In this document: positions 1 through 64,000 of the stretch, piece by piece
How the letters are laid out: every line of letters starts with the position of its first letter
How positions within the stretch are numbered: position 1 is the stretch's first letter
Source of the DNA: an uncultured bacterium
GTDB lineage: Bacteria; Zixibacteria; MSB-5A5; SM1-73
Length of the DNA stretch: 64,000 nucleotides
Assembly (NCBI GenBank): GCA_965369445.1
Contig: CBDUQU010000001.1
Location: 1,614 to 65,613 of the forward strand
Direction: 5' to 3'
Notes under the pieces: generated by a model
Seen by the model: the letters and a program-made list of their open reading frames with translations, nothing else
What the model was told of the DNA's origin: nothing
Database searches by the model: none
Program-made: the position numbers and the translations under genes

Positions 1-657
1 AAGTCTTTCGGATTCCTTCAGAACGTCTAAGGTGGTCTTCCTCGCAGTGTTCTTGATGGCGACAAGCTCACCTATCGCCTGTACAAAAGCGTGGCAGTGG
101 TACACGCCATTACGCAGCTCGGGATCGGCATCGCCCGCGATGAACTCAACGGCTAGGGAGGGCCACCAGACCTTTAGGGGAACGTATTCTTCTTTTGCGC
201 GACGATGGCCGGCAGTTCGAACGACTGCCGACACCTTTAACCATTGATCCTCGAATTGCCCTTTACTCTCCTCGTGCGGGAGCTCTCCAAGAGCCCGTTT
301 CATATCATAGGAAGCCTTTTCCCAGAGGATCTTGTTCTTAACAGAGAAGACTTGTCTAAAATCTGCATTCGGATCCAGGATCACACATCGGGCTTTCGTT
401 CGAATGAGGATCTCCTCAACAATCCTACCCAGGAAAAACGATTTGCCAGACCCCGATTGGGCAAAAAGGACGGTGTGTGTTCCCATGGCGTTGGCTGGAA
501 CCGTAACCAAATCTTCATCGCTCTGCGCTCCTGCGGTGGGTTTCTGACCAGTGGCCTCATCTTCCGAAGCCAGCCAGTAACGAGGGTCCATCTTGCGCGT
601 CACCTGCCAGCCTAGGACCAACCTTGGGCTGTGAATTGGTGATTTCGATGGACTCAT
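1..657 (-). CDS. HerA/FtsK-like P-loop ATPase (DUF87-type), N-terminal part only; gene continues beyond window start
   Basis: Minus-strand ORF absent from the supplied track because it has no in-window stop. ATG at 657 is preceded by GGAGG (rc of 663-667). My translation reads MSPSKSPIHSPRLVLGWQVTRKMDPRYWLASEDEATGQKPTAGAQSDEDLVTVPANAMGTHTVLFAQSGSGKSFFLGRIVEEILIRTKARCVILDPNADF... This gives a Walker A GSGKS followed by a hydrophobic strand plus DPxxD/E, as in HerA/FtsK-family ATPases. The plus-strand ORF 244..615 is its antisense shadow. Confidence 0.5.
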   Translation of the reverse strand, partial: MSPSKSPIHSPRLVLGWQVTRKMDPRYWLASEDEATGQKPTAGAQSDEDLVTVPANAMGTHTVLFAQSGSGKSFFLGRIVEEILIRTKARCVILDPNADFRQVFSVKNKILWEKASYDMKRALGELPHEESKGQFEDQWLKVSAVVRTAGHRRAKEEYVPLKVWWPSLAVEFIAGDADPELRNGVYHCHAFVQAIGELVAIKNTARKTTLDVLKESERL

Positions 658-796
658 TCTGCCTCCTTCTGTAGATTTTGCATCAGTCGAGTGGTCCGGC
701 TGTCAGTTTGTAGGTCAAGCATCCCCAGGGGTGGTTGACAATGCTCTTTGCCAAGCAGTCGCCCGGATCGGGTTACAAGCCGTGTTGCGTATCATA

Positions 797-1327
797 TTAG
801 CTCTGTCCAACTCTTCCTCTGTCCTCGTTGCTGTCGCCAGATGTTTTCTCCTCCTTCACCGCATCTCTCGCTTCCTGCACTAAAGGAAGCACCAAGTGAT
901 CGAATGCCGTACGAATGTCACGAAACTCCTCGAAAGCCCACCGGAGGGCTAGGAAACATACAATGACCAATGCCAGACTCCCTCCCGTCAAAACCGCCAT
1001 GTCACGAGAAGGAAGAACAAAAAGAAGCACGGCAAAAGCAGCAAGGAAGACGACGAGCGCGATTGCCAATCGAGCAATCTTGAAGGAGAACCATGCGGAG
1101 GCTATAACCGGGTCAGGTTTGAACGCCAGATGAACTGTTATTGTGCCCGTGAGATATCCTTTGTCGAATTCTCTCTTTAGGTAAGCCTCCCTGCCACGTA
1201 CCACTAGTCTGTATACTAGCCGAAGACACCTGAGAAGCCAAAGAGCCAAGATACTTCCAACAGCACCGAGAAAAATCAGACCCGGCACAGTATTCCTCAA
1301 CCACCCCTCTATAGCAGCCAGATCCAT
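797..1327 (-). CDS. small integral membrane protein, hypothetical
   Basis: 176-aa ORF with two to three long hydrophobic segments (GLIFLGAVGSILALWLL; LAIALVVFLAAFAVLLFVL; LALVIVCFLAL). It lies directly upstream, on the same strand, of the HerA-like ATPase. Confidence 0.4.
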   Translation of the reverse strand: MDLAAIEGWLRNTVPGLIFLGAVGSILALWLLRCLRLVYRLVVRGREAYLKREFDKGYLTGTITVHLAFKPDPVIASAWFSFKIARLAIALVVFLAAFAVLLFVLPSRDMAVLTGGSLALVIVCFLALRWAFEEFRDIRTAFDHLVLPLVQEARDAVKEEKTSGDSNEDRGRVGQS

Positions 1328-1483
1328 ATCTGAACCAACCTCTCTGTAGCGTCTCTTTACTCGTTACTGTCTGCGATCATAGCTCTCACCCAACAAAACC
1401 CATCTCAAGTTAGTGGATAGGCACTGCCAATATAAGTACAAAAAAGCCGATAATCAAGCGAAATCTTGGTTCCGTGCCACCCC

Positions 1484-2389
1484 CTAGGAAATCCTGACAG
1501 TACGCAGTACACCCTGAGCGACCAACTGCGCGGCCACGCTTCCCAGATGAGCCAGTGTGGCACGGCCAACTTCTCCTTTGCTTCCGGTCGAGAATGCAAA
1601 AACCGCATCCCCGTCAAAGGGGGTGTAGGCAGGGTAAATGGTTCTGGCTATGCCGGCGCTGGCCATGCGGGCGAGAACGGTTAGCTGCACGCTGTCGAGT
1701 GGAGCGTTCGTCACCACACAAACAAGAGTGGTATTGCCTGTCCAGTCAGCGCCAATCTTGGGAGGTTGCAGGTGAGCCTTTGGGTCGCCTGCGATCCACC
1801 TTCCGGTTTCAGGGTCTCTAATCGAGCCTATAGCGTTAACGACGGCTAACGCCCCAATCACATATTCACCAGCATCCTGCGCCACACTGCCCAGGCCGCC
1901 GGGAATACGATCACCACCCCACTTGGCCACGGTCGCACCTGCTCCCGCCCCAACGCGCCCTTCCTGAACCGGCTCGTCGCTCGCAGCAACAGCGGCTAGC
2001 CGCCCTGACTCTGCATTGGGCCGGGTCTTGGCCGTAGCCAGATCGAAGATGATGGCCGCCGGAACGATCGGAACCTTGCCATGGCCGGAATCAAAGCCGA
2101 TCCCTTTTGACTCCAAAAATTCAACCACCCCGTCCGCCGCGCTCAAGCCAAAAGCCGAGCCACCAGAAAGACACATCCCGTGCACTTTCCCGGAGATATG
2201 AGCCGGATCGAAGACTCCCATCTGCCGCGCGCCCGAGGCCGATCCGAGTTGCACTGCTCCGCAGTGTGCTCCGTCAGGGAAGAGCAATACAGTCGTTCCT
2301 GTGCTCTTGGCCTTGTCGGTCCAATGGCCCACCAATACGCCGGGAACGCGAGTGAGCGTCCAGTTTTCGTCAGAAGTGTCTTTATTCAT
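1484..2389 (-). CDS. DmpA/OAT-fold L-aminopeptidase/D-esterase (peptidase S58 family)
   Basis: 301 aa. The N-terminal GVLVGHWTD...GTTVLL motif and the Gly/Ala-rich body match the DmpA family layout. Confidence 0.7.
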   Translation of the reverse strand: MNKDTSDENWTLTRVPGVLVGHWTDKAKSTGTTVLLFPDGAHCGAVQLGSASGARQMGVFDPAHISGKVHGMCLSGGSAFGLSAADGVVEFLESKGIGFDSGHGKVPIVPAAIIFDLATAKTRPNAESGRLAAVAASDEPVQEGRVGAGAGATVAKWGGDRIPGGLGSVAQDAGEYVIGALAVVNAIGSIRDPETGRWIAGDPKAHLQPPKIGADWTGNTTLVCVVTNAPLDSVQLTVLARMASAGIARTIYPAYTPFDGDAVFAFSTGSKGEVGRATLAHLGSVAAQLVAQGVLRTVRIS

Positions 2390-2520
2390 TTGCCTTCACG
2401 CTTTCGCCCTTTATGTCAAGCAGTCCTCCGGATTCATCCTGATCCCGCCTTTGGTCTTCGACCCTGAGGGCTCAGACCCGAAGGGCGGGAGAAGGACATG
2501 CTTGACCTACAACTCATCGT

Positions 2521-3342
2521 CTAGAACCCCGACACGCGTAAGTCGCCATTGCCCAGGCTCAAAGCTATCACGCCCTGCCCGTCCCCAAACGTTCCTGTCA
2601 GGGAAGTGGCAGTGCTTACGGGGTCCTTCAGGGCGAGATCGGAAATGCTAATTGTGCCATTCAGCACAGATGCCATGAACCTGGCCGAGGTGCTCTCAGG
2701 AATGTCAAGATCGACATCTCCATTCGCCGTGGCCATATCGATTGTGTCGAATGCCTCATCGGTGGGCAGAGTCACCTCAGCCTGAATGTCACCATTGATC
2801 AGGCTGACAAAAACGCCGCCGAAAATCTCATTCAGCACGACCTGGCCGTTCACATTCCCAACAGAGACAAATCTGTTGTTGGAATCTACGGTCACGCTTC
2901 CGTTGACGTTGCCAACCACCACCCACAGGTTTTGCGGCAGAGTGATGTCATAATCAACCACGTAACTCCTACCGTGCGTTTCGTCGGGTTGTATGGTTTT
3001 CACGCATACCTCGTGTGCCACCGGTGTCACGCTGACCTCTAGATCCTGCATGTGAGCCTCGGCGTCTTGGATACTCTCTGAACCAACCCGCTTTTCACCG
3101 GTGATAATAACCGAATCCGCCCCGGGCAGCCCGGTAATGGTCACGTTGCCGTTGATGCCCTCGAGCCTCAGTTTGGTGTGACTCGCAACCTCTACTTCAA
3201 AGGAGAAAGACTCACTTGCCACGAAATCCGTATTGCTCACGTTGTCATCCGAACCGGTGGACTTGTCGCTCCCACAGCCAATCCAGCAAACACATGCAGC
3301 CAACGAGACCAATACAGCAAGCTTCAAAACGATACTCTTCAT
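2521..3342 (-). CDS. lipoprotein with repetitive beta-solenoid (DUF4097-like putative adhesin) domain
   Basis: Signal peptide plus lipobox (LAACVCWIGCGSD). The body has repeated GNVNGxV/GDV beta-strand units. Its start overlaps the next gene's stop (3339-3342). Confidence 0.5.
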   Translation of the reverse strand: MKSIVLKLAVLVSLAACVCWIGCGSDKSTGSDDNVSNTDFVASESFSFEVEVASHTKLRLEGINGNVTITGLPGADSVIITGEKRVGSESIQDAEAHMQDLEVSVTPVAHEVCVKTIQPDETHGRSYVVDYDITLPQNLWVVVGNVNGSVTVDSNNRFVSVGNVNGQVVLNEIFGGVFVSLINGDIQAEVTLPTDEAFDTIDMATANGDVDLDIPESTSARFMASVLNGTISISDLALKDPVSTATSLTGTFGDGQGVIALSLGNGDLRVSGF

Positions 3343-3866
3343 TCGTGCCCTCCTTTCGAAATCGTATTTTCACGAGATTGCGAGTAAACAAAGTAATTGA
3401 TATCACCACGCGTCCACTCTTTTTCTCGCACCATTCCCATCTTCTCCGCCACCCGCATGGAGGCCGGATTGTCAGGCCGGATGAGACTGATGACCCGCTG
3501 CAGACGGAGCTGATGAAACGCATAATCGCGCACGGCGCTCGCCGCCTCGGTCGCAAGGCCGCGGCCCCAGTATGAGCTGAGGAAATCGTATCCGATCTCG
3601 ACCTCGGGCATCCCGTCAACTTCCATATGCTCCAGGCCGCAGTCACCCACCAGCTCGCCGCTCTCCTTAAGGATGACGGAGAACAGACCGTACCCGTATC
3701 GATCCTGGTGGTCAAGGTTGCGCCGTATCCATTTTTCCATCTTCGTGCGATCGAACAGACCCCCCCCGAACGATTCCATGACCTTAGGGTCGGAGAAGAT
3801 CAGAAGCAAATCGTCCAGATCGTCGATGGTCATCTTCCGCAGAATGAGTCGCTTGGTTTCGATCAT
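3339..3866 (-). CDS. GNAT family N-acetyltransferase (RimJ/RimL-like)
   Basis: 175 aa with the GNAT core (LVGDCGL...YDFLSSYWGRGLATEA, the Q/RxxGxG/A acetyl-CoA loop). 4-bp overlap with the downstream lipoprotein gene. Confidence 0.75.
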   Translation of the reverse strand: MIETKRLILRKMTIDDLDDLLLIFSDPKVMESFGGGLFDRTKMEKWIRRNLDHQDRYGYGLFSVILKESGELVGDCGLEHMEVDGMPEVEIGYDFLSSYWGRGLATEAASAVRDYAFHQLRLQRVISLIRPDNPASMRVAEKMGMVREKEWTRGDINYFVYSQSRENTISKGGHE

Positions 3867-4005
3867 GTTGTCCGCCTGATTGCTAGTTGTGTCAGGTCTT
3901 GCTTATGGTCTGCCATAAGTGTGAACTGACACTTTTGCGGGTGTCAGTTCACACCCGCTAACGCTGCGCCCGTCTGGGCGGCCAAGACCTGACAGAACGG
4001 AACAC

Positions 4006-5478
4006 CTACATCGATTCCAGCATCTGCGCAGCCTTATGCCTCATGAAGGCATAGTTGAGGCTGTTAAGAGCATTCCACCCCGCAGCCTTCTCACAAAGCT
4101 CCTTTGCTTTTTCCATGTCTTCCTTGCCCTGGAAGGCCAGCGCCATTCTATACCAGTTGTAAGGATTCTGCAGGCTGGCTTTTTGGAGTTCTTCAAGTGC
4201 CCGGCCGTACTCTTTTTCCTCCAGGGCAATCATGCCGGCCAGTTGGTGGGCCAGCTTAACCTGAAACGGGTTTCTCACCGCCTCGACCCGCTCACGATAT
4301 TCGTCGGCTTGGGCCTTGGCCGTCTCGAGATCTCCCTTCTTTAAAGCGGCGCGTGCAGCGTTGAAGAAATAGCCCCGTCTGAAATTGTCTTTCACCTCCT
4401 CAGAAAGATCAGATGCTTCGGCAACCTCCACTGCCTTCTCGTACTTAGCCTGAGCTTCATCAATCCTTTCAGCCTCAAGAAGAATGTTGCCCATCACGAT
4501 CAGATCTCCGGCCATTGCGGCAGCATCGTTGATCTTCTCTGCCAGGGCGTATGCCTTATCCTGTTCCTCTAACGCGGCATCACAATTCCCCTCGTCAACG
4601 TAAGAAACCGAGATGGCAAAGTGAGCCGCCCGGCGTTCGCCATCGTTGCGAGCCATGTCATACAACACCTGAAGCTGCTCCCTTGCCTCCTGGTGATTGT
4701 CCTTGAAGTTTGAGTTCGTGGCTATACCGATATGCGACGGAACGAAATTGGGGTCGGACGTCAGAGCTTTCTTGTACTGTTCTATGGACTCATCGTACCT
4801 ACCCATCTTCATGAGTAATTCGGCGTAGGAATCATAGGGATTGGGATCGTCCGGTATCAGTTCGATGTAGGTCCTAAAGGCTTTCTCCGCCTCGTCGAAG
4901 TTCTCCATGAATCTGTGGGCATAGCCAAGTTGATTATAGGGCTGCGAGAAGTCCGGATTGATACCGGTTGCCTTGTGGTATTCTCTTATGGCCAGTTCAT
5001 ACTCCTCCTGACCGAAGTAGTGGTTGCCCAGCAGATTGTGAGCCCGTTCGTCCTCTGGAAAAGTCTCCACCAGTTCCCTGTACAACTCTCTCTGCTTCAT
5101 CGCATAAGCATGAGCTCCCGCCTCTACCCCCAGAATCCACAATCGCTCTCCCTGGGAGACCTTGTCCGCTAATGCTCTTGCCTTATCCAGATTCGCCCAG
5201 AATCCTTTGGCGCTGGGGGTAACAAAGGACAGATTCAAATAGGCCATGGCGAAATCCGGATCTTCTGCGATGGCGTTCTCGAAGAACCGAATGGATTCCT
5301 GAAAGCGGAGCTTTTCCCAAAGATCACGCCCCTGCAAGTAGTGTTCACGCGCCTTTTCAGATTTGGTTGTGATGGGGATCTTGCCATCTTCTTTGGGTGC
5401 GGCGCAGCCGATCATCATGAGCAGAAGAGCACTCACAGCAAGCATCAAGATCCAACTCATCGCGCTATGCTTTTTCAT
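4006..5478 (-). CDS. TPR-repeat lipoprotein
   Basis: Signal peptide with lipobox (LLMMIGCAAP). The whole body is degenerate 34-aa TPR helices (Y/F..G.....A. periodicity). Confidence 0.7.
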   Translation of the reverse strand: MKKHSAMSWILMLAVSALLLMMIGCAAPKEDGKIPITTKSEKAREHYLQGRDLWEKLRFQESIRFFENAIAEDPDFAMAYLNLSFVTPSAKGFWANLDKARALADKVSQGERLWILGVEAGAHAYAMKQRELYRELVETFPEDERAHNLLGNHYFGQEEYELAIREYHKATGINPDFSQPYNQLGYAHRFMENFDEAEKAFRTYIELIPDDPNPYDSYAELLMKMGRYDESIEQYKKALTSDPNFVPSHIGIATNSNFKDNHQEAREQLQVLYDMARNDGERRAAHFAISVSYVDEGNCDAALEEQDKAYALAEKINDAAAMAGDLIVMGNILLEAERIDEAQAKYEKAVEVAEASDLSEEVKDNFRRGYFFNAARAALKKGDLETAKAQADEYRERVEAVRNPFQVKLAHQLAGMIALEEKEYGRALEELQKASLQNPYNWYRMALAFQGKEDMEKAKELCEKAAGWNALNSLNYAFMRHKAAQMLESM

Positions 5479-5513
5479 CGCCTACTCCTTTCTTGATTAA
5501 AGGGTTAAACGAA

Positions 5514-5834
5514 TCAGTCTATTCTCTCCACTTTGAAGATCACCGGCCTGAACCAGTCCGTACAACCGACGATCAGAGTGCCGCGCTGTTTCATCCCGGG
5601 CATGTTGCCACCGTATGCAAGAATCAGCAGGTCATAGCGGATATCTGCCCAGGCCCAGTTACAGAAACCCTCTGGTGCTTGGTAGTAACGATCCAGTATG
5701 AACTCCTGGCCGTCCTTGAAAAGCTCACAGGGTTTCATAGCCTTATTTTCATCGTCTAAGTACTCATCGATCAGATCCTGGTTGATGGTCCTCTTAAGTA
5801 CTGTGATCTTGCACTCAGGCATCTTGCTGGGCAT
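5514..5834 (-). CDS. small conserved hypothetical protein (possibly TIGR04076-like)
   Basis: Start trimmed to ATG at 5834, which has a strong AAGGAGGTG upstream. Product MPSKMPECKITVLKRT...CNWAWADIRYDLL...; the family name is recollection only. The track's longer N-terminus lacks an RBS. Confidence 0.4.
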   Translation of the reverse strand: MPSKMPECKITVLKRTINQDLIDEYLDDENKAMKPCELFKDGQEFILDRYYQAPEGFCNWAWADIRYDLLILAYGGNMPGMKQRGTLIVGCTDWFRPVIFKVERID

Positions 5835-6105
5835 CTCACCACCTCCTTTTTCCGGATTCTTGGAACCTACAGAGAACCTTCCTGCTGGAGGTTTATCCGG
5901 TTGATCATATATGTCCCACGGCCCAAGAGAAACTACTAACCTAAGTAACCAGCGCATAGAAGTTCGTGAGAATTATAACTCAAGAATGGAAGAAATCAAG
6001 AAAAAACGACGCGGATCAAATCACTTTTGCAGGTTAACCATCTTCCTCAAGGCCCGAGTATGCTCCGGCGTTGTCCCACAGCACCCCCCGATACCTCTGC
6101 TGCCG

Positions 6106-7389
6106 TTACTTTGCGGCTGGGGTTTCGGCAATTTGGCGTTTGCTTTGCAGTATGACATACCAATATAGACCGGCCAAGAGCAGAGAATTAGAGAATAACA
6201 GGCAGCCGTGTCGACTATAAGTTGACCAATGAGGCAACAGGTTGAAGAATACGACGCTAGATAGCACTACTGACGGCAAAAGCAGGGCAAGAAACGGCAC
6301 CCGCTTGAATGATTTGTTTCCGCCACGAAGAATAGTCCAAACTAAGACCACCTGGCAGAACGGTAAATAGACAAAATAGTGAGGCCATGCGGTGGTAACA
6401 ACAAAGGGAATTGAGAGAAAGAGAAAAGAAAAGGCGAGGTACGTCTCATTACTTATTTTCCTCTTTCTCAGCACCCACACACAAAAAAGGTTCAATAGGA
6501 ATACAACGAATCCAATTGAGCGCAACGCTTGATACCAGATCTCATGCGAGTCGAGGTTGAATAATCGAACGATGACATGGGGGAAGAATTGTGAGTTGAT
6601 AATGTGTCTGATAGAGAAGCTCACGCTGGTAATATCCTCATATACAAGTCGATGAAAGCGTATGCTTTCACCGGGGCCGATTAACACGGACGGTATCAGT
6701 ACCAGCAAGATAATCGTTGAAACGAGAAATGATGCGATTACAGGCTTGTCTTTCCTGATCACGAAGTAAAGGATGAAGATCGCCGGATAGAGTTTTATGG
6801 ATGTAGCAAGGCCCAGAAGAAAACCTGCAATTAGCTGATGATTCCTGCGGTATGAGAAGAGTGCGCACAGAATGCAGAGGGTTATAAGACTGCTCACCTG
6901 CCCCCAATTCAGATTGTGCAAGACAGGCAAAGAAGTGACGAACAGCACGATATAACTGAAATAAGACAGCTTCAGCCCAGATTCACGCCAAAGGAAATAG
7001 GCCGGGATGAAGCAGAGAAGAAGCACTGCTATCCCTTGTAGCAAACCCCAAAGCCAGACAGCAGTTTGGAACGAGAATGCTCCAAAAACAGTCATTACCA
7101 CGGCGAAGAAAGCAGAGTAGAAAAACCCGCTGACAGGAACCTTGGTTGCGAATAGAACCTCTCCCATCGGATAGTAGCGGTCTATGAAATCACCGAACAG
7201 ATACTTTGAATCATCGATGGCCGAGACAAAAGCAGGAACCGTCTTCCACGTTGCATAGTAGTAGGCGAACGTGGCAGCAAACACCGCAACGGTGAACACA
7301 ACCAGCGACGGATTTCTACCGATGACACGGGTGAATTGGCGAACCGGCTTACTGGTCAAAGCGGAGATTCTGTTTCGAATTGATGACAT
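6106..7389 (-). CDS. polytopic membrane protein, GT-C-like (DUF2029/glycosyltransferase 87-like)
   Basis: 427 aa with at least 10 hydrophobic helices and short loops; no soluble domain. The family call is by architecture only. Confidence 0.45.
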   Translation of the reverse strand: MSSIRNRISALTSKPVRQFTRVIGRNPSLVVFTVAVFAATFAYYYATWKTVPAFVSAIDDSKYLFGDFIDRYYPMGEVLFATKVPVSGFFYSAFFAVVMTVFGAFSFQTAVWLWGLLQGIAVLLLCFIPAYFLWRESGLKLSYFSYIVLFVTSLPVLHNLNWGQVSSLITLCILCALFSYRRNHQLIAGFLLGLATSIKLYPAIFILYFVIRKDKPVIASFLVSTIILLVLIPSVLIGPGESIRFHRLVYEDITSVSFSIRHIINSQFFPHVIVRLFNLDSHEIWYQALRSIGFVVFLLNLFCVWVLRKRKISNETYLAFSFLFLSIPFVVTTAWPHYFVYLPFCQVVLVWTILRGGNKSFKRVPFLALLLPSVVLSSVVFFNLLPHWSTYSRHGCLLFSNSLLLAGLYWYVILQSKRQIAETPAAK

Positions 7390-7501
7390 GACGATTGACC
7401 CACACCCCAGAGTGTCTCTCGGTCCTTTGCACAGCCTAGCTGCGCATTACGCGGCCCCGGCGCATGATCTCACGCGAATGATAGCCAAAGGATGGGGGAA
7501 A

Positions 7502-8416
7502 TCAAGATAATTCCCTGTCTTGAGGGGATCGCCTCTGCCGGTCAACAGTCCTCCTCAAAGCTCTAATATGCTCCGGAGTCGTCCCGCAGCAGCCCCCAAT
7601 GATTGACACGCCCAATGAGACAAGCTCTTTGGCTTTCTCCGCCATAAACTCAGGCGTCTCAGGCCAGGCAGGTCTATCGCCCCGCATTTCCGGAATACCT
7701 GCGTTGGATTGGATGATGATTGGGAGCTTGCTGTACTTCTTAAACTCTTTGGCAATCTCTATCATATTCTCAATGCCGTTGCCGCAATTCGAACCTATGA
7801 TATCGGCTCCTGCCTCTTCCAGCCCTCGCGCGGCCTCTTGGATGCTTGTGCCCATCACTGTGAAGAAACCTTTCGGCGTCAGGTCAAAGGTCATTGCCGC
7901 CATAACAGGAGTCGACGGTGAAACCGTCTTTGCCGCTCTGGTGGCGAGTGTTGCCTCCGTTAAATCGGTCATGGTCTCTATGGAGATAGCATCAACTCCG
8001 GCGCTGATGAGAGCCTTCATCTGCCTTTCAAAACTACTGTATATCTCCTCAGGCTCAGTGTCCCCATAGGGTTTTAAGAGCTTTCCACTCGGCCCGCAGG
8101 AAGCGGAGATGTAAGCACGATCCCCCACGACCTTTCTCACCGCCAGGACGGCATTTCTGTTTATCTTTTCTGTTTTGCCGTCCAACGAATGGAGCGCAAG
8201 CCGCAAAGGCGAAGCGCCGAAGGTATTGGTCTGGATTATGTCCGCTCCTGCTTCCAGATAGAGACGGGCGATTTCCTCGAGCACCTCGGGACGGGTGAGA
8301 TTAAAAGACTCCGGCGGCTCACCTGGCTTGAGACCGTGATCCATCAGCATAGTCCCCATGGCGCCGTCGGCGACCAGTATCTCGCCGTCTTTTAACCGCT
8401 CAAGCAGATTTTTCAT
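7502..8416 (-). CDS. homocysteine S-methyltransferase domain protein (MetH N-terminal Hcy-binding module, stand-alone)
   Basis: Starts MKNLLERLKDGEILVADGAMGTMLM. Cys ligands in ...SASCGP... and GGCCGTTPEHI are typical of the zinc site in Pfam S-methyl_trans. I took the ATG at 8416; the track's longer ORF uses an upstream GTG inside a repeat element. Confidence 0.75.
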   Translation of the reverse strand: MKNLLERLKDGEILVADGAMGTMLMDHGLKPGEPPESFNLTRPEVLEEIARLYLEAGADIIQTNTFGASPLRLALHSLDGKTEKINRNAVLAVRKVVGDRAYISASCGPSGKLLKPYGDTEPEEIYSSFERQMKALISAGVDAISIETMTDLTEATLATRAAKTVSPSTPVMAAMTFDLTPKGFFTVMGTSIQEAARGLEEAGADIIGSNCGNGIENMIEIAKEFKKYSKLPIIIQSNAGIPEMRGDRPAWPETPEFMAEKAKELVSLGVSIIGGCCGTTPEHIRALRRTVDRQRRSPQDRELS

Positions 8417-8728
8417 TTCATGTCTTCTTTGAAGGGATCTTTGAGAAACTGCGCAGGGCTGGAAACCCCGCCTACGGCGACTTCTCACCCCTCACCCCCG
8501 CCTCTGGTGGTTCGACTTCGTTTATCCTGAACGAAGTTGAAGGGCTCACCACCCTGTCTTCGACCCCGCACTTCGTCCTGAGACTCAGTGTCGAAGGAAG
8601 GTCGCTCAGACTCGAGGAGAGCTCGTCGAAGGGCGGGATTTTCAACCTGACCCTCTCCCCCAGAGGAGAGAAAACTTGGTCTTCCCTCCCTTGACGGGAG
8701 GGAATAAAAGGGAGGGTGATTATGTCAA

Positions 8729-9376
8729 TTAATCTGACTCGTTTGCCTTTGTCAGTTTCTTGACACACTCCACTGCGTTAGTGCTGTCGTAACCGTACCC
8801 GTCGGCTCCTATCTGTCGCGCGAATTCCTCCGATACGGGCGCTCCACCGATTATTGTTCTAATCTTGCCTGTCAGACCTTTTTCCTTTAATAGCTCTAAG
8901 GTTCGCTTCATAACCGGCATAGTCGTCGTGAGAAGAGCAGACATCCCGATAATGGAAGCGCCCTCTGTCCTGGCAGCCTCCACAAATTTCTCAGGCGAAA
9001 CGTCGTTGCCCAGGTCGATGACTTCAAAGCCTGCGCCTTTCAGCATGATTCCCACCAGATTCTTACCTATGTCGTGCAGATCACCCTGAACCGAGCCAAT
9101 TACCACCTTCCCTACAGTGGGTATCCCCTCCTTGAGGAACAGCGGCCTGAGCACGTCCATCCCTGCATACATCGCCTTTGCAGCAAGCAGTACCTGCGGA
9201 AGGAAGATCTCGTGAGCCTTGTACCTCTCCCCTATTATGTTCATGCCTCCAATCAGGCCCTCATCCAGTATTTCCTTCGGCGGTACTTTTTGTTCTACTG
9301 CCTGTCTGGTCAGCTCAGATACTTTTTCGCCATCGCCTTGCTGTAACCGTTCGGAAATCTCGTTTAGTATCTCCAT
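8729..9376 (-). CDS. corrinoid (cobalamin)-binding protein, B12-binding_2 cap plus Rossmann B12 domain
   Basis: The DxHxxG cobalamin-ligand motif is present (VQGDLHDIGKNLV), and the Rossmann fold follows (GFEVIDLG...). The start overlaps the upstream gene's stop as TAATG (translational coupling). Confidence 0.8.
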   Translation of the reverse strand: MEILNEISERLQQGDGEKVSELTRQAVEQKVPPKEILDEGLIGGMNIIGERYKAHEIFLPQVLLAAKAMYAGMDVLRPLFLKEGIPTVGKVVIGSVQGDLHDIGKNLVGIMLKGAGFEVIDLGNDVSPEKFVEAARTEGASIIGMSALLTTTMPVMKRTLELLKEKGLTGKIRTIIGGAPVSEEFARQIGADGYGYDSTNAVECVKKLTKANESD

Positions 9377-10119
9377 TAGACTACACCTTTCTTCCTATTG
9401 GATCTCGATTCCCCAAACAGCGCCTTTATCCTTTCCTGGCAGGAGCGTGACTTGCAGACGCTGCAGAAGGGATAGGAATCGTCGAAGAGAAAAATCTCCT
9501 TGTCTCCGGCTACCAATACACCCGATATCGATTTCAAAGGTTTCATCAGAAAACTCTCAAGCAGTGCGATTCCAATATCTTCAGGACGAAGAAACTCGAA
9601 GAGTCTCTTTTGCCCGCTCATGTGCCAGCCGCAGTAACCGGGGCTGAATCTCAATACGCCTTTTGACGGGGTGATTTCTCCTTTTTCTGAGAGCAGATCG
9701 AAATACCTGCTCTCTACCCTGCCGGCTGCCTTATCAGTCCCGGCCGAGGCAACGGAGTCCAGCATACTCCCCAGCGCAAAATCATTTGCTTTGAACAGCC
9801 GGTCTATCTTTTCCGTGACCGTCTCCCCTACTGTAACGGCGAAGAGGGCGAGGTTGTCGGCTTTCGTGATGATCTCATCCAGCGGTGTGTCCTGTTCATT
9901 TAATCCTTCGCCTTTGTAGCGAGCTTTGAATTCAGGAATGGCTATGTCCGAGATGACAGCTCTGGGTTTAGAGAATTCGAGAAAAAGGTCCATTGCCTTC
10001 CCGAGAAGCGTCTTCACGTCCCCAGTTAGCTCTTGGCCGGAAGGGATGCCCTGAGTTTCCAGGACGCTATCCTGGTCTGGCTTTGCTTCGTCGAGAGGAA
10101 TTTCGAGTATCCTTCTCAT
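9376..10119 (-). CDS. methionine synthase activation-domain-like protein (Met_synt_B12-like, stand-alone)
   Basis: LRFSPGYCGWHMS...LLESFLMKPLKSISGV resembles the RPAPGYPACPEH...LTESFAMWPGASVSG segment of the E. coli MetH activation domain. It sits between the MttB-like gene (ATGA overlap) and the corrinoid protein. Confidence 0.5.
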   Translation of the reverse strand: MRRILEIPLDEAKPDQDSVLETQGIPSGQELTGDVKTLLGKAMDLFLEFSKPRAVISDIAIPEFKARYKGEGLNEQDTPLDEIITKADNLALFAVTVGETVTEKIDRLFKANDFALGSMLDSVASAGTDKAAGRVESRYFDLLSEKGEITPSKGVLRFSPGYCGWHMSGQKRLFEFLRPEDIGIALLESFLMKPLKSISGVLVAGDKEIFLFDDSYPFCSVCKSRSCQERIKALFGESRSNRKKGVV

Positions 10120-11576
10120 AAATCTTTATGAGGCAAGCTCTCCATACCGCAGCGACGAGCCTCTCCCTCCATTAGTTTCGTCAACTCCTTCTTTGTATCG
10201 TCGGGCAGCCTGGAAGGCTCATATTTCCTGATCAGTTTTTCCACCTCGCTGTGTGCTCTCTCTAAGAGCGTCTTGCCGCCCTCCTCCAGCCATCTGGCTC
10301 TGCTCGCCCGATCAATAACCGATCCCGGCAGATGGAACTCTTGCTTGAGATATCGAAGCGTATGTTTCGATATGAGCAGGTGTTTTTCCTTGAGCAGTTC
10401 CTCGAATCTGGGGAGTGACGGAAAATCCTCTTTAGGCTCGATGCCTTTTATCATGCGAAGGGTCATCCCGCAAATTTCGTTGTCCAAGACGAGCTTCTCC
10501 AAGCTCTGGCAGCTTTCGAAATCAAGCATTCCGGGGCCGGATATGTTATTGATACCGGAGAGGGCCGCCAGCGTTGCTCCCATCGAGGATTCCAGACCGG
10601 CCTGGGCGTCAAGCTGTTTGGCATCACTGAGTGATATGTAGGCCTGCGTGGGCATACCCAGGTGTTTTCCGATCTCGTTGTACGCGCAGTCTATCATCTG
10701 CGTCTCCACCGCGCCCATGGGCGTGGTCTCGTATCGAACGTCGAATATGGCCGGCGAGCCGCCGTAAAGAACGGGCGCGCCCGGATTGGCGAGCTGGCTT
10801 ATCACCACGCCGCTTAAGGTCTCGGCGGTATGCTGTACCAAAGTTCCCACCAGGGTGACCGGCGCCATGAATCCCGATAAGGGCATGGAGACGAACTCCA
10901 CGGGGATTGAATACTGCGCGCAGTCGACAAGATTTTGAGAGGTTACATCGCTCCATTTCAAAGGGGAAGTCGGGCAGCAGGAAAATATGGTCAGCGGTTT
11001 GGCGGCAAGCTCCTCTTTGGATCCGCGGACGGCAAGCTGCAAGTCCCTCATTATGTTGAATGCCTCGATGGTAAATGCCCCGGTGACCACCGGCTTTTCA
11101 CAGAAAAGAAGCGAAAGGTAAAGCCGGTAGCTGTCTGATATCTTCTCGTGCACGTCGGCGGGTATGAAGGCCGTGCTCTGGGAGGCGATGTGATCGAGCC
11201 GGCTAACGAGCCTGGCATATCTGACATAATCAGCCGTTGTGGGTCTGCGAATCTTCCCTGTGCCAGAGTCTAAGATATTCAACGCCGCAGAACCGGGTGT
11301 GAAATAGACGTTGTACTCCGAGAAATCGTGCGTTTCCTTGCCCAGGACGTCGAAGAGTTTGAAGGACTCAGGAACCGTCTGCAAGGCTCGATCGATGATC
11401 TCATCCGTGAAAAGGACGTGGTATCCGTCCATCTCTACCTTTGCCCCATGCTCCTGCAGCATTGAGAGAATATTCTTGTTGTGAATCTCCACGCCGAGCT
11501 TGCACAGGACCTCCCTCGCTTCCGAGATTATCCTATCCCTTAGCTCATCATTTAAGAATCTCACCACCGGCCTCAT
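10116..11576 (-). CDS. MttB-superfamily (trimethylamine/quaternary-amine):corrinoid methyltransferase, non-pyrrolysine type
   Basis: 486 aa from the ATG at 11576, which has AAGGAG 6 nt upstream. The size, the hydrophobic Gly-rich C-terminal half (ISGPGMLDFES...LDNEICG) and the corrinoid neighbours fit the family. There is no in-frame amber codon. Confidence 0.6.
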   Translation of the reverse strand: MRPVVRFLNDELRDRIISEAREVLCKLGVEIHNKNILSMLQEHGAKVEMDGYHVLFTDEIIDRALQTVPESFKLFDVLGKETHDFSEYNVYFTPGSAALNILDSGTGKIRRPTTADYVRYARLVSRLDHIASQSTAFIPADVHEKISDSYRLYLSLLFCEKPVVTGAFTIEAFNIMRDLQLAVRGSKEELAAKPLTIFSCCPTSPLKWSDVTSQNLVDCAQYSIPVEFVSMPLSGFMAPVTLVGTLVQHTAETLSGVVISQLANPGAPVLYGGSPAIFDVRYETTPMGAVETQMIDCAYNEIGKHLGMPTQAYISLSDAKQLDAQAGLESSMGATLAALSGINNISGPGMLDFESCQSLEKLVLDNEICGMTLRMIKGIEPKEDFPSLPRFEELLKEKHLLISKHTLRYLKQEFHLPGSVIDRASRARWLEEGGKTLLERAHSEVEKLIRKYEPSRLPDDTKKELTKLMEGEARRCGMESLPHKDL

Positions 11577-11689
11577 CACATGCTCCTTTCGGATTCGCAA
11601 AGGTTCGCCATATCTTACATCAAAGCTTCGAGAATTGCAAGAGAATATCATGCCCGGTTCGAAGGTTCGGGAAAAATGTAACTTTTCTG

Positions 11690-11718
11690 TTGACAGTACG
11701 TAAGTACTTACGTAAATT
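11690..11718 (+). promoter_or_regulatory. sigma-70-like promoter (TTGACA-N17-TAAATT) with an embedded 16-bp perfect palindrome ACGTAAGTACTTACGT (11698-11713); putative MarR operator
   Basis: Read directly in the 185-bp divergent spacer between the MttB operon and the MarR-GNAT gene. Confidence 0.4.
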
Positions 11719-11761
11719 GAAAGAAGTTGAACACCGGTATAGAGATGATGGAGGTTCATTC

Positions 11762-12730
11762 GTGGATTTACTAAAGCAACTGGGACCCTTGGCCCTGGCC
11801 AGTCGATTCAGGCGGCTGGCCGACTGGCTGTACAAGGACGGACCCCGCATTTACCGGGAGCGGTCGGCCGATTTCGAGCCCCGCTGGTTTCCCCTCTTCT
11901 ACCTTCTCAAGGAATCGGGTTCAGTCTCGGTGACGGCTGCGGCATCGGCGCTGGGATACAGCCATCCGGCGGTCAACCAGATTGCAGGTGAGATGGCCGT
12001 GCGAGGGTTTCTCGAATCGATCAAGGATAAGAAAGACGAGCGTAAGCGTCTCTTGCGCCTGACCAGAAAAGGGAAAGCTGCCGTATCGCGGTTGGAACCG
12101 GTGTGGGCGGATATCGAAGCTGCCGCCGGCGAGCTTGTGACTGAGGCCGGTACTGATTTCTTGGCCGCCGTCGGGCGGCTGGAAGATGCCCTGGAAGAAA
12201 CCGGGGTATACGAGCGGGTGATGCGCCGGGTCAAAAAGCGCCAACTGGAGAGAGTGGAAATCATCGACTACAAGCCGCAGTTCAAACGGTATTTCAAGTC
12301 GCTCAACCTCGAATGGCTCAAGAAGTACTTCGTTGTCGAGGATGAGGACGAGCAACTGCTCTCCGATCCGTATGGGAGAATCATCAAGGCGGGAGGGTTT
12401 GTTCTATTCGCCCGCCTTGACGGCAAAATAGTGGGTACGACAGCCCTGCTCAAGCATGACAAACATACCTACGAATTGACCAAGATGGCTGTTGCCAGGC
12501 GAGCGCAGGGCCGCCAGGTGGGACGCAAACTTGCACTTGCGGCGATCGAAAGGGCAAAGAAGGCAGGCGCAAAGCGGCTGGTTTTACTTACCAGCCCCCC
12601 ATTGACCGCAGCGTGCAACCTCTATCGCTCCCTGGGTTTCGTGGAGGTATCGCTTGCACAGCCCTGGGCAACTGCCTACAAGCGTGAATCAACTGCGATG
12701 AGTCTGGATTTGAAGAGAAAAAAACCTTAA
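11762..12730 (+). CDS. MarR-family winged-helix regulator fused to a C-terminal GNAT acetyltransferase domain
   Basis: GTG start at 11762 with GGAGG 6 nt upstream; the track's longer ORF overlaps the MttB start. The N-terminus carries a wHTH (SVSVTAAASALGYSHPAVNQIAGEMAVRGFLESIKDKKDERKRLLRLTRKG). The C-terminus carries the GNAT core (LFARLDGKIVGTTAL...RRAQGRQVGRKL). Confidence 0.6.
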   Translation: MDLLKQLGPLALASRFRRLADWLYKDGPRIYRERSADFEPRWFPLFYLLKESGSVSVTAAASALGYSHPAVNQIAGEMAVRGFLESIKDKKDERKRLLRLTRKGKAAVSRLEPVWADIEAAAGELVTEAGTDFLAAVGRLEDALEETGVYERVMRRVKKRQLERVEIIDYKPQFKRYFKSLNLEWLKKYFVVEDEDEQLLSDPYGRIIKAGGFVLFARLDGKIVGTTALLKHDKHTYELTKMAVARRAQGRQVGRKLALAAIERAKKAGAKRLVLLTSPPLTAACNLYRSLGFVEVSLAQPWATAYKRESTAMSLDLKRKKP

Positions 12731-12750
12731 AACATTAACCAGGAGGCGTT

Positions 12751-14145
12751 ATGAAAAGAGTGTCGATATCCTCGACCTCACGAGCCGGACTGTTGATGAG
12801 AGCACAGTTGTGCGCATTGCTGATCCTGCTGCTGATACCGGCGGGGCTGCTCTCCACATCTGCCAGGGCACAGTCGGCCGGGCAGGAGCGCCCAGACAGG
12901 GTGATCGATGCCCGGATGCAGGCAGAGATCATCGACAGTGTAACCCGGTCATTGAACGAAATCTATGTCTTCCCCGACATGGCTAAGAAAATGGAGAAAC
13001 ACCTTCGCAAGCAGTACAAGAAGAAAGCATACAAAGACATCACCAGCTTGACCGAATTCACCCAGAAGCTGACCGAAGATTTGGGGGAGATAAGTCACGA
13101 TAGACATCTGTGGGTAAGATTCGTGCCCGATGAGATGATGTCTATGTTTGAGGGTGACACCCTCACCGATGAGCAAAAGCAGCGCGAATTGGAGGAAAAG
13201 CGCAGAGACAACTTCTGCTTCAAGGAGATTAAGTTGCTGGAAGGTAACATTGGCTATGTCGACCTTCGCTGCTTTGCCGGGGCCGCCGATGCCGGGCCCA
13301 CGGCCATTGCTACGATGAATTTCTTAGCTTATACTGATGCCATTATATTCGATTTGCGGCAGAACGGCGGCGGCTCACCCAGCATGATCCAGCTCATCTC
13401 CAGCTACTTCTTCCCCGAGCGGGTTCATTTGAACAGCTTCTATATCCGCAAATCCGATTCGACGAAACAGTTCTGGACCCAAGCCCATGTGCAGGGACCC
13501 AGAATGAGCGACGTGGATCTCTATGTGCTGACGAGCAACTATACCTTCTCCGCCGCGGAGGAGTTCACATACAACCTCAAGAGCATGGAGCGGGCCACGA
13601 TAATAGGAGATACCACTGGGGGCGGGGCTCACCCCATCGAGGTAAAGCCGTTTGCCCACCTGAGTATCGGAATGTCATTGCCGTTTGGCCGCGCCGTGAA
13701 CCCGGTCACCGGAACCAACTGGGAGGGCACGGGAATCGCTCCCCATATCGCCGTACCCCAGGAGCAGGCGCTGGACGTGGGACATCTGGAGGCTCTGAAG
13801 AAACTGTTAGAAAAGACCGAAGATGCCGACCGAAAGAACCAGCTTGAGTGGGCCATTGATGGCAAGAACGTAAAACTCAATCCGGTTACGGTCGAGGCGA
13901 GCCAGTTGCAGAAATACGCGGGCCAATTCGGCCCCAGAAAGTTTTGGGTTGAAGACGGCGCGCTGCACTATCAGCGTGAGGACAGGCCCGTATACAAGCT
14001 CATACCTATGGGCGATCACAAGTTCATGCTGGACGGCCTCGACTATTTCAGGATTCAATTCGTGGAAGCTCCCACCGGCGAGTTCAACGAGATGATCGGG
14101 CAGTATGACAACGGCCGTACTGACGGCAACAAGAGAGACAAGTAG
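12751..14145 (+). CDS. S41 family C-terminal processing peptidase, secreted
   Basis: Signal peptide. The S41 signatures are present: IIFDLRQNGGG and the nucleophile block LTSNYTFSAAEEF. Confidence 0.85.
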   Translation: MKRVSISSTSRAGLLMRAQLCALLILLLIPAGLLSTSARAQSAGQERPDRVIDARMQAEIIDSVTRSLNEIYVFPDMAKKMEKHLRKQYKKKAYKDITSLTEFTQKLTEDLGEISHDRHLWVRFVPDEMMSMFEGDTLTDEQKQRELEEKRRDNFCFKEIKLLEGNIGYVDLRCFAGAADAGPTAIATMNFLAYTDAIIFDLRQNGGGSPSMIQLISSYFFPERVHLNSFYIRKSDSTKQFWTQAHVQGPRMSDVDLYVLTSNYTFSAAEEFTYNLKSMERATIIGDTTGGGAHPIEVKPFAHLSIGMSLPFGRAVNPVTGTNWEGTGIAPHIAVPQEQALDVGHLEALKKLLEKTEDADRKNQLEWAIDGKNVKLNPVTVEASQLQKYAGQFGPRKFWVEDGALHYQREDRPVYKLIPMGDHKFMLDGLDYFRIQFVEAPTGEFNEMIGQYDNGRTDGNKRDK

Positions 14146-14194
14146 CACTCGTGGGTTGGAGGCCTCGTGCGCCCGACACCATCAAACCCTCTAA

Positions 14195-14258
14195 ACTCAC
14201 CCCCCTTAATCCCCCTCTCTTCTTAAGAGAGGGGGCACGGGGGTGAGTTCTCTGCTTA
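14195..14258 (+). terminator. nested GC-rich hairpin (ACTCACCCCC...GGGGGTGAGT around CCCTCTC/GAGAGGG) followed by TTCTCTGCTT
   Basis: Inverted repeats read in the sequence immediately after the S41 peptidase stop. Confidence 0.4.
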
Positions 14259-14391
14259 GGATAGCGGTTGCCCAGACGCCCGGACGGGCCCGTCTGGGGG
14301 CACGTCCGCGCATCCCTACCCTTTTTCTCCGGGCAAGAGTGCAACTCCTGCCCGAGCTCAGAACTTGTGTAACCCTGAAGAGGAGGAAATC

Positions 14392-15870
14392 ATGAAGTAC
14401 AGTTCTTTAATTAGGAGTTTGTTTTTGCTGCTGTTTGTACTTATGCCCTTTTCCTTATATGCATCTGTCGATTTTCCTGAAACGCCGGCAGGAAATCGGG
14501 CAAAGGAGATACTGGAGCTCTTAAACGGAACCAGTTCACATTCTCCTGAAGACTATGTCAAAAATGACTATACGCCGAGTTTTAGGGACGCTTTCCCCAT
14601 GGCATCTCATGTAGCTATTTTCTCGACCACTCAGGGAATTTTCAACAAACTGCAACTTGTCGAAATTCCGGAATCTTCGCCTCACCGAATCACTGCCATT
14701 CTCAAGTCTGCTGCCCGTGAAGCTTATTTGAAACTCGAATTAGATGTGGAGCCCGAAGAACCGCATAGAATTGCGTCAATGGGAATCTCACCTGCCGGTA
14801 AACCTGCAAATGCTGAAGAGACAGAAAAAGAAGAAAAGGCAGGAGGTGAACCTCAAAAAAGCAGAGAACCCAAAGAGGTAGATTTAGATGACTTGCACAA
14901 TCAGCTTTCTGAAAAAGCTGAAAATAATGAGTTCTCGGGCGTCGTGCTGATCGCAAAAGATGGCAACAAGATTTTCCATGAGGCTTACGGATATGCTTCA
15001 AAAGAGTTTAAGGTAAAGAACGCTTTGGATACAAAATTCAACCTTGGCTCCATCAACAAGCTATTCACCTCAATCGGCATTACTCAGCTTATGGAAAAGG
15101 GAAAATTGTCCATCGATGACCCGATCGGGAAATATCTGGATATCTTTTCGCAGGAAATTGCCGGCAAGGTTACGGTAAAGCATTTATTGCAAATGCGGGC
15201 AGGCTGGGGGGATTATTGGGGCAATGAGTATTATCTTGCCCATCGGAATGAGCTTCGGAAGGTATCGGATTATATGGAGTTCATTAAGGACATTCCCCTT
15301 GATTTTGAACCCGGGACAAACTTCCAGCATTGTAATACGTGCTTTGAGGTGCTTGGAGCTTTAATCGAAGCAATAACCGGTATAGATTACTATGATTACG
15401 TAAAAGACAATATCTATAAACCAGCGGGAATGGAAAACACCGATTGCTATGACAAAGACGGCCCTGTTGAGAATATTGCTGTGGGATACACAAATATGAA
15501 TCCCGACGCACCCGGTGAAAACGAGTACAGATGGAATAACCTGTATATGATGCCTCCAAAGGGATCACCCACAGGAGGGGGTTTTTCCACTGTCGAGGAT
15601 CTGCTCAAGCTCGATATCGCTTTGAGAAACTTCAAACTGTTGAATCGTGACTATACTCACTATTTATCCCGGCAGTTTAACGGTTCGCCAAAGGATCCTT
15701 TTGAGCCTCCCGGCAGAGTCTCGCTTAGTGCAGGAGGAGCGCCGGGGGTAAGCGCAGTTTTTGCCCGCGATCTTGATTTCGGTTATACAATAATTGTGTT
15801 GTCCAATTACGACTATCCTGTCGCAATGGATGCGGCAAGCGAGATCATAGAAATGTATGGATTAGAATAG
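14392..15870 (+). CDS. serine hydrolase of the beta-lactamase/penicillin-binding fold (class C-like), secreted, with an N-terminal extension
   Basis: Signal peptide, an E/K-rich linker, then the SxxK active-site motif (FNLGSINKLF) and a YxN-like region. Start taken at MKYSSLIR. Confidence 0.7.
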   Translation: MKYSSLIRSLFLLLFVLMPFSLYASVDFPETPAGNRAKEILELLNGTSSHSPEDYVKNDYTPSFRDAFPMASHVAIFSTTQGIFNKLQLVEIPESSPHRITAILKSAAREAYLKLELDVEPEEPHRIASMGISPAGKPANAEETEKEEKAGGEPQKSREPKEVDLDDLHNQLSEKAENNEFSGVVLIAKDGNKIFHEAYGYASKEFKVKNALDTKFNLGSINKLFTSIGITQLMEKGKLSIDDPIGKYLDIFSQEIAGKVTVKHLLQMRAGWGDYWGNEYYLAHRNELRKVSDYMEFIKDIPLDFEPGTNFQHCNTCFEVLGALIEAITGIDYYDYVKDNIYKPAGMENTDCYDKDGPVENIAVGYTNMNPDAPGENEYRWNNLYMMPPKGSPTGGGFSTVEDLLKLDIALRNFKLLNRDYTHYLSRQFNGSPKDPFEPPGRVSLSAGGAPGVSAVFARDLDFGYTIIVLSNYDYPVAMDAASEIIEMYGLE

Positions 15871-15961
15871 AAGTCGAAGAGCTTCTGTGCCTGCCAGGTT
15901 CCTTGATCTGGTCCCGCATTTTGCGGGATCGGGTCGGGGGACCCGACGGGCACGCAACATT

Positions 15962-16153
15962 TCATATAGAATCCAGTTCTACATATGCATCTTCTTTGCC
16001 TTTTTCTCTATCTTTTCGTGCTTGCTTGAGATCTTCGATGGCCTTCTTATCAAGATCTAATCCTAACAGCTCTTCTATTTCTTTATACTCCTTCCAGGGA
16101 ATAATCACTTCGGTTGGCTTGCCTTTTTCATTTACCACAATTTTCTTGTGCAC
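15962..16153 (-). CDS. small Phd/YefM-like antitoxin-type protein
   Basis: 63 aa, KPTEVIIPWKEYKEIEELLG...AIEDLKQARKDREKGK, in the Phd/YefM pattern (beta-strand then EEY..LEE). Very low GC. Confidence 0.45.
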   Translation of the reverse strand: MHKKIVVNEKGKPTEVIIPWKEYKEIEELLGLDLDKKAIEDLKQARKDREKGKEDAYVELDSI

Positions 16154-16193
16154 CGTAACCGTAGCTTCACCTCTTTTCTTTTTAATTATACCT

Positions 16194-17013
16194 AACGTTT
16201 GAACTCAGCGGTTTAAAAGCATTAGCTTTTAATCCGCTGAAGCGAATTGTTATTTGGTTTCTTTGATATTCCTAGTTTTTTGCAAATCCATTTTTCATAT
16301 TTTTTATCAATTGAAATTATACATCTATCCCAATGATCTTTTTCATCAATTTCTAAAGCTTCGTCATATTTTCTGATAAAATCTGATATAGAAATGTTGT
16401 CTGCTAGTACTTTTGCTTTAGTGCGTACCTGTGATGGCAGTTCGCTAAAGCTAATTGTTGACTTTTCAAGAATTATTCGGAAATATATTTTCTCTGCCTC
16501 AGAAACATTTTGCAGATTGGCGGATAATCTTTCCTCTACGGAATAATATCGTTTAGGAAGTTCCTTTTCTAGCTTTGATGGCAATTCATCAATGTTTTTA
16601 TATCTTATTTGTACTAGACCTGATAAATTAGACGGAAGATGTTTTTGATAGCTCCCCTTTTTGGTTTCTCGAATAAGCAATATTACATTTAATTGCTTAG
16701 CCAGGGCATACCCTAGCTCGATGTGGACATTTCGATTTTGGGATTTTGTTTCGAAGACGCAAAAAGCGCTTCTGTCCATTTGTTTTATCAACTCTTCCCA
16801 TAGCCACTTACCTGCATCAACAAATGGGGTTATTTCCATATTCTGTTTTGCTAAAAATTGTTTTACTTTCTTGTATAGTTTTTGGCCGCGAGAGTTTTTT
16901 TTAAATTCATGTCCATAGAAACATTTATGGTAATCTTTTAAATTTGTCTTTTTTGGTGAAAGCATTTCTTGTTCCTTTCAATTTTATTCTCACACAACGC
17001 TTGAACTGAGCGG
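16194..17013. repeat. 18-bp imperfect direct repeats (AACGTTTGAACTCAGCGG at 16194-16211; AACGCTTGAACTGAGCGG at 16996-17013) bracketing the TIR/NDT-like gene
   Basis: Read directly; 16/18 identical and in the same orientation. Confidence 0.6.
16222..16965 (-). CDS. TIR-like / nucleoside 2-deoxyribosyltransferase-like domain protein with an uncharacterised C-terminal half
   Basis: 247 aa at about 33% GC. The N-terminal 120 aa follow the flavodoxin-like TIR/NDT pattern (FYGHEF...FVDAGKWLWEELIKQMDRSAFCVFETKS...NVHIELGYALAKQLNVILLI, with an ELGYA motif as in the NDT family). The C-terminal 120 aa have no recognisable family. Confidence 0.45.
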   Translation of the reverse strand: MLSPKKTNLKDYHKCFYGHEFKKNSRGQKLYKKVKQFLAKQNMEITPFVDAGKWLWEELIKQMDRSAFCVFETKSQNRNVHIELGYALAKQLNVILLIRETKKGSYQKHLPSNLSGLVQIRYKNIDELPSKLEKELPKRYYSVEERLSANLQNVSEAEKIYFRIILEKSTISFSELPSQVRTKAKVLADNISISDFIRKYDEALEIDEKDHWDRCIISIDKKYEKWICKKLGISKKPNNNSLQRIKS

Positions 17014-17230
17014 CGACGGGTGGCCCGGCCTGTTCATCAGGCCGGGTTTATCATCGTCCTCACTCGACAGACCAGCGTCAGGGGCACAGGGCCCCAGATC
17101 TACCACTTCGGCCGACCCCAGGAAATGGACCGACAATCAAATCTACAGTTGACCCTCCCTAATGTCAAGTTATTTTGAGCAGGTTTAGCGTCAGTATCGA
17201 CGAACTGGCGCTGGGATATGCCGACCTCAC

Positions 17231-17395
17231 CTAAGCCCCTTTCTTCATCATTGTTAGAAATGAAGACCGGAGCGTATCGCTCATAAGGGCCTTTTTCACC
17301 GGCGGCAGTTTCAGGAATCCGCCGATGAAGCCGCGCATGAACGAGTGAGTGATGCTCTGCGGAATTCCCTTAGGTGGGAAGGGGAAGGGTTTATA
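17231..17395 (-). pseudogene. 3' relic (last ~54 codons plus stop) of a paralog of the 4Fe-4S protein gene at 32232..33488
   Basis: About 85% nucleotide identity to 32235-32360. In-frame translation gives ...PQSITHSFMRGFIGGFLKLPPVKKALMSDTLRSSFLTMMKKGA*, against ...PQSITHSFMRGFIGGFLRLAPVKKALMSDVLRSSFLGMMNKGA* in the intact gene. There is no start codon; an in-frame TGA lies immediately upstream, at the edge of an 11-bp-stem hairpin. Confidence 0.6.
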
Positions 17396-17478
17396 TCAGA
17401 AGGGAACCAGAACCCTTCCCCTTGGTTTGGGGGGCACTTTTTTAACGCGTCTACTACTCCACTTGCTCAGGGCTCAGG

Positions 17479-18654
17479 TCACGATTCGACCCGCAGAACC
17501 CTGTCGGGAATCCTGACCCTCTCGGGCTTAGAACCTTCTTCCGGATGCTCAAAGATGGGCAAATACCGCACTGCCATAGCGAAGATGAAGAATCCGGTGG
17601 CTACCAGAGCCAGGGTGACGGCGATCTCCATCCATGACGGAAAGTAGTTGACCCCGGACGAAGCCACGAAACCGGTCGTGGACACGTTTAATCTGTTCAG
17701 CAAAAACCCGACGATGGTGCACACCGCCGCTATGTAAAGTCCCCTGGTGGAGAGCCTTATCTTTCGTATCGAGAGCAGGACGATGGGAACGATTATTCCT
17801 GCTAAGATCTCCAACCAGAAGAGCCCGGTCTCCATGCGGAGGAGGAAGAGTTCCGACCAAACACCTCGCATGAAGAAATCATAAATCTTCATAAGCAGGT
17901 AAATCACCAAAACCACCAGAAGGATTCTTCCAATGTCCGCCAGCACGTCCTGCTTCAGGCGGTGACCGAAAGCTCTAAAGCTCAGGTGTGATTCAAAAAT
18001 GACCATGGCGCATCCTGCCGCAATCGCGGAGACGTAGAACAGCAGAGGCAGAGACGCCGAGTACCAGAGCGTGTATAGCCTGTGAGGCACGATCAAGAAC
18101 AACGAACCCAAAGAGGACTGGTGCATGGTGGAAAGGACGACTCCCAGTATGACCAGGGGAACCGTTATCCTGCCTATCCATCTCTTGGGCCCGCTCCAGC
18201 CCAAACGTTCGAAGAGGTTCGGACTGAATTCGAAAAACAACACCCCGGTGTATAACATGACGCACATGGCTACCTCAAACAACGGGGAATGGAAGTTGCC
18301 CATAAAGAGAGGATTGTATAGCTTGTCCGGGCGTCCCACGTCAAAGAGAAGACCTACGATCACCAGAAGGTACCCCAAAAAAGCGGTTAAGATGGCGGGT
18401 TTCAGAACGGGATAGAACCGCTTAACGTGAAACACGTAAACTGCCGCCGCCAGGGTAAACCCGCCGGCGGCCAACCCCACTCCCGATATGACGTCGAAAC
18501 CAACCCACAGCCCCCAGGGAAACCTATCACTCAAATTAGTAGCTGCCCCCAGGCCGCCGGTGAAACGGACAATGGTCGCTATAAGGCCAGCCACCCAGGT
18601 CAGAAGCAGGACTACTTTCCAGAAAGTTATCTTGAACGGTAATTTGATACTCAC
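17479..18654 (-). CDS. NrfD/PsrC-family polytopic membrane subunit of a quinone-interacting redox complex
   Basis: 391 aa with 8-10 TM helices and no cofactor motifs. It sits immediately downstream of a 4Fe-4S NrfC/HybA-type partner. Confidence 0.65.
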   Translation of the reverse strand: MSIKLPFKITFWKVVLLLTWVAGLIATIVRFTGGLGAATNLSDRFPWGLWVGFDVISGVGLAAGGFTLAAAVYVFHVKRFYPVLKPAILTAFLGYLLVIVGLLFDVGRPDKLYNPLFMGNFHSPLFEVAMCVMLYTGVLFFEFSPNLFERLGWSGPKRWIGRITVPLVILGVVLSTMHQSSLGSLFLIVPHRLYTLWYSASLPLLFYVSAIAAGCAMVIFESHLSFRAFGHRLKQDVLADIGRILLVVLVIYLLMKIYDFFMRGVWSELFLLRMETGLFWLEILAGIIVPIVLLSIRKIRLSTRGLYIAAVCTIVGFLLNRLNVSTTGFVASSGVNYFPSWMEIAVTLALVATGFFIFAMAVRYLPIFEHPEEGSKPERVRIPDRVLRVES

Positions 18655-18712
18655 CTTGATCTCCTTCTCGTTATCAGCCTTCGATCGCTTTGCAGCTGCA
18701 CGTTTGTATCTT

Positions 18713-19468
18713 CTATTTCAACTCAGAGTCCTGCTGCTTGTTTTTGTATTCGGCCAACTCCATCCTGCGGTCGATAATCCACCATACCCCGTAAAGGAAT
18801 GCACCGCCGAAGATGGCTATGCTGGGAACACTTTTGAGCGCTGCCCAGGTAAGCTCAGGCAGGGGACGATCCCCAAGGTTGCCGGGGAAGCCGAGCGTCT
18901 CAAGTGGAACGCTGGACAGGATCAAAACAGACGTTCCACCAATTTCCTTCTCGCCGTATATGTGGTCCACATACAGATCCGGATTTTCTTCTATGCGTTT
19001 CCGCGCCACCCTGATCAGCTCATCTCGATCTCCGAATATGGTGGCCTCGGTGGGACATGCTTCGGCGCAGGCGCTAATCTTTCCTTCCTTCTGCCTCTCG
19101 TAGCACATGGTGCATTTTCTCACCTTGGGCGCACGTTTGTCCCATTCATAAGTCGGGACGGTGAAGGGACAGGCCTGCATGCAGTAGCGACACCCTATGC
19201 ATTTGTGTGCGTGATATATTACCGCACCCTCCGGAGTCTTCTCGAATGCCCCTACCGGGCATACTGAGGCACAGGAGGGGTCGTTACAGTGCATGCACAG
19301 TTGACGATAATAGACGCTGTCCTTTTCCTTCACCACGGTATAGGCTGTGGAGGAGAGCTCCTTTTCTTCCTCCCCTGGAAGGCCATTGGCCTCCTTGCAG
19401 GCTAAAGCGCAAAGCTGACACCCGATACACTTGGTGATATCTATCAGAAGCGCTTTGGGTTTTGTCAT
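18713..19468 (-). CDS. 4Fe-4S ferredoxin-type iron-sulfur subunit (NrfC/HybA/DsrO-like) with a C-terminal membrane anchor
   Basis: Four CxxCxxCxxxCP-type clusters (CIGCQLCALAC; CMHCNDPSCASVCP; CIGCRYCMQACP; CTMCYER...CAEACP) and a C-terminal helix (SIAIFGGAFLYGVWWII). Confidence 0.8.
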   Translation of the reverse strand: MTKPKALLIDITKCIGCQLCALACKEANGLPGEEEKELSSTAYTVVKEKDSVYYRQLCMHCNDPSCASVCPVGAFEKTPEGAVIYHAHKCIGCRYCMQACPFTVPTYEWDKRAPKVRKCTMCYERQKEGKISACAEACPTEATIFGDRDELIRVARKRIEENPDLYVDHIYGEKEIGGTSVLILSSVPLETLGFPGNLGDRPLPELTWAALKSVPSIAIFGGAFLYGVWWIIDRRMELAEYKNKQQDSELK

Positions 19469-19573
19469 TTGATGACTCCTTGTTATTTCTCTTCTATCGT
19501 CTTCTTGTTGCTGGCTGAACCATTGGAATCCGCATGTCTTGCCTTTTGTGCTCTGTTCGCAAACACCATTGGG

Positions 19574-20185
19574 TTAGCTCGCTGCTTCCGGTGCAGCGTC
19601 CGCCGCGGCACGTTTCGATCTCGAGGCCACCGTCCCTTTTTCAACCAGCCGATCGAGCACCAGGTCTGCCGGAACGGCTTGACCCTTGGCCAGGGCTCTC
19701 ATCATGGCGTCGGATAGCTCCTCCGGGGTGAATGGCTTGGGCACGTAATCGGATACCCCGGCCCTCATGGCTTTGATCGAGGTTTCGACCGAGGGATAGC
19801 CGGTAATCAGAATGACCGCCATGTTAGGATTTTCCTTCTTTATTCTTCTGGCTACTTCAATCCCATCGATCTCCGGCATCTTCCAGTCAGCGATCAACAC
19901 GTCGAATTCACTGCTCTTGGCCTTGCTCAAGGCCTCCTCTCCGGACAAAGCCACATCCACCTTGTAGCCTTCCCGGGTCAGGATCTTCTTGCAACTGTTG
20001 CACACAGTCTGCTCGTCGTCCACCACCAGGACGCTGGCGGCCGATCTGGCGGTGGCAGCAAGCGCAACAGCAGGTCGGGCAGAAGCGGTCATCTCCACCC
20101 TCTCCTCTACCCTCTTACCTCGTCTGACCAGAACATCGATCAATATGGCCGCTATGAACGTGAACACTACCAACAAAGCTACCAT
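19574..20185 (-). CDS. membrane-anchored single-domain response-regulator receiver (REC) protein
   Basis: N-terminal TM helix, then a CheY-like REC domain (VLVVDDE...DVLIADWKMPEIDG...ITGYPSVE...KPF). Confidence 0.65.
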   Translation of the reverse strand: MVALLVVFTFIAAILIDVLVRRGKRVEERVEMTASARPAVALAATARSAASVLVVDDEQTVCNSCKKILTREGYKVDVALSGEEALSKAKSSEFDVLIADWKMPEIDGIEVARRIKKENPNMAVILITGYPSVETSIKAMRAGVSDYVPKPFTPEELSDAMMRALAKGQAVPADLVLDRLVEKGTVASRSKRAAADAAPEAAS

Positions 20186-20221
20186 TTCTCACTCCTTTTG
20201 TTTTGGCTGTCATTTGCTGAA

Positions 20222-20890
20222 TCAGTCCAGGGGTCTTTTCCCGGCAAGCGCTTTGACAATGCCAGCGAACACGGTGAAAATCACTATCGGACCCAGGGCG
20301 ATGAAGAATAGCCTGGAAAAAACCGGGGCTAAGACGGATTTGAAGACGAACTTTATCGGACCGACCTTAGGCTCTTCTGCAGGCATAGGAGCCACCGCCG
20401 GAGCGGTCACGGCTTCTTCCCTGACCACCTCTGCCACCATGGGCTTAGCCTTCGGGCTTACCACCCCTTTTTCGATCAACCGATCCAGCACCAAATCTGT
20501 CGGTACAGCCTGACCTTTGGCCAGGGCTCTGATCATGGCGTCGGACAGCTCTTCCGGGGTGAAGGGCTTCGGCACATAGTCGGATACCCCGGACCTGATG
20601 GCTTCAATCGAGGTCTCCACCGAGGGATAGCCGGTGATCAATATCACCGCAATCTCGGGATTCTCCCTCTTGATTCTTCTGGCCACCTCCATTCCATCCA
20701 TCTCCGGCATCTTCCAATCCGAGATGACCACGTCGAATCCGTTTCTTTTGATCTTGCTCAACGCCTCCTCGCCGGACAAAGCCACATCCACGTTGTAGCC
20801 TTCCCGGATCAGGATCTTCCTGCAGCTGGAGCAGACGGTCTTTTCGTCATCCACCACCAGGACATTCGGTTTACGTTTCATTTTAATCAC
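20222..20890 (-). CDS. REC-domain protein with a C-terminal membrane anchor
   Basis: Paralog of the preceding gene (VLVVDDE...VVISDWKMPEMDG...). The C-terminal hydrophobic tail is FSRLFFIALGPIVIFTVFAGIV. Confidence 0.65.
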   Translation of the reverse strand: MIKMKRKPNVLVVDDEKTVCSSCRKILIREGYNVDVALSGEEALSKIKRNGFDVVISDWKMPEMDGMEVARRIKRENPEIAVILITGYPSVETSIEAIRSGVSDYVPKPFTPEELSDAMIRALAKGQAVPTDLVLDRLIEKGVVSPKAKPMVAEVVREEAVTAPAVAPMPAEEPKVGPIKFVFKSVLAPVFSRLFFIALGPIVIFTVFAGIVKALAGKRPLD

Positions 20891-20895
20891 TCCCT

Positions 20896-21912
20896 TCAGT
20901 CAGCCCCCTGGGGGCTAACATGACAAAATAGAGGTTTCACCACCGCGCCCAGGATAATGGGCAACAAAGCCGGGAAGAAAAGCCGAGAGGCCAAAGCAGA
21001 CAGGAAGAGCTTTCCTATGGGGACCTTAGCCTGGTGATGCTCTTTCCCCAACCTTCCGGTTGGTTCCGGCTCTGGTTTTTCCTTTATCTCCAGTTCTGTT
21101 TTGACGCTTAGTCCTAAACCCGGGGGAATCACTCTATGTTCAGAATTCAGTTCATGTCTCGCCTGGTCTGACGGAATGGAGACATTGCCTGACCAGTTTT
21201 TTAGATCCTCTTCTAAGTAGAAAGGTTCCAGTTGAACGATCCATCCCTTTCCGAATGGATCTTTGTTGATCAAGTCGGTATTGAAGTTGATCTCATAGTT
21301 GATTTTGACCAGCCGGCCACGAACGGGCACGAGAAGTTTGTGCATCTGCTTGTCGGAAGCCAGTATCCTGATAAACAGTCTTCCTTGTTCGACCCTGCTC
21401 TGGTGACAGGGTAAGTCGACGTAAAGGATGTCGCCCACCGATTCCCTGAACAGGTTGTTTACCCCCACCTTGACAGTGCCGTTCTCCTCTATCTTGGCCC
21501 AGATATACTTCTGATAATGCAGCAGGTCTGTCCTTCCGCTCTTTCGCTCCTGCAGGGCCTTTCTTAGCACTTGCGTTAATTGATCAGGGCTGAGAGGCTT
21601 GGGAACGTAGTTGGAAACGCCCAATCTCATCGCCTGGACCGCGGATTCCACTGACGGATATCCGGTTATCATTATCACCACCATATCCGGATGATTCTTT
21701 TTCACGATCCTCAGGACCTCCATCCCGTCGATCTCCGGCATTTTCCAGTCGGCGATGAGCACGTCATATTTATCCTCTTCCACTTTCTTGAGGGCTTCTC
21801 GTCCGTTCAGAGCAATTTGCACATTGTGTCCTGCTCGGCTCAATATCTTCCGGCAGCTATTGCAAACTATCTCCTCATCATCCACCACTAATACATTTGC
21901 TCGGTACGGCAT
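20896..21912 (-). CDS. REC domain, GcvH-like (glycine-cleavage H / lipoyl-like) domain, then a C-terminal membrane anchor
   Basis: REC domain at the N-terminus. The central KYIWAKIEENGTVKVGVNNLFRESVGDILYVDLP...LINKDPFGKGWIVQL matches the GcvH pattern (E.G...VGITD.A...LGDIVFVELP ... DPYGEGWL). The C-terminal tail is ASRLFFPALLPIILGAVV. Confidence 0.6.
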   Translation of the reverse strand: MPYRANVLVVDDEEIVCNSCRKILSRAGHNVQIALNGREALKKVEEDKYDVLIADWKMPEIDGMEVLRIVKKNHPDMVVIMITGYPSVESAVQAMRLGVSNYVPKPLSPDQLTQVLRKALQERKSGRTDLLHYQKYIWAKIEENGTVKVGVNNLFRESVGDILYVDLPCHQSRVEQGRLFIRILASDKQMHKLLVPVRGRLVKINYEINFNTDLINKDPFGKGWIVQLEPFYLEEDLKNWSGNVSIPSDQARHELNSEHRVIPPGLGLSVKTELEIKEKPEPEPTGRLGKEHHQAKVPIGKLFLSALASRLFFPALLPIILGAVVKPLFCHVSPQGAD

Positions 21913-23048
21913 CTCCTATCACCTGCCTTTCTGTTCTTTCCGCTTCTCCTATAGCGCAAGAGATGTGCCGATTGTGACTTTTTTCACAAAGATTCGCCAA
22001 GCCTTTCAGTTAATGGCTTGAAATATAAGAGCTTATGTTTCGTGCCGAAGAACGAGGATGGGTGTATTCTGCAGATTCAGCCGAGTTGGTGCATGTCAAA
22101 GTTATGCACCGAAATCAGAGGGTTTTGTTGAGATACAAAGACTTAGGAGGAATTCGCGGTGTATAGGAAAAATATATAGTGAATACGTTTCATATACGTT
22201 TTTAGCACGTAGGTCCGAAATCCTCCGCCTCGGGCAGCGATTTCAGACATGATAAACTTCCCTCCCTCGATGGTTCGACAAGCTCACCACAAGTGGGAGG
22301 GAATAAAAGGGAGGGTGAAATGAGGTATTCTCTCGTTGGTAACGGACACCTTGTCCGTTACCCTTCAACTTCGTTCCCTTCGGGTCTGCCCAGACGGATC
22401 CGTAGGACAGCCTGCTTGACAGTTTCTCTTGTAGCCGCAGACTTCAGTCTGCGGGGGCGGATGGCGGGGGGCTCACAGGGTGATTGTCGGGCACCCCAAC
22501 GGCCCTTCGACAAGCTCAGGGCGGGATCGCCCTACAGGCCCATCCGGGCACCCCAACCCGCAAGTCTGGACTTGCTGGACATACTGGACTTGCTGGACTT
22601 TGTTTTTGGTTTTTTTTATGGTTCGAAGTCCGGGGTCGAGATAGAAGATCGTTATCCCGGAGGGGGGCGTTGGCCCCTGGCTGGGTTTTGGTGTTTGTGA
22701 ACCCGACGGCGGAGAGGGACCGACCCACCGGGTGACAAGTGAGCCGGTTTTCTTTGGAGTTGGTATGAAGCAGATGATTCATATGATTCTTATCCTCCCG
22801 AAAGTTACGGCTCATACAATAAACAATCGTCTCCTCAATAATACTGGAGCAATCTCTTTCACCATCAAAGTTCTTTTGAATTTGGTCTTTGTGGTAAGAG
22901 AGACACGCATTGGCGGTCTTTTTGTCCCCCTGAGAAGGGGTTCACCCTGAAGGGGGAAATCGAAGATCCGTAGAACAGGGGGTTATTGTATTTCTCCCCC
23001 TGATAAGGGGGACACAGGGGGTTCCATGTTGATTTCGTACCATTTTCC

Positions 23049-23077
23049 TTGACTTCTACAGGTCTGCGAGCTATAAT
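23049..23077 (+). promoter_or_regulatory. consensus sigma-70 promoter TTGACT-N17-TATAAT upstream of hsdM
   Basis: TTGACT at 23049-23054, a 17-nt spacer, TATAAT at 23072-23077; about 180 nt upstream of the hsdM ATG. Confidence 0.6.
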
Positions 23078-23257
23078 ATTCGTTGTCAAGAGAGCTTATA
23101 TCTGCAGGAGGCAGGGCTGGGCATACCGGCTCTGGGCTTGGACTACACGGGCCACAGTCATTCGTCACTCACGGCGCTCAAAGCCATGTTCAGACTGCTA
23201 TACGGATCAAAATAAACATAGTCAGCCACCAAGAGTGACGCAAACGTAGGGAAACAC

Positions 23258-24712
23258 ATGTTCGAGCAGACCTTCAAAAACATCGACGATGTGCTCTGGA
23301 AGGAGGCGGGGTGTTCGTCCGAGCTGGACTATACGGAACAATCCTCCTGGATGCTGTTCCTCAAATACCTCGATGACCTGGAGCAGGAACGGGCCATGCG
23401 CGCGAAATTGCGAGGCAAGTCCTACGAGTTCCTCCTGGAAAAACGCTTCCGGTGGTCCAGTTGGGCCGCGCCAAAAAACCGCGCCGGAGAGTTTGACCAC
23501 GACAAGGCGCTTACCGGCGACGACCTCATCGACTTCGTCAACCGTGAGCTCTTTCCCTACCTCCAGGGCTTCAAGCAGCGCGCCGCCAGCCCCGACACCA
23601 TCGAGTACAAGATTGGCGAGATCTTTGGCGAGATCAAGAGCAAATTCCAGAGCGGCTACAGCCTGCGGGACACGCTGGAACTGATGGACGCCCTGCGCTT
23701 CCGTTCGCAGAAGGAAAAGCACGAGCTGTCCCACCTTTACGAAGCCAAGATCAGGAACATGGGCAATGCCGGCCGCAACGGCGGCGAGTACTACACCCCC
23801 CGTCCGCTGATTCGCGCTATGGTCCGGGTGATCAAACCCAAGATCGGCGAGCGGATATATGACGGGGCTTGCGGTTCGGCGGGCTTCCTGTGCGAGTCCC
23901 ACGACTACCTGCGCAAGGGCAAACTGACCACCAGCCAACTCAAGAAACTCCAGACCAAGACCTTCTATGGAAAAGAGAAGAAGAGCCTGGCCTACGTCAT
24001 CGCCATCATGAACATGATCCTGCACGGCATCGACGCTCCCAACATCCTCCACACCAACACCCTGTCCGAGAACATCATGGACATCCAGGAGAAGGACCGC
24101 TTCAACGTCATCCTCGCCAATCCGCCCTTCGGCGGCAAAGAGCGCAAGGAAGTCCAGCAGAACTTTCCCATCAAGACCAGCGAAACCGCCTTCCTCTTCC
24201 TCCAGCACTTCATCAAATCGCTCAAGGCCGGCGGCCGCGCGGCGGTGGTCATCAAGAACACCTTCCTCTCCAACTCCGACAACGCCTCCCGCGCCCTGCG
24301 TCAGGAGCTGCTCGAAAACTGCAACCTCCATACTATTCTCGACTGCCCCGGCGGCACCTTCCTCGGGGCGGGCGTGAAGACCGTAGTGCTATTCTTCGAG
24401 AAGGGCGCGCCCACACGGAAAACATGGTACTACCAACTCAATCCCGGCCGGAGCCTGGGCAAGACCAACCCGCTCAACGACGACGACCTCAAGGAGTTCG
24501 TGAAACTGCAGGCCAAGTTCAAGGATTCTGAGCAGTCCTGGACCGTGAACATTGCCGACGTGGATCAGGAGACCTTCGACCTCTCCGTCAAGAACCCCAA
24601 CACGCCGGAGGAAGCCCCGCTTCGCGAACCACGGGAAATCGTCGAGGAGATGGCCGCGCTGGATGCCGAGAGCGCCAAGATCCTTGATGGGATTCGGGGG
24701 ATGCTGCGGTGA
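23258..24712 (+). CDS. hsdM: Type I restriction-modification system DNA methyltransferase subunit
   Basis: N6-adenine methyltransferase motif IV NPPFG (ILANPPFGGKERKE) and the SAM-binding region (IYDGACGSAGFL); operon position before hsdS/hsdR. Confidence 0.9.
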   Translation: MFEQTFKNIDDVLWKEAGCSSELDYTEQSSWMLFLKYLDDLEQERAMRAKLRGKSYEFLLEKRFRWSSWAAPKNRAGEFDHDKALTGDDLIDFVNRELFPYLQGFKQRAASPDTIEYKIGEIFGEIKSKFQSGYSLRDTLELMDALRFRSQKEKHELSHLYEAKIRNMGNAGRNGGEYYTPRPLIRAMVRVIKPKIGERIYDGACGSAGFLCESHDYLRKGKLTTSQLKKLQTKTFYGKEKKSLAYVIAIMNMILHGIDAPNILHTNTLSENIMDIQEKDRFNVILANPPFGGKERKEVQQNFPIKTSETAFLFLQHFIKSLKAGGRAAVVIKNTFLSNSDNASRALRQELLENCNLHTILDCPGGTFLGAGVKTVVLFFEKGAPTRKTWYYQLNPGRSLGKTNPLNDDDLKEFVKLQAKFKDSEQSWTVNIADVDQETFDLSVKNPNTPEEAPLREPREIVEEMAALDAESAKILDGIRGMLR

Positions 24713-26031
24713 ACTGTCAATTCTCTACAAAACCACTGCGCGACCTTATAAAGGAGAATCCCAAGTCTACGCTTAAGGTTCGAGACTCGCTTGATACGGG
24801 TCGCTTTATTTTCTTAACTAGCGGGACAAAGACTCGGTATTCGAATGATTACTTGTGTGAAGAAGAGAACCTCTTTCTTGCTACCGGAGGAACCGCTCAC
24901 GTTGGCTACTTCAATGGACCGGCCGCATATTCAACGGACTGCTATTCGATAACAACGAAAGAAGGGCTTTCAACAAAACTCCTGTATTACTTTCTTCTGA
25001 GTCAGTTAAATTACATCAATGAGTCGCTGTTCAGGGGAGCAGCGCTAAAGCACCTACAAAAGCGGGCCTTCAAAGAACTTCCCGTTCCTGTCCCGCCAGA
25101 GGTTCTTCAGGAGCGGATCGTGGCGATCCTCGACGAGGCGTTTGCTGGTATCGCTACGGCGGTCGCCAATGCCGAGAAGAACCTCCCCAACGCGCGGGAG
25201 TTGTGGGCAGGTGCATTGGCCTCGGCGTGCTCCGGGGCACTTACCAAGGGCTGGAGGCCCAAGAATAGCGAGATTGAACCGGCTAAAGACCTGTTGTTAC
25301 GCGCAATCGCTCGACGGCACGAGCAGCGTAGAACTTCCGGTAGGCCCAAAGAACCGCAACCCCCAATTGCTGCTACAAAGACAACTATCCCCGATACGTG
25401 GGTGTGGGCATCTCCCGAACAGCTTTCGACACATATTGTCGATTGTCCGCACAGTACTCCGAGGTGGGCCGATGAAGGGCCCATCTGTATCCGCACGACG
25501 AATTTCAGACCGGGATATCTCGACCTAGGTTCGGTGAGATACGTTTCGGAAGTCGCCTACACCGAACGGGCAAGGCGGTTAGAACCGAAACCAGGGGATG
25601 TCTTATACAGCCGTGAAGGCGGGATCCTAGGTATCGCTTGCACCTTTCCCGATGGACTGAAAGCGTGCTTGGGACAGAGGATGATGCTCTTTCGCCTTGA
25701 CAATTGCGCAGTGCATCCTCGCTATTTCGCTTGCGTACTGAACTCACCTCACATCTTGACGATAGTGAATCGGTTAACAGCGGGAGCCGCTGCACCACAC
25801 ATAAACATACGAGACATAAGGACATTTCCGATCCCGCTTCCGCCGTTCTCTGAACAGCAACAAATCGTCACAGTTCTTGACACTGTGTGGACATCGATCC
25901 AGCGCCTTGAGCGGATCCAATTGCGGAAGCTGGACTTCCTCGCCGAACTCAAGCAATCCATTCTCCAGAAAGCCTTCTCTGGCGAACTCACCGCCAAACC
26001 CGACAAAGCCCTCGCGGAGGCCGGACTATGA
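24709..26031 (+). CDS. hsdS: Type I restriction-modification specificity subunit with two target-recognition domains
   Basis: Two variable target-recognition domains separated by conserved central and C-terminal helices (the latter LKQSILQKAFSGELT). ATGA overlaps with hsdM and hsdR. Confidence 0.85.
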   Translation: MNCQFSTKPLRDLIKENPKSTLKVRDSLDTGRFIFLTSGTKTRYSNDYLCEEENLFLATGGTAHVGYFNGPAAYSTDCYSITTKEGLSTKLLYYFLLSQLNYINESLFRGAALKHLQKRAFKELPVPVPPEVLQERIVAILDEAFAGIATAVANAEKNLPNARELWAGALASACSGALTKGWRPKNSEIEPAKDLLLRAIARRHEQRRTSGRPKEPQPPIAATKTTIPDTWVWASPEQLSTHIVDCPHSTPRWADEGPICIRTTNFRPGYLDLGSVRYVSEVAYTERARRLEPKPGDVLYSREGGILGIACTFPDGLKACLGQRMMLFRLDNCAVHPRYFACVLNSPHILTIVNRLTAGAAAPHINIRDIRTFPIPLPPFSEQQQIVTVLDTVWTSIQRLERIQLRKLDFLAELKQSILQKAFSGELTAKPDKALAEAGL

Positions 26032-28421
26032 ACGAAGCCGAAACCCGCGCTGAACTCATTGATCCCGCCCTGAAGGCTGCCGGTTGGGGCGTGGTGGAAG
26101 GCAGCCGCGTATGCCGTGAAGTCATCACCCTCGGCCGCCTGCAAGGCGCAGGGAAGCGTGCTCAGCAGGACATTGCCGACTACGTGCTGGTCTACCGGAA
26201 CCAGAAGCTGGCCGTCATCGAGGCCAAGCGCCGTGATTTGCCCGACACCGAAGGCGTGGCCCAGGCCAAAAAGTACGCCGAAAAACTCCAAGCGCGTTTC
26301 GCTTACTCCACCAATGGCGACGGGATCTACCAGATCGACATGAAAACCGGAGCCGAGAGGTATATCCCGCACTACCCATCCCCCGCCCAACTCTGGGCCG
26401 ACACCTTTGCCGAGGAGAACGTGTGGCGCAACCGTTTTGCCGAGGTTCCCTTCGAGGATAAGGGCGGCGCCTGGGAAGCCCGCTACTACCAGCACAATGC
26501 CATCAACCGCACATTGGAAGCCATCGCGGCAGGTAAACCGCGCATCCTGCTCACCATGGCCACCGGCACCGGTAAGACCTTCATCGCCTTCCAACTCGCC
26601 TGGAAACTTTTCCACAGCCGCTGGACGCTCGCCCGCGACGCCAAACGTCGACCCCGTGTCCTGTTCCTTGCCGACCGCAACATCCTTGCCGACCAGGCCT
26701 ACAACGCCTTCTCCGCCTTTCCCGAAGATGCGCTGGTGCGCATTGCGCCGGACGAGATCCGCAAGAAGGGCCGCGTACCGAAGAACGCCAGTATCTTCTT
26801 CACCATCTTTCAGACCTTCATGACCGGCGCCGATGAAGAAGGCAACCCCAGCCCCAACTTCGGCGACTATCCCCCGGACTTCTTTGACTTCATCGTCATT
26901 GACGAATGTCACCGCGGCGGCGCCAACGACGAGAGCAACTGGCGCGGCATCATGGAGTACTTCTCTCCGGCCCTGCAACTCGGCCTTACCGCCACTCCCA
27001 AGCGCAAGACCAACGCCGACACCTATGCCTACTTCGGCAAACCTGTCTACATCTATTCCCTGAGAGACGGCACCAACGACGGCTACCTCACGCCTTTCAA
27101 AGTCAAACAGATCGCCACCACTATCGACGAATACGTCTACACATCTGACGACCATGTCATCGAGGGCGAGGTAGAGGTAGGCCGGCGCTATACCGAGGAC
27201 GACTTCAACCGGGTGATTGAGATACAGGCCCGCGAAAAGTACCGCGTGAAGGTCTTCATGGACGCCATCGACCAGAGCCAGAAGACCCTCGTCTTCTGTG
27301 CCACCCAGGACCACGCCCTGGCGGTACGCAACCTGGTGAACCAAATCAAGGCCAGCGCCGAACCAAACTACTGCGTGCGGGTGACCGCCAACGACGGCGC
27401 CTTAGGTGACCAGCACCTGCGCACCTTCCAGGACAACGAGAAAACCATCCCCACCATACTGACCACTTCCCAGAAACTATCCACCGGTGTGGATGCCCGG
27501 AACATCCGCAACATAGTCCTGATGCGTCCCATCAATTCCATGATTGAGTTCAAGCAGATCATCGGGCGCGGCACCCGGCTCTTCGACGGCAAGGACTACT
27601 TCACCATCTACGACTTCGTAGAGGCATACAAACACTTCAACGACCCCGAATGGGATGGCGAACCGGTAGAGCCGGAACCGTGTGAGCGCTGCGGCAACAG
27701 TCCGTGCACCTGTGAAGTAGAACCACCCGAACCTTGTCCTGTATGTGGCGAGATTCCCTGTGAATGTGAGAAAGAACCGCCTGAGCCTTGCCCTGTCTGT
27801 GGTCAACGCCCTTGTATCTGCAAGAAGCGGACCAGAGTTAAGGTCAAACTGGCAGACGGCAAAGAACGCAGCATCCAACACATGATGGCAACAACCTTCT
27901 GGAGTCCGGACGGCAAGCCCATGTCCGCCGCCGAGTTCATCGAACGCCTGTTTGGCGACCTGCCCGAGCTTTTCAAAGACGAAAACGAACTCCGAAAGCT
28001 GTGGAGCCGCCCCGATACCCGCAAGGCGCTCCTTCAGGGTCTTGCAGAAAGAGGCTACGGCGATGAGCAACTCGCCGAGGTTCGCTCCATGATCGATGCC
28101 GACAAGAGCGATCTCTACGACGTACTGGCTTACGTCGCCTTTGCCCGCGCCCCCATCACCCGCGAGGAGCGGGTGAACACTCACAGAAATCTTATCTTCT
28201 CCCACTATGCGGACAAGCAGCAGGAGTTCCTCGACTTCGTCCTGGGTCACTACATCCAACAAGGAATTGGCGAACTCGATCAGGACAAATTACCCCATCT
28301 TCTTGAACTCAAATACCACGCCATCAGCGACGCCGTCGCGGCCCTGGGGAACGTGACAGACATCCGCGAGGTTTTTATAGGTTTTCAAAAGCACTTGTAC
28401 GTGCAGCAGCCAGCGGCTTGA
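26028..28421 (+). CDS. hsdR: Type I restriction enzyme R subunit (EcoEI-like, with HsdR C-terminal domain)
   Basis: Canonical N-terminus MNEAETRAELIDPALKAAGW; Walker A MATGTGKT; DEAH-type DECHR; helicase motif VI QIIGRGTR; C-terminal EcoEI_R_C-like region. Confidence 0.9.
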   Translation: MNEAETRAELIDPALKAAGWGVVEGSRVCREVITLGRLQGAGKRAQQDIADYVLVYRNQKLAVIEAKRRDLPDTEGVAQAKKYAEKLQARFAYSTNGDGIYQIDMKTGAERYIPHYPSPAQLWADTFAEENVWRNRFAEVPFEDKGGAWEARYYQHNAINRTLEAIAAGKPRILLTMATGTGKTFIAFQLAWKLFHSRWTLARDAKRRPRVLFLADRNILADQAYNAFSAFPEDALVRIAPDEIRKKGRVPKNASIFFTIFQTFMTGADEEGNPSPNFGDYPPDFFDFIVIDECHRGGANDESNWRGIMEYFSPALQLGLTATPKRKTNADTYAYFGKPVYIYSLRDGTNDGYLTPFKVKQIATTIDEYVYTSDDHVIEGEVEVGRRYTEDDFNRVIEIQAREKYRVKVFMDAIDQSQKTLVFCATQDHALAVRNLVNQIKASAEPNYCVRVTANDGALGDQHLRTFQDNEKTIPTILTTSQKLSTGVDARNIRNIVLMRPINSMIEFKQIIGRGTRLFDGKDYFTIYDFVEAYKHFNDPEWDGEPVEPEPCERCGNSPCTCEVEPPEPCPVCGEIPCECEKEPPEPCPVCGQRPCICKKRTRVKVKLADGKERSIQHMMATTFWSPDGKPMSAAEFIERLFGDLPELFKDENELRKLWSRPDTRKALLQGLAERGYGDEQLAEVRSMIDADKSDLYDVLAYVAFARAPITREERVNTHRNLIFSHYADKQQEFLDFVLGHYIQQGIGELDQDKLPHLLELKYHAISDAVAALGNVTDIREVFIGFQKHLYVQQPAA

Positions 28422-28655
28422 CCGGATGCAACCCCTCTTCTAACTGCTTTATCCGTTCTATCCCTTTAATCCGTTGACAGCTTCGGATGCCCCACCGCTT
28501 GCCACGCCCCTTTAATACCTACCGCCTATCCTCTCTTTCCACAAAGAGCAAATATACCCTAACTTCAATGGTGAAGAAGATAGCTCCACAGTGTATGGGA
28601 GAACCAATGTCTTTTGCATGCACAGAACCCCGCCTTAACGGAGAAGAAGAATCTC

Positions 28656-28880
28656 ATGAACCATATATTTGATACCGAGGATGAAGAACAGAGCTCCACG
28701 CAGTTGAAGTTCCTAAAAACCTTGATCGACAAGCTCATTAAAGGACGAAAACACCCAACGGGTGCTCCGCCATCCTCTCGGACGACCAACTACTTTTATG
28801 GTAAGCTTACGAACTACACTCAGAATACAGATTTAAACGTACATAATTCTTTGCCTGATAACTGCTTGGAGGCAAAGTGA
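28656..28880 (+). CDS. hypothetical small protein (74 aa) in the AT-rich spacer downstream of hsdR
   Basis: ATG at 28656 with GGAGAAGAAG upstream; no recognisable domain. The coding call rests only on the RBS and an open frame. Confidence 0.2.
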   Translation: MNHIFDTEDEEQSSTQLKFLKTLIDKLIKGRKHPTGAPPSSRTTNYFYGKLTNYTQNTDLNVHNSLPDNCLEAK

Positions 28881-29069
28881 GAAAAAAATTAAAAATACCA
28901 CCAGATGCACCAGAAGCGCCAGTTCCACCAGTCAAACATCTCCGCTTGCGGTGAATCCTTCAGATGAATCCGTTGCAGAAAGGATTTAGGTGTTCCTCCC
29001 TAGTATTTCACTTGACCCCCTGAATCCTCGACCCCTAGAACCCTTCCTGTCACGCTAACAGATCTCGGC

Positions 29070-30467
29070 CTATTTCTCTATCCTGATATTGTATTTTCGC
29101 ATCAAAGCCTGGAAGTTGGGCCTCAGCATACCCACTTCTTTGGCTGACTTAGTGATGTTCCAGTCGTTTCTCGTCAGCGCGTCTAAGATGAACGACTTCT
29201 CGACATTGCCGACGGCAGATTCTCTCAGTCGTCTCTTAGCTTCCTTCAGCTCTTCTGAAGTCTTTGGGATGAAGGTGTCCGGATGAGCCACCTCCGATCT
29301 GACCACAAAAGGGAGATGTTCTGTAGTAATGGTGTCCCCTTCGGCCATGACGATAGCCCGCTCTATCACATTCTCCAACTGCCTTACATTCCCGGGCCAG
29401 GTGTGGTCAATTAGCATGTTCATCGCCTCGACCGAGATGCTCTTTATCTTTTTCTTCATCTCCTGCCCGTATTTCTTGAGAAAATGATAAGCTAAGAGGG
29501 GAATATCGTCTTTTCTCTCCTTCAGCAGCGGTACCCTTATGCTAACTACATTCAGACGGTAGAATAGGTCCTCCCGGAATTTCTCATCCTCGACCAGTTT
29601 TTCTAAGTCTTTATTGGTGGCTACGATAAATCTCAAGTCCACCTTTTTGGACTTGACCTCCCCCACCGGGGTGAACTCCCTTTCCTGAATCACCCTCAGT
29701 AGCTTAGACTGGAAATTCTGGCTCGTGTCCCCGATCTCGTCTAAGAAGATCGAACCGCCGTTGGCTACCTCGAACAGCCCTGGTTTGGTTACTATTGCCC
29801 CGGTGAAGGATCCTTTAACGTGGCCGAAAAGTTCGGATTCTAAGAGTTCCTGAGCTAAGACTCCGCAGTCGACCGTTACAAAGGGTTTTTGTTTTCTGGG
29901 GCTGTTGAAATGGAGGGCGCGGGCGATCAACTCCTTGCCTGTGCCGCTTTCTCCCCGGATCAGAACCGTGCTGTCTGTTGGAGCGACCTTGCGAATCAGC
30001 TTATAGACCTCCTGCATCTTGGGGCTGCTGCCAATGATGTTGTCGAAACCATATTTGGCCTCCAGCTCCTTGCGCAGGTAGATATTCTCAATTATCAGGC
30101 TTTTTTTTTCCAGAGCCTTTTCAACCACAATCAAGACTTCGTCCGGGGTAAAGGGCTTGGGAATGTAATCAAACGCCCCTAATTTCATCGCCTGGACGGC
30201 GGACTGGACGGTGGAGTAACCGGTAATCATAATCACCGCGATATCGGGGTACTTTTCCTTGACTTTTTCCAAAACCTGAATCCCGCCGATTCCCGGCATC
30301 TTCATGTCGGTGATTACGATGTCGATTGGCTCTTTTTCCAGGAGGTCAAAAGCTCCCTGACCGGAAAGGACGGTAAGAACATCGTGGCCGCCGCCTTCCA
30401 GTATCTTCCGGCAGCTCCTTAACACGATCTCCTCATCGTCCACCACCAGTATTCTGGCTTTAATCAT
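29070..30467 (-). CDS. sigma-54-dependent response regulator (NtrC/Fis family: REC, AAA+, HTH)
   Basis: REC domain (ILVVDDEE...DMKMPGIGG); Walker A GESGTGKE; the GAFTGA-type sigma-54 contact loop (KGSFTGA); C-terminal Fis HTH. Confidence 0.9.
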
Positions 30468-32057
30468 CTATATGTTCCCCTTCTTTCCAATTTCAGCGAC
30501 TTTCTCTTTTATGGGCAACTTCACTGTGAAGGTGGAGCCCTTTCCCACCCTGCTTTTCACCTCCAATTTTCCCCGGTGCCTTTCCACTATGCCGTAGCTC
30601 ACCGAAAGCCCCAGTCCGGTCCCGCTACCTTGCTCCTTGGTGGTATAAAAAGGGTCCAGTATCTTGGGCAAATTCTCTTTCGGGATTCCAACGCCGGTAT
30701 CGGTGAATCGGACAGCCACCATCTTATCTTCCCTGGCTGAAGACACGGTCAAATTTCCCCCCTCGGGCATGGCCTCGATAGCATTGAGTAGGATATTGAT
30801 GAATACCTGTTGAATCTGTCCCACATCCACTGATATCTTGGGCAAACCCGGAGCGATCTTCTTCTCAATCTTGACGTTCTGCAGGCTCGCCTGGTGAGCA
30901 ATCAGATTTGTCGATTTCTCCACCACCTCGTTTATGTCGGTCAACGTCTTTTGGGGGGCAGTTTGTCGGGCAAAGTCTAAGAGGCCCTTGACGATGTTCT
31001 TGCACCTGTTGGTTTCGTTTACGATAACCTCCAAATCCTCCCTGTCTGGGTCTCCATCTGGTTTGGCCTGGAGTAATAGTGAGGAGTAGGTCAGAATTCC
31101 GGTTAAGGGGCTATTGATCTCGTGAGCAACCCCGGCAGCCAATTTACCCAGGGAGGCAACCTTGTCCGACTTAATCAGTTGATCCTCGGTCTTTCTCAGC
31201 TCTTCCGTCCTCTCTGCCACCCTCTGCTCCAGGGTCTTCCCCCAGTCGACGAGTTTTTCATCTGCCTTTTTTAAATCTGAGGTCATCTGATTGAACGAAG
31301 AAGCCAGCTGTGCTATCTCGTCTTCGCCTTTAATCGGCGTGGAACAATTCAAGTCGCCTTCAGCGACTCTTCTGGTTCCTTTGACCAATTCTCTCACCGG
31401 ACGGGTAACATACCGGTTGATGGAGATGCTGATGGTCACCGCGATGATCAGGCAGGCAATCACGGCAAAGAAGATCATCTTATTCTGGGCGCCCTTGATA
31501 TCCCTGTCCACATCCGCCAAGGACATCCCGATGTCCAGTACCCCCAAGACCTTTTGGTCCGGAGGATGGGCATGGCAGTCCGGGGTATAGCAATCAGGTT
31601 CGTTATATATGGGAGAGATGACCCCCAATACTCTATGGCCTGCCTTGCCTTGGAAAATCCGGGAGCGGTCAGGCGTTGTGAGTCTTTCTAAGGGTTTTTC
31701 TGCGGAATGACAAGCATAGCAGGCTTCCGCTTTCTTGTCCACCATTTCTCCGATCTCGCTCTTATCAGTCGAGAACATTATCTTGCCATCTTTATTGAAA
31801 ACCCTGATCTTTTCCAGTCCCTCCTGCTCCCCGATGGTCTCGATGATCTCATGCACATCGTCACTCTGGTATCTCAGCATATCATATCGGGTGCTTCTTC
31901 TCACCGTCTCGCTTATCCTCAAAGCGCCCCGCATTACCTCACCGGTTAAGTGTTTCTTCTGAGAGGCGATGTTGAGGTAGGCATAGATTGCCATGGACGT
32001 TATCAGTATGAATCCAACCACTGAAATCAGCTTTGCTCCAATGCTCTTCCGCCACAT
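30468..32057 (-). CDS. sensor histidine kinase with a periplasmic domain carrying c-type heme-binding motifs
   Basis: Two TM helices (aa 10-30 and about 197-217) flank a roughly 165-aa periplasmic domain containing CYACH (CxxCH) and CYTPDCH (Cx4CH). HAMP, HisKA (HEINSPL) and HATPase_c (GTGLGLS) follow. 1-bp junction with the regulator gene. Confidence 0.85.
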   Translation of the reverse strand: MWRKSIGAKLISVVGFILITSMAIYAYLNIASQKKHLTGEVMRGALRISETVRRSTRYDMLRYQSDDVHEIIETIGEQEGLEKIRVFNKDGKIMFSTDKSEIGEMVDKKAEACYACHSAEKPLERLTTPDRSRIFQGKAGHRVLGVISPIYNEPDCYTPDCHAHPPDQKVLGVLDIGMSLADVDRDIKGAQNKMIFFAVIACLIIAVTISISINRYVTRPVRELVKGTRRVAEGDLNCSTPIKGEDEIAQLASSFNQMTSDLKKADEKLVDWGKTLEQRVAERTEELRKTEDQLIKSDKVASLGKLAAGVAHEINSPLTGILTYSSLLLQAKPDGDPDREDLEVIVNETNRCKNIVKGLLDFARQTAPQKTLTDINEVVEKSTNLIAHQASLQNVKIEKKIAPGLPKISVDVGQIQQVFINILLNAIEAMPEGGNLTVSSAREDKMVAVRFTDTGVGIPKENLPKILDPFYTTKEQGSGTGLGLSVSYGIVERHRGKLEVKSRVGKGSTFTVKLPIKEKVAEIGKKGNI

Positions 32058-32231
32058 AGGCGCTCCCTCAATTAGTGAATTATTTCACAAGCTTCCACCA
32101 GTTATACGGAAATTTGAAACCCAAAAGCTAACTCCAAAAGGCAACTGCTTTGTTAGGGGGTTCGCGCCACGGATGAACCGGGACGTGAAGACACCATTCG
32201 CATTTCATAATGCCTAACCCTGCTCTTGTTT

Positions 32232-33488
32232 CTAAGCCCCCTTGTTCATCATCCCGAGGAATGAGGAGCGAAGCACGTCACTCATAAGGGCCTTCTTCAC
32301 CGGCGCCAACCTCAGAAATCCGCCGATGAAACCACGCATGAACGAGTGGGTAATGCTCTGGGGGTTGTCAAACATTAGGTTTTGCAGCGTGCCTCTCTCC
32401 AGGCATTGGAGAATCACCCGTTCAAAGGTGTCCTCCGGATGGAACACTCTTTGCTTGCGCTTCACCAGTTTCAGCGCGCCGGTCGGACATTTCAGGGCAC
32501 ACACGCCGCAACCAATACACAGAGATGTGTCTATCCCTGGATTTCCTTCGGGAAGCATCCGGATGGCATCGATGGGGCAGGATTCCGCACACATCCCACA
32601 ATCTGTACATTTCTCCTCGTCACGTTCAGGGATGAAAGAGGAAGTGACGACCATACTTGTATAGCCGAACTTGCTTATACCTAACAGGACGTTGCAGCAA
32701 CACTCACAGCAGTGACAGATAAAAGAGATTCCTTGTTTCACATTATCAGCGCAGAACACCAGCCCCATCTCTTTAGAGCGGGCCAGGTTTTCCAGCATCT
32801 CCGCTTTGGAAACCTCTTTCCCCAGGTTGTGCCGGATCAGGTAATCAGCCGCGGCATCGAAAGAGGAGCAGGTCTCCAGCGGCACGTCGCACTTCTTCTC
32901 CCCCACGTGCATTTTCTCGTGACGACAGGAACAGATGCCGATGGAGAATTTCTTGGCCCCTTCGATGATCGCCGTCGCCTTTTCGTAATCTAAGACTTCA
33001 ACATATCCTGAAGTATCTATCGCATCCTCGTGTGGCAGCGTCCGCAAGGGAGAGATTTTTTCACCATGTTTGAAGTTTGCCGCATAAAACGTCGACTCAT
33101 CTTGTAGATAAGTGTGAAAAAGTCTGGCCCATTCTTTGGTGTTCAGGTTTTCACCTGTTCTCATCATGGTGAATTCAAATATTCCAACGACCAGCGGGGA
33201 AGGCATGTAGTGATATTCACCATGCATCCAGAGGTCCATCACCAGGCCCTTGGCACACAGGCCGTCCAGTAGCTTCTGCAGCTTGGAGCGGTCGTACTTG
33301 GTGATTTTCTCAATTCGATTTAGATTGGCCAGGCCGTAAGGCATCTTCACGATAACATCGGCTTCGTCTGTGGAATAGAGTTCCTTCAGAATGGAATGAA
33401 ACGTTTCATTCCACGGCGTCCTCATCGTCAAGTTATCGATCTTCTTACCGAGCTTTCGGTAGATGTCCTTCCCAACCATGTGTCCCAT
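32232..33488 (-). CDS. 4Fe-4S cluster-binding protein with a large uncharacterised N-terminal domain
   Basis: Cys-rich CSCRHEKMH, ICHCCECCCN and two ferredoxin CxxCxxCxxxCP motifs (CTDCGMCAESCP; CIGCGVCALKCP). First gene of the operon with the kinase and regulator. Confidence 0.65.
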   Translation of the reverse strand: MGHMVGKDIYRKLGKKIDNLTMRTPWNETFHSILKELYSTDEADVIVKMPYGLANLNRIEKITKYDRSKLQKLLDGLCAKGLVMDLWMHGEYHYMPSPLVVGIFEFTMMRTGENLNTKEWARLFHTYLQDESTFYAANFKHGEKISPLRTLPHEDAIDTSGYVEVLDYEKATAIIEGAKKFSIGICSCRHEKMHVGEKKCDVPLETCSSFDAAADYLIRHNLGKEVSKAEMLENLARSKEMGLVFCADNVKQGISFICHCCECCCNVLLGISKFGYTSMVVTSSFIPERDEEKCTDCGMCAESCPIDAIRMLPEGNPGIDTSLCIGCGVCALKCPTGALKLVKRKQRVFHPEDTFERVILQCLERGTLQNLMFDNPQSITHSFMRGFIGGFLRLAPVKKALMSDVLRSSFLGMMNKGA

Positions 33489-33673
33489 AATCAGGCCTTT
33501 CTTTTTTCGTTGGCCGCACCCCTACATCTTAAAAACATATTAAATACAATCATAGCAAAACACAAGGAGTTTAATTTAAGGTTTCAATTGGGTGACACAT
33601 GATTGGCCAAACTTTCTATCTCACATACAGTAAGCCCTTTGGCATACTTGCCAAAGGGCTTACTCGTTCAAAT

Positions 33674-33751
<78 letters not shown>

Positions 33752-33851
33752 ACGCTCTTGCCGCTCACGGTCCGCAGTCCACTGTCCGCGGCTCCATCTG
33801 TCGTCTTTCTGCCGTGAACTATCAACCGTGTACCGTGTACCAGCAAACGCT

Positions 33852-33925
33852 CGCGCCTAGAGGGACTCGAACCCCCAACCCTCTGATCCGAAGTCAGATG
33901 CTCTATCCAATTGAGCTATAGGCGC
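33852..33925 (-). tRNA. tRNA-Arg (anticodon TCG)
   Basis: The reverse complement GCGCCTATAGCTCAATTGGATAGAGCATCTGACTTCGGATCAGAGGGTTGGGGGTTCGAGTCCCTCTAGGCGCG has a 7-bp acceptor stem, a D-arm, anticodon loop CTTCGGA and a T-arm GGGGG/TTCGAGT/CCCTC. Confidence 0.7.
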
Positions 33926-34451
33926 ATAAGCTCCAATTTCGCAAAAGAATATACGAGCTTCGATCTATCGAGTCAACAGAAAACTTCCCTCCTAATACCA
34001 GTCACCCAAAAGATGTCAGCGTTTAATCTCAGGGTAACGATTCCCTATACGAGAGGGCTGACCCAGTGTTTGCCTGCTGTCGAGCTGGGGAGGGCTCGGA
34101 GTGTCTTAGTGGGGCACTGTCCCTAGCGGCACTCGCGGGGATCGCTTCCCGCACCCGCCCGGCCCGCTGAAAATCAACTCTTTCGCTCTTTTTTGGGAGA
34201 AACATACCGAATAACTGGCGTCCGGCGCGTACTGCGCCGATAACGAAATAGACGCTGCAGGGAGTGTCAACTAGAACCATTGCAGGCTCACGATGGTATA
34301 AGCAATATTGACGCCGCGTGTTGAGCGGTGATCACACTGACTCTTCTGTTGGCGGTGAGGTTATCCTGTCACCGTCCTGATCACGCGAAGAGAACTAAAA
34401 CCTTCACCTCTCAACGGACCTCCAGAGGATCTGTTCACCAGAAGGATCGGC

Positions 34452-34688
34452 ATGAACACGATTAAGAAGATACTTTTGATTATGGTGGTCAACACTCTGG
34501 TGATGCTCATATCCTGGGCAGGCTTGAGCGTGATCCTGCTGGGCGTTAGATTCCTTTCAGGGCCCCAGGCCGCCCTGGTGAAGATACTCTCTCTTCACTC
34601 GTTCGTCGTGGTGATGCTGTTCTATGCGTTTTATCTGATATTTGACATTTGTGAGTTCATTTCCACTGAAACTCAAGGCGAAAAGTGA
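34452..34688 (+). CDS. small two-TM membrane protein, hypothetical
   Basis: 78 aa with two hydrophobic helices; AAGGAT upstream; GTGA overlap with the next small gene. Confidence 0.35.
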   Translation: MNTIKKILLIMVVNTLVMLISWAGLSVILLGVRFLSGPQAALVKILSLHSFVVVMLFYAFYLIFDICEFISTETQGEK

Positions 34689-35008
34689 GAGACCAGATAT
34701 TAGAAAAGCTCGTCCAGGGACGTGCGGGCTTGGGCCAAATCACCCGCTTGATCTTCATTCGGGCAATCAGAGTCTTGGCCTTCAGCCTGATCTCTACCTT
34801 GATCGTCTGGCTTTTCTGGCTCGAGAACTACGCCTGGGGGGCTTTCCTTTTGGGAGCGGCTTTAGGGTTGTTGGCCTTTTTGGCTCTGAATTCCCTGAGG
34901 AAGCGGTTAAACCTTCGAAACCCGGATCAAAGTTCGGGTGTTTCAGATAGAGAAGGAGATCTGACCGACCCGGAGCACGTCAAACCTGAGGCTCCAGTCG
35001 AGAAATAA
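34685..35008 (+). CDS. small membrane protein, hypothetical
   Basis: 107 aa with a GTG start overlapping the previous stop; two TM helices, then an acidic tail. Confidence 0.35.
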   Translation: MRDQILEKLVQGRAGLGQITRLIFIRAIRVLAFSLISTLIVWLFWLENYAWGAFLLGAALGLLAFLALNSLRKRLNLRNPDQSSGVSDREGDLTDPEHVKPEAPVEK

Positions 35009-35609
35009 AGCTTGTCCCATCTTCACCATCACACGTTTCACCCTTCTCTCCTTAGACTAACAACAGCCAACTAAACGGCCTGCTTTTTTGGACCCGAATA
35101 AATAAGTGTCGTTTTGGGTTGTGACAAGATGCGGGTCAACAGGGCAACGCTGGTTCATTTCTTAATATTTCAGGCAGCCGAGGCTGCCCTGTCGCCAACT
35201 CGCCCCTCCTGAGGTTCAACAACTTTGCCACGCATCCCGCATCATGCCTTTTTTCGCCTCCAAGTTTGCCTTTGGATTGGCTTTTGAGGTAGAGTTTCCT
35301 GCAACCCCTGTGCCAATTTCTCGCCGGTTCCCGCGGAACGACATTAACCCATCAAGGTTTAACCGATTAAGGTTGAGCGGCGCTTTGGATAGTCATGGTG
35401 TGGTTTTACAAAAGACTTTCTTTGTGGGAATCATTCAACACTCTGCGGAACGCCCCCCACAAAAGGGCACTTTTCTTGCTTTGGCCTGATGGCTCAAATG
35501 GCAGACAATGAAAGCATAAATCCTTGCAGAGCGAATATGAGCCTCAGATATGTGGGAATGTCGATTCGGTTCTTGTCATTACACAGATTGAAGCCAGCCG
35601 GCTTGAACT

Positions 35610-37007
35610 CTACATCTTTCTCTTCCATTTGGTCCCCTCCGGGGTGTCCTCCAGGATGATCCCCTTCTCCTCCAAGTCCTTTCTTATCTGGTCGGCCAGC
35701 GCGAATTTCTTTTCCTTCCTGGCATCTACTCTCTTTTCGATCAGCGCCTTCACCTCTTGGTCTAAGATCAACTCCTCTCTCTTCAGCAGTCCGAGGACAG
35801 AGTCAAACTCGTTCACCACGGTTAGAACCTTGTCGGCATCAGAACTGGAGATCACTTTTTCATCCATCAATCGATTGACCTCTTTGATCAGGATAAACGT
35901 CACCCCCAGAGCTTCGGAGGTGTTCAGGTCGTCGTCCAACGCCTCCCCGAAAGCTTCCTTCGCCCTCTGCAGCACCTCGTCTATCCCTGGATTATCCTTA
36001 TCACCTTTGATTAGCTTCAGGTTATCCACAAAATCGTACAGTCTCTGCAGGGCATTCTTAGCTGCTCCCAGTCCGTCGAAAGTGAAATTGAGTTGCTGCC
36101 GGTGGTGAGTTGCCATCAGCAGGTACCTTATGACGATTGGGTTGTATCCTTTCTTCAAAAGATCCCGCAAGGTGTAATAATTGCCCAGCGATTTGGCCAT
36201 CCTTCTCCCCTCCACCATCAGATGTTCGTTGTGCAGCCAGAAGTTAACGAACTTCTCTCCGGTGGCCGCCTCGGACTGGGCGATCTCGTTTTCGTGGTGG
36301 GGGAAGATCAGATCCACTCCACCGGTGTGTATGTCAAAATGATTGCCCAGATATTTCATGCTCATGGCGGAGCACTCGATGTGCCATCCCGGCCGTCCCT
36401 TCCCCACTTCAGTCTCCCAGAAGACCTCGCCATCTTTCTCCTCCCATCTCTTCCACAAGGCGAAATCCGCCACCTGTTCTTTTTCGTATTGATCAGCGGC
36501 CACCCTGGCACCGGCCTTTAACCCGGACATGTCCATCCGGGAGAGCTTGCCGTATGGGGAGAAGGAGGCAATTCTGTAGTAGGAGGAGCCTTCGTTCTCG
36601 TACGCATGGCCCTTCTCATGCAGGCTCTTGACCAAAGCCACCATATCTTTGATATGAGCGGTAGCCTTGGAGTAGATGTGGGCTGGCTTGATGTTCAGGC
36701 TCTTAAGGTCCTCGAAGAATGCCTGCTGATATCTCTCGGTGTATTCCGCGAGAGGTATCCTCTCCTTACGTGACCCACGGATGGTGTTGTCGTCGACGTC
36801 GGTTATGTTGGTCACGTAGGTGACCTTATAACCTTTGTATTCCAGATAGCGCCGCAGAATGTCACCGAAGACATAAGCCCTGAAGTTTCCTATGTGGGCA
36901 AAGTCGTATACCGTGGGTCCGCAGGTGTACATCCGGACCTCCTCCGGATGAATGGTATAGAACTCCTCCTTCTGTCTGGTCAGAGTATTGTAAAATCGCA
37001 GCGCCAT
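35610..37007 (-). CDS. cysS: cysteine--tRNA ligase
   Basis: Class I HIGH motif (FAHIGNFRAY) and KMSKS-like motif (RRMAKSLGN); 465 aa, the typical size. Confidence 0.92.
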   Translation of the reverse strand: MALRFYNTLTRQKEEFYTIHPEEVRMYTCGPTVYDFAHIGNFRAYVFGDILRRYLEYKGYKVTYVTNITDVDDNTIRGSRKERIPLAEYTERYQQAFFEDLKSLNIKPAHIYSKATAHIKDMVALVKSLHEKGHAYENEGSSYYRIASFSPYGKLSRMDMSGLKAGARVAADQYEKEQVADFALWKRWEEKDGEVFWETEVGKGRPGWHIECSAMSMKYLGNHFDIHTGGVDLIFPHHENEIAQSEAATGEKFVNFWLHNEHLMVEGRRMAKSLGNYYTLRDLLKKGYNPIVIRYLLMATHHRQQLNFTFDGLGAAKNALQRLYDFVDNLKLIKGDKDNPGIDEVLQRAKEAFGEALDDDLNTSEALGVTFILIKEVNRLMDEKVISSSDADKVLTVVNEFDSVLGLLKREELILDQEVKALIEKRVDARKEKKFALADQIRKDLEEKGIILEDTPEGTKWKRKM

Positions 37008-37141
37008 CTTGATCCCTTGTTCTTGTGATTTCTATAGTGGTTTGACGATGGTAGTCACCCGACTTATCGGGCCCCAGTCGCTCAGTGAATTGAACAACCC
37101 CAAAACCCTCGTGCCCATTCGGTTCACAGGCGTATTATCGC

Positions 37142-37918
37142 CTAATTCTTGAAGAGACTTGAGACCATCTCCGGTAATTTCGTTAAGTCGTCTATCCGCG
37201 CATCCGGTTTTATCGGGGCCGAATAATCCCTCCCCTCGTGATACGCCAAGATGCCTTTCATCCCCACCTTCTGGGCTCCCCCCACGTCTTCGACCAATCT
37301 GTCTCCTACAAAAACCGCCTGCCCAGGATCGACGTTCAGGGCTTTCAGCGCCTTCGAAAATATCTGCGGGTGCGGCTTTCTGACTCCCACGCTGGACGAG
37401 AAGAAATGGGCGTCGAGGTAGGGAAATAACCCGAATCTTTTCAGCTCCGGAAGGTGAAATCTCTCCGGAAAGATGGTGTTGGAAACCAGTCCGATCTTCA
37501 GGTTCCCCTGCTTGAAGCAGCTCAAGATCTCCTCGGCACCCTCGATGGGGGTCAATTGATCGCTGATCGGCTGGTAATAAACCTCCAGGAAAGTCTCGCA
37601 AAGCCCGTCGGAGGTACTCAGATTGAGGAGGCGGAAGAAATTCCAGGCAACCGTTTCGGCTTTGAATTCGTTAAGGTTGTTCTCCACTTCCTTCCGGGCC
37701 CTGAGGAATTCATCATCGAGCAGTCCGGCGAACTCCTCAACCTCCGGCAGGCTGAGGTTCTTCTCTTTGAGAAACCCGTAACCTTTTTCTGTACAAACTC
37801 TTCCCAGAACGTCCCAGGTGGAGTTCTCGAATTCGATAAGGGTGCTTCCCATGTCAAACAAGACAGCTTTCAGTTCCGGTGGCTTCATTCTGATTCCTTG
37901 GGACTCTCTTAAGTTCAA
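37142..37918 (-). CDS. HAD-superfamily hydrolase (subfamily IA-like)
   Basis: Motif I DxG (VLFDMGSTL), motif III K and motif IV (VGDRLVEDVGGAQKVGMKGIL). Confidence 0.8.
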   Translation of the reverse strand: MNLRESQGIRMKPPELKAVLFDMGSTLIEFENSTWDVLGRVCTEKGYGFLKEKNLSLPEVEEFAGLLDDEFLRARKEVENNLNEFKAETVAWNFFRLLNLSTSDGLCETFLEVYYQPISDQLTPIEGAEEILSCFKQGNLKIGLVSNTIFPERFHLPELKRFGLFPYLDAHFFSSSVGVRKPHPQIFSKALKALNVDPGQAVFVGDRLVEDVGGAQKVGMKGILAYHEGRDYSAPIKPDARIDDLTKLPEMVSSLFKN

Positions 37919-38136
37919 GACGATTTCGGCTTAAACACCTTCGGTAAAGAATTACTTTACATACGCTCTCAGAAATGATTTGTTTATCTTTTTCAGAACG
38001 GCTGGCATAGCTTGCCAGCGTTGTGAAGCCGGATCACCTGTGTCAGGGGGAGAGCAACAAAAAACAGGCAGGCCTCTTAAGGCCTGCCCACTCAAAGCAG
38101 ATCGTTTACACAAAAAGGATTGCAGAACGTTATTAA

Positions 38137-38841
38137 CTACCGGCAGTCCTGCAACAACGTTTCGGAAATATTATAATAGAAGCGCAGTTGGGCCAGTTTC
38201 AAGCCGTGGTTGTCATAGTCCCAAAAGTAACCCTCGAGTGCGTCGTCAAAGAGACCCACCCGTTCAACGTCGCCATCGCCATCGATGTCAACACAGAGGG
38301 TCAGGAGATACTTGGTCGCATTTATGAACTTTGGCTGCCCATGCTTGCGCTTTAACTCAAGGTACTCACCTGAGCAAACGGTGTCGCCCTCTTCATCTAC
38401 AGCGCAGAGAGTAGTGTGACTCCATCCACCGGGTGTTCCCAGAGCCCGCGCGTAGACCACATATGCAGTGACCAGATCATCATTCGGGAAAGGGTCGGGC
38501 AACTGGAATTCGGCTCTTCCATCTGTCCCATTACAATCCAGGACCTCAAAACCCTCCCCTTCAGGTGCTTCCCTCAGCATTATCTTCGTATTGCCCCACA
38601 ATTTGACGAAAATACGGTGTCCCTGACCGCAATTCATATTAGGGTTCTTGTCCTTTTTAACCCCTATGATATTCAAATTGTAGTGAGGACCATGCGGGCC
38701 GCCATGCCCTTGAGCAAAAGCGAGCTGGCTCGGCGTTTCCGCCACACCTGATAAGACGGGGAGGTTTGGACTGAAAGCAATCATCGCCAACATCCCGATG
38801 AAAGCACTCACACAGGACAAAAAGGTAAGTCTATTCTTCAT
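38137..38841 (-). CDS. secreted hypothetical protein
   Basis: Signal peptide (MKNRLTFLSCVSAFIGMLAMIAF); Gly/Asp-rich body with four Cys; no family recognised. Confidence 0.45.
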   Translation of the reverse strand: MKNRLTFLSCVSAFIGMLAMIAFSPNLPVLSGVAETPSQLAFAQGHGGPHGPHYNLNIIGVKKDKNPNMNCGQGHRIFVKLWGNTKIMLREAPEGEGFEVLDCNGTDGRAEFQLPDPFPNDDLVTAYVVYARALGTPGGWSHTTLCAVDEEGDTVCSGEYLELKRKHGQPKFINATKYLLTLCVDIDGDGDVERVGLFDDALEGYFWDYDNHGLKLAQLRFYYNISETLLQDCR

Positions 38842-39490
38842 CTCAGCATCCTCCTTTTTTCTTCAATCCTTCGATCCGCTTTGCTAATTTTTCTATTTTG
38901 TAGTCTTGCCTGCAAAGCCTGGCCTGGTGTTGCCAGAAGCCTGGCACCCAAACTCAGAGATCGACCCATTGATTCCACAACCATGCCGCCGGATAGTCCA
39001 TACTCCATTCTTGTTTCAAAGACGAAACTCACCAGCTGACTCCCAGGGCAATATTTCCCTTCCCGATTTTCACCTCCTTTGGGGGAATTCTTTGCAGAAC
39101 TGATTCAGGTGATTACGCAAGAAGTACGTCTTGCCACTTCCTTCCTGCATACAGTCTTCTTTCCTGATAGGTTTATCAGTTTTCCGGAAGAGAGCGCTAA
39201 CCGTAGTAACGCCCTGATAGCGACTTTTGATAATTGGTTATGCCTTCCCTGGCTGGAGCCATCCCCTATCGGAACTCAACAAATCCTATTGTACGCGATG
39301 AGCTTGATACTCGCCTTCCTATGGGCTCCCCTCCTATGCAAGGAACAAACCAAACCTCTTGCCCCATGTCAAGACCTTTCTCTGCTCTCGGGCTCGGGAA
39401 ACGCAGATTGTGCAAATTTTGAGCAGGAGGCTCTGTTTCGACTGACTCCAGGACATCTCTACCAAGAGCGCGTCGAAACCACAGGGCAGG

Positions 39491-40012
39491 TCAGTCTTCG
39501 CCGAAGTAATAATCGTCCAAAAACAGCTTCACCCTCCCGGTGCTGCCCAGAACGTCGACTGTCAGCGAGCCCAAGTACTGCTCCCCCTCCGAGTAGGAGT
39601 AGAGCAGTACCTGACCACTGCTGGCCGCTGACCCGTTCGGTCTGAAAATAACGGCGGAACTGGGAAAGGTGTCGTATCCGAAATTGACGTTTCCAGGCAA
39701 CGTATTGGTCAACACGACGGAATCGGAGCCGGCATCATATGTAAAGGATGATGGGTTTGCCAGATCGTGAAAAAGGACGTACTGGTTCTCGGTGTAGTCG
39801 AAGTAGACCCCGAACTGGTCCCTTTGCGAGACAGCGCTGGATCTGGCCAGTCTCATGGACGAAAGCACGTCCCTTCCTGCCGTCTTTAGCTTCAGTCGCT
39901 CCATCACCTTTGCAAACTGTGGTATCGCCAGCGCAGAGATCACGGCAATTACCACCGCCACGATGGTGAGCTCCAGGAGGGTAAAACCTTTGGTGTTATG
40001 TTTCATCTTCAT
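39491..40012 (-). CDS. type IV pilin-like minor pilin / pseudopilin (FimT/GspH-like)
   Basis: Start trimmed to ATG at 40012 (AAGGAG upstream). The N-terminus has the prepilin cleavage and methylation motif KGFTLLELTIVAVVIAVI. Confidence 0.65.
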   Translation of the reverse strand: MKMKHNTKGFTLLELTIVAVVIAVISALAIPQFAKVMERLKLKTAGRDVLSSMRLARSSAVSQRDQFGVYFDYTENQYVLFHDLANPSSFTYDAGSDSVVLTNTLPGNVNFGYDTFPSSAVIFRPNGSAASSGQVLLYSYSEGEQYLGSLTVDVLGSTGRVKLFLDDYYFGED

Positions 40013-40028
40013 ATATCTCTCCTTTTCA

Positions 40029-41501
40029 TTACAGCTCACGCCATGTTCCGTTGACCACTTTGTAGGTGTAGATGTCAATCGTCTCACTTCCCGGCATGCC
40101 CGGCGGCAGGTTGTCGACAATCGAAGGAACGTGAAACAGATCCGGCACGTTATCAAGCTGGAAGTAGTTGGAGACCATTGCTCCAGCAAACTGGTTCTGC
40201 TTTTTGTTGGTGATCTGGTCACCGGCGAAAAATGCTCCCATGATATTCAGCTGCGCGTCGCCTTGCCCGGTCCCTATGCCCACATCATCGTACGCTATGA
40301 ATCCCAGCACATCGTCGGTGGGAAACGTCCCATTAGACAGAACGTGAGTGCTAACATTAATATCTTGTTCAGAAACCAGGGTTCCTTTACCGTCAAAGAT
40401 GACCGGAGTATGAGTAGCAGTTCCCTGTCCGGATTCAATGTCGATGTCTCCGGTTACGTAGACGATCCCGCTGATCTGCAGGTTTCCGCTGGCGTCCATG
40501 GAGATACTCCCAAAGCCGTTGGAGACGGAAGCCATGGCCACTCCCGGTTTCAGGGTCAGATTGCCGCTTATCACCAGGGCGTTGTTGTTCAGATAGTTCA
40601 TATAGGTCGGATAGGTAATTCCGCTGCTGGGGTCGGTGTACGGGTCGTCGAGACCCGGCAGGCTCATCGCGTCACCCAGGTCATAGCCTTCAGCGGTGCC
40701 GTTGTCCGAGTATACGCTGCTTTCACCTTTGTTACCGCCGTAGCTATCGGTCACGTAGGTGGCATCCAGGGTTTCCTTTATCGGAGTCCCACCGCCCGGT
40801 ACATCAGGAAAACCAGCGTTGGAGGTACCTGATATATCGACCCGCCCTTTCTTGACTCTTAACTCCGAGTCCAGCGTGCTCACCACCTCTCCATTGAAGC
40901 TGGTGGTATCCAGCGAAGGCAGGCGAGAGGAAAGGGTGGCAGTGATGCCGGTATAGTTGTTGTATATGTTGCCACCTCCGGTCATCTCCATAGCGATATC
41001 CCCGTCGTTCAAGTCGTCCCCCAGGATGTGCACCGAACCGTGCAGGTTGACGTTTCCGGCAATCGCCCCTCCGGCTTGTCCGGTTCCAGCAAAAACGATG
41101 TTATCCCATATGTTAAGGGGGCTTTTTTTCCTCTTCACCGTCACCTGCAGGGCTGCTTCCCCGTCCCGGTTCAGGCCGGTGGAGGTAAGGGTCTTGAAGG
41201 GAGACGTCCCGGCGACGCCCACGCTGAAGTTACCATCGCCAATAGCGGAACTGGCGTTAATCCAAGCCTCCAGGGTGTCGTTGTTTAGCTCATTGAAGTT
41301 GACTCTCAACACTCCTATGGCTAACTGAAGTCCCGCCTCGGCGGTGTAAAAGGCCATGGTTCTCTCTTTTTGGTTCCTGGCGATGTCCATGTCCGTGACC
41401 GAGGTGGTCACGGCTGCCGCAAAGATCAGGGTCAACATCAGCATGATCAAGAGCGCCATGAGCAGGGCTGAACCACGATCGTTACGTAGTCTCTCTATCA
41501 T
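40029..41501 (-). CDS. PilX-like type IV pilus minor pilin (PilX N-terminal domain protein)
   Basis: N-terminal RGSALLMALLIMLMLTLI is typical of the PilX_N domain; the body is large and Gly/Asn/Thr-rich. Confidence 0.6.
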   Translation of the reverse strand: MIERLRNDRGSALLMALLIMLMLTLIFAAAVTTSVTDMDIARNQKERTMAFYTAEAGLQLAIGVLRVNFNELNNDTLEAWINASSAIGDGNFSVGVAGTSPFKTLTSTGLNRDGEAALQVTVKRKKSPLNIWDNIVFAGTGQAGGAIAGNVNLHGSVHILGDDLNDGDIAMEMTGGGNIYNNYTGITATLSSRLPSLDTTSFNGEVVSTLDSELRVKKGRVDISGTSNAGFPDVPGGGTPIKETLDATYVTDSYGGNKGESSVYSDNGTAEGYDLGDAMSLPGLDDPYTDPSSGITYPTYMNYLNNNALVISGNLTLKPGVAMASVSNGFGSISMDASGNLQISGIVYVTGDIDIESGQGTATHTPVIFDGKGTLVSEQDINVSTHVLSNGTFPTDDVLGFIAYDDVGIGTGQGDAQLNIMGAFFAGDQITNKKQNQFAGAMVSNYFQLDNVPDLFHVPSIVDNLPPGMPGSETIDIYTYKVVNGTWREL

Positions 41502-41520
41502 TTTCTACCTCCGTAGGTAT

Positions 41521-42048
41521 TCACGATCCGTTCCTCAATTCGGCAGCGGCAATTAGCGTTCTGCGCCGATACCCGTCGCCGTACAACTCTGGATCTCTTC
41601 GTCCCTCGCGCGCCACCAGCGTTATGCTAACCAGATTGCCGGTTTGTGCGAATTGAATGGATTCGATATCCTCTGCAAAAACCTGAGGGCTATCCTGATT
41701 GATCTGCTTCACTAAGTTGGGGTGACCCTCGACTGCCGTGGAAACATAATACTGTATGGTATCTATCTTGGTTGAATCCCTTCGATAAACGGTCAGGGCG
41801 TTCGAGCTCACCAGAATCCTGGGATGGCCGGTTATGATCCCGTAGCCGGCGGACCTTATGTTTCTGGTCAGCTCATCCAGCAGCGCTCGCACGTTCTGCT
41901 GCATGTCCGATACGTCCGTCTGAGCCAGCCACTGATTATGCTGTGAAGCATAGAATTCCATGGCTGCACTGCCTATGACGAAGGTCATCAAGGCAGCGAT
42001 AAGAAGCTCCACTAACGTGATCCCCTTTTGTTCTCTGATTCGAGCCAT
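41521..42048 (-). CDS. PilW-like type IV minor pilin
   Basis: Prepilin N-terminus QKGITLVELLIAALMTFVIG. Confidence 0.6.
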   Translation of the reverse strand: MARIREQKGITLVELLIAALMTFVIGSAAMEFYASQHNQWLAQTDVSDMQQNVRALLDELTRNIRSAGYGIITGHPRILVSSNALTVYRRDSTKIDTIQYYVSTAVEGHPNLVKQINQDSPQVFAEDIESIQFAQTGNLVSITLVAREGRRDPELYGDGYRRRTLIAAAELRNGS

Positions 42049-42060
42049 TTTACACTCCCA

Positions 42061-42468
42061 TCAATACGGTTTTGCTTTGTAGCTAAAGTAGCTCACCGAT
42101 CTGGGCACCTCCTGCTGGTCTGTCCAGGTAACGGTGACCTCAATCTTGTACACCCCGGCCGGGATTGAAGCATCGGAGGAGCTGTCGTCTATCTGCGTTT
42201 GTCTGGTGAAGATGTTTTGCACAGTGTTCACCGTCTGAGTGTAAGGAATCGGACTGACCAGAGGCCAGGTCTCTATCTCCTCAAACCGATCCAGGGCGAT
42301 GGCGTCTGCCACCGTTACTTGATTTGAGTAAGAGTTACCGAACATGGAGACGACAAGCATCGGTGCCAGACCCAAAACGCCGAACCCCAGGATGAGCATT
42401 GAGATCATCACTTCCAGCAGGGTTATCCCCTTTTGGTTTCTGAGACGTCCAGATAGATTTCTTTTCAT
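42061..42468 (-). CDS. PilV-like type IV minor pilin
   Basis: Start trimmed to ATG at 42468 (AGGAGG 8 nt upstream). Prepilin N-terminus QKGITLLEVMISMLILGFGV. Confidence 0.6.
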   Translation of the reverse strand: MKRNLSGRLRNQKGITLLEVMISMLILGFGVLGLAPMLVVSMFGNSYSNQVTVADAIALDRFEEIETWPLVSPIPYTQTVNTVQNIFTRQTQIDDSSSDASIPAGVYKIEVTVTWTDQQEVPRSVSYFSYKAKPY

Positions 42469-43141
42469 CTTTTGAGCCTCCTGATTAAACTCTGATTCCA
42501 AGCGATGGAATAGCAACCTTCGTGCCCATACCCGCCCTATTTCATCTCCCCACGTGCGCTGCCCAACCTGTTGATCCTTAGTGGGTTGGCTGACCACTAA
42601 AGGCGTGGTCAAAACCCAGACACCCGGCTGGGTTTCTTTGTCACTCCGATCCTTGACCACAAGCAACAGGGTGTGGGGAATTTCCTATACGCCCCGGGAG
42701 GGTATGTTCTATTCGGGATTATGTGGAAGTTGAGCGATCCGACGTGATTCGGTCGAGACGGAGAACCATTACGAACTGGCTGCTGAACCTCCAGGAGGAG
42801 ATGAAATTCAGGGATTGAAAGACAGCCGGAAGGTTCTTCATAAAAAAGAGGATAGCCCGGTTGAGGCAAAGGAGGTGAGAACCGAAAGGTCCCTTGGCTC
42901 AGCCAGCTATCCTCAGCTAACGGCTTTTCTTCTACAATTTGTCTTATCGGCATATGGTGGTTCTCCTTAACCGGAGCGAATCCCGCAAAGAAGGAGCGTC
43001 CTAACCCGAGGCCTCTTCACAAAGGACAACCGCAACCCGTTTACGTAGGTTCAGTTTTAGCACATTCATCTCTCACCTCTAAAGATTGAACTTTTCGCGG
43101 TCGACACCTGTTCTGTGAGCCGAAAGGAGGTGAGAACCGGA

Positions 43142-43531
43142 ATGAGAAAGTTTTTCTATCTCTTGCTGGCCGTCTGTCTGCCCGTCCTTCTCCCCACCAG
43201 CCTTTACGCCTGGGACATGTGTGAGACTTCAGTGGAGACTCTCGACGTGGCCGGGGAAGTGACCTTCACTTCATCTTTCTGCGACTGCGTGGATGGGGAT
43301 GTGATCATCATCGAGCTCTGGCCGGCAGACCCGGGGGTGACGATCGACAGTGTGGCCTTCACCAAAGCAACGCCGCATTGGAAGAGCAACGAAAGCTGGG
43401 CGGAACAGGGTGGAGTTACCTTCTATGCAGTAGACGCCATACTCCACAAGGTGACGGAGAAGACGCACACAATCCACCTCTGGGTGTACCTCTCTACCGG
43501 GGAGCACATCGGGGTGAATGCCCACTTCTAA
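43142..43531 (+). CDS. small secreted Cys-containing protein, hypothetical
   Basis: ATG at 43142 with AAGGAGG upstream; signal peptide MRKFFYLLLAVCLPVLLPTSLYA; ends ...HIGVNAHF*. Confidence 0.5.
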   Translation: MRKFFYLLLAVCLPVLLPTSLYAWDMCETSVETLDVAGEVTFTSSFCDCVDGDVIIIELWPADPGVTIDSVAFTKATPHWKSNESWAEQGGVTFYAVDAILHKVTEKTHTIHLWVYLSTGEHIGVNAHF

Positions 43532-44520
43532 GGGGCTGACTCTTTCAAAACGACTCTTGTGGGCAAAGATTCAAACCGCCGGAATCGTGAGCAGCCTCAG
43601 GTTCCGGCGGTCCTTTCATGAGAAATGCGGCGGGCAAGAATGCCCGCCCCACGAATTCACACTTTGTGCAGCAGATACCGCCGTCGATGGAATGGGTCAA
43701 ACGAACTAGAGCACAGACAGAAACGTGACGGAGAGTAAAGTGAGGCGTGTGGGGCAGTCAGGCACTCCTGACCACTGCCAGAAAAATGCATAATCTTGGA
43801 ATATGCTGTTGTGGAGGCGCTGTGGCCAGAGCACTGTTTCTTTGACAAAGGCCACCACGCCAAACACCAAAACTCGAAAGGAGGTGATGCACGGCCCAGA
43901 AAGCAGATTCAGAGAAAGGAGGTGAGCAACGGAAAAAGAGGTTGAGTCAATTGCTCTAAATAAACGAAAACCTGTAAGCGCAGTCTAGGGAGGAGCCAAA
44001 GAATGAGTAAGAGAAATCTCATTGCGTTCGCCATGGTGTTTTGCCTGTTTTGTGCCGTCATCGCCCAGGTGCCCGCGCAAGATCCAATCACTTGTGGAGA
44101 ACTTCAGGCCATGGTGCAGACAGAGGTCGGGAATGAAGATGACAATCCGGACAGGTACAGGAATCATGGAAAATACGTCAGCACCGTTGCCAAGCTGGTT
44201 GACCCATACCTGGAATCAGGTGAGATTGATTCGGTGTGCGCATCGTGCATCGTGAGTCAGTTTGCCCGGGGTATACTAGTGGAGAATCAAGAGCTTTGCG
44301 AGTTCTGATCCTGCTCTTATCGTGCCCCCTGACGTCCTGGGCGCCTGCATCCAGCAACAAACACTCACCGGGCACACCAGGGTAAACGCCCACTTCTAAG
44401 GGGGCGACTCCTGGAAATGACTCTTGTTGGCAAAGATTCAAACCGCCGGAACCCTGAGCAGTCTCGGGTTCCGGCGGTCCTTTTATGAGAAATCCAGCGG
44501 GCAAGGACTTGCCCTGAGGG
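43508..44520 (+). repeat. duplicated ~145-nt 3'-end-plus-hairpin module (copy 1 at 43508-43655, copy 2 at 44375-44520)
   Basis: Both copies carry GCCCACTTCTAAGGGG...GACTCTTGT.GGCAAAGATTCAAACCGCCGGAA...TTCCGGCGGTCCTT..ATGAGAAAT.C.GCGGGCAAG. Copy 1 overlaps the stop of the gene ending at 43531. Copy 2 retains ...RVNAHF* but has no gene body. Confidence 0.6.
44003..44308 (+). CDS. small secreted Cys-containing protein, hypothetical
   Basis: GGGAGGAG upstream; signal peptide MSKRNLIAFAMVFCLFCAVIAQVPA; five Cys in the mature part. Confidence 0.5.
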   Translation: MSKRNLIAFAMVFCLFCAVIAQVPAQDPITCGELQAMVQTEVGNEDDNPDRYRNHGKYVSTVAKLVDPYLESGEIDSVCASCIVSQFARGILVENQELCEF

Positions 44521-44665
44521 GTTTAGCCCAAGGGTGCCCGCCCCACCAAGAAGGATGATCTTAGGTATGCGTAGGCGGGATTCACCCTGAAGGGCTCCCC
44601 CCCGTCCGGGGGATCTGTCTACGGCATGACCAGCCCCGCAAAATACAGCGGGCAGGATGCCCGCC

Positions 44666-45706
44666 TTACGAGGACTCGGGTTCGTCTCTCTTCAAGGCCA
44701 ATCTGGCGATTCTGTCAACCAGTTCGGGAAAATCGATGCCCAGAGCTTTGGCTGCCTTGGGCACCAGGCTGAGGGAGGTCATGCCGGGGAGCGTGTTTAC
44801 CTCCAGGCAGTAAAATCGGTGATCGTCGCCGTATCTGAAATCCACCCTGGCGTAACCTTCACATCCCAAAGCCTTGAAAGCCTTCAAGCTTATCGCCTGA
44901 ATCTCCTTCGTTTTTTCCTCAGAGATCTCAGCCGGACACACATAGCTGCTTTTTCCGTGGGTATATTTGCACTCGTAGTCATAAATCCCGTGTTCGGGGA
45001 TGATTTCCACCACCGGCAACGGCGTATCTCCCAGGACACCAACCGTCAGCTCCCGTCCCGTTATGTACCTCTCCACCAGAATACGGCTGGAGAACTCCCG
45101 GGCACACTCAAGGGCTTTCTTCAAATCCTCACTTTTCTCAACCACGGTAAGACCGACCGTGGAACCCTGGTTGTTGGGCTTGACCACGCAGGGAAAGCCG
45201 AGGCTGCTTTCGATTCTGTCTACGATGGGGGAAACATCGGAAAGATCGGGGTCGTCGACAAGAAACCACTCCGGCGTCGGTATCCCTTCCCGCTCGAATA
45301 TCTTCTTGGACATGGCCTTGTCCATAGCCAGCGCACTGGCCAGCACGCCGGATCCGGTGTAGGGTTTTCCGGTCAAATCCAAAAGCGCCTGGATGGTTCC
45401 GTCCTCCCCCTGTCCTCCATGAAGGGCCAGGAATACCACGTCCACCTCGGAGAAATCAAAGGAGTGGATGGCCTCCAGAGTTGCCTGCTTGCTTTTTCTC
45501 TCTAATTCGGCTACGTCCGGTGGTTTCTGCTTCACACCTCCGGGCAGGTATTTTCCATCGTTCGACAAGAGCTGCTGCCCCTGCGCCGCATCCAGGGCCA
45601 GCACCTGATGCCCGGCATCTTTTAAGGCCTGCACTATGGCCTCGCCGGAGGCCAAGGAAACGTCTCTTTCCGCCGAGGTTCCCCCCATCAAGACTAGTAT
45701 CTTCAA
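44666..45706 (-). CDS. ddl: D-alanine--D-alanine ligase
   Basis: MKILVLMGGTSAERDVSLASG...ALHGGQGEDGTIQALLDLTGKPYTGSG matches the ATP-grasp Ddl signature blocks. Confidence 0.92.
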   Translation of the reverse strand: MKILVLMGGTSAERDVSLASGEAIVQALKDAGHQVLALDAAQGQQLLSNDGKYLPGGVKQKPPDVAELERKSKQATLEAIHSFDFSEVDVVFLALHGGQGEDGTIQALLDLTGKPYTGSGVLASALAMDKAMSKKIFEREGIPTPEWFLVDDPDLSDVSPIVDRIESSLGFPCVVKPNNQGSTVGLTVVEKSEDLKKALECAREFSSRILVERYITGRELTVGVLGDTPLPVVEIIPEHGIYDYECKYTHGKSSYVCPAEISEEKTKEIQAISLKAFKALGCEGYARVDFRYGDDHRFYCLEVNTLPGMTSLSLVPKAAKALGIDFPELVDRIARLALKRDEPESS

Positions 45707-45736
45707 TTTTTCTCCTCGTGGTGTTTTGTCGCTTTT

Positions 45737-45990
45737 CCGAGGGTCGGATGTCCTACGGATCCGTTGGAAATCCGACCCCTACAAATCCCTCCCCGACCTT
45801 ATCCGCTTGATCCGTTCAGTCCGTTGACTGCTGCTGCAGGGGTGGAAGCCCTGCCTACGAGCCTGGCCTTAGATTTATCCGTTTCATCCGTTCCATCCGT
45901 TGACCCATCCGCTCAATCCGTCCGGACGGACGCCCCCAGACGGGCCCGTATGGGCGTCTGGGCGCTTCATCCGTTGACCGATTTACCTCT
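45737..45990 (+). repeat. intergenic repeat: conserved 9-bp-stem hairpin GGGTCGGATGTCCTACGGATCCGTTGGAAATCCGACCC followed by iterated ATCCGTT(G/C/T)A units; second copy at 47874-48010
   Basis: Roughly 50 nt are near-identical at the two loci, both in the 5' spacers of minus-strand genes (ddl, ispD). A shorter ATCCGTT array also occurs at 28443-28480. Confidence 0.6.
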
Positions 45991-46596
45991 GAATGTCTTC
46001 AACAGCCAGATCAGCGCTATCACCACAACTATTGCCAAGACTATCTTGTTATAAATCTGCAATATCTGAAGAATCTCCCGCCAGTTTTGCTGCACCTTGA
46101 AGGCTAAGAGAAGTATTATGCCGTTCCACAGGATAATGCTTATGGAAGTGTAGATCGTCATTTTCTTCAAACTCACGTTCCCCACGCCCGCGGCCAGCGC
46201 GACCACGGATCTCACCCCGGTGAGAAACCGGCTGAAGATCAGAACCTTCTCCCCGTACCTGGCGAACCACCTTTCCACCTTTCCCAGGTGAGCCCGATCG
46301 AAGACCCCTTTTCCCCTGGTGAGAAAGAGCTTTCTCCCTTTGCCCTTCCCCAGAAGGTAAAGGAACATCGCGCCGCTGAAGCATCCGAAACCAGCAGAGA
46401 GAAAGACCAAGGGGAAGTTAAGATGGCCGGTTCCCGCCAAGTATCCTCCTGCGAAGGTAATCACGTCTCCCGGATATGGAGGAAATATGTTATCGAAAAA
46501 ATTACTGAATAAAATGAAACCATAAAACCAGATGGCTCCGTGTGTCAGCGCCAGGTTCAGAACGTTTTCAACTTTAAACCAAACGAGTTCACTCAT
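45967..46596 (-). CDS. DedA/SNARE-associated family membrane protein
   Basis: 209 aa with the DedA core (VITFAGGYLAGTGHLNFPLVFLSAGFGCFSGAMFLYLLGKGKGRKLF). Confidence 0.8.
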   Translation of the reverse strand: MSELVWFKVENVLNLALTHGAIWFYGFILFSNFFDNIFPPYPGDVITFAGGYLAGTGHLNFPLVFLSAGFGCFSGAMFLYLLGKGKGRKLFLTRGKGVFDRAHLGKVERWFARYGEKVLIFSRFLTGVRSVVALAAGVGNVSLKKMTIYTSISIILWNGIILLLAFKVQQNWREILQILQIYNKIVLAIVVVIALIWLLKTFRGKSVNG

Positions 46597-46653
46597 ATCG
46601 AATTCAAGTGATTCGCATGTCCGAAAGTCCCCCTGATGGGGGACATTTCGGAC

Positions 46654-47136
46654 CTACGGTCGCTTTTTGTCTACAAGAACCACCGCGTAGGCGGCCATCC
46701 CCTCTTTTGCTCCCGCAAATCCCATCCCCTCCGTTGTGGTCGCCTTCACCGAGACACAATCTACGTCAATCTCTAAAGCGCCTGCGATGTTTTTTCTCAT
46801 TCTTGGGATATACCCGGCCAGCTTCGGCTCTTCAGCCACGATGGTCGAATCTATGTTCGTTATGCTGGCGTTTTCCTTCTCCGCCAGATCATTTATCATT
46901 GACAGGATTTTTAGACTCGAGATGTCTTTGTATCTTTGATCCGTGTCCGAAAAATGCGTTCCTAAATCGCCCAAGGCCAATGCGCCAAGGATGGCCTCGC
47001 CAACCGCGTGAGAGAGAACGTCTGCGTCCGAGTGCCCCAGAAGCCCCTTCTCATGTGGGACTTTTACTCCCCCCAGGACTAGATCTCTTCCTTCCGTCAA
47101 CCTGTGGGCATCGTAACCGAATCCAACTCTAAGCAT
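46654..47136 (-). CDS. ispF: 2-C-methyl-D-erythritol 2,4-cyclodiphosphate synthase
   Basis: MLRVGFGYDAHRL...LLGHSDADVLSHAVGEAILGALALGDLGTHF matches the IspF metal and substrate motifs. Confidence 0.92.
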   Translation of the reverse strand: MLRVGFGYDAHRLTEGRDLVLGGVKVPHEKGLLGHSDADVLSHAVGEAILGALALGDLGTHFSDTDQRYKDISSLKILSMINDLAEKENASITNIDSTIVAEEPKLAGYIPRMRKNIAGALEIDVDCVSVKATTTEGMGFAGAKEGMAAYAVVLVDKKRP

Positions 47137-47165
47137 CTCTTTTTACTCCCAACCGATGGTATGCC

Positions 47166-47855
47166 TTATTTCTCATACGTCCGAATGAACTTCTCAGCTA
47201 TGACCAAATCTTCCGCTGTCGTTATTTTTATGTTCCGGTATTCCCCTTCAACAACCGTGACCTCCTGTCCTAATCTTTCGACCAGCATGGCGTCATCCGT
47301 TCCTACAAAACCCTCCTCGATGGCTTTCTCATATGCATTCAGGATAAATGAGTATTCAAACACCTGCGGGGTCTGTACCAACCACAACTTTTTTCGATCG
47401 AGCGTGGTCACGACGGAATTCCCTTCAACCCTCTTTATGGTATCCTTCGCTGGAATGGCCAGAATCACCGCTTTCTTTTCCTCACACAACCTGATCGACT
47501 CCGAGATCTTCTGCGGGGAGACAAAGGGCCTGACCCCATCGTGGATGGCCACCACCTTGGTGCTGTTGGGACACGCTTTCAGGCCAAGGTAAACTGAGTC
47601 CTGCCTTTCCTTACCTCCACAGACGATCTTTTTCACCTTTTTGAAACCATATGGGTCCACGACGGCCTGCGAGCAGTACCCCAGGTAATCCTCCGGCACG
47701 ACCAGAACGATTTGATCGATCGTCTCGCATGCCTCGAATCTCTGCACGCAGTGCGCCAGGATGGGCTTGTCACCCAGGTTCAGGAATTGCTTGGGCAGCT
47801 TCCCCTCGATCCTGGTTCCCTGTCCACCTGCCACTATGACGGCAACTGCGTTCAA
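47166..47855 (-). CDS. ispD: 2-C-methyl-D-erythritol 4-phosphate cytidylyltransferase
   Basis: N-terminal VAVIVAGGQGTRIEGKLPKQF nucleotide-binding loop; size 229 aa. Confidence 0.9.
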   Translation of the reverse strand: MNAVAVIVAGGQGTRIEGKLPKQFLNLGDKPILAHCVQRFEACETIDQIVLVVPEDYLGYCSQAVVDPYGFKKVKKIVCGGKERQDSVYLGLKACPNSTKVVAIHDGVRPFVSPQKISESIRLCEEKKAVILAIPAKDTIKRVEGNSVVTTLDRKKLWLVQTPQVFEYSFILNAYEKAIEEGFVGTDDAMLVERLGQEVTVVEGEYRNIKITTAEDLVIAEKFIRTYEK

Positions 47856-48011
47856 GACTACCTCCAGGTCATTCGGGTCGGATGTCCTACGGATCCGTTG
47901 GAAATCCGACCCCTACAAATCCCTCTAAGATTCTATCCGTTGCATCTGTTTAATCCGTTGACCCATCCGTTGCATCCGTTTAATCCGTTGACCCATCCGG
48001 TGACCAACTTT

Positions 48012-49055
48012 CTAAATAATCACCATCGCATCCCCATAGCTGTAGAACCGATACTTCTCCTTAACCGCCTCCTGATAAGCTTTGAGAATCAACTCTCTTG
48101 AGGCAAGAGCAGAGACTAAAAGGAGCAGGGTCGACCGGGGAAGATGAAAATTGGTTATCAGGGAATCGACCACCTTGAACTCGTAGGGGGGGTAGATGAA
48201 CTTCTTTGTCCATCCCGATTGCGGTTCTATCCACTCAGTCTCACCATGCTTCGCTGCGGTCTCTAATGCTCTCACCGTGGTGGTCCCCACGGCTACGATT
48301 CTCCTTCCGCTCCTTTTGATCCGGTTGATCTTCTCAGCCGAGGACTGGTCGATCTTGAAGTGTTCGGATGCCAGGGTGTGCTCTTCAGGATGCTCCACTC
48401 GAACCGGCCTGAAGCTGTCCCAGCCCACGTGAAGGGTTATAGCGATTCTCTCCACACCCTTACCTGCGATCTTCTCCAGCAGCTCCGCGGTGAAATGAAG
48501 CCCCGCAGTCGGAGCCGCCACCGCTCCGGTTTCCTGGGCGTACACTGTCTGGTAGGTGTTCCTATCACCTGCTTCCGCTTCTCTCTTTATATACGGGGGG
48601 AGCGGTACCTTTCCGATTCTCTCGAGAACCTCGAAGAGGTCTCCGTTGAAATTGACCTTTGCCAGCCGGCTTCCCGACTCGGTCCGCCCCAATATCTCAC
48701 AGGCCAGGCCGTCCTGTTCAAAAGCGATCAGGGAACCTTCCGGAACTTTTTTGTGGGGCTTAACCAGAACCTCCCAGAGTTTGTCGTCTACTTCCTTCAG
48801 AAAGAAGACCTCCACCTTTCGGTCATTCTTCTGATTTATCCCGAAGACCCGGGCGGGAAAAACCCTGGTCTGGTTGATAACCAGCCCATCACCCTTCTCC
48901 AGATAATCAATCAGCTGATAGAAGAGCTTCTGGTCGATTCTCCCGCTTTTTCTATCCAGGACTAAAAGCCGGGAATGATCCCTCTTTTCCGCCGGATACT
49001 GCGCAATCAAACTTCTGGGAAGAGGGTAGTCGTAATCTTTCAGCGAAATGCTCAT
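48012..49055 (-). CDS. queA: S-adenosylmethionine:tRNA ribosyltransferase-isomerase
   Basis: The canonical QueA N-terminus LKDYDYPLPRSLIAQYPAEKRDHSRLLVL is present; 347 aa. Confidence 0.92.
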   Translation of the reverse strand: MSISLKDYDYPLPRSLIAQYPAEKRDHSRLLVLDRKSGRIDQKLFYQLIDYLEKGDGLVINQTRVFPARVFGINQKNDRKVEVFFLKEVDDKLWEVLVKPHKKVPEGSLIAFEQDGLACEILGRTESGSRLAKVNFNGDLFEVLERIGKVPLPPYIKREAEAGDRNTYQTVYAQETGAVAAPTAGLHFTAELLEKIAGKGVERIAITLHVGWDSFRPVRVEHPEEHTLASEHFKIDQSSAEKINRIKRSGRRIVAVGTTTVRALETAAKHGETEWIEPQSGWTKKFIYPPYEFKVVDSLITNFHLPRSTLLLLVSALASRELILKAYQEAVKEKYRFYSYGDAMVII

Positions 49056-49279
49056 TTCTTAGACCAGAGGAAAACTGCCGAGAGCAGAAGTGAAAGGATG
49101 ATGCTGGTAATGATACAGGTAACCACGGGGAAATGGAATTCGAAATTCTTCTTCTCGATATATATGTCTCCTGGCAGCTTTCCGAGCACGCCTGCTTTGC
49201 CAAGAACAAAGACGATCACGCCGACTAAGATCAGGAAAACTCCAACAGCGATTAGAATCTTGACAAAGGTATCGAACAT
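49052..49279 (-). CDS. DUF2905-like small membrane protein
   Basis: Trimmed to MFDTFVKILIAVGVFLILVGVIVFVLGK... (75 aa). The track's longer version overlaps queH. Confidence 0.45.
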   Translation of the reverse strand: MFDTFVKILIAVGVFLILVGVIVFVLGKAGVLGKLPGDIYIEKKNFEFHFPVVTCIITSIILSLLLSAVFLWSKK

Positions 49280-49355
49280 GGTCGTTGTTCGCAGGTTTGT
49301 TTCGGAAAGGTTGATCTGTATCGGATCACAGGCAACTGACATTCTCAGACTTTTT

Positions 49356-49901
49356 TCACTTTTCCACTTTGGCTTTGCGCAGGTACCGCTCCTTTTCGCT
49401 GAAGATGCAGCCGCAGTATTTTTGACTGTAAAGCTCCATACTTTTGGCTTCGTCCTTTCCCTCGTAGAAGCCCGGCCGGAAATCGTCATAGAAGAATTTG
49501 ATCCCTAGATCTCCCCCGATCTTCTCGCCTATCCGTTTTATCAATTCATGCTTCTGATGGGGACTGATCAAAAGCGTGGTGGTGAAGGCATCGAAGTTCT
49601 GCTCCTTGGCATAGCTGGCGGCTTTTATCAGCCTGATGGTATAGCAGAATCGACAGCGATTCTCCACATCCTGGATCGCCACCTTCAGGAACTTTTCCAG
49701 ATCATACGAATCGTTATAAAAAACCGGAAAGGATTTTTTCTGCTCCAGCGATTTTAGCGCATCCAGTCTCTTCTGGTATTCGGTGAATGGATGGATATTG
49801 GGGTTGTACCAATACCCGAATACCTGATGCCCGTTCACCGAGAGCATTTTGAAGGGATGGATGGCGCAATTGGCACAGCAGACGTGCAGTAGAATCCTCA
49901 T
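49356..49901 (-). CDS. queH: epoxyqueuosine reductase QueH (DUF208 family)
   Basis: MRILLHVCCANCAIHP... Cys-rich N-terminus and C-terminal YCGCIFSE, as in DUF208/QueH; adjacent to queA. Confidence 0.75.
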   Translation of the reverse strand: MRILLHVCCANCAIHPFKMLSVNGHQVFGYWYNPNIHPFTEYQKRLDALKSLEQKKSFPVFYNDSYDLEKFLKVAIQDVENRCRFCYTIRLIKAASYAKEQNFDAFTTTLLISPHQKHELIKRIGEKIGGDLGIKFFYDDFRPGFYEGKDEAKSMELYSQKYCGCIFSEKERYLRKAKVEK

Positions 49902-49977
49902 CCTCCCCACCTCCCACAAGTCCGCCGTCGGTTGTCCGCCGTCCGCCACTGTCTTGATTTACCTTCTGAAATCCGAG

Positions 49978-51003
49978 TCATAATAGGCTTTCCTGTGCCC
50001 CTTTCTCCCTGGTTATGCCCAAATGCTTGTATGCCAGCTCGGTGGCGGTTCTGCCCCGCGGGGTGCGATTCAAGAGACCCTCCTGAATCAGGAACGGCTC
50101 GTATACCTCCTCGATGGTCTCCCCCTCCTCACCTACGGCCACCGCCAGGGTGTTTATCCCCACCGGGCCGCCCTTGAACTTATGGATGATTACCTCCATT
50201 ATCTTCTTGTCCATGTCGTCTAAGCCCAGTTCGTCCACGTCCAGCATCAGCAAGGCGTCGTGGGCAACCTGCCGGTCTATCTTTCCCTTCGCCTTGACCT
50301 GGGCATAGTCTCTCACCCGGCGAAGAATTCGGTTGGCCACCCGGGGAGTGCCCCTGGATCTATTGGCGATCTCCCGGGCTCCCTCCTTGTCGATGCTGAC
50401 TTCTAATATCTTGGCCGATCTCAGAACGATCTTATACAGGTCCTCCGGCTGATAGAAATCCAGCCTCCCCACCACCCCGAATCTTGAGCGCAAAGGTGAG
50501 GTCAAAAGACCGGCCCTGGTGGTGGCTCCTACCAGGGTGAAGGGCTGCAGGTCGATTTTCACCGAGCGGGCAGATGGACCCTTCTCTATCATGATATCTA
50601 TCTTGAAGTCCTCCATGGCCGGATAGAGGTACTCCTCCACCACGTGGTTGAGCCGGTGAATCTCGTCAATGAACAAAACCTCCTTCTCACCTAAGTTGGT
50701 CAGAAGCCCGGCTAAGTCTGCCGGCCGATCCATCACCGGGCCGGAGGTAGACTTGATATTTGCATCCATCTCCCTGGCGATTATGTGGGCCAGCGTGGTC
50801 TTTCCCAACCCGGGAGGACCGCAAAATAAGACGTGATCCAAAGGCTCGCCTCTTTTCCTTGCTGCCTGGATGAAGATGCTCAGGTTCTCCTTGACCTTCT
50901 CCTGACCCACGAACTCGTCGAATTTCGTGGGTCTTAAGGTGACATCATATTCGAATTCATCTTCCAGCCTGTCCGGAACCGTGACCCTCTGTGGCAATGT
51001 CAA
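49978..51003 (-). CDS. ruvB: Holliday junction branch-migration ATPase
   Basis: Walker [12 protein letters not shown]; the AAA+ fold and a winged-helix C-terminus; conserved along the whole length. Confidence 0.95.
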
Positions 51004-51110
51004 CCTCTCCGTTTGTCAATCTAACTACGTTGAAGCTTTCCTCTCCGACAATTTCTTTTCATCGTCCCGCAGCGCAAATCAAAAAAAAGATGTCGCCTCA
51101 TCACTTCCTT

Positions 51111-51713
51111 TCACTTGGCATATTTCAACACCCTTTTTATCAACTCCTCCACAGGCAAAGTTTCCTTCGTCTCTTCAGTTACCTTGTCCAGCGCCCTCCT
51201 GGCATCAACTTTGGTGTAGCCGAGTGAGATCAGGGCCAAAGCTGCCTCGTCCACCGCCGGAGTTAATATGGCCTCTTCTTCCCTCAGATCCTTTCTCTCA
51301 CCTAAATCCACCTTGCTCAGTTTCTCCTTTAATTCCACGATCAACCGTTGGGCCTTTTTCTTGCCTACACCGGAGATGGCGGTCAAAACATCTAAATCCT
51401 CCTGAAGAACAGATCTCTGAAACTCTTGCACTGAAATGCAGGAAAGAATGCTTAAAGCCATTCTCGGTCCTACTCCATTCACCCCGATCAATAACTCAAA
51501 AAGTTCTTTTTCCGGCTTGGTGGAGAACCCATAAAGCTTAAGCTCATCCTCCCGCACGTGTTGATAGGTCAGAATCTTAACCATCTGGCCAGTCTCAACT
51601 AAACTACCGTAAGTTGAGACCGGGATGTTTACCGCGTACCCCACCCCGTTAACCTCCAAGATCAAGAGGGTAGGGTTTTTCTCAATTAGTTTCCCTTCCA
51701 GATAGGCGATCAA
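51111..51713 (-). CDS. ruvA: Holliday junction DNA-binding protein
   Basis: MIAYLEGKL...NGVGYAVNIP...LIGVNGVGPRMALSIL (tandem HhH motifs). Confidence 0.9.
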   Translation of the reverse strand: MIAYLEGKLIEKNPTLLILEVNGVGYAVNIPVSTYGSLVETGQMVKILTYQHVREDELKLYGFSTKPEKELFELLIGVNGVGPRMALSILSCISVQEFQRSVLQEDLDVLTAISGVGKKKAQRLIVELKEKLSKVDLGERKDLREEEAILTPAVDEAALALISLGYTKVDARRALDKVTEETKETLPVEELIKRVLKYAK

Positions 51714-52189
51714 TTTTCTGTCCTTAAATATCTTCTTTTCGTTTCAGAATTCCAAGATTAAGCAATTCAAACTGAAAAATTGATTTTTTGCTTACCAGAA
51801 CCTAACTTAAGTTAGGTTCTGGTACTACAACTTTAGGTTCTTCTCCAATTCAGTTGTCCGAATTTGGATCCATAGGACTAAAATTCTTTATAAGGAAAAG
51901 GTTCTTTTCGACTTAATGAAACTGACATCTCAAAGACCTCACCCCCTATCCCCCTCTCCATAAAATGGAGAGGGGGAACAAAGGGGGAGAGGTAAAAGAA
52001 AGCCTGTGGTTTTTTTAGTGGAAATAATATGACCTTGTGCATTAGCAACTCTTTTGGAGAAGACCTAAATTTTATAAACCGTTCAATGATAGCCACTTAT
52101 TTAGACACAAGTCAAAAAATCAGAAGAGTGTTGTCGCTACCGAATTCAAGATTTGACGTTTAACGGTTTTTGACCAAGCATAAAACATA

Positions 52190-52714
52190 TCAATCAGCAG
52201 ACACTCTGGTAGACATTATGTAATTACGTCTGATTCTCTGAGCATGACACAAGGCTACGGCCAGAGCGTCCGCGGCATCCAGCGGCTGGGGCAGCTCTTT
52301 CAATCTTAAGAGCTTCTTCACCATGAACTGCACCTGGAACTTGGATGCATTTCCGGTACCCACGACGGCGGACTTAACCTCCTTGGGAGAATACTCACCT
52401 ATGGGAAGGCCGGATTTGGAAGCGGCCAGAATGGCCACGCCCCGCGCCTGTCCCATTATCAATGCCGACCTTGCATTCTTGCTGTAGAAGGCCTGCTCGA
52501 TGGCAAACTGTTGGGGGCAATGGTCCTCTATTACTTTGAGCAGCCCTTCGAAAATCTCCTTTAGCTTCTCCGGGAGCGTGCTGTGAGTACCAGGCTCGAT
52601 GACCCCGCTTTCTATCAGGTCATTCTTGTCGCCATTCGAATTTATCAAACCGTACCCGGTGACTTTGCTGCCCGGATCCACGCCCAAGATTGTCACTCCG
52701 TCTTCTCTTCTCAT
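52190..52714 (-). CDS. ruvC: crossover junction endodeoxyribonuclease
   Basis: ILGVDPGSKVTGYGL N-terminus and the RNase H-like fold of RuvC. Confidence 0.9.
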   Translation of the reverse strand: MRREDGVTILGVDPGSKVTGYGLINSNGDKNDLIESGVIEPGTHSTLPEKLKEIFEGLLKVIEDHCPQQFAIEQAFYSKNARSALIMGQARGVAILAASKSGLPIGEYSPKEVKSAVVGTGNASKFQVQFMVKKLLRLKELPQPLDAADALAVALCHAQRIRRNYIMSTRVSAD

Positions 52715-52751
52715 TCTTCCTGTCGACTGAGAACTGCCAACTTCAAACTGA

Positions 52752-53501
52752 CTACGCGCTCATCTGCTCCATTATCTCGATGGCGATATCGAAGTTGGCA
52801 TACACCTTCTGCACGTCGTCGTGATCCTCCAGTTCCTCCATCAGCTTGAGCATCTGCTCTGCCTGTCTGCCTTCCAGTTTGATGGTGGTCTGGGGGATCA
52901 TGGTCAACTCCGCCTGGTTCATGGGTATGTTCTTTCCATCCAATGCTTTCCTGACTGCATCGAATTTCTCGAAGGGGGTTACCACCTCGAAGTAATCTTC
53001 CTCGGACGACATGTCGGAAGCGCCCGCCTCCAGCGCTATCTCCAACAGTTGATCTTCGTCCACCTTTCCCCTGTCCACCTGAATGACGCCTCTCCTCTCG
53101 AACATCCACCCCACGCATCCCACCTCTCCTAAGTTCCCCCCGTGTCTGGCGAAGATGTTCCTGACGTCGGAGACGGCGCGGTTCTTGTTGTCAGTCAAGG
53201 TCTCCACCAATACCGCCACACCGCCGGGACCGTAACCCTCGTAACTGACCTGGTCGTAGGATACACCGGGAAGTTCGCCGGTTCCCTTCTTTATGGCCTT
53301 CTCGATGTTCGTTGCCGGCATGTTTGCCGCCTTGGCGGCCTGAACGGCGCTTCTCAGGCGGGCATTCGCGTCGCGATCTCCTCCTCCTTCTCTCGCGGCC
53401 ACGGTAAGCTCCTTGATCAGCTTGGTGAATATCTTACCCCGCGCCGCGTCTGCCTTGCCTTTCTTACGTTTTATCGTGCTCCATTTAGAGTGTCCGGACA
53501 T
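52752..53501 (-). CDS. yebC: YebC/PmpR family DNA-binding transcriptional regulator
   Basis: [28 protein letters not shown] is the invariant N-terminus of this family; it sits upstream of ruvCAB as usual. Confidence 0.9.
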
Positions 53502-53877
53502 ACTGACCTCCTCATCTCTTCTGAGTTTTCTTCTCTTAGCATCCCATCAGCCCCCTCTCTTTTCACTCAAAACCGAATCCGCCTGAAGAGGGCGACTCAC
53601 AGCAGCGGACTGGTTTGTTCGTCCATTAAGTTAATACGCTCTCCGGCAAAAGGCAACACAAATCTAATCGCCTAAAAGTCGCTTGCTTGCGGGAGATTGG
53701 CATATCAGGAGGGAATATCGAGAAAACAGGTCACTCTACCAAGCAAAGCCAGAAGACAGTTGTACAAGTATTGACAAATTGGGTTTTTTACCTGATATTC
53801 AAGAGACCGGGTCGTAAGATCGAAAGTTGAAACAACTTAATCAGCAAGAGAAGTATTATGATATGGAGGAAGGCCAA

Positions 53878-54654
53878 ATGAAATCAAAAACCTATATCAT
53901 TTTCGCCCTTTTGTTTGGATGCTTATGCGCACAGACTGCATCCGCCCAGACCGACATAATTACTGCAGACTCCATCATCCACAGGGTTACCCGGACCATG
54001 AATCCGGCGCAATCTGAGGGCAAGATGCAGATGACCATAATGACCACCTCTAAAAAGACGCGCACGTTCGTTTATCTGACATACTCCAAGAATCACGGCG
54101 AGAAAACGCTGATGAAGTACTTGGAGCCCAGCCGGGTAAAGGGGCAGGCGATTCTGATGCTGAACAATGCGGACGATATCTGGGTCTACTTCCCCCGCAC
54201 GCGCAGGGTAAGGAAGCTGGCCACTCACGCCAAGAAGCAGAAGATGGAGGGGAGCGACTTCTCCTACGAAGACATGGGAGCGGGAGATGCCTTCATCGAG
54301 GAGTTTAACTCCCGCCTTGTGGGGGAAGAGAAAAAGGAGGGACGGCGCTGCTATAAGCTTGAGCTGAAGCGCAAGCCAAAAAGCACCTCCGGTTATTCGA
54401 GACTGCTGATGTGGGTGGATAAGGAGAACTTCGTCCCGCTGGTAATGGATTACTATCACGATGACGATTCCACCCTGTTGGAGAAAGAGCTGGTGCTGAG
54501 CGACATCAAGTCAATCGACGGAATACCAACACCCATGCGGATGGTGATGTTCAACAAACTGGATAGAACCCAAACCAGCATGGAGTTTCTTGAGGTAACC
54601 TACGACGTGGATTTAGAGGACGATCTCTTCTCAGAAAGGGGAATGAAGAAATGA
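53878..54654 (+). CDS. outer-membrane lipoprotein-sorting (LolA-like, PF17131-type) protein, secreted
   Basis: Signal peptide MKSKTYIIFALLFGCLCAQTASA; about 250 aa. It pairs with the MMPL exporter gene 1.4 kb downstream (separated by the DUF1302-like gene), as this family commonly does. Confidence 0.6.
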   Translation: MKSKTYIIFALLFGCLCAQTASAQTDIITADSIIHRVTRTMNPAQSEGKMQMTIMTTSKKTRTFVYLTYSKNHGEKTLMKYLEPSRVKGQAILMLNNADDIWVYFPRTRRVRKLATHAKKQKMEGSDFSYEDMGAGDAFIEEFNSRLVGEEKKEGRRCYKLELKRKPKSTSGYSRLLMWVDKENFVPLVMDYYHDDDSTLLEKELVLSDIKSIDGIPTPMRMVMFNKLDRTQTSMEFLEVTYDVDLEDDLFSERGMKK

Positions 54655-55826
54655 AAAAGTTCCTCTGCGCAACTGTTCTTTCTTTTTTGCTGATCCCCCG
54701 AGCGACTGCTCAGGACCTGGACATCTATGGATATTTTGAGCCGCAATTCAATCTGATATCTATAGACGATGACTCCTATCAGCTTCAGTCCAACAAGCTG
54801 CGGGTGGATCTGAAAAGCTATCCCGGCGAGGACATAGAGTTCGGAGCGAACTTTGACTGGATAGTCTACCACGGAAAGCGCGACTGGAATTACTGGGATT
54901 TCATTCCGGAAAGGGTCACTTCTCTGTATCATCCTCTGAGGAGGTATCGTTACCAATTCAGCTTTGACGACCGCACCTTTCTGGACAACGCTTACCTGCG
55001 CCTTTCTTTTCCTTCTTTTGATTTGATGATCGGAAAACAACAGATATCGCTGGGCACCGGTTATGCCTGGAATCCCACCGACGTTTTTAACGTCAAGGAC
55101 CTGACCGATCCGACGTACGAGCAGCCCGGTCACAATGCTATCCGCGTTGACTGGCCGTTAAGAAACGGCTTCGGCATTCTGGCATTGTATTCGCCGGAAT
55201 CTACCTGGGAAAATTCGGGAAAGCTTCTGCGTCTTAAAGGACGCCGGGGACACTTCGACTTCTCAGTCATCGGGGCGGAAACAGAATGGGGCGTGACTGA
55301 CTATGAATACCCTTCCTTCAACCTTTTCACCTCTCACAAGCGCCGGTTGCTTGGCGGCGACTTCGCCGGAGAGCTTCTCGGACTGGGCGCGTGGGGAGAG
55401 GCTGCCTATAATTTTGTTGGAGATTTCGAGGATTTTTGGGAGTTGTTGATTGGTGGTGATTATACGTTTGATTCGCAAGCTTACCTGATGCTCGAGTTTT
55501 ACCACCACTCACTCGGCAAATCTAATTACCGGGATTACGATCTAAATGATTGGCTCCGCTTTTTCTATCAGGAGCAGAAGAGCCTCACCCGGGATCAAGT
55601 CTACTGCCTGATCCAGTATCCACTAACTGACTTAATCAAAATTGGCGGATCAACGCTCCTCAGCCTCTCGGACGGCAGCATTGCTCTGGTTCCCACAGTG
55701 CTCTACAGCTTTCAGGAAAATATCGAATTCACCTTGATCGGCAACGTCAACGTCGGCCAGGAGGGCAAAGCTTACGGTAGCAGCCAGGGACATAGCCTGC
55801 TTCTGCGGGGCCGGGTCTATTTCTGA
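54651..55826 (+). CDS. outer-membrane beta-barrel protein (DUF1302-like)
   Basis: Signal peptide; alternating amphipathic beta-strand composition; C-terminal aromatic residue (YF). 4-bp overlap with the LolA-like gene. Confidence 0.5.
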   Translation: MKKFLCATVLSFLLIPRATAQDLDIYGYFEPQFNLISIDDDSYQLQSNKLRVDLKSYPGEDIEFGANFDWIVYHGKRDWNYWDFIPERVTSLYHPLRRYRYQFSFDDRTFLDNAYLRLSFPSFDLMIGKQQISLGTGYAWNPTDVFNVKDLTDPTYEQPGHNAIRVDWPLRNGFGILALYSPESTWENSGKLLRLKGRRGHFDFSVIGAETEWGVTDYEYPSFNLFTSHKRRLLGGDFAGELLGLGAWGEAAYNFVGDFEDFWELLIGGDYTFDSQAYLMLEFYHHSLGKSNYRDYDLNDWLRFFYQEQKSLTRDQVYCLIQYPLTDLIKIGGSTLLSLSDGSIALVPTVLYSFQENIEFTLIGNVNVGQEGKAYGSSQGHSLLLRGRVYF

Positions 55827-56076
55827 TACCTCACCCCCTTTTCTTCCCCCTCTGTTTTATGGAGAGGGGTTCACCCTGCCCTTCGGTCCTGCCCTTCGGT
55901 CCTGCCCTTCGGTCCTGAGACCTCAGGGTCGAAGGAAGACCTCAGGGTCGAAGGAAAGGGATTTCCCTCGATCCTGCACTTCGTCCTGAGACTCAGTGTC
56001 GAAGGAAGATCTTCGGGATCGAAGGACACCCTGAAGGGGGAACAGGGGGAGAGGTTGACGAAAGGATGAATCAAAA

Positions 56077-58770
56077 ATGAGAGACAAACTCCTTGCATCA
56101 TGGGGAAGGTTTGCGGCGACCAAACCAGGATGGGTGGTGGTCGCAATGCTTGTCCTGGCCGTTCTTGCCGCAATTTCAGCGAGCAGGCTGACGGTGACCA
56201 TGCGCTGGTCGGACCTGCTTCCCCTCGAAGACCCCATGGTGCAGGAATTCGACAGGATCATCCAGGAATACACCAACGCCTCCAACTCCATCATTGTTGT
56301 GCAGGGACCAGAACACCGGATCAAGGAGTTTGCAGAGACCATCGTGCCGGAGGTGGAAAGCCTCACCGAATATGTTGAGCGGGTGCACTACAAGATCGAC
56401 GAGGAGTTCCTGAGGCGCCACGCTTTCATGCTGGCCAAGGCAAAGGACTTGAAGAAGACAGTTAGAGTCTTCTCCGACGTGAATCTGATTCCCCTGTTGA
56501 CTCACATCAACGATAATTTCGAAGAGACTTATATCGCGGACGAGGAGGCGCTCTCCACCAAGCAGAAGGAGGATGAGGCCGTTCGCTACCTCGACGGGTT
56601 GCAGTTCTGGTTGCAAGTAATGGAGAGATATTTGAGCAACCCGGGCGGAGCAACGAGTGTGCTGGCTGATTCTGCGGTGGATCGTTTCCTGCTTGGTGAC
56701 CCCTATTTCATCTCCCAGGACAAGAACATCCTCCTGATCATGGTGGAACCCACCTTCTCCATAATGGACATCGAAGTGGCGGTAGCCTCTACGGATTCGA
56801 TACAGGCCATCCTGGACAGAACGCTATCGGAGTTTCCGGAGGTCCAAGCCGGGCTCACCGGCAACATCCCCCTGCAGCGGGACGAGATGGTCTACTCCAT
56901 GAAAGACCTGAAGATGACCTCTGTGGTGGCGCTGGTCCTGGTATTGCTGTTTTTCATCCTCTCCTTTCGGATGTGGACCGCTCCCCTGCTGGCCGGTGTC
57001 AACCTCATCCTCGCCATCATCATAGCCGCCGGCGTCGGCGCGCTTTTCCTGGAGAGTCTCAACATGATGACCTCGATGTTCGCGGTGATCCTCATCGGCC
57101 TGGGCATCGATTACTCTATTCACATCATCTCCGTCTATAACGAGCGCCGGGTCATGGGGGAGGACCCGCCAATGGCAGTGCAGCAGACCCTGCTTCGTTC
57201 AGGTGCAGGCATTATCACGGGGGGCATCACCACCTCGGCGGCATTTTTTACCCTGATGATCGCCAGTTCCCGCGGCATCAAGGAGATGGGTCTGATACTG
57301 GGCCTGGGCATCCTCAGCGCCATGATCACCACCTTAGCCGCCCTGCCCGCGTTCCTGGTCTTAAGAGAGAGGATCGTGGGACGAATCCGCCGGAGACCGC
57401 CGCGTCCGGTAAGTGTTGAGTTCAAGGTGCTGGAGAGATTTGGCGAGCTACAGGTTCGCAAGCCCGTATTGTTCTTAATCGTCGGAATACTGCTGACAGG
57501 ATTCTTCGTCTACCAGGCGCTGCATTCGAAGTATGATTACAATTATCTGAACATGGAACCTAAAGGGCTGGCTTCCGTCGAGCTGCAGGACGTCATGATC
57601 GAGGCTTTCGATCTTAGCCCCGACTTCGCCATGATGACAACCTCATCCATAGAGGAGTCAAGGGAAATCGCCGAGAAGGCCAAGAAGGTTGCGTCCATCA
57701 GCTTGGTGGAGAGCATATCCGAATACGTCCCCTCGGAGTCCCAGCAGCAGAAACGCCGCGTGCACCTAAAAAAGATTCGTCATTATCTTGAGACCAACAC
57801 CGGCAACGTCAGTCTATCGGAAGACAATCTCCCTGCGCTATTAGAACAGCTGGAACGACTCGACATGAACATCTACGAACTGGCCCAGTTGTCCTTCACA
57901 GGCGGCCAGGACAAGGTTGACGCGAAATGCAAGCAGATAATCGGCGATCCCGAGAATCCGGATGATGAGAGCTCGATTCTCCAACTGGTGGACAAGCTCA
58001 GAGATGAGCCTGAGTCTGCCATCAGCGGGTTGAACCTATTTCAAGAGCAGTACAGACAGCCCTTGAGAGAGAAGGCTTACCAGATGGCGAATCCTGAAGC
58101 CATCGCTCTGGAGACGCTGCCCCAGACGATCAAGCAGCGATTTATGAACGAGGCCGGTGACAGGTTCTTAGTCACCATGTATCCCAAAGAGATGGTGTGG
58201 GATTTCGAATTTCTGCGCGTCTTCACCACACAACTGGAACGTATCGATCCAAGGATTTCCGGAACGCCTCCCCTCATGCTGCGCTTAATCGACTACGTGG
58301 CAAGGGACGGACTCCGCGCTACCCTGCTGACCATTCTGGTAGTCCTCTTGTTTCTGTGGCTCGATTTTCGCAGCCTGAAGTTGGCACTCATGGCGATGAT
58401 ACCTCTCGTCGCCGGCGGCTTCTGGATGGTCGGCCTGATGAAGACCTTCGGCATGATGTTCACCATGGTCAACCTGATGGGCATTCCCATGATCGTAGGC
58501 ATCGGCATCGATGACGGGGTGCACCTTCTGCACCGCTACCGGATTGAAGGATTCACCAAAACCCCTATAGTTCTGAAAAGCACCGGAAAAGCCATAATGA
58601 TCACCTCGTTGACCACCATGGCGGGGTTCGGCTCCCTTATGCTGGCTGAATACCGCGGTTTTGTTAGCCTGGGTGCTCTTTTGGTGCTGGGGGTTTTCGC
58701 CTGCTTTATCACCACCGTGCTATTGCTGCCCGCAATAATCGGAATCATGACCCGTCGCGGCAAGTCGTGA
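56077..58770 (+). CDS. MMPL/RND-superfamily exporter (12 TM helices, two-halves architecture)
   Basis: 897 aa with two bundles of roughly six TM helices, each preceded by a large periplasmic loop; GLGIDYSIH and GIGIDDGVH occur at equivalent positions in the two halves. Confidence 0.85.
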   Translation: MRDKLLASWGRFAATKPGWVVVAMLVLAVLAAISASRLTVTMRWSDLLPLEDPMVQEFDRIIQEYTNASNSIIVVQGPEHRIKEFAETIVPEVESLTEYVERVHYKIDEEFLRRHAFMLAKAKDLKKTVRVFSDVNLIPLLTHINDNFEETYIADEEALSTKQKEDEAVRYLDGLQFWLQVMERYLSNPGGATSVLADSAVDRFLLGDPYFISQDKNILLIMVEPTFSIMDIEVAVASTDSIQAILDRTLSEFPEVQAGLTGNIPLQRDEMVYSMKDLKMTSVVALVLVLLFFILSFRMWTAPLLAGVNLILAIIIAAGVGALFLESLNMMTSMFAVILIGLGIDYSIHIISVYNERRVMGEDPPMAVQQTLLRSGAGIITGGITTSAAFFTLMIASSRGIKEMGLILGLGILSAMITTLAALPAFLVLRERIVGRIRRRPPRPVSVEFKVLERFGELQVRKPVLFLIVGILLTGFFVYQALHSKYDYNYLNMEPKGLASVELQDVMIEAFDLSPDFAMMTTSSIEESREIAEKAKKVASISLVESISEYVPSESQQQKRRVHLKKIRHYLETNTGNVSLSEDNLPALLEQLERLDMNIYELAQLSFTGGQDKVDAKCKQIIGDPENPDDESSILQLVDKLRDEPESAISGLNLFQEQYRQPLREKAYQMANPEAIALETLPQTIKQRFMNEAGDRFLVTMYPKEMVWDFEFLRVFTTQLERIDPRISGTPPLMLRLIDYVARDGLRATLLTILVVLLFLWLDFRSLKLALMAMIPLVAGGFWMVGLMKTFGMMFTMVNLMGIPMIVGIGIDDGVHLLHRYRIEGFTKTPIVLKSTGKAIMITSLTTMAGFGSLMLAEYRGFVSLGALLVLGVFACFITTVLLLPAIIGIMTRRGKS

Positions 58771-58949
58771 ATTGCTGTCGGGCGTCGTAGGGGCGATTCA
58801 TGAATCGCCCCTACAGCTCTGATCTTCTTTCCAACAAAAGGACGCAAACATCGAGCAAAAAACGCTTGCCTGGCAGAAGGAAACATGGTTATTTAAGGCC
58901 ATACAAAAGGGCATGACAGAATAGTCGTCCGATCATGGGGGAGGGTAAG

Positions 58950-59924
58950 ATGAACGTCTTCATTACCGGAGCTACCGGCTTCATCGGAAGTCACCTGGTG
59001 AAACGGCTGGCCGACACAGAGCACAAACTTGTCTGTTTGGCCAGACCAACCAGTGACGTTAATGAACTTGAAAAGCAGGGCGTCACTCTAATCAAAGGCG
59101 ACGTGACCGACAAAGATTCCCTGCTCGAGGGTATGACAGGCTGCCAGTGGGTGATAAACCTGGCCAATCTCTATTCTTTCTGGGAACCTGACAAACAGAT
59201 CTTTTCGGACATTAACATTGCGGGCACCCGTAACGTGATGGAGTGCGCGCTGGAAACGGGCGTTGCCAAGGTAGTGCACATAAGCACAGCCGGAATTTAC
59301 GGCAAGCCGGCGGAATGTCCTTTCTGCGAGGATAGCCCGGTCGGCCGGGTGCGGTTCAGTGAGTATTTCCGAACCAAGTATGAGGGTGATCTGATCGCCT
59401 GGGAGCTGCACGAGAAAAAGGGACTGCCCTTGCTCATGATATATCCTACGGCGGTCTTGGGTCCGGGTGATCCCAAGGCCTCCGGCCGGTATATCCAGGA
59501 TCTAATTCATCGTCGTTTGCCGGCCAGGGTTCTGGAGAATTCCGTCTTCACCTTCGTACACGTGCGGGACGTTGCCGAGGCTATTGTCAGGGCGGCGGAG
59601 AAGGAAAACAACATCGGTGAGAAATACCTCGTGGGCAAACACCAACTGCCCTGGAGAGAGATCAACCGGATGGTCAGCGAAATCTCCGGAGTCCGACTGC
59701 CGAAGATGCGTCTTCCCGACTTTCTGACCATGTTCAACGCCAGGTTTCTGACACTGGTGGCTAACGTAATAAAGAAGCCCCCCTTGTGGGGCATGGCCAT
59801 TGACCAGATCAGGACCATGAAAGAGGGTTTTGTGATCGATGGCAGCAAGGCGGAAAGGGAACTGGGTATAAGCTACACACCCGTCCGCGTTGCCCTCGAG
59901 GAAGCCATAGCGTCCTATCGGTAG
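58950..59924 (+). CDS. NAD-dependent epimerase/dehydratase (extended SDR family)
   Basis: MNVFITGATGFIGSHLV Rossmann motif and a YxxxK-type region; GGGGAGGG RBS. Confidence 0.85.
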   Translation: MNVFITGATGFIGSHLVKRLADTEHKLVCLARPTSDVNELEKQGVTLIKGDVTDKDSLLEGMTGCQWVINLANLYSFWEPDKQIFSDINIAGTRNVMECALETGVAKVVHISTAGIYGKPAECPFCEDSPVGRVRFSEYFRTKYEGDLIAWELHEKKGLPLLMIYPTAVLGPGDPKASGRYIQDLIHRRLPARVLENSVFTFVHVRDVAEAIVRAAEKENNIGEKYLVGKHQLPWREINRMVSEISGVRLPKMRLPDFLTMFNARFLTLVANVIKKPPLWGMAIDQIRTMKEGFVIDGSKAERELGISYTPVRVALEEAIASYR

Positions 59925-59973
59925 TAAAAAGGGGATTTTGAAGGCGTCAGAACATCTGCCTGGGGAAGCGAAA

Positions 59974-61854
59974 ATGGACAAGCTCACAGACCTCCACTCT
60001 CTTTACAAGCACTTAGAGAAATGTGCGACAGACTACAGGTCTTCTCACGAGATCGGAGGCTTGTTCCAAAAGCTGAGAGACCTGAAGCATAAGGAAAAGG
60101 ACTCTGACCAGACTGAAAAAGCTCAATGGGAGGTGGATTTCTTCAATTTCGTGCTGACTGACGGAGGTCTTAAGCCCACATTTACCTGGACCGATGAAAA
60201 GGGTGGAATCGTTGAATATCCAACCCTCCGCGAATTCGACGAAAGAAAATACGAATATCTGATCGGCAGGTTTCGTGCTACGTCTAACCCCTTGCTCAAG
60301 GCGCACTACGCACAGATAATCTGGTGCAGCCCCGTAAAGCACAGGAAGTACGCGAGCGCGGCTGTGGAGTCGCACCTCAAGCTTGTACAAGTGTACGAAC
60401 GAAAGGACAGGACGGACCCCCAGGGACATCACGGCCTGGACATTCTCAGCGCGATTCGGAACTCCTACTTCATCTCTCGCAAGGCAAAATGCAAACTCGC
60501 CAAGGTCAGATCGGAGGCAAAGAGACTGGTGCTCAAATTCAATTTCAAAAGTGGCTCTTCCTTTGCCATTCGAGCCAATCTCATCAGCTTGATGCTGGAA
60601 AATAGGAAGGACTTCAGCGAAAAGAGCTTCACTGGATTCGAGGAAATCTGTTGGCGAGTGGCAAATACTTTGAGAAAATCCGGAAATGTCCACGCCGCAA
60701 TAGATTTGCTTGAACTCGGCGATAGAATCGACCGGAGAAGGAGCAAGACAACGCACAATTGGCGACGGCGGATCGCTGAATTGTGGGAGGCCTTAGTCGA
60801 CGAGGCGGACAAAAACCCAATTCTAGCTGGCACCAGTTACCTGGAACGCGCGATAGAAAGCTACAAGTCCCTTGGCCACAAGAACAAAGTTGCCCTTCTG
60901 GAGAAGAAATACAGTGAGCTGAAGGCTTCCATGCATTTGACTCAGATAAGGACACCGGTGGATCTGACGGAACACGTTAAAAGATGCAGAGAGATTGCTA
61001 CGAAGATAGTAAGAAAGGAATCCGCACAGAGTTTGATAAAACTGCTGATGCTAGATAAAGGACTCTTGCCCGACCACAAGTCCGTAAAGAAGCGGAACGA
61101 GGAGAGTCGGAAGTACTCCGTGATTCCGCACCTTTTCCAGACTGAGGTCCTCGACCAATCCGGGCATGCCGCCCAGCATTTCACAGACGCAGACGAAAGG
61201 GAGTATTACGGGATTCTTGTGGAATATGGTCGGGAACTCAAATTCAAAAAGATGCATTTAATAAACGAGATATTTCTAACCGCTATTCGCAAGAACAAGT
61301 TGTCATCGCGAAGTCTCCTCACATTCCTCAAGAGACATTCCTGGCTAGGCAAGAAGATCACCAAGAAAGTGGCAAATAGAAAAGTAGAATACACGTGGTT
61401 AGGTGTGATTGCCCCCGCCATCCATGAATACTTTTTACAGATGCAGTACTATTTCGCCTATCCGGACTACTTGCCCCATTTAGTGTTGTGCATTGATTCT
61501 CTCACTCTGAAGTTTGAGGGTTTGTTCAGAGATATTTGCGAGTTCTCGGGCACACCGACCTCTTACGTTGTCAAGGACAAGAAGGGTAGGCCCGTGAGAA
61601 GAGAAAAACCTATCCATATGCTTCTATACGAAGAAGCAGTCGAGTCGCTTTTCGACGCGGACGATCTGCTGTTCTTTCGCTTCCTGTTGGTGGAGAAAGC
61701 AGGCTATAATCTTAGGCACAGAGTCGCCCACTCTCTGATGTTCTTCCAAGACTATGCGGTCCCATATATACACCTTTTGATACTGGCACTCCTTAAGCTA
61801 GGCAGGTACGATTTCGCCCGAGGACAAAACGCTAATCCTCCCGAGGCCAGATAA
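59974..61854 (+). CDS. large hypothetical protein with a C-terminal Rx4H (HEPN-like) motif
   Basis: 626 aa from MDKLTDLHSLYKHLEK. GC is about 47% against about 55% for its neighbours. It is alpha-helical and Lys/Arg-rich, and the C-terminus carries FRFLLVEKAGYNLRHRVAHSLM, i.e. an NLR...H / Rx4H motif. Confidence 0.5.
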   Translation: MDKLTDLHSLYKHLEKCATDYRSSHEIGGLFQKLRDLKHKEKDSDQTEKAQWEVDFFNFVLTDGGLKPTFTWTDEKGGIVEYPTLREFDERKYEYLIGRFRATSNPLLKAHYAQIIWCSPVKHRKYASAAVESHLKLVQVYERKDRTDPQGHHGLDILSAIRNSYFISRKAKCKLAKVRSEAKRLVLKFNFKSGSSFAIRANLISLMLENRKDFSEKSFTGFEEICWRVANTLRKSGNVHAAIDLLELGDRIDRRRSKTTHNWRRRIAELWEALVDEADKNPILAGTSYLERAIESYKSLGHKNKVALLEKKYSELKASMHLTQIRTPVDLTEHVKRCREIATKIVRKESAQSLIKLLMLDKGLLPDHKSVKKRNEESRKYSVIPHLFQTEVLDQSGHAAQHFTDADEREYYGILVEYGRELKFKKMHLINEIFLTAIRKNKLSSRSLLTFLKRHSWLGKKITKKVANRKVEYTWLGVIAPAIHEYFLQMQYYFAYPDYLPHLVLCIDSLTLKFEGLFRDICEFSGTPTSYVVKDKKGRPVRREKPIHMLLYEEAVESLFDADDLLFFRFLLVEKAGYNLRHRVAHSLMFFQDYAVPYIHLLILALLKLGRYDFARGQNANPPEAR

Positions 61855-61997
61855 AGGGACTATTCCTGGGGTGTTCTTCTGTTCAGGCAAGGGTGGTTTC
61901 GGTCCCAGGTGAAAAATTTCACAAAATCCCCTTGCGAAAGGTTCTGGGTTTTGCTATATTCTGAACGTCGCAGAATTTTCTGAAAAGGAACATCAAT

Positions 61998-63263
61998 ATG
62001 GAAATCGATTTAAAATACGGCCGGTCGCACAAGCAACTGAAGCTAAATGATAAGAACCTGATCGGCGTGTTGAAATTGAAGGAGTCTTCCGGCATCCCTG
62101 ACGTCATCGCAGCGGAAAAGGAGGCTCTTACTAATCCCATCGGATCGAAAAAGCTCTCCGAGATCGCCAAAGGCAAAAAGACCGCTTGTATCGTTGTCTC
62201 CGACTACACGCGTGGCTGTCCCTACAGCCGACTGGGCTTCAATCTTCTCCTCCCCCTCATCGACGAACTGCATGCCGGGGGAATCAAGGACGAGGATATC
62301 AAATTCCTGGTTGGAACCGGAGCACATCGAGTTCACACCAAGCAGGAGGACATCGACAACTTCGGCCAGGAGATTGTGAACAAGTACGAGGTCATCAGTC
62401 ACGACTGCGATAAGAACAACGTCTCGTTAGGGAATCTCTCCACCGGAAACGAGCTTCTCGTCGACAAGGTCTGGGTGGACGCGGAGGTGAAGGTGATGAC
62501 CGGATTGATCACCACCCATTATTTCGGCGGCTTCTCCGGCGGAAGAAAGGGAATACTTCCCGGAATCGTCGCCCGCGAGACCATCCGCAAGAACCACGCC
62601 ATGATCGTCGATCCCGAAGTGGACATCGCCAAGACCAAAGGGAATCCCATCTCCGATGAGATGGACGAAGCTGCCCGGAAGGCCGGAGTGGATTTCCTGC
62701 TGAACGTGGTGATAAACGACAAGAAGGAGATCGTGACGATCGTGGCAGGCGATTTAGACCAAGCTTATGAGGAAGGCTGGAAAGCGTGCCGGGAACTGTA
62801 TTTAGTTCCGTTCAAGGAGAAAGCCGACGTGGTCTTTGCTTGCGCCGGAGGATATCCCAAGGACGTGAGCCTGTACCAGTCGCAGAAGACCATAAACAAC
62901 GGCAAGCTGGTGCTGAAAGATGGAGGCACCATCGTCTTAATCTCCCAATGCAGCGAGGGAATCGGATCGGACACCTTTGCCAAATGGCTTGCGGAAGCCT
63001 CGTCATTGGATGAGCTATTGAATGCCGATCCGGCCAAGATCGTGGTGGGTGGGCATACTGCAGTCGGAAATGCCAAGGTGCTGAAGCGATTCAACATCCT
63101 GGTGGTCTCCAGCATCCCCAGGGAGCAGTTGGAGATGAGATTCTACGAACACGCGGAAGGAATAGACCAGGCCATAGAGTGGGTCAAGAAAGAGCATGGA
63201 GAAGATTTCAGATCATACGTGATGCCACAGGGGGGATTGATTTATCCCTGCCCGGAAGGATAG
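61998..63263 (+). CDS. LarA-family (nickel-pincer) alpha-hydroxyacid racemase/epimerase-like protein (DUF2088 N-domain)
   Basis: 421 aa: a DUF2088-like N-domain (TACIVVSDYTRG...FLVGTGAHRVHT) followed by a LarA-type C-domain; a Lys is at the expected region. Confidence 0.65.
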   Translation: MEIDLKYGRSHKQLKLNDKNLIGVLKLKESSGIPDVIAAEKEALTNPIGSKKLSEIAKGKKTACIVVSDYTRGCPYSRLGFNLLLPLIDELHAGGIKDEDIKFLVGTGAHRVHTKQEDIDNFGQEIVNKYEVISHDCDKNNVSLGNLSTGNELLVDKVWVDAEVKVMTGLITTHYFGGFSGGRKGILPGIVARETIRKNHAMIVDPEVDIAKTKGNPISDEMDEAARKAGVDFLLNVVINDKKEIVTIVAGDLDQAYEEGWKACRELYLVPFKEKADVVFACAGGYPKDVSLYQSQKTINNGKLVLKDGGTIVLISQCSEGIGSDTFAKWLAEASSLDELLNADPAKIVVGGHTAVGNAKVLKRFNILVVSSIPREQLEMRFYEHAEGIDQAIEWVKKEHGEDFRSYVMPQGGLIYPCPEG

Positions 63264-63372
63264 ATTTGCTCTGCCTGAACTCAGGGATGAGCCGGGCCGG
63301 TTTGGCCCTTATCCTGTCCATGTAAGAGAATCCAATTAACCTTTAACCTACTTTCAATGAAGGAGTGACACG

Positions 63373-64000
63373 ATGGCAGACACTTACGTAGACGACGTAA
63401 AGCTGGCCAAGTTCTGCACCGAGGTCTTTGTGAGATTGGGCGTGCCCCGCAAGGATGCCCAGGTTACCTCGGACGTTTTGGTGGCTTCGGACCTGAGGGG
63501 AATTCCCTCTCACGGCGTTGCCCGGCTGATGAGATACGTTGACGGTATCCGCAAGGGGACCATCCTTCCCAAGGTGAAGCCGAAAATCATAAAGGAGACC
63601 TCCTCCACGGCTGCGATCGATGCCAGGCACGGACTGGGTCAGCCGGCCAGCTACTTCGGAATGAATCTGGCCATAAAGAAAGCCAAGAGAGGCGGGGTGG
63701 GATTCGTGACGGTGAGAAACAGCAACCATTATGGGATCGCCGGTTACTATTCCATGATGGCGCTGAAGAATAACCTGATAGGCATCTCCATGACCAACTC
63801 GGCTCCCTTAGCCGTTCCCACGTTTGGCCGCGCCAGCATGATCGGAACCAATCCCATAAGCGTGGTAGCTCCGGCCAGTAAAACCAGGCCCTACGTGCTG
63901 GACATGGCCACCACCGTGGTCCCGCGGGGAAAGCTGGAGGTGCTGAATCGTCTGGGCAAGCCGCTGCCTTTGGGCTGGGCAGTGGATGAAAAGGGAGTCC
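63373..64000 (+). CDS. Ldh_2 family (malate / L-lactate / sulfolactate) dehydrogenase, N-terminal part; gene runs off the window end
   Basis: Not in the track because it has no in-window stop. AAGGAG precedes the ATG at 63373. The product MADTYVDDVKLAKFCTEVFVRLGVPRKDAQVTSDVLVASDLRGIPSHGVARL...SNHYGIAGYY matches Ldh_2 signature blocks. Confidence 0.7.
   Translation, partial: MADTYVDDVKLAKFCTEVFVRLGVPRKDAQVTSDVLVASDLRGIPSHGVARLMRYVDGIRKGTILPKVKPKIIKETSSTAAIDARHGLGQPASYFGMNLAIKKAKRGGVGFVTVRNSNHYGIAGYYSMMALKNNLIGISMTNSAPLAVPTFGRASMIGTNPISVVAPASKTRPYVLDMATTVVPRGKLEVLNRLGKPLPLGWAVDEKGV

Follow-up and report, generated by a model that had tools for sequence, protein, structure and literature searches.

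A conserved four-gene cluster in Zixibacteria that probably makes methionine from a non-folate methyl donor via a corrinoid protein

The window, that is, the whole 64-kb stretch of Zixibacteria DNA analysed here, contains four minus-strand genes in series: mttB-like, act, cor and hcyMT. The first (10116-11576, 486 aa) encodes an MttB-superfamily methyltransferase without pyrrolysine (MT1), and the second (9376-10119, 247 aa) a stand-alone, MetH-type (TM0269-like) AdoMet-dependent reactivation protein, Act. They are followed by the gene for a corrinoid (cobalamin-binding) carrier protein (8729-9376, 215 aa) and by that for a stand-alone MetH-type zinc homocysteine S-methyltransferase, HcyMT or MT2 (7502-8416, 304 aa). 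This gene content and these positions agree with the original prediction made on this DNA, and all four of its domain calls hold. The four genes had also been described as translationally coupled. This is correct for mttB-like, act and cor, which overlap by 4 nt (ATGA, mttB-like/act) and 1 nt (TAATG, act/cor), but not for hcyMT, which lies 312 nt downstream of cor. An AAGGAG ribosome-binding site is located 6 nt 5' of the mttB-like ATG.

The gap between cor and hcyMT (8417-8728, no strand assigned) is filled, as had been proposed, with an insert of dispersed REP-like hairpin repeats. These repeats recur elsewhere in the window, exactly or almost exactly, at 22295-22318 (24/24 identical) and 55976-56008 (33/33 identical). 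Strong hairpins form when the gap is folded (MFE -123.5 kcal/mol), and no terminator-like site was found in it on the coding (minus) strand. Among 49 related loci, 39 have cor and hcyMT directly adjoining or overlapping, and the 312-nt insert is specific to the lineage of the window. Co-transcription of hcyMT across these hairpin repeats is putative.

On the other side of the operon, a MarR-GNAT fusion gene (11762-12730, plus strand) is transcribed divergently. It starts with GTG, 7 nt after a GGAGG site, encodes MarR_2 and Acetyltransf_1 domains, and is found at the same position, with 80-90% identity, in four further loci (L006, L007, L010 and L013). A perfect 18-bp palindrome read from the sequence, TACGTAAGTACTTACGTA (11697-11714, no strand assigned), lies in the divergent promoter region and overlaps a promoter-like site on the plus strand (11690-11718, score 10/12). 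L006, L007, L010 and L018 conserve its core, GTAAGTACTTAC, upstream of mttB. The palindrome is a candidate operator, and the MarR-GNAT protein a candidate lineage-specific regulator of the operon.

The order MttB-Act-Cor-Hcy is kept in 46 of 55 informative loci, spread over more than a dozen mostly uncultured phyla (Zixibacteria, WOR-3, Stahlbacteria, TA06, Cloacimonadota, Phycisphaerae, Acidobacteriota, Gemmatimonadota, Fermentibacteria, Elusimicrobiota and others); at the other nine, at least one partner is missing beside mttB. No other gene family recurs near the cluster in more than 7 of 82 loci, indicating that a pterin-binding methyltransferase, RamA or a transporter, none of which recurs within this neighbourhood, is not part of the unit. 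The absence of a pterin module had been predicted, and indeed the stretches within 8 kb of the cluster have no recurring pterin-binding gene across the 82 loci, nor did the window's annotated large ORFs include one. Permuted orders exist, Hcy-Act-MttB (L086) and Cor-Hcy-Act-MttB (L095), and the MttB homologues in these permuted sets are 47-49% identical. At one locus (L094), the methyltransferase 2 that accompanies an MttB homologue of the same subfamily (49%) is instead of the URO-D type. The acceptor module can therefore be swapped, and the MttB-like protein is identified as the enzyme on the donor side.

The MttB-like protein matches PF06253 (E 4e-75), and PDB entries of both MtgB and MttB match it at E ~1e-52, while TIGR02369 scores 360 bits, below its cut-off of 525. 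No TAG codon was found when the gene was read in frame, and Leu316 (codon CTC) aligns with Pyl334 of M. barkeri MttB, in keeping with the predicted MttB-superfamily enzyme without an amber codon. In a sequence alignment to MtgB at 27% identity, the glycine-betaine-binding residues Y97/R312/H348/F356 correspond to S96/Q311/S346/E354, which are invariant in 76-80 of 81 clade members. R312 of MtgB is reported to be conserved in all characterised non-Pyl members, and their substrates are all acidic quaternary amines (PMC13080624). The replacement of these residues, including the arginine, by Ser/Gln/Ser/Glu argues against acidic betaines as donors, and disfavours glycine betaine, proline betaine and carnitine, all of which had been put forward. 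The alignment rather points to a cationic, methyl-ammonium-type compound without carboxylate or phosphate as the putative donor. Demethylation of TMA without pyrrolysine is, to our knowledge, without precedent.

HcyMT matches PF02574 (E 1e-68) and carries the GSNCG and GGCCGT motifs, and its three zinc cysteines (C211, C276 and C277) are 100% conserved among 52 homologues, in line with the predicted stand-alone homocysteine S-methyltransferase with a GGCCGT zinc site. Also conserved are DGAMGT, NTFGA and IETM; in MetH and BHMT, the motifs DGAMGT, NTF and IETM lie around homocysteine. HcyMT resembles the Hcy domain of T. maritima MetH (E 4e-54) far more than it does BHMT (~1e-20) or MmuM-type enzymes (1e-13), and along its whole length it shows ~45% similarity to a true MetH Hcy domain. 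The original prediction had named a homocysteine enzyme lacking zinc ligands, or an MttB homologue that is a non-methyltransferase relative, as evidence against itself. The ligands are present, the MttB-like protein retains the superfamily-wide conserved residues, and nothing else of this kind that is open to computation was observed.

The corrinoid protein comprises B12-binding_2 (PF02607) and B12-binding (PF02310) domains with the predicted D-x-H-x-x-G base-off/His-on motif (GDLHDIG), and GDLHDIGKN is invariant across 63 homologues. Its best NCBIfam matches are MtgC/pyl_corrinoid, each below cut-off, and it matches 1Y80 (E 2e-57) and MttC 7XCN_M (E 4e-43) as well as the MetH B12 domain (E 9e-30). 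By sequence similarity it is assigned to the methylotroph MttC/MtgC type, not the MetH type, so that the system is a chimera and not just a MetH split into parts. The proposal that three MetH modules occur here as separate proteins thus stands for the homocysteine and reactivation modules, but not for the corrinoid module.

Act scores 41.2 bits against PF02965 (cut-off 25) and is matched by PDB 1J6R (TM0269) at E 1.4e-7, or 8.5e-10 with a profile. A Foldseek search with its AF2 model (pLDDT 85) returned TM0269 first (E 3.5e-13), followed by MetH reactivation domains, which corroborates the predicted MetH-activation-domain-like protein. Besides an R157-F-S-P-G-Y162 motif, it contains C163 and C219-X2-C222-X4-C227 (CX2CX4C), cysteines that are 98-100% conserved. 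Their near-invariance suggests a metal or Fe-S site.

We propose, with a probability of about 0.6, that the cluster encodes a self-contained four-protein, cobalamin-dependent and folate-independent methionine route that resembles a classical three-component corrinoid methyltransferase system. The MttB-like TIM-barrel MT1 would transfer a methyl group from a small donor to the Co(I) corrinoid protein, and the MetH-type zinc enzyme MT2 would pass it from the methyl-corrinoid to homocysteine, yielding methionine and regenerating Co(I). Corrinoid oxidised to Co(II) would be restored by TM0269-like Act through reductive methylation with S-adenosylmethionine, possibly with an electron taken via the putative metal or Fe-S site. 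Chemically, reactivation of the AdoMet type makes sense only if the methyl acceptor is a compound like homocysteine, and TM0268/TM0269 is reportedly a precedent for this logic (Huang et al., 2007). We infer this direction of methyl flow; the corrinoid relay to homocysteine is well supported by the domain calls and by the conserved four-gene unit without a pterin-binding gene. The original prediction of a relay from a methylated amine to homocysteine therefore survives, on domains, zinc cysteines and synteny, with its betaine and carnitine donors disfavoured.

Several known systems share parts of this design. Desulfitobacterium hafniense MtgB-MtgC-MtgA and Methanosarcina MttB-MttC-MtbA have the same MT1-corrinoid-MT2 logic, MT1 fold family and corrinoid type. 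They use a THF or CoM methyltransferase where the cluster has a MetH-type homocysteine enzyme, and RamA where it has an AdoMet-type activator, and our MT1 lacks both the Pyl of MttB and the Y97/R312/H348/F356 of MtgB. The closest solved relatives of HcyMT and Act are T. maritima TM0268 (1Q7M) and TM0269 (1J6R). The latter is a precedent for a stand-alone AdoMet-dependent reactivation protein, but has Gly at the position of C163, and the alignment stops short of its C-terminal tail. Unlike HcyMT, TM0268 includes a module for folate binding as well as a B12 domain of its own. Homocysteine is also converted to methionine without methyl-THF by the core-MetE enzymes MesA-MesD, of which MesA and MesB probably have corrinoid proteins as donors (Price et al., 2021; PMC7857596), and by BHMT. 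However, the former have an unrelated MetE-type catalytic fold, as opposed to a MetH-type homocysteine module with an MttB-family donor side, and BHMT takes the methyl group straight from betaine, with no corrinoid involved.

A further comparison is with MtgB-MtgC-MtgD/MtgE of Ruegeria pomeroyi, also called split MetH in Phaeobacter inhibens (Mausz et al., 2025, PMC12478193; Price et al., 2018). There too, an MttB-family enzyme, a separate corrinoid protein and a separate homocysteine methyltransferase are linked, and methyl-amine demethylation and methionine synthesis share one corrinoid carrier. In these aerobes, however, the genes are dispersed, pterin-binding MtgD is essential, reactivation is of the RamA/DUF1638 type and the donor is glycine betaine, whereas our cluster is a compact operon without a pterin module, with AdoMet/TM0269-type reactivation and without the betaine-binding residues, in hosts that are mostly anaerobic candidate phyla. 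By analogy, Cor, HcyMT and Act might form a split MetH, with the gene for the pterin-binding module at another place in the genome, the corrinoid normally loaded from methyl-THF and the MttB-like enzyme serving as an auxiliary methyl input or as a drain of methyl groups to THF for catabolism. We consider this possible but unlikely. Genetic work on R. pomeroyi has shown that the MttB-family enzyme and the pterin-binding and homocysteine methyltransferases share a corrinoid protein (PMC12478193). Our view of the host genome is the 64-kb window, so a pterin-binding partner, MetH or MetE may be encoded outside it, and Electryoneota MAGs with the cluster encode a canonical MetH too (Williams et al., 2022; PMC9324843). 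On the other hand, the pterin-binding gene fails to recur as described above, the four-gene set stays one unit through three gene orders, and Ruegeria MtgC is reported to be a distinct lineage near CmuA, unlike the MttC/MtgC-type protein found here.

Still less probable is that the cluster, as a corrinoid-dependent counterpart of BHMT, serves mainly catabolism or detoxification. A methyl group would then be taken off an abundant environmental or osmolyte compound, with homocysteine as a recyclable methyl sink of the SAM cycle and methionine as a by-product. Other MttB-family systems are catabolic, the conserved MarR-type regulator and candidate operator in the window's lineage suggest inducible rather than housekeeping expression, and at L088 a gene for an NhaC-family transporter comes after that of a 57%-identical MttB homologue. 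Yet the genes conserved with the cluster include no transporter, no downstream demethylase and none for C1 oxidation, and the MttB-like protein has a median identity of 76% across phyla, unusually high and as a core biosynthetic function predicts. Moreover, homocysteine pools are small, making it a poor sink for bulk catabolism. Finally, the PF02574 protein could act on a different thiol, such as sulfide, methanethiol or that of a cofactor, or the ligand of the MttB-like protein could be a methyl-pterin and not an amine. The PF02574 family consists of zinc methyltransferases for thiols in general, and no characterised MttB-family member has the same pocket as the MttB-like protein, whose substrate class is putative. 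Considering the likeness of HcyMT to the MetH Hcy domain, with DGAMGT, NTF and IETM kept, and that we know of no MttB-family pterin binder, this seems very improbable.

Neither the cluster nor the hypothesis of folate-free, corrinoid-dependent methionine synthesis is new, since the cluster was described, and the hypothesis independently proposed, for Electryoneota and "diverse bacteria" (Williams et al., 2022; PMC9324843). That cluster has the same four gene families and neither pyrrolysine nor a folate module, to which the window's locus adds the REP-like insert and the divergent MarR-GNAT gene. Our donor-pocket analysis and the Act cysteine motif go beyond that paper, which contains no such analyses. 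Some Zixibacteria MAGs have been reported to encode "MttB" as their sole corrinoid methyltransferase, without MetH (PMC12484752). The cluster described here probably makes methionine from a non-folate methyl donor.

The four genes lie in series on the minus strand between positions 7502 and 11576, and their domains were assigned with Pfam and NCBIfam. The gene for the MttB-like protein comes first (10116-11576, 486 aa; MttB family PF06253, E 4e-75), followed by act (9376-10119, 247 aa; MetH activation domain PF02965), cor (8729-9376, 215 aa; B12-binding_2, PF02607, and B12-binding, PF02310) and hcyMT (7502-8416, 304 aa; homocysteine S-methyltransferase PF02574, E 1e-68). The mttB-like and act genes overlap by 4 nt (ATGA), act and cor overlap by 1 nt (TAATG), and hcyMT starts after a 312-nt gap downstream of cor (8417-8728). 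Because of this gap, translational coupling is limited to the first three genes: the original prediction of a coupled series holds for the order of the genes on one strand, but not for the coupling of hcyMT.

The gap had also been described as filled with a repeat element, and it does contain repeats of a dispersed kind, identical copies of which lie at 22295-22318 and 55976-56008. Predicted folding gives strong hairpins in the gap. No intrinsic terminator was found in it on the coding strand, the counts being no higher than in shuffled controls, and no riboswitch or leader RNA was matched in Rfam at gathering thresholds, either in the gap or upstream. The genes cor and hcyMT directly adjoin or overlap each other in 39 of 49 related loci, indicating that the gap in the window is a lineage-specific insertion. 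In a WOR-3 lineage (the related loci L002, at L002:10942-11325, L003 and L004) cor and hcyMT are separated by a gene of the PDDEXK_3 nuclease family. The nuclease gene and the repeats of the window occupy one and the same junction, which thus seems to be tolerant of insertions.

Several repeat modules of the gap are common to other intergenic sites in the window, where short GC-rich hairpin repeats of the REP/MITE type occur (8417-8728, 22295-22318, 22361-22376, 55900-56017 and 2456-2490). On the 3' side of hcyMT, the minus strand carries a TIGR04076-family gene and a GT87-family glycosyltransferase gene (5514-5957 and 6106-7389), the latter beginning 112 nt past the hcyMT stop; neither is kept with the cluster in other phyla. 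On the other side, a perfect 18-bp palindrome, TACGTAAGTACTTACGTA (11697-11714), overlaps a promoter-like site in the region that separates the operon from a divergent MarR-GNAT fusion gene (11762-12730, plus strand). The fusion gene is kept in four related loci (L006, L007, L010 and L013) and the palindrome core in L006, L007, L010 and L018, both being confined to the nearest relatives and absent from other phyla.

The window holds further repeats and gene groups away from the operon. Three tandem paralogous response-regulator genes (19574-21912, minus strand) have a common 300-nt repeat (61-82% identity), and the last of them carries a fused glycine-cleavage H-protein (lipoyl-carrier) domain, an unusual combination. 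Two intergenic regions about 2.1 kb apart (45741-45990 and 47875-48009) have in common an 88-nt repeat, 86% identical, followed by arrays of ATCCGTT-containing units of 9-10 nt that end in CCGTTGAC. Direct repeats of about 135 nt with 80-90% identity, 867 nt apart (43504-43638 and 44372-44505), each hold the hairpin CCGCCGGAA...TTCCGGCGG, and motifs resembling GAAAGGAGGTGAGAACCG are found near them at 42867, 43122 and 43914. A 132-nt direct repeat (81% identity) has one copy at 17231-17362, a short way downstream of an NrfD-like/4Fe-4S gene pair (17479-19468), and another at 32232-32363, at the 3' end of a gene for a 418-aa ferredoxin-domain protein (32232-33488). A complete type I restriction-modification system with HsdM, HsdS and HsdR is encoded at 23258-28421 (plus strand), and a weak TIR-domain (CAP12/Pycsar-like) ORF lies near it at 16222-16965.

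The MttB-like protein matches PF06253 over residues 3-469 (253 bits against a cut-off of 25), which places it in the MttB superfamily, and the superfamily-conserved residues D116, D141, K161, E252, D279, D318, K320, D323, E329, R423 and W429 are all present. Its ORF contains no in-frame TAG, and Leu316 (codon CTC) takes the place of Pyl334 of Methanosarcina barkeri MttB in the alignment, so that the protein is, as first proposed, a superfamily member lacking the amber codon. The possibility that it is a true trimethylamine methyltransferase MttB was rejected on the lack of a pyrrolysine codon and on the TIGR02369 score (360.6 bits, cut-off 525). The only sub-threshold Rfam match, to PYLIS_3, the mttB pyrrolysine insertion sequence (10532-10629, minus strand; 32.9 bits against a gathering threshold of 38, E 4e-4), sits inside the mttB-like coding sequence and starts in register at the Leu316 codon, which stands in for pyrrolysine. 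With no UAG present, a functional element was rejected, and the match most likely reflects the conserved coding stretch SDAKxxDxQAG. Assigning the substrate by closeness to a characterised enzyme was uninformative: the protein is equally distant from MtgB (27% identity, 181 bits) and MttB (29% identity, 180 bits), and closeness therefore says nothing about what it demethylates.

Picking et al. (2026, PMC13080624) showed that Y97, F356, R312 and H348 of MtgB bind glycine betaine; they report, too, that every non-pyrrolysine member characterised so far has R312 and acts on acidic quaternary amines. In our alignment, MtgB residues Y97, R312, H348 and F356 correspond to S96, Q311, S346 and E354 of the window protein. 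These are unchanged in 76-80 of the 81 sequences of the clade, and they belong to an invariant DFESC motif. These replacements set the protein apart from the enzymes for acidic quaternary amines, MtgB, MtcB, MtpB, MtyB and MthB, where for the last four the R312 criterion of PMC13080624 served as a proxy in place of their sequences. A search of 1.84 billion representatives revealed a large uncharacterised subfamily, extending down to about 37% identity, in which S96, H/Q311, Y313 and S346 are retained, E354 is retained in most cases, and Arg is very rare at position 311. Since the betaine-binding residues are replaced, glycine betaine, carnitine and proline betaine, all put forward earlier as candidate donors, are unlikely to serve the MttB-like enzyme. 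The replacement of the cation-pi Phe by an acidic residue, together with Y313 and F353, suggests that the donor may be a methyl-ammonium compound that is cationic and lacks an acid group.

The corrinoid protein Cor exceeds the cut-offs of PF02607 and PF02310, in line with the methylotroph type (MttC/MtgC-like), and carries GDLHDIG, in which D99-L-H101-D-I-G is invariant; the DxHxxG protein read from the raw sequence is thus borne out. Judged from sequence matches to 1Y80 (E 2e-57), MttC (E 4e-43) and the MetH B12 domain (E 9e-30), Cor is nearer the methylotroph corrinoid proteins than the MetH domain. All NCBIfam equivalogs score below their cut-offs, and Cor was therefore not assigned to a specific substrate class. 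HcyMT scores 232.5 bits with PF02574 (cut-off 22), as a MetH-type homocysteine-binding module does, and contains the motifs GSNCG and GGCCGT; the zinc ligands C211, C276 and C277 are 100% conserved in 52 homologues, confirming a stand-alone homocysteine S-methyltransferase with its zinc site. Betaine-homocysteine S-methyltransferase (BHMT), which would take its methyl group from betaine without a corrinoid partner, does find some resemblance in HcyMT, at 219.8 bits with the BHMT equivalog NF005718; this is below the cut-off of 338, and the best PDB match is the homocysteine domain of T. maritima MetH (E 4e-54), against about 1e-20 for BHMT and 1e-13 for MmuM-type enzymes. Moreover, hcyMT invariably adjoins a corrinoid-protein gene. 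BHMT was thus rejected, and HcyMT is MetH-type.

In sequence, Act matches TM0269, the separate protein that reactivates MetH in T. maritima. A confident AlphaFold model of Act (pLDDT 85), built from database homologues, gave TM0269 (1J6R) as the top Foldseek match (E 3.5e-13, TM 0.80 on target), with the MetH reactivation domains of E. coli, Thermus and human coming next. Act also conserves R157-F-S-P-G161-Y162 (R-x-x-P-G-Y), corresponding to RxxxGY, which we take, from E. coli MetH, to be the AdoMet motif of the activation domain. Profile score (41.2 bits, cut-off 25), fold and motif agree in pointing to a TM0269-like MetH activation domain, the identity given to this protein at the outset. 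C163 stands directly after the GY of this motif and, together with C219-X2-C222-X4-C227, is 98-100% conserved; CX2CX4C is also present in the distant Act versions of L086 and L095, two divergent related loci. In AcsC and CdhE, subunits of the corrinoid Fe-S protein, the [4Fe-4S] cluster is bound by the motif CX2CX4CX16CP (PMC4023990), and the Act cysteines have the spacing of part of it. They could plausibly form an Fe-S electron-entry site for reductive reactivation. The ATP-dependent RamA type of activation (DUF4445) was found neither among the annotated window ORFs of at least 400 aa nor among the recurrent neighbours in related loci.

The closest homologues, at 93-95% identity, come from Candidatus Zixiibacteriota MAGs. 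A scan with one genome per GTDB species returned 282 relatives, of which the best 80 are 71-93% identical and span Zixibacteria, WOR-3, Stahlbacteria, TA06, Cloacimonadota, Ignavibacteria, Phycisphaerae/Planctomycetota, Aminicenantes/Acidobacteriota, Gemmatimonadota, Fermentibacteria, Aegiribacteria, Krumholzibacteriia, Elusimicrobiota, Bacteroidota and one deltaproteobacterium. Among 55 loci with enough sequence downstream of mttB, 46 have the order of the window (MttB-Act-Cor-Hcy); three lack Act alone, one has Cor and one Act as the sole partner of mttB, and four have an MttB-like gene without partners. The neighbours in the exceptional loci are unrelated. When all ORFs were clustered, no family beyond the four genes occurred in more than 7 of 82 loci, and no pterin-binding methyltransferase, RamA, transporter or MTHFR gene was conserved next to the cluster. 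The few recurrent neighbours (YjbQ, a sigma factor, a TPR protein and, by eye from sequence, cyclophilin-like and aldo-keto-reductase-like proteins) are lineage-specific synteny. A canonical MetH (TIGR02082), which would combine a pterin-binding module with the Hcy, B12 and activation modules, is rejected, in agreement with the absence of the pterin module in the original prediction: no pterin (methyl-THF)-binding domain is present in the operon or in the annotated large ORFs of the 64-kb window, or recurs in the 82 loci.

Median identity to the window proteins is 76% for MttB-like, 69% for Cor, 66% for Hcy and 48% for Act. At 47-49% identity of the MttB-like protein, the genes are rearranged to Hcy-Act-MttB in L086 and Cor-Hcy-Act-MttB in L095. 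Two further loci carry MttB-like proteins of the same subfamily with an S/H/S/E pocket signature: in L094 (49% identity; L094:3792-4823) with a URO-D-type methyltransferase 2 and a nitroreductase, and in L091 (40% identity; L091:1-1986) beside MtmB and two corrinoid proteins. These contexts indicate that the subfamily also feeds acceptors other than homocysteine. A gene set that outlasts rearrangement and has an exchangeable acceptor is to be expected if the genes are functionally coupled and the MttB-like protein serves the donor side.

Because Cor is methylotroph-like, and HcyMT and Act are MetH-type, the system is, by its sequence affinities, a chimera with a donor half of the methylamine-methyltransferase type and an acceptor and repair half of the MetH type. 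The MttB-like enzyme would move a methyl group from its donor to the Co(I) corrinoid protein, HcyMT would pass it to homocysteine to give methionine, and Act would draw on AdoMet and an electron to repair the Co(II) state. We infer this direction of methyl flow from the chemistry of the MetH-type homocysteine module and from the logic of AdoMet-dependent repair, which yields methyl-Co(III), so that a methyl acceptor is needed. The interpretation proposed originally, a corrinoid relay from a methylated amine to homocysteine, is supported by all the computational tests available.

With four families adjacent on one strand, and neither pyrrolysine nor a folate module, the window cluster belongs to a kind that is already on record: Williams et al. 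(2022, PMC9324843) reported it from Ca. Electryoneota and "diverse bacteria", suggested that it makes methionine with a methyl group from an unknown donor, and found canonical MetH in the same MAGs. Genetics in Ruegeria has shown an MttB-family enzyme, a corrinoid protein, and pterin-binding and homocysteine methyltransferases to be intertwined (Mausz et al., 2025, PMC12478193). That system has scattered genes, an essential MtgD, RamA-type reactivation and glycine betaine as its donor; the window cluster differs in all four respects. A 2025 survey (PMC12484752) reported Zixibacteria MAGs with "MttB" as the only corrinoid methyltransferase found, which its authors read as TMA use, and such MAGs would fit a stand-alone role of the cluster. 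It is tempting to go further and read the four-gene unit as a stand-alone fifth kind of methionine synthase, B12-dependent and folate-independent, and the sole route where MetH and MetE are absent; its MttB-like enzyme would use a new non-acidic donor class (choline, a simple methylamine or tetramethylammonium being candidates) without pyrrolysine or the conserved Arg, and a [4Fe-4S] cluster in Act, bound by cysteines spaced CX2CX4C as in the corrinoid Fe-S protein, would wire reactivation to ferredoxin and not to flavodoxin. Taken as a whole this joint reading is speculative, and we would give it a probability of roughly 0.3.

The system is compact, with four soluble proteins of 215-486 aa. 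If the relay works as inferred, many uncultured sediment and groundwater phyla, among them Zixibacteria, WOR-3, Stahlbacteria, Cloacimonadota, Phycisphaerae, Acidobacteriota and Gemmatimonadota, would make methionine without methyl-tetrahydrofolate, with a methyl compound from the environment or from metabolism as the source of the methyl group. Genomes scored as "TMA-utilising" or as methionine auxotrophs would then need altered metabolic reconstruction. The relay would also constitute an extra B12-dependent sink in methylated-amine cycling, and its donor a new substrate class for the MttB superfamily.

Follow-up and report, generated by a model that had tools for sequence, protein, structure and literature searches.

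Downstream of the nrfD operon of a Candidatus Zixiibacteriota genome, two minus-strand genes, 68 nt apart, lie together in one AT-rich block. Are they partners, or have they merely come to be neighbours? The original prediction, made from the 64-kb stretch of DNA analysed here (the window), took them for an uncharacterised, horizontally acquired toxin-antitoxin or defence cassette. Our findings favour another model, which we regard as probable: the island descends from a chromosomal integron cassette array, of which two independent units are left, a complete cassette (cassette 1, encoding a TIR-like plus winged-helix protein) and a truncated relB cassette (cassette 2). The AT-rich island of about 1 kb is real. 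Across 15959-17015 (1,057 bp) the GC content is 0.342, against 0.522 ± 0.031 for all other 1,057-bp segments of the 64 kb (z = -5.8); this block has the lowest GC of the window and a deviant tetranucleotide composition (distance z = 9.3). The same 1,057-bp block, about 92% identical, forms part of a cassette array on an unrelated metagenomic contig (locus L001), so the horizontal acquisition originally proposed is borne out. The edges had been described as sharp GC steps at 15955 and 16990; as limits they differ by no more than 4 nt and 25 nt from those defined by homology, but the step on the hydrolase side is less abrupt than first stated, because the neighbouring hydrolase gene is itself somewhat GC-poor (0.43-0.45). 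The features of the island and of its hydrolase-side border are as follows.

15887..15953, no strand assigned: GC-rich imperfect inverted repeat I1, with 32-nt arms that are 72% complementary.
15959..16195, minus strand: truncated cassette 2, relB-like gene only (ORF 15962-16153, GTG start, 63 aa).
16190..16255 (66 nt), minus strand: complete attC, with R'' AAATAAC (16255 to 16249), spacer, L''/stem-loop/L', spacer and R' GTTAGGT (16196 to 16190).
16196..16997, minus strand: cassette 1, the TIR/NDT-like plus winged-helix gene with its attC; 802 bp, from the TT of one R' box to the G of the next.
16222..16965, minus strand: ORF of 247 aa, with N-domain aa 1-135 (16561-16965) and C-domain aa 136-237 (16255-16560).
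16992..17015, minus strand: 3' half of an attC (L' box, spacer, R' box: CGCCGCTCAGTTCAAGC GTTGTGT), with its G|TT crossover between 16998 and 16997.

Both ORFs thus lie where they had been described. The inverted repeat sits between the hydrolase gene and the island, outside the transferred homology block, and is therefore host DNA, possibly the hydrolase terminator; no intrinsic terminator was called at 15887-15953, a T-run being absent. As a candidate attC this repeat was rejected, since its cores are wrongly oriented and it falls outside the shared block.

What separates the two genes is more telling. The hairpin noticed there at first does exist (16205-16240; arms of 16 nt, 94% complementary; z = -5.5 when folded as DNA), yet it is no mere separator: it forms the core of the 66-nt site at 16190-16255, and the large ORF runs into its loop. 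Judged by its sequence and modelled fold, this is an integron attC recombination site. A covariance model (R1), built from sites beside homologs in other genomes and trained in part on the near-identical L001 site, scores it at 49.7 bits (E 4e-11) and finds no second complete match in the 64 kb. Against the known core consensus (R'' RYYYAAC, R' GTTRRRY; attC features after PMC5027507), the R' box agrees at 7/7 positions and the R'' box, which keeps the AAC triplet, at 5/7. In the consensus fold there are 6-nt unpaired spacers, a variable loop, and a C and an A left unpaired in the 5' arm; on the bottom strand these are a G and a T, 7 positions apart, resembling G16/T23 of attC-aadA7 (PMC5027507). 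In the model structure 90% of cells are paired, with eight compensatory pairs and covariation exceeding that of shuffle and slide controls; in the window's copy a 1-nt deletion converts the second bulge to an A.A mismatch. No Rfam family matches the hairpin or its flanks (15700-17500). R1 is a narrow model: it missed longer attC-like sites near the divergent homologs L012, L099, L100 and L102, as well as a degenerate site after parE in L013, all identified by eye from the sequence. A regex-plus-RNAfold scan for AAC...GTT hairpins proved too permissive (91 matches in the window), and the covariance model was used instead.

The extent of cassette 1 follows from the 802-bp spacing of repeats, the GTTRRRY-type core boundaries and an equivalent unit in L001. 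A 39-nt direct repeat, D1, occurs in two copies 802 bp apart, one ahead of each gene; the second copy lies at the half site 16992-17015, which matches exactly the 3' half of the complete attC preceding the L001 homolog and was not detected as a full attC by R1. Each of the two genes is preceded by its own cassette boundary, and an attC-type site likewise follows the stop codon in the homologs of L001, L004, L008, L010 and L011. In our model cassette 1 is a complete, promoterless unit with its own attC, encoding a PF10137-type TIR/NDT-like N-glycosidase domain with a C-terminal winged helix; cassette 2 is the front half of a relB-parE cassette, and the two, as independent mobile units, have been joined by cassette shuffling.

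Upstream of the cassettes, the array platform is represented by two further segments.

17016..17139 (about 125 bp), minus strand: GC-rich DNA unique to the window, with a hairpin at 17024-17046, in place of the attI-like site of L013 and L032.
17140..17176, minus strand: candidate platform promoter region, TTGACA-17 nt-TAGATT at 17168 to 17140 (10/12 matches).

Ahead of the array, the latter is the final segment still shared with the closest relatives; L013 and L032 retain AAAATAACTTGACATT..TCAACTGTA(G/A)ATT in the corresponding position, a short way upstream of their attI-like site. We infer that it acts as a promoter, and both genes would be transcribed from 17140-17168. The intervening 17016-17139 shows no homology to L013 or L001 and folds as a long degenerate hairpin with GAC, not AAC, at the R'' position; it may be what is left of the 3' end of an upstream cassette since lost. 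In the related loci the attI-like sequence GGAAACCRTATAATCAATAG|TT is conserved, ahead of relB-parE in L013 and L032 and ahead of other genes in L001, L015 and L016, and relB-parE has an identical G|TT starting point behind an attC (L001, window) and behind this attI-like sequence (L013, L032). The attI-like platform of L001 and L032 adjoins C-terminal integrase remnants. The window has neither element: a search allowing up to 3 mismatches does not recover the attI-like sequence known from L001, L013 and L032, and the 64 kb contain no tyrosine-recombinase motif and no Pfam or IntI1 tblastn match to an integrase. The search for an empty site succeeded in part. At this locus L013, the closest relative (95% nucleotide identity), carries relB-parE alone and L014 carries no cassette, and both are syntenic with the window on the nrfD side alone, the hydrolase side not being adjacent in them. 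A canonical G|TT crossover to host DNA is missing at both ends of the island, and its most recent rearrangements were therefore something other than simple IntI events; for the left junction (ATGAAAT|GTTGCGT), IntI insertion at a secondary GTT was considered and rejected, as the donor in L001, L013 and L032 has no G|TT there. Cassette mobility in this genome would be historical.

What does the large gene encode? Fold searches of both domains give a TIR/NDT-like N-glycosidase fold for the N-domain and a DNA-binding-type winged helix for the C-domain, and the flavodoxin-type N-domain with a catalytic-type Glu, as first proposed, is upheld. Pfam PF10137 (CAP12/PycTIR TIR) matches residues 28-123 with 26.3 bits for the N-terminal half alone and 23.7 for the whole protein (cut-off 24.7); PF05014 (NDT) stays below threshold (15.5-17.3 bits against 28.8), the NDT likeness being strong at the fold level only. 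Glu83 (16717-16719; ctc on the plus strand, GAG on the minus), within HIELGYA, is invariant in 21 family members and 70 distant relatives and aligns with the Glu motif of PycTIR, BcmB and NDT, while an LPSDLxG motif is common to the family and PycTIR. The distant relatives, found with the family profile, are TIR proteins of CBASS, Pycsar or PDC-S35 type: 43 of the 70 match PF10137 at E<=0.001 and 46 match the PADLOC CBASS TIR-effector model. For the 247-aa protein itself PADLOC gave no full-length system match, and the neighbouring cassettes carry no known defence genes. The family is rare (about 21 proteins in 5.8 billion clusters), always occurs in the cassette pattern and changes rapidly outside its conserved core; no relatives were found on viral contigs, and PHROG matches were weak.

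A putative role of the large gene, on its own, as a defence effector is plausible. The winged helix may bind nucleic acid or another trigger; binding would drive the TIR-like domains to oligomerise and, by means of Glu83, to cleave NAD(P)+, so that the infected cell stops growing. In this it would work like PycTIR/Cap12 and like the NDT-wHTH effector of retron-Eco1. We put this mechanism of a single-protein defence cassette forward tentatively, as a possibility rated somewhat below an even chance. Members of one subclade, such as those in L004 and L010, have a 181-aa protein encoded in the same cassette, a partner that the window lacks, so the large protein may not work alone; still, the upstream partner genes of the homologs (181, 239, 112 and 152 aa) are mutually unrelated, save for the 181-aa protein within that subclade, and there is thus no universal partner. 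A broader hypothesis would make the family a stand-alone immune protein whose winged helix directly senses phage nucleic acid, either as such or modified, and switches on a TIR-like NAD(P)+/nucleotide glycosidase, in effect an Eco1-type effector without its retron, spread among uncultivated phyla such as Zixibacteria by integrons of an undescribed type with a co-oriented integrase and a palindromic attI; taken jointly, these propositions are rather unlikely to hold.

The best structural matches of the N-domain, however, are not NADases but nucleotide N-glycosidases (MilB, DNPH1). Rather than an NADase, the protein could be a nucleotide N-glycosidase of DNPH1/MilB/NDT type whose substrates are (deoxy)nucleoside monophosphates, perhaps modified ones of the phage type (hydroxymethyl pyrimidine nucleotides, for example); the winged helix would then target or regulate the enzyme. 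We consider this alternative unlikely, yet the most serious one.

Is the gene, then, still under constraint, or is it a decaying, functionless passenger of an array that has lost integrase, attI and parE and whose remainder drifts? Against L001, its nearest copy, dN/dS is 1.31, and window-specific substitutions are twice as many as L001-specific ones (25 against 12). The last 10 codons of the ORF read on into the attC because one nucleotide has been deleted between 16262 and 16263; the L001 allele has 237 aa. Together with the deletion in the attC stem and the lost start codon of relB, this lesion speaks for decay, and the 3' frameshift and a dN/dS near 1 are compatible with its early stages. 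Nevertheless, all 234 conserved codons of the ORF remain uninterrupted, the frameshift touching only the non-conserved tail, and the promoter is conserved. Moreover, none of the 43 recent substitutions falls in the 43 columns that are invariant in the other 19 members, where 7.9 were expected (P = 6e-5). Functionless drift is therefore, in our estimate, distinctly improbable, though less so than the readings that follow.

The small gene bears on the pairing itself. Its product does belong to an antitoxin family, but not to the one first named: it matches PF18506 (RelB-like) with 28.6 bits (cut-off 27), whereas the Phd/YefM models (PF02604, TIGR01552) remain below threshold. It is 97% identical in amino acids to the L001 RelB over 66 codons counted from 16162; there the ancestral ATG (16162-16160), kept in L001, L013 and L032, reads ACG in the window. 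In these three loci, relB (88-97% amino acid identity to the window copy) is followed, with a 4-nt overlap (ATGA), by a gene for a ParE-family toxin (PF05016, 26.9 bits, cut-off 23), and in L001 the toxin is intact and has its own attC. In the window, homology to the relB-parE cassettes stops 4 nt past the relB stop codon; no RelE, ParE or Doc toxin is encoded and tblastn finds no ParE match. The lack of a canonical partner toxin, as originally observed, is hence correct for this genome, but it reflects a deletion here, because the same relB precedes ParE elsewhere. The window's relB is, from sequence comparison, an orphan antitoxin whose parE and attC are deleted and whose start codon is mutated.

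Could it nonetheless be the dedicated antitoxin of the TIR/NDT-like protein, in a novel two-gene toxin-antitoxin or defence cassette, as the original prediction had it? Adjacency on one strand within a single AT-rich block invites this view, and L001 shows the same arrangement. These are, however, the only two loci with the adjacency, and they are mutual closest relatives that share it by descent. Elsewhere each gene is found without the other: relB-parE without the TIR-like gene in L013 and L032, two other Zixibacteria, and the TIR-like gene without relB in L004, L008, L010 and L012, where its neighbours are GNAT, BrnT/BrnA and proteins of no assigned kind. With an attC between the genes and relB paired with parE in other loci, they are adjacent by cassette shuffling and do not constitute a toxin-antitoxin pair; the context data, including the mutated relB start, largely refute the pair model, to which we attach very little probability. 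Least probable of all is a response-regulator-type transcription factor (a flavodoxin-like receiver plus winged helix, not an enzyme), a reading suggested by the OmpR/FixJ layout of flavodoxin-like fold plus wHTH and by FixJ, DivK and PhoB-type receivers among the fold matches (rank 44; ranks 39, 45 and 58 in a second search) but rejected, as Pfam Response_reg is not matched while PF10137, NDT and TIR are, invariance falls on the TIR/NDT Glu of NxNVxxELG rather than on a receiver Asp pocket, and the distant relatives are the TIR proteins named above.

Overall, the kind of element, an integron cassette, is known, while the cassette family is new. The locus illustrates how an apparent orphan antitoxin beside an odd toxin can arise through cassette shuffling and deletion, and that attC boundaries, together with the comparison of related loci, provide the means to recognise it. 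Integron cassettes are known to harbour compact anti-phage systems and toxin-antitoxin modules, and their richness in the former was shown recently; to this pool a rare TIR-like plus winged-helix protein family is added, and integron-type platforms, with integrase remnants co-oriented to the array, are documented in Zixibacteria. If the protein were a single-polypeptide, nucleic-acid-sensing NADase, it would offer a minimal model of TIR/NDT effector activation.

Among known systems, DNPH1/Rcl, MilB/BcmB and the NDTs differ in sequence (11-20% identity, below the Pfam NDT cut-off), have no winged helix and serve nucleotide metabolism or antibiotic biosynthesis. PycTIR, a NADase activated by oligomerisation, and Cap12 share with our protein the sequence family of the N-domain, the NxNVxxELG and LPSDxxG..Y motifs, the catalytic-type Glu and the combination of sensor and TIR; here, however, the sensor is a winged helix instead of a cNMP-binding or SAVED domain, the TIR comes first, the protein is smaller, no cyclase is adjacent, and NADase activity is predicted only. 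The domain order agrees with that of the effector of retron-Eco1 (Ec86; PDB 7v9x, 8QBM), in which an NDT-like domain likewise precedes a winged HTH (10.1101/2023.08.16.553469) and which hydrolyses NAD(P)+. Yet there is no sequence similarity to 7v9x, no reverse transcriptase among the neighbours in any locus and no msr/msd RNA by Rfam in 15700-17500; the gene here is a solo integron cassette. The small gene corresponds to the RelB/ParE cassettes of chromosomal integrons, such as those of L001, L013 and L032, where RelB and ParE occupy one cassette with one attC, and differs from them in the deleted toxin gene and attC and the mutated antitoxin start. As to the array as a whole, the window has neither intI (in 64 kb) nor attI, the elements of a complete integron, and one complete attC plus one 3' half site by the narrow model R1, whereas the CALIN definition requires at least two attC sites without a nearby intI (PMC4889954). 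Unlike the arrays described (PMC4889954), it has been worn away at either end through non-canonical deletions and resides in Zixibacteria, and its related loci have a co-oriented integrase remnant and an attI-like site with 19-bp palindromes. In other respects the locus resembles the integron cassette arrays and CALIN elements described (PMC4889954): no integrase nearby, a promoterless ORF followed by an attC with R''/R' cores, unpaired spacers, extrahelical bases and a variable loop, a toxin-antitoxin cassette within the array, and units shuffled between genomes at exact G|TT joins.

The AT-rich island is, with high probability, a set of independent cassettes left by a decayed integron, one of them reduced to an orphan relB. 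The GC content of its block, 15959-17015, is 0.342 as opposed to 0.522 +/- 0.031 in all other 1,057-bp windows (z = -5.8, the minimum of the 64 kb), and its tetranucleotide distance is also deviant (z = 9.3). These values bear out the compositional break of the original prediction, and the two minus-strand genes that it described are both present:

15962..16153, minus strand, small ORF, 63 aa, GTG start
16222..16965, minus strand, large ORF, 247 aa

The hairpin placed between them (arms 16205-16220 and 16225-16240, 94% complementary; DNA folding z-score -5.5) and the Glu83 codon assigned to an ELGYA motif (16717-16719, inside HIELGYA) were recovered as well. On the coding strand, each gene is immediately preceded by one copy of a 39-nt direct repeat (CCGCTSAGTTCAARC GTT....; 72% identity, 802 bp apart). 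Beside the island, the beta-lactamase-family hydrolase gene (14400-15900) is also GC-poor (0.43-0.45 vs 0.52); neither it nor the S41 peptidase gene lies next to nrfD in the closest relatives, loci L013 and L014, and everything from 12.7 to 16 kb could be accessory DNA. GC content is second-lowest at ~51000-52300 (about 0.42-0.44 over 1 kb).

The hairpin sites of the window and related loci fit the attC anatomy laid down in PMC5027507. On the coding strand, the window site reads R'' AAATAAC (5/7 to RYYYAAC), a 6-nt spacer, CTT-C-AGCGG-A-TTAAAAGC and the loop, followed by GCTTTTAA-A-CCGCT-GAG, a 6-nt spacer and R' GTTAGGT (7/7 to GTTRRRY). We aligned eight sites adjoining homologs, from four other loci; their consensus fold comprises an AAC/GTT R-box helix, unpaired spacers, an L-box stem and a variable loop. 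Two bases of the 5' arm of this stem, mostly C and A (G and T on the recombinogenic bottom strand), are unpaired, with the same spacing of 7 positions as G16 and T23 of attC-aadA7. Compensatory changes occur in 8 of the 17 pairs; by explicit counting, 90.4% of cells are paired vs 23-48% with partners slid by 1-3 columns, and none of 500 shuffles reached the observed covariation. A covariance model trained on the eight sites found exactly one complete site in the 64-kb window (16189-16256, minus strand, 49.7 bits, E 4e-11), a score that is not independent because the training site L001_mid is nearly identical. In other loci the model found sites directly after the homologs' stop codons and between neighbouring genes, including one outside the training set, 3' of parE in L001 (25.7 bits). 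Independent support for attC thus comes from structure and covariation, the untrained hit and the logic of the junctions. Divergent homologs (36-46% identity) are accompanied by longer attC-like sites, seen by eye and beyond this narrow model (e.g. GCCTAAC...GTTATGC in locus L102).

The closest relative of the large protein outside this genome (81% amino acid identity) is encoded on L001, an 81-kb metagenomic contig whose flanks differ from those of the window (TonB receptor, M4 peptidase with a Por secretion tail, purS/purQ). The two DNAs have one block in common, window 17015..15959, at ~92% identity with unrelated sequence on either side, and this block coincides with the AT-rich island. 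The order in L001 is a 152-aa gene, hairpin site, TIR-like gene, hairpin site, relB-like and ParE-family toxin genes overlapping by 4 nt (toxin PF05016, 26.9 bits; cut-off 23), hairpin site and a 102-aa gene. The 152-aa protein of the first cassette (5463-5921) matches PHROG 29029, of unknown function (E 7e-15), with no Pfam or PADLOC match; this cassette gene is phage-related. Three GGTTGAAAATCCCGCC(N)GGCGG-type hairpin repeats (3690-3830) lie in L001 upstream of the cassettes, which repeats the CCCGCC...GGCGGG hairpins at 4950-5110 resemble. All homologs with enough flanking DNA sit in same-strand rows of small, mostly unknown genes with attC-like sites between them, next to neighbours as variable as a GNAT acetyltransferase, a BrnT/BrnA toxin-antitoxin pair, an HNH protein and unknowns; no relatives were found in viral contigs. 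In one subclade the cassette begins at GTTAGGGATAATC and includes a 181-aa gene, 85% conserved between loci, 27 nt upstream of the TIR-like gene:

L004, 4143-5440, 181-aa gene and TIR-like gene cassette
L010, 568-1866, 181-aa gene and TIR-like gene cassette
L011, 24-1130, 181-aa gene and TIR-like gene cassette

This protein, with no Pfam, PADLOC or PHROG match, could be a sensor or immunity partner missing from the window lineage: its gene is absent from the window and L001, and the upstream genes of other subclades are unrelated.

The host is a Candidatus Zixiibacteriota MAG. Its closest relative, L013, is 95% identical in nucleotides through the nrfD operon; homology extends as far as 17140 of the window and resumes at 16202..15959, so that L013 has the relB segment without the TIR-like cassette. 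There, a promoter (TTGACA-17-TAAATT) is followed by TTATACGGAAACCATATAATCAATAG and, across the crossover point, TTGGGTATGATT..., then relB (ATG), an intact parE (89 aa) and an attC-like site (GCCTAAC...ATTAGGC). The relB-parE unit starts at the same G/TT crossover whether after attC (L001, window) or after a conserved sequence (L013, L032), and this sequence, GGAAACCRTATAATCARTAG joined to TT, precedes unrelated genes in L001, L015 and L016. Operationally, attI is a constant site to which different units are joined at one nucleotide position; judged from these junctions, the conserved sequence is a putative attI. A tblastn search of the window and 92 loci with an approximate IntI1 sequence returned two integrase remnants in total, the catalytic C-terminus in L032 (80% identical to IntI1 residues 296-330) and the last ~21 codons in L001 (GFYTHILNQGGKRVKSPIDSL and stop). 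Both are truncated and cassette-oriented. Two palindromes of 18 to 19 bp follow closely downstream, with a TTGACA promoter between them, and then comes G/TT; the palindrome sequence is TTATAYGGAAACCRTATAA in L001 and L013, and TTTATRCAGACTGTATAA in the second platform of L032:

L001, 5223-5460, attI-like platform: integrase remnant, two palindromes, G/TT
L032, 1040-1330, attI-like platform: integrase remnant, two palindromes, G/TT
L013, 7480-7565, attI-like platform: two palindromes, G/TT

L001 and L032 thus hold decayed integron platforms. At its end the L001 array carries a small palindromic repeat, TGTCAGGAGCTACTCCTGACA (~7678-7700), which also flanks relB-parE in L032 (~45-65, ~995-1015) and there borders on the truncated integrase remnant; it could represent a REP- or MITE-like element with a part in the rearrangements. 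In the window, no integrase was detected by motif screen, Pfam scan of ten integrase-sized ORFs or tblastn, and no attI-like sequence was found. Only the promoter segment is retained (17176->17140, TTGACA-17-TAGATT, 10/12 matches); next come ~125 bp of GC-rich, unrelated DNA, then an attC 3' half (16992-17015). This window-specific 125 bp (17016-17139), at the attI-like position of the relatives, holds a strong hairpin (17024-17046) and folds as a degenerate attC-like structure with GAC for AAC. Another close relative, L014, has no cassettes at the corresponding spot; given such differences in content, the locus is a variable cassette site, and the window version is eroded at both ends.

The small protein was predicted to be Phd/YefM-like: an antitoxin family holds (PF18506 RelB-like, 28.6 bits; cut-off 27), the Phd/YefM models do not, scoring just under or far under threshold. 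The window relB is 97% identical in amino acids to that of L001. In all three other relB loci (L001, L013, L032) parE follows directly; it was not found in the window, where homology stops at ...TCTATATGAAAT, 4 nt past the relB stop and within the parE start region. Thus, the window relB is an orphan antitoxin made by deletion. The reported lack of a canonical partner toxin is correct for the window, but the toxin was deleted here, being intact in L013 and present in L001 and L032. The ancestral ATG of these three loci is ACG in the window (16162-16160); the sole in-frame start left is GTG at 16153, three codons downstream and 14 nt from the Shine-Dalgarno AGAGGTGA, and the orphan may be poorly translated. 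Its dN/dS against other copies (0.08-0.20) denotes purifying selection. A TIR-Phd toxin-antitoxin pair is not supported, given the attC between the genes, relB being with parE in L001, L013 and L032 and L013 lacking the TIR-like cassette; by the relB-parE linkage and the parE deletion, the 63-aa protein is not the partner of the TIR-like protein.

The large protein belongs to a rare, uncharacterised family: 21 clusters among 5.8 billion, all of 234-271 aa, and roughly a dozen clusters at 50% identity among 1.84 billion representatives. Its TIR/NDT-like label proved accurate. With Pfam run on the parts, PF10137 (CAP12/Pycsar-effector TIR domain; cut-off 24.7) scores 26.3 bits on the N-half and 23.7 on the whole protein, NDT PF05014 is under threshold, and the C-domain (residues 136-237) has no family match; PADLOC gives weak TIR-effector, PycTIR and PDC-S35 matches. 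In the AlphaFold model (mean pLDDT 82, pTM 0.78), the N-domain (residues 1-135) has an N-glycosidase-type fold, its best Foldseek neighbours in the PDB being DNPH1/Rcl and the CMP N-glycosidases MilB/BcmB (TM to target 0.65-0.74); therefore fold alone cannot separate TIR from NDT, and the sequence leans to the PF10137 branch. The family profile recovered 70 distant relatives, with Pfam matches to PF10137 (43), NDT (20) and TIR_2 (6); the PADLOC CBASS TIR-effector model matches 46, and others match PycTIR and PDC-S35. One Glu is invariant in 70/70 relatives and 21/21 family members and aligns with the Glu motif of BcmB, NDT and PycTIR, as does the family's LPS(D/N)LSGL..Y with LPSDAAGL..Y of PycTIR. 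Between the window (16222-16965) and L001 (6001-6711) copies dN/dS is 1.31 (48.5 nonsynonymous, 9.5 synonymous differences), rising to 4.4, on few synonymous sites, in the C-domain alone, against 0.14-0.18 in deeper comparisons. The 43 columns without variation among the other 19 members are untouched by the 43 amino acid differences (7.9 expected, P = 5.6e-5); the catalytic core is thus conserved while variable positions turn over fast. Diversifying selection on a conflict gene would fit this pattern, and so would relaxed constraint at positions that are not essential. Lineage-specific changes number 25 in the window copy and 12 in that of L001. A 1-nt deletion between 16262 and 16263 relative to L001 causes the normal stop inside R'' (TAA in ATAAC) to be missed, and 10 extra residues are read from attC into the loop (16222-16263); another 1-nt deletion affects the attC stem, where an A.A mismatch now replaces the second extrahelical base.

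Could this protein be an N-glycosidase effector that is activated via its winged helix and serves in defence or abortive infection? We consider this plausible, though somewhat less likely than not. It is supported by inference from family membership, the conserved Glu, analogy with Eco1 domains, the cassette reservoir and the way the family evolves. Three points speak against it: no known system model in PADLOC matches the whole protein, the best structural neighbours of the N-domain are nucleotide hydrolases, and the homologs have no recognisable defence genes as neighbours, the HNH protein giving weak matches to defence nucleases. As substrate, NAD(P)+ is more likely than nucleotide monophosphates. 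In the Ec86/Eco1 effector an N-lobe NDT-like domain, through which msDNA is contacted, is likewise followed by a winged HTH (10.1101/2023.08.16.553469), and NAD(P)+ is hydrolysed in phage defence (PMC12673091); PycTIR is an NADase activated by ligand-driven oligomerisation (PMC11224242). No description of a stand-alone TIR-like plus winged-helix defence protein was found in the literature searched. Integron cassettes are a reservoir rich in compact defence systems and toxin-antitoxin modules (bioRxiv 10.1101/2024.07.02.601686), and cassettes lacking an integrase are a known kind of element (PMC4889954). Overall, integrase-less cassettes, a toxin-antitoxin cassette and a TIR/NDT-type effector are kinds already known; what the locus adds is a candidate defence cassette of compact size and evidence that Zixibacteria have an integron-type platform.

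Follow-up and report, generated by a model that had tools for sequence, protein, structure and literature searches.

The systems closest to the locus reported here are the cassettes of sedentary chromosomal integrons. The recombination site of such a cassette, attC (the 59-base element), is made up of an R'' box (RYYYAAC), an L'' box, a variable centre, an L' box and an R' box (GTTRRRY), and is usually about 57–141 nt long. The integron integrase, IntI, binds attC as a single-strand hairpin, in which R'' pairs with R' and L'' with L' and a base is left extrahelical, and it cuts between the G and the TT of R'. Recombination between adjacent attC excises an ORF and one attC in circular form, and this circle can integrate again at another place.

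Clusters of at least two attC with no nearby intI are termed CALIN, and about 95% of these have no intI pseudogene nearby either (Cury et al. 2016, PMC4889954). A single attC with a CDS, with no integrase or other att site nearby, is a SALIN (Loot et al., preprint 10.1101/2022.09.11.507474). Toxin-antitoxin cassettes of the RelBE/ParE type have also been described in chromosomal integrons (Richard et al. 2024, PMC13108822).

Here we investigate a locus within a 64,000-nucleotide stretch of DNA (the window) from an uncultured bacterium, in which a gene of 247 codons is bracketed by short direct repeats. Is this gene carried on an exchangeable single-gene cassette, as a first-pass annotation had proposed? 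And, if so, can the cassette still move? We give a probability of roughly 85% to the reading, taken as a whole, that this is a stranded, decayed integron cassette that is bounded by attC arms and is now an immobile remnant of a larger array. Of its parts, the identity of the repeats as attC arms on either side of a cassette is close to certain, and the present state of the cassette as a remnant unable to move is likely. The features of the locus are listed in Table 1.

The two copies of the repeat, AACGTTTGAACTCAGCGG at 16194–16211 (copy B) and AACGCTTGAACTGAGCGG at 16996–17013 (copy A), are identical at 16 of 18 positions, as had been noted at first pass. A degenerate search allowing up to three mismatches finds only these two copies of the 18-mer in the 64 kb. 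The expectation from shuffled sequence is 0.20, and two or more copies occurred in 0 of 100 shuffles; the two 18-mers are real and beyond chance. Similarity between the copies extends leftwards, over 39 nt at 72%. Copy A begins 31 nt before the ATG of the 247-aa ORF and copy B ends 11 nt past its stop codon. When read on the minus strand, the motif is CCGCTSAGTTCAARCGTT. Copy B continues with AGGT and copy A with GTGT, which gives both of them a GTTRRRY-like end. By their sequence, the 18-mers are the L'–spacer–R' arm of a family of integron attC on the minus strand.

This family is widespread. The 18-mer pattern was scanned against one genome per species, a collection of 596 Gb, and matched at least 134 places in at least 119 stretches. 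By our own arithmetic, about 70 single matches are expected by chance (596 × 10^9 × 2 strands × 4^-16 × 2^-2), and many of the singletons within ordinary genes are therefore noise. Among the matches listed, 73 of 134 have the sequence YTAAC-AAWTC-ACTCCAGCGGAC, which was not selected for, 25–100 nt upstream, at the distance seen in an attC, and in most of the matches AGRY comes next, completing GTTRRRY. Arrays of two to six copies, about 340–1,770 bp apart, are found among the same matches at L036, L042, L062, L072, L091, L103 and L105, with six copies in L062, four in L103 and three each in L042 and L091. A tyrosine recombinase is close to the sites in 13 of the matching loci listed, and all eight of the site-adjacent recombinases tested are integron integrases (NCBIfam TIGR02249, 397–467 bits, cut-off 265). 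At L042 the integrase is on the strand opposite the array, the orientation of a textbook integron. Arrays of the family adjoin integron integrases in many phyla. The first-pass suggestion that the repeats are in the style of integron attC sites is borne out by these arrays, and the search that it had advised, for the 18-mer with other cargo, finds it both in arrays and before dozens of unrelated genes in other phyla.

In an alignment of 61 family sites from other genomes, every site has the AAC and the GTT. RNAalifold returned no consensus structure from this alignment; the canonical attC pairing was entered by hand and then checked by pair counts. It is formed in 85.7% of cells, against 22–42% with the 3' partner shifted along the alignment. 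The base of the variable stem clearly covaries, with one pair being UA, GC or CG in 15, 14 and 12 sequences, respectively. The covariance model of these 61 foreign sites (R1), from which the window was excluded, was then run unfiltered over the whole window.

One complete attC, site B, was identified, and R1 found no other credible attC anywhere in the 64 kb. A match at 32126–32158 (E 8.1) was taken as chance. Site B encloses copy B of the repeat and had also appeared in the repeat listing as inverted repeat I5. Its R' box is an exact fit to GTTRRRY; of its R'' box, compared with RYYYAAC, only the R, the last Y and the AAC fit, and two Y positions are A. Aligned to R1, site B has the L''/L' pairing, the extrahelical base, the unpaired spacer between the R and L boxes and the variable terminal stem of an attC. 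Folded as single-stranded DNA, it has energies of −15.2 and −15.6 kcal/mol for the two strands, with z of −4.9 and −5.3. Its placement is also that of an attC, at the 3' end of an ORF and in the same orientation, and its ortholog in a homologous array from another genome, L123, is the middle one of three attC. Site B thus has all of the attC features tested, in sequence and in predicted fold. From the association of the family with IntI, it is a candidate for recombination by this enzyme. Because the 66-nt hairpin reaches into the 247-aa ORF, over its stop codon and the 11 codons before it, the repeat is not strictly outside the gene. The 18-mers themselves do lie just beyond the gene, as first described; the attC to which copy B belongs overlaps its end.

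The other site, site A, encloses copy A and has its G|TT crossover between 16998 and 16997. It has the L'–R' arm of an attC and is missing the R''–L'' arm, and no attC-like hairpin forms there in folds of 98 nt or 193 nt. The L123 counterpart is complete (attC at 7916–7974, 54.6 bits). In the window, the R''–L'' arm present in L123 (GCTAACCAATCACTGGAGCGGAC...) has been replaced at 17018/17019 by unrelated GC-rich sequence, which includes a hairpin with a 9-bp stem.

Table 1. Features of the cassette locus and its junctions, in window coordinates (R1, covariance model of 61 attC from other genomes).
Feature	Position	Strand	Details
Host hairpin, not attC	15887–15953		3' of convergent serine-hydrolase (beta-lactamase family) gene; marks host side of right junction
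Truncated cassette 2, RelB-like gene	15959–16195	minus	parE and the cassette's attC missing
RelB-like antitoxin gene	15962–16153	minus	63 aa from GTG; PF18506, 28.6 bits
attC B, complete	16190–16255	minus	R1 59.1 bits, E 2.2e-14, full length
attC B, R'' box	16255–16249	minus	AAATAAC
attC B, L'' box	16243–16234	minus	followed by 16-bp central hairpin
attC B, L' box	16211–16204	minus	CCGCTGAG
attC B, R' box	16196–16190	minus	GTTAGGT
Gene cassette 1, 802 bp	16196–16997	minus	repeat spacing; 93% identical cassette between two strong attC in L123
Cassette ORF, 247 aa	16222–16965	minus	N-terminal nucleoside-2-deoxyribosyltransferase/TIR-like domain, C-terminal winged-helix domain
attC A remnant, 3' arm only	16992–17018	minus	homology to L123 attC starts at 17018; 5 nt of variable stem, L' CCGCTCAG, spacer TTCAAGC, R' GTTGTGT
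Spacer, 212 nt	17019–17230	minus	no match in relatives or L123
Pseudogene fragment	17234–17362	minus	final 43 codons only; paralog of the gene at 32232–33488 for a 418-aa Fe-S protein

The spacing of the repeats from crossover to crossover is 802 bp. This segment, from the TT after the site A crossover to the G of R' in site B, contains a short 5' UTR, the 247-aa ORF and attC B, and is a single-gene cassette.

The comparison with L123 shows what the surroundings of this cassette once may have been. From 17018 to 15959 the window (1,060 bp) is 93% identical in DNA sequence to L123 7948–9006. The homology starts in mid-attC, 5 nt before the L' box of site A, and it ends at 15959 with ...TATATGAAAT, the overlapping relB stop and parE start. 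L123 has an 81%-identical homolog of the 247-aa protein between two attC (54.6 and 62.2 bits), followed by a RelB-like gene (66 aa, with an ATG start) that overlaps a ParE toxin gene, and then by an attC at 9271–9330 (26.6 bits). In the window the corresponding ATG is ACG, and a GTG three codons later remains. No ParE-like frame is present downstream of the window relB, the homology having ended at the parE start; the RelB/ParE adjacency of a type II toxin-antitoxin pair is seen in L123 and is absent from the window. Since relB is followed in L123 by parE and its own attC, the antitoxin gene in the window is the orphan of a truncated neighbouring cassette. The small antitoxin-like gene does lie outside the repeats, as described at first pass. 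It is not the antitoxin partner of the supposed effector; rather, it is the surviving half of a separate RelB–ParE cassette that is intact in L123.

The segment shared with L123 coincides with an AT-rich island, 15959–17018, in which the GC content is 0.28–0.39 compared with 0.49–0.57 in the flanks. Both minus-strand ORFs are within it, so the island defined by composition exceeds the segment that the repeats bracket. L123 has a GC content of 0.41–0.49 and a neighbourhood unrelated to that of the window, and the shared island has a GC content of 0.34 there. With unrelated neighbourhoods and a low GC of the island in both L123 and the window, the block is foreign to both genomes. The names given to NrfD/HybB proteins that are 97–98% identical to that of the window place its host in a Candidatus Zixiibacteriota MAG. 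Transfer between phyla was considered and dropped, as the flanking genes of L123 are also Zixibacteria-like (79–81% identity to named proteins). On present sequence evidence, the island is common to two lineages of one candidate phylum.

Homologs of the 247-aa protein numbered only 21 in the search, none of them functionally named (they are unnamed or 'hypothetical protein'). Their contigs carry runs of small same-strand genes in which the neighbours differ, for example GNAT acetyltransferases, BrnT/BrnA and an HNH protein, and many of the nearby genes have no Pfam match. R1 finds attC beside the homologs in L123, L126, L127, L129 and L134–L137. Comparison with these other genomes shows that the cassette was exchangeable in the past. 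At this locus it probably no longer is, because the window has no integrase and copy A has no 5' arm: an hmmsearch of all six-frame segments of the window with a profile of the IntI proteins that adjoin family sites gave a best E of 4.2, and a motif scan was also empty. The first-pass idea of an exchangeable effector cassette is therefore supported as to past mobility, by cargo homologs between attC with varied neighbours, and probably does not hold at present, given the half site and the integrase-free window. An integrase outside the 64-kb window, or on another replicon, could act in trans on attC B.

How did the island come to be where it is? On its right side, host DNA is common to the relatives with the serine-hydrolase gene (93–79% identity) up to 15954, beyond which they diverge, according to the metagenome scan. 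The hairpin at this junction (−23.6 kcal/mol, z −4.7) is kept in the island-free relatives L138 (to 15954) and L139 (to 15942). It had been considered as a third attC and was rejected, since R1 is silent there, AAC...GTT is absent in the right orientation and the hairpin is conserved without the island. On the left side, the relatives sharing the NrfD gene (95–96% DNA identity) match down to about 17361–17372 and then have different genes in each; the homology of L157 and L161 stops at 17361–17372, just past the terminator-like hairpin of NrfD. Exactly where this homology to close relatives breaks, the pseudogene fragment begins (88% identity by tblastn over residues 376–418 of its paralog; 81% DNA identity). 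Between this fragment and attC A is the 212-nt spacer, with a GC hairpin at 17028–17050 and a promoter-like site at 17168–17140 (TTGACA, 17 nt, TAGATT; 10 of 12 positions match). This σ70-like site points at the cassette, and the number of such sites in the region is that expected by chance.

None of the serine-hydrolase and NrfD relatives has the island or any attC. As these island-free relatives have different neighbours, they provide no clean empty site; the two host flanks are adjacent only in the lineage of the window. The near-identical strains L001–L003 (98.7–100%) have an identical locus and thus give no presence/absence information. The strain-level comparison proposed at first pass was for this reason uninformative, and the evidence for mobility comes instead from a different genome. 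The only Rfam matches in the window at gathering thresholds are two tRNAs, and neither adjoins the island, which is therefore not a tRNA-targeted island. NrfD and a beta-lactamase-family protein are all that the flanks encode, and a transposase and a serine recombinase are both absent. Neither end of the island falls on a canonical G|TT crossover point. The locus is a patchwork of deletion or rearrangement junctions.

In the explanation that we favour, the two repeats are the conserved 3' arms (L' box, spacer and R' GTTRRRY) of consecutive attC on the minus strand, between which the 802-bp cassette would once have been excisable by IntI. The 1,060-bp island is then a fossil fragment of an L123-like cassette array, in which the upstream attC has lost its 5' arm and the downstream RelB–ParE cassette has been cut after relB. 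A history of array decay is what the junctions suggest. The island might instead have arrived already as a fragment, either because the integrase inserted it at a secondary genomic site (attC × attG) or because DNA that had been taken up underwent illegitimate recombination. This alternative concerns the origin of the island and not the identity of the repeats. Single attC without an integrase (SALINs) are common and IntI inserts at genomic sites (10.1101/2022.09.11.507474), no intI pseudogene is nearby, and a GTT is present right at the right junction (AAAT|GTTGCGT), all of which are consistent with such an arrival. The product of an attC × attG insertion is, however, expected to start with TTRRRY and to end with a complete attC, while at its left end the island still has the L' arm, which is upstream of the crossover, and at its right end an attC is lacking. 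With the adjacent pseudogene fragment and the breaks in synteny also pointing to deletions or rearrangements, we consider arrival as a fragment unlikely. Could the array be less decayed than it appears, with copy A belonging to a complete, divergent attC of about 184 nt that has its R'' at 17175–17169? The locus would then be a live two-site CALIN, excisable by an integrase elsewhere, and CALIN cassettes may indeed be mobilised in trans (Cury et al., PMC4889954). R1 does align over the full length of 16992–17175, including an AAATAAC box resembling R''. This alignment scores 12.6 bits (E 0.62), which it reaches solely through a 133-nt insert, and it needs four non-canonical pairs. The 193-nt single-strand fold leaves 17175 unpaired with the L'–R' arm, the comparison with L123 has the true 5' arm replaced at 17018/17019, and 184 nt exceeds the usual range for attC. 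The folding and the L123 comparison led us to reject a long site A with R'' at 17175, and a live two-site CALIN is accordingly improbable.

Other explanations would dispense with attC. Each copy is just upstream of a gene start on the minus strand, and TATAAT and a Shine-Dalgarno sequence come after copy B, as might be seen if the repeats were duplicated promoter or operator copies, such as sites for the RelB-like repressor. Yet in other phyla the 18-mer stands before dozens of genes unrelated to one another, always with a complementary upstream arm and with arrays beside IntI; the distance from TTCAAR to the −10-like box is 7–8 nt, which is not σ70-like, and the promoter scan was empty at both copies. 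We regard this explanation as very improbable, and a promoter inside the cassette that overlaps R', if there is one, would be secondary. Direct repeats that bracket an AT-rich gene also recall a target-site duplication, the ends of a MITE or transposon or the product sites of a serine recombinase, all but the transposon ends having been raised at first pass. A target duplication would be specific to the host, and this sequence recurs in many unrelated genomes. The AT-rich island runs beyond the repeats to take in relB and has no terminal inverted repeats, which speaks against a MITE or transposon, and neither a transposase nor a serine recombinase is encoded in the flanks. These readings, which we have abandoned, are scarcely credible compared with that of attC arms bounding a decayed cassette.

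The cargo of the cassette belongs, on its conserved features, with the TIR/nucleoside 2-deoxyribosyltransferase superfamily: it has the flavodoxin-like fold and the conserved catalytic acidic residue, and the core FETxxxNxNxHxELGY is invariant across the 247-aa family. Its score against the Pfam model of CAP12/Pycsar TIR domains (PF10137) is 23.7 bits, under the threshold of 24.7, and 14 of the 21 family members match the same model. An AlphaFold2 model from the 21-sequence alignment has a pLDDT of 82 and a pTM of 0.78, and its best solved matches in Foldseek are DNPH1/Rcl and the CMP N-glycosidases MilB and BcmB. Identity to these nucleoside 2-deoxyribosyltransferase N-glycosidases and to TIR domains is 11–20%. 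Unlike DNPH1/Rcl, MilB, BcmB and the CAP12/Pycsar TIR effectors, the cargo has a winged-helix fusion, and its cassette encodes neither a cyclase nor a sensor partner. PADLOC gave weak TIR-effector matches (E 7e-5 and weaker) and assigned no system.

Defence systems are often found on the cassettes of chromosomal integrons (10.1101/2024.07.02.601686), and by analogy the cargo could plausibly be an effector that targets nucleotides, in defence or as a toxin. The further suggestion that it is a new single-gene anti-phage or abortive-infection N-glycosidase effector, borne on integron cassettes among uncultured Zixibacteria and their neighbours, is tentative and at present doubtful. Between the window and L123 copies, the dN/dS of the 247-aa gene is about 1.2 (53 nonsynonymous and 11 synonymous changes), and that of relB is about 0.04 on seven changes only. 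The dN/dS of the cargo gene, its invariant core and the keeping of the ORF after decay of the array would together point to domestication of a defence cassette by the host.

With respect to the known systems, the element is of a known kind, an integron cassette, in a decayed state. It resembles the cassettes of sedentary chromosomal integrons in the R''–L''–variable–L'–R' order of site B with its GTTRRRY 3' end, in the extrahelical base in L'', in the length of 66 nt and the overlap with the ORF end, in the single ORF with a short 5' UTR, and in belonging to an attC family that adjoins IntI elsewhere. Unlike in a chromosomal integron, there is neither an intI nor a recognisable attI in the window, the upstream site is a half site and the downstream cassette is truncated; having no intI, the locus is not a complete integron. 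It is like CALINs and SALINs in being small and chromosomal, with no integrase or intI pseudogene near its attC cassette. With one complete attC and a half site, it qualifies only doubtfully as a CALIN. With one significant attC and no integrase in the 64 kb, it is strictly a SALIN plus a half site. It differs from an attC × attG insertion in that the island ends are off the canonical crossover points. The likeness to toxin-antitoxin cassettes is clearest in L123, where the RelB-like/ParE pair is a cassette of its own, with its own attC, within the array. In the window only the antitoxin gene is kept, with its ATG changed to ACG and the toxin gene and attC gone, and without the toxin gene it cannot act as an addiction module.

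Knowledge of the integron mechanism is unchanged by this locus; specialists might wish to follow up only its cargo family and its presence in Zixibacteria. What it documents is a stage in the life of a cassette, at which a fragment of an array is stranded in a chromosome and retains a single intact attC, half of another site and an antitoxin gene without its toxin. Tools whose output is limited to clusters with at least two attC might miss such remnants. Even where no integrase is visible, integron cassettes of an uncultured phylum, apparently Zixibacteria, can be correctly flagged from a short direct repeat noticed by eye. The cargo family, as yet uncharacterised, agrees with the recent view that chromosomal integrons store defence genes in their cassettes (10.1101/2024.07.02.601686).

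The cassette gene encoding the deoxyribosyltransferase/TIR-like protein of 247 aa is 93% identical at the DNA level to its counterpart on the Zixibacteria-like contig with a three-attC array (L123). The dN/dS ratio between the two copies is ~1.2, which could be a sign of diversifying or relaxed selection, and all of the family-invariant residues are retained in both. A deletion of 1 nt close to the 3' end has removed the L123 stop codon, so that the window ORF continues into attC B, the complete integron site at its 3' end, and is 10 residues longer.

The neighboring orphan antitoxin-like gene, relB, has a dN/dS of ~0.04 between the window and L123, a value based on 7 changes only. Its start codon is ATG in L123 and ACG in the window, where a GTG start remains 14 nt from the Shine-Dalgarno sequence. 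This change may represent early decay of the orphan gene.

Coordinates of the features in the window and on the compared contigs
Feature	Position	Strand	Remarks
Deoxyribosyltransferase/TIR-like gene	window 16222-16965	-	counterpart L123 8001-8714
relB start region	window 16153-16165	-	compared with L123 8803-8814
181-aa gene and homolog of 247-aa protein	L127 3906-5587; L131 568-1866		homologs 64-66% identical
Pseudogene fragment, C-terminal 43 codons	window 17234-17362	-	from a paralog of the 418-aa Fe-S (4Fe-4S-type) protein gene, 32232-33488 (-)
Perfect 13-nt inverted repeat AAGGGGAAGGGTT ... AACCCTTCCCCTT	window 17379-17423		downstream of NrfD
Three tandem response-regulator genes	window 19574-22332	-	cross-matches in BLAST against relatives
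Short intergenic stretches	window 14194-14250, 14298-14355		upstream of serine-hydrolase gene

Downstream of NrfD, the inverted repeat is kept in relatives and is probably the operon terminator. Just beyond it lies the Fe-S pseudogene fragment, and synteny with close relatives breaks exactly where this fragment starts. The content downstream of the NrfD/HybB operon (window 17361-17478) differs in each close Zixibacteria relative (L157, L159 and L161), with an Rce1-like gene, an RmuC gene, or an ORF6N gene and unknown genes found there. It thus has the look of a hotspot of variation. The three response-regulator genes, which lie upstream of Fe-S/NrfD, share 68–84% DNA identity with one another over ~300–400 nt in the BLAST cross-matches and are a local paralogous expansion. 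The stretches upstream of the serine-hydrolase gene have 81–91% matches on contigs of relatives, at positions unrelated to this locus (both strands of L141 6470-6525, and L159 2304-2361). These matches point to a short palindromic repeat scattered through these genomes.

On the contigs with the 64–66% identical homologs of the 247-aa protein (L127 and L131), a 181-aa gene without a Pfam match is located 27 nt upstream of the homolog. No attC was detected between the two genes, so cassettes of two genes may be another form in which the family moves. Identical copies of the 18-nt L'-R' arm occur in attC sites of several MAG groups (matches L004-L122), labeled Omnitrophota, Desulfobacterales/Desulfobulbia, Gammaproteobacteria, Planctomycetia, Nitrospirota, Holophagae/Thermoanaerobaculales and Burkholderiales. 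The central regions of these sites fall into a few recurring classes by length and sequence (58, 61, 75 and ~90 nt), which hints that a small number of attC lineages have spread across phyla.
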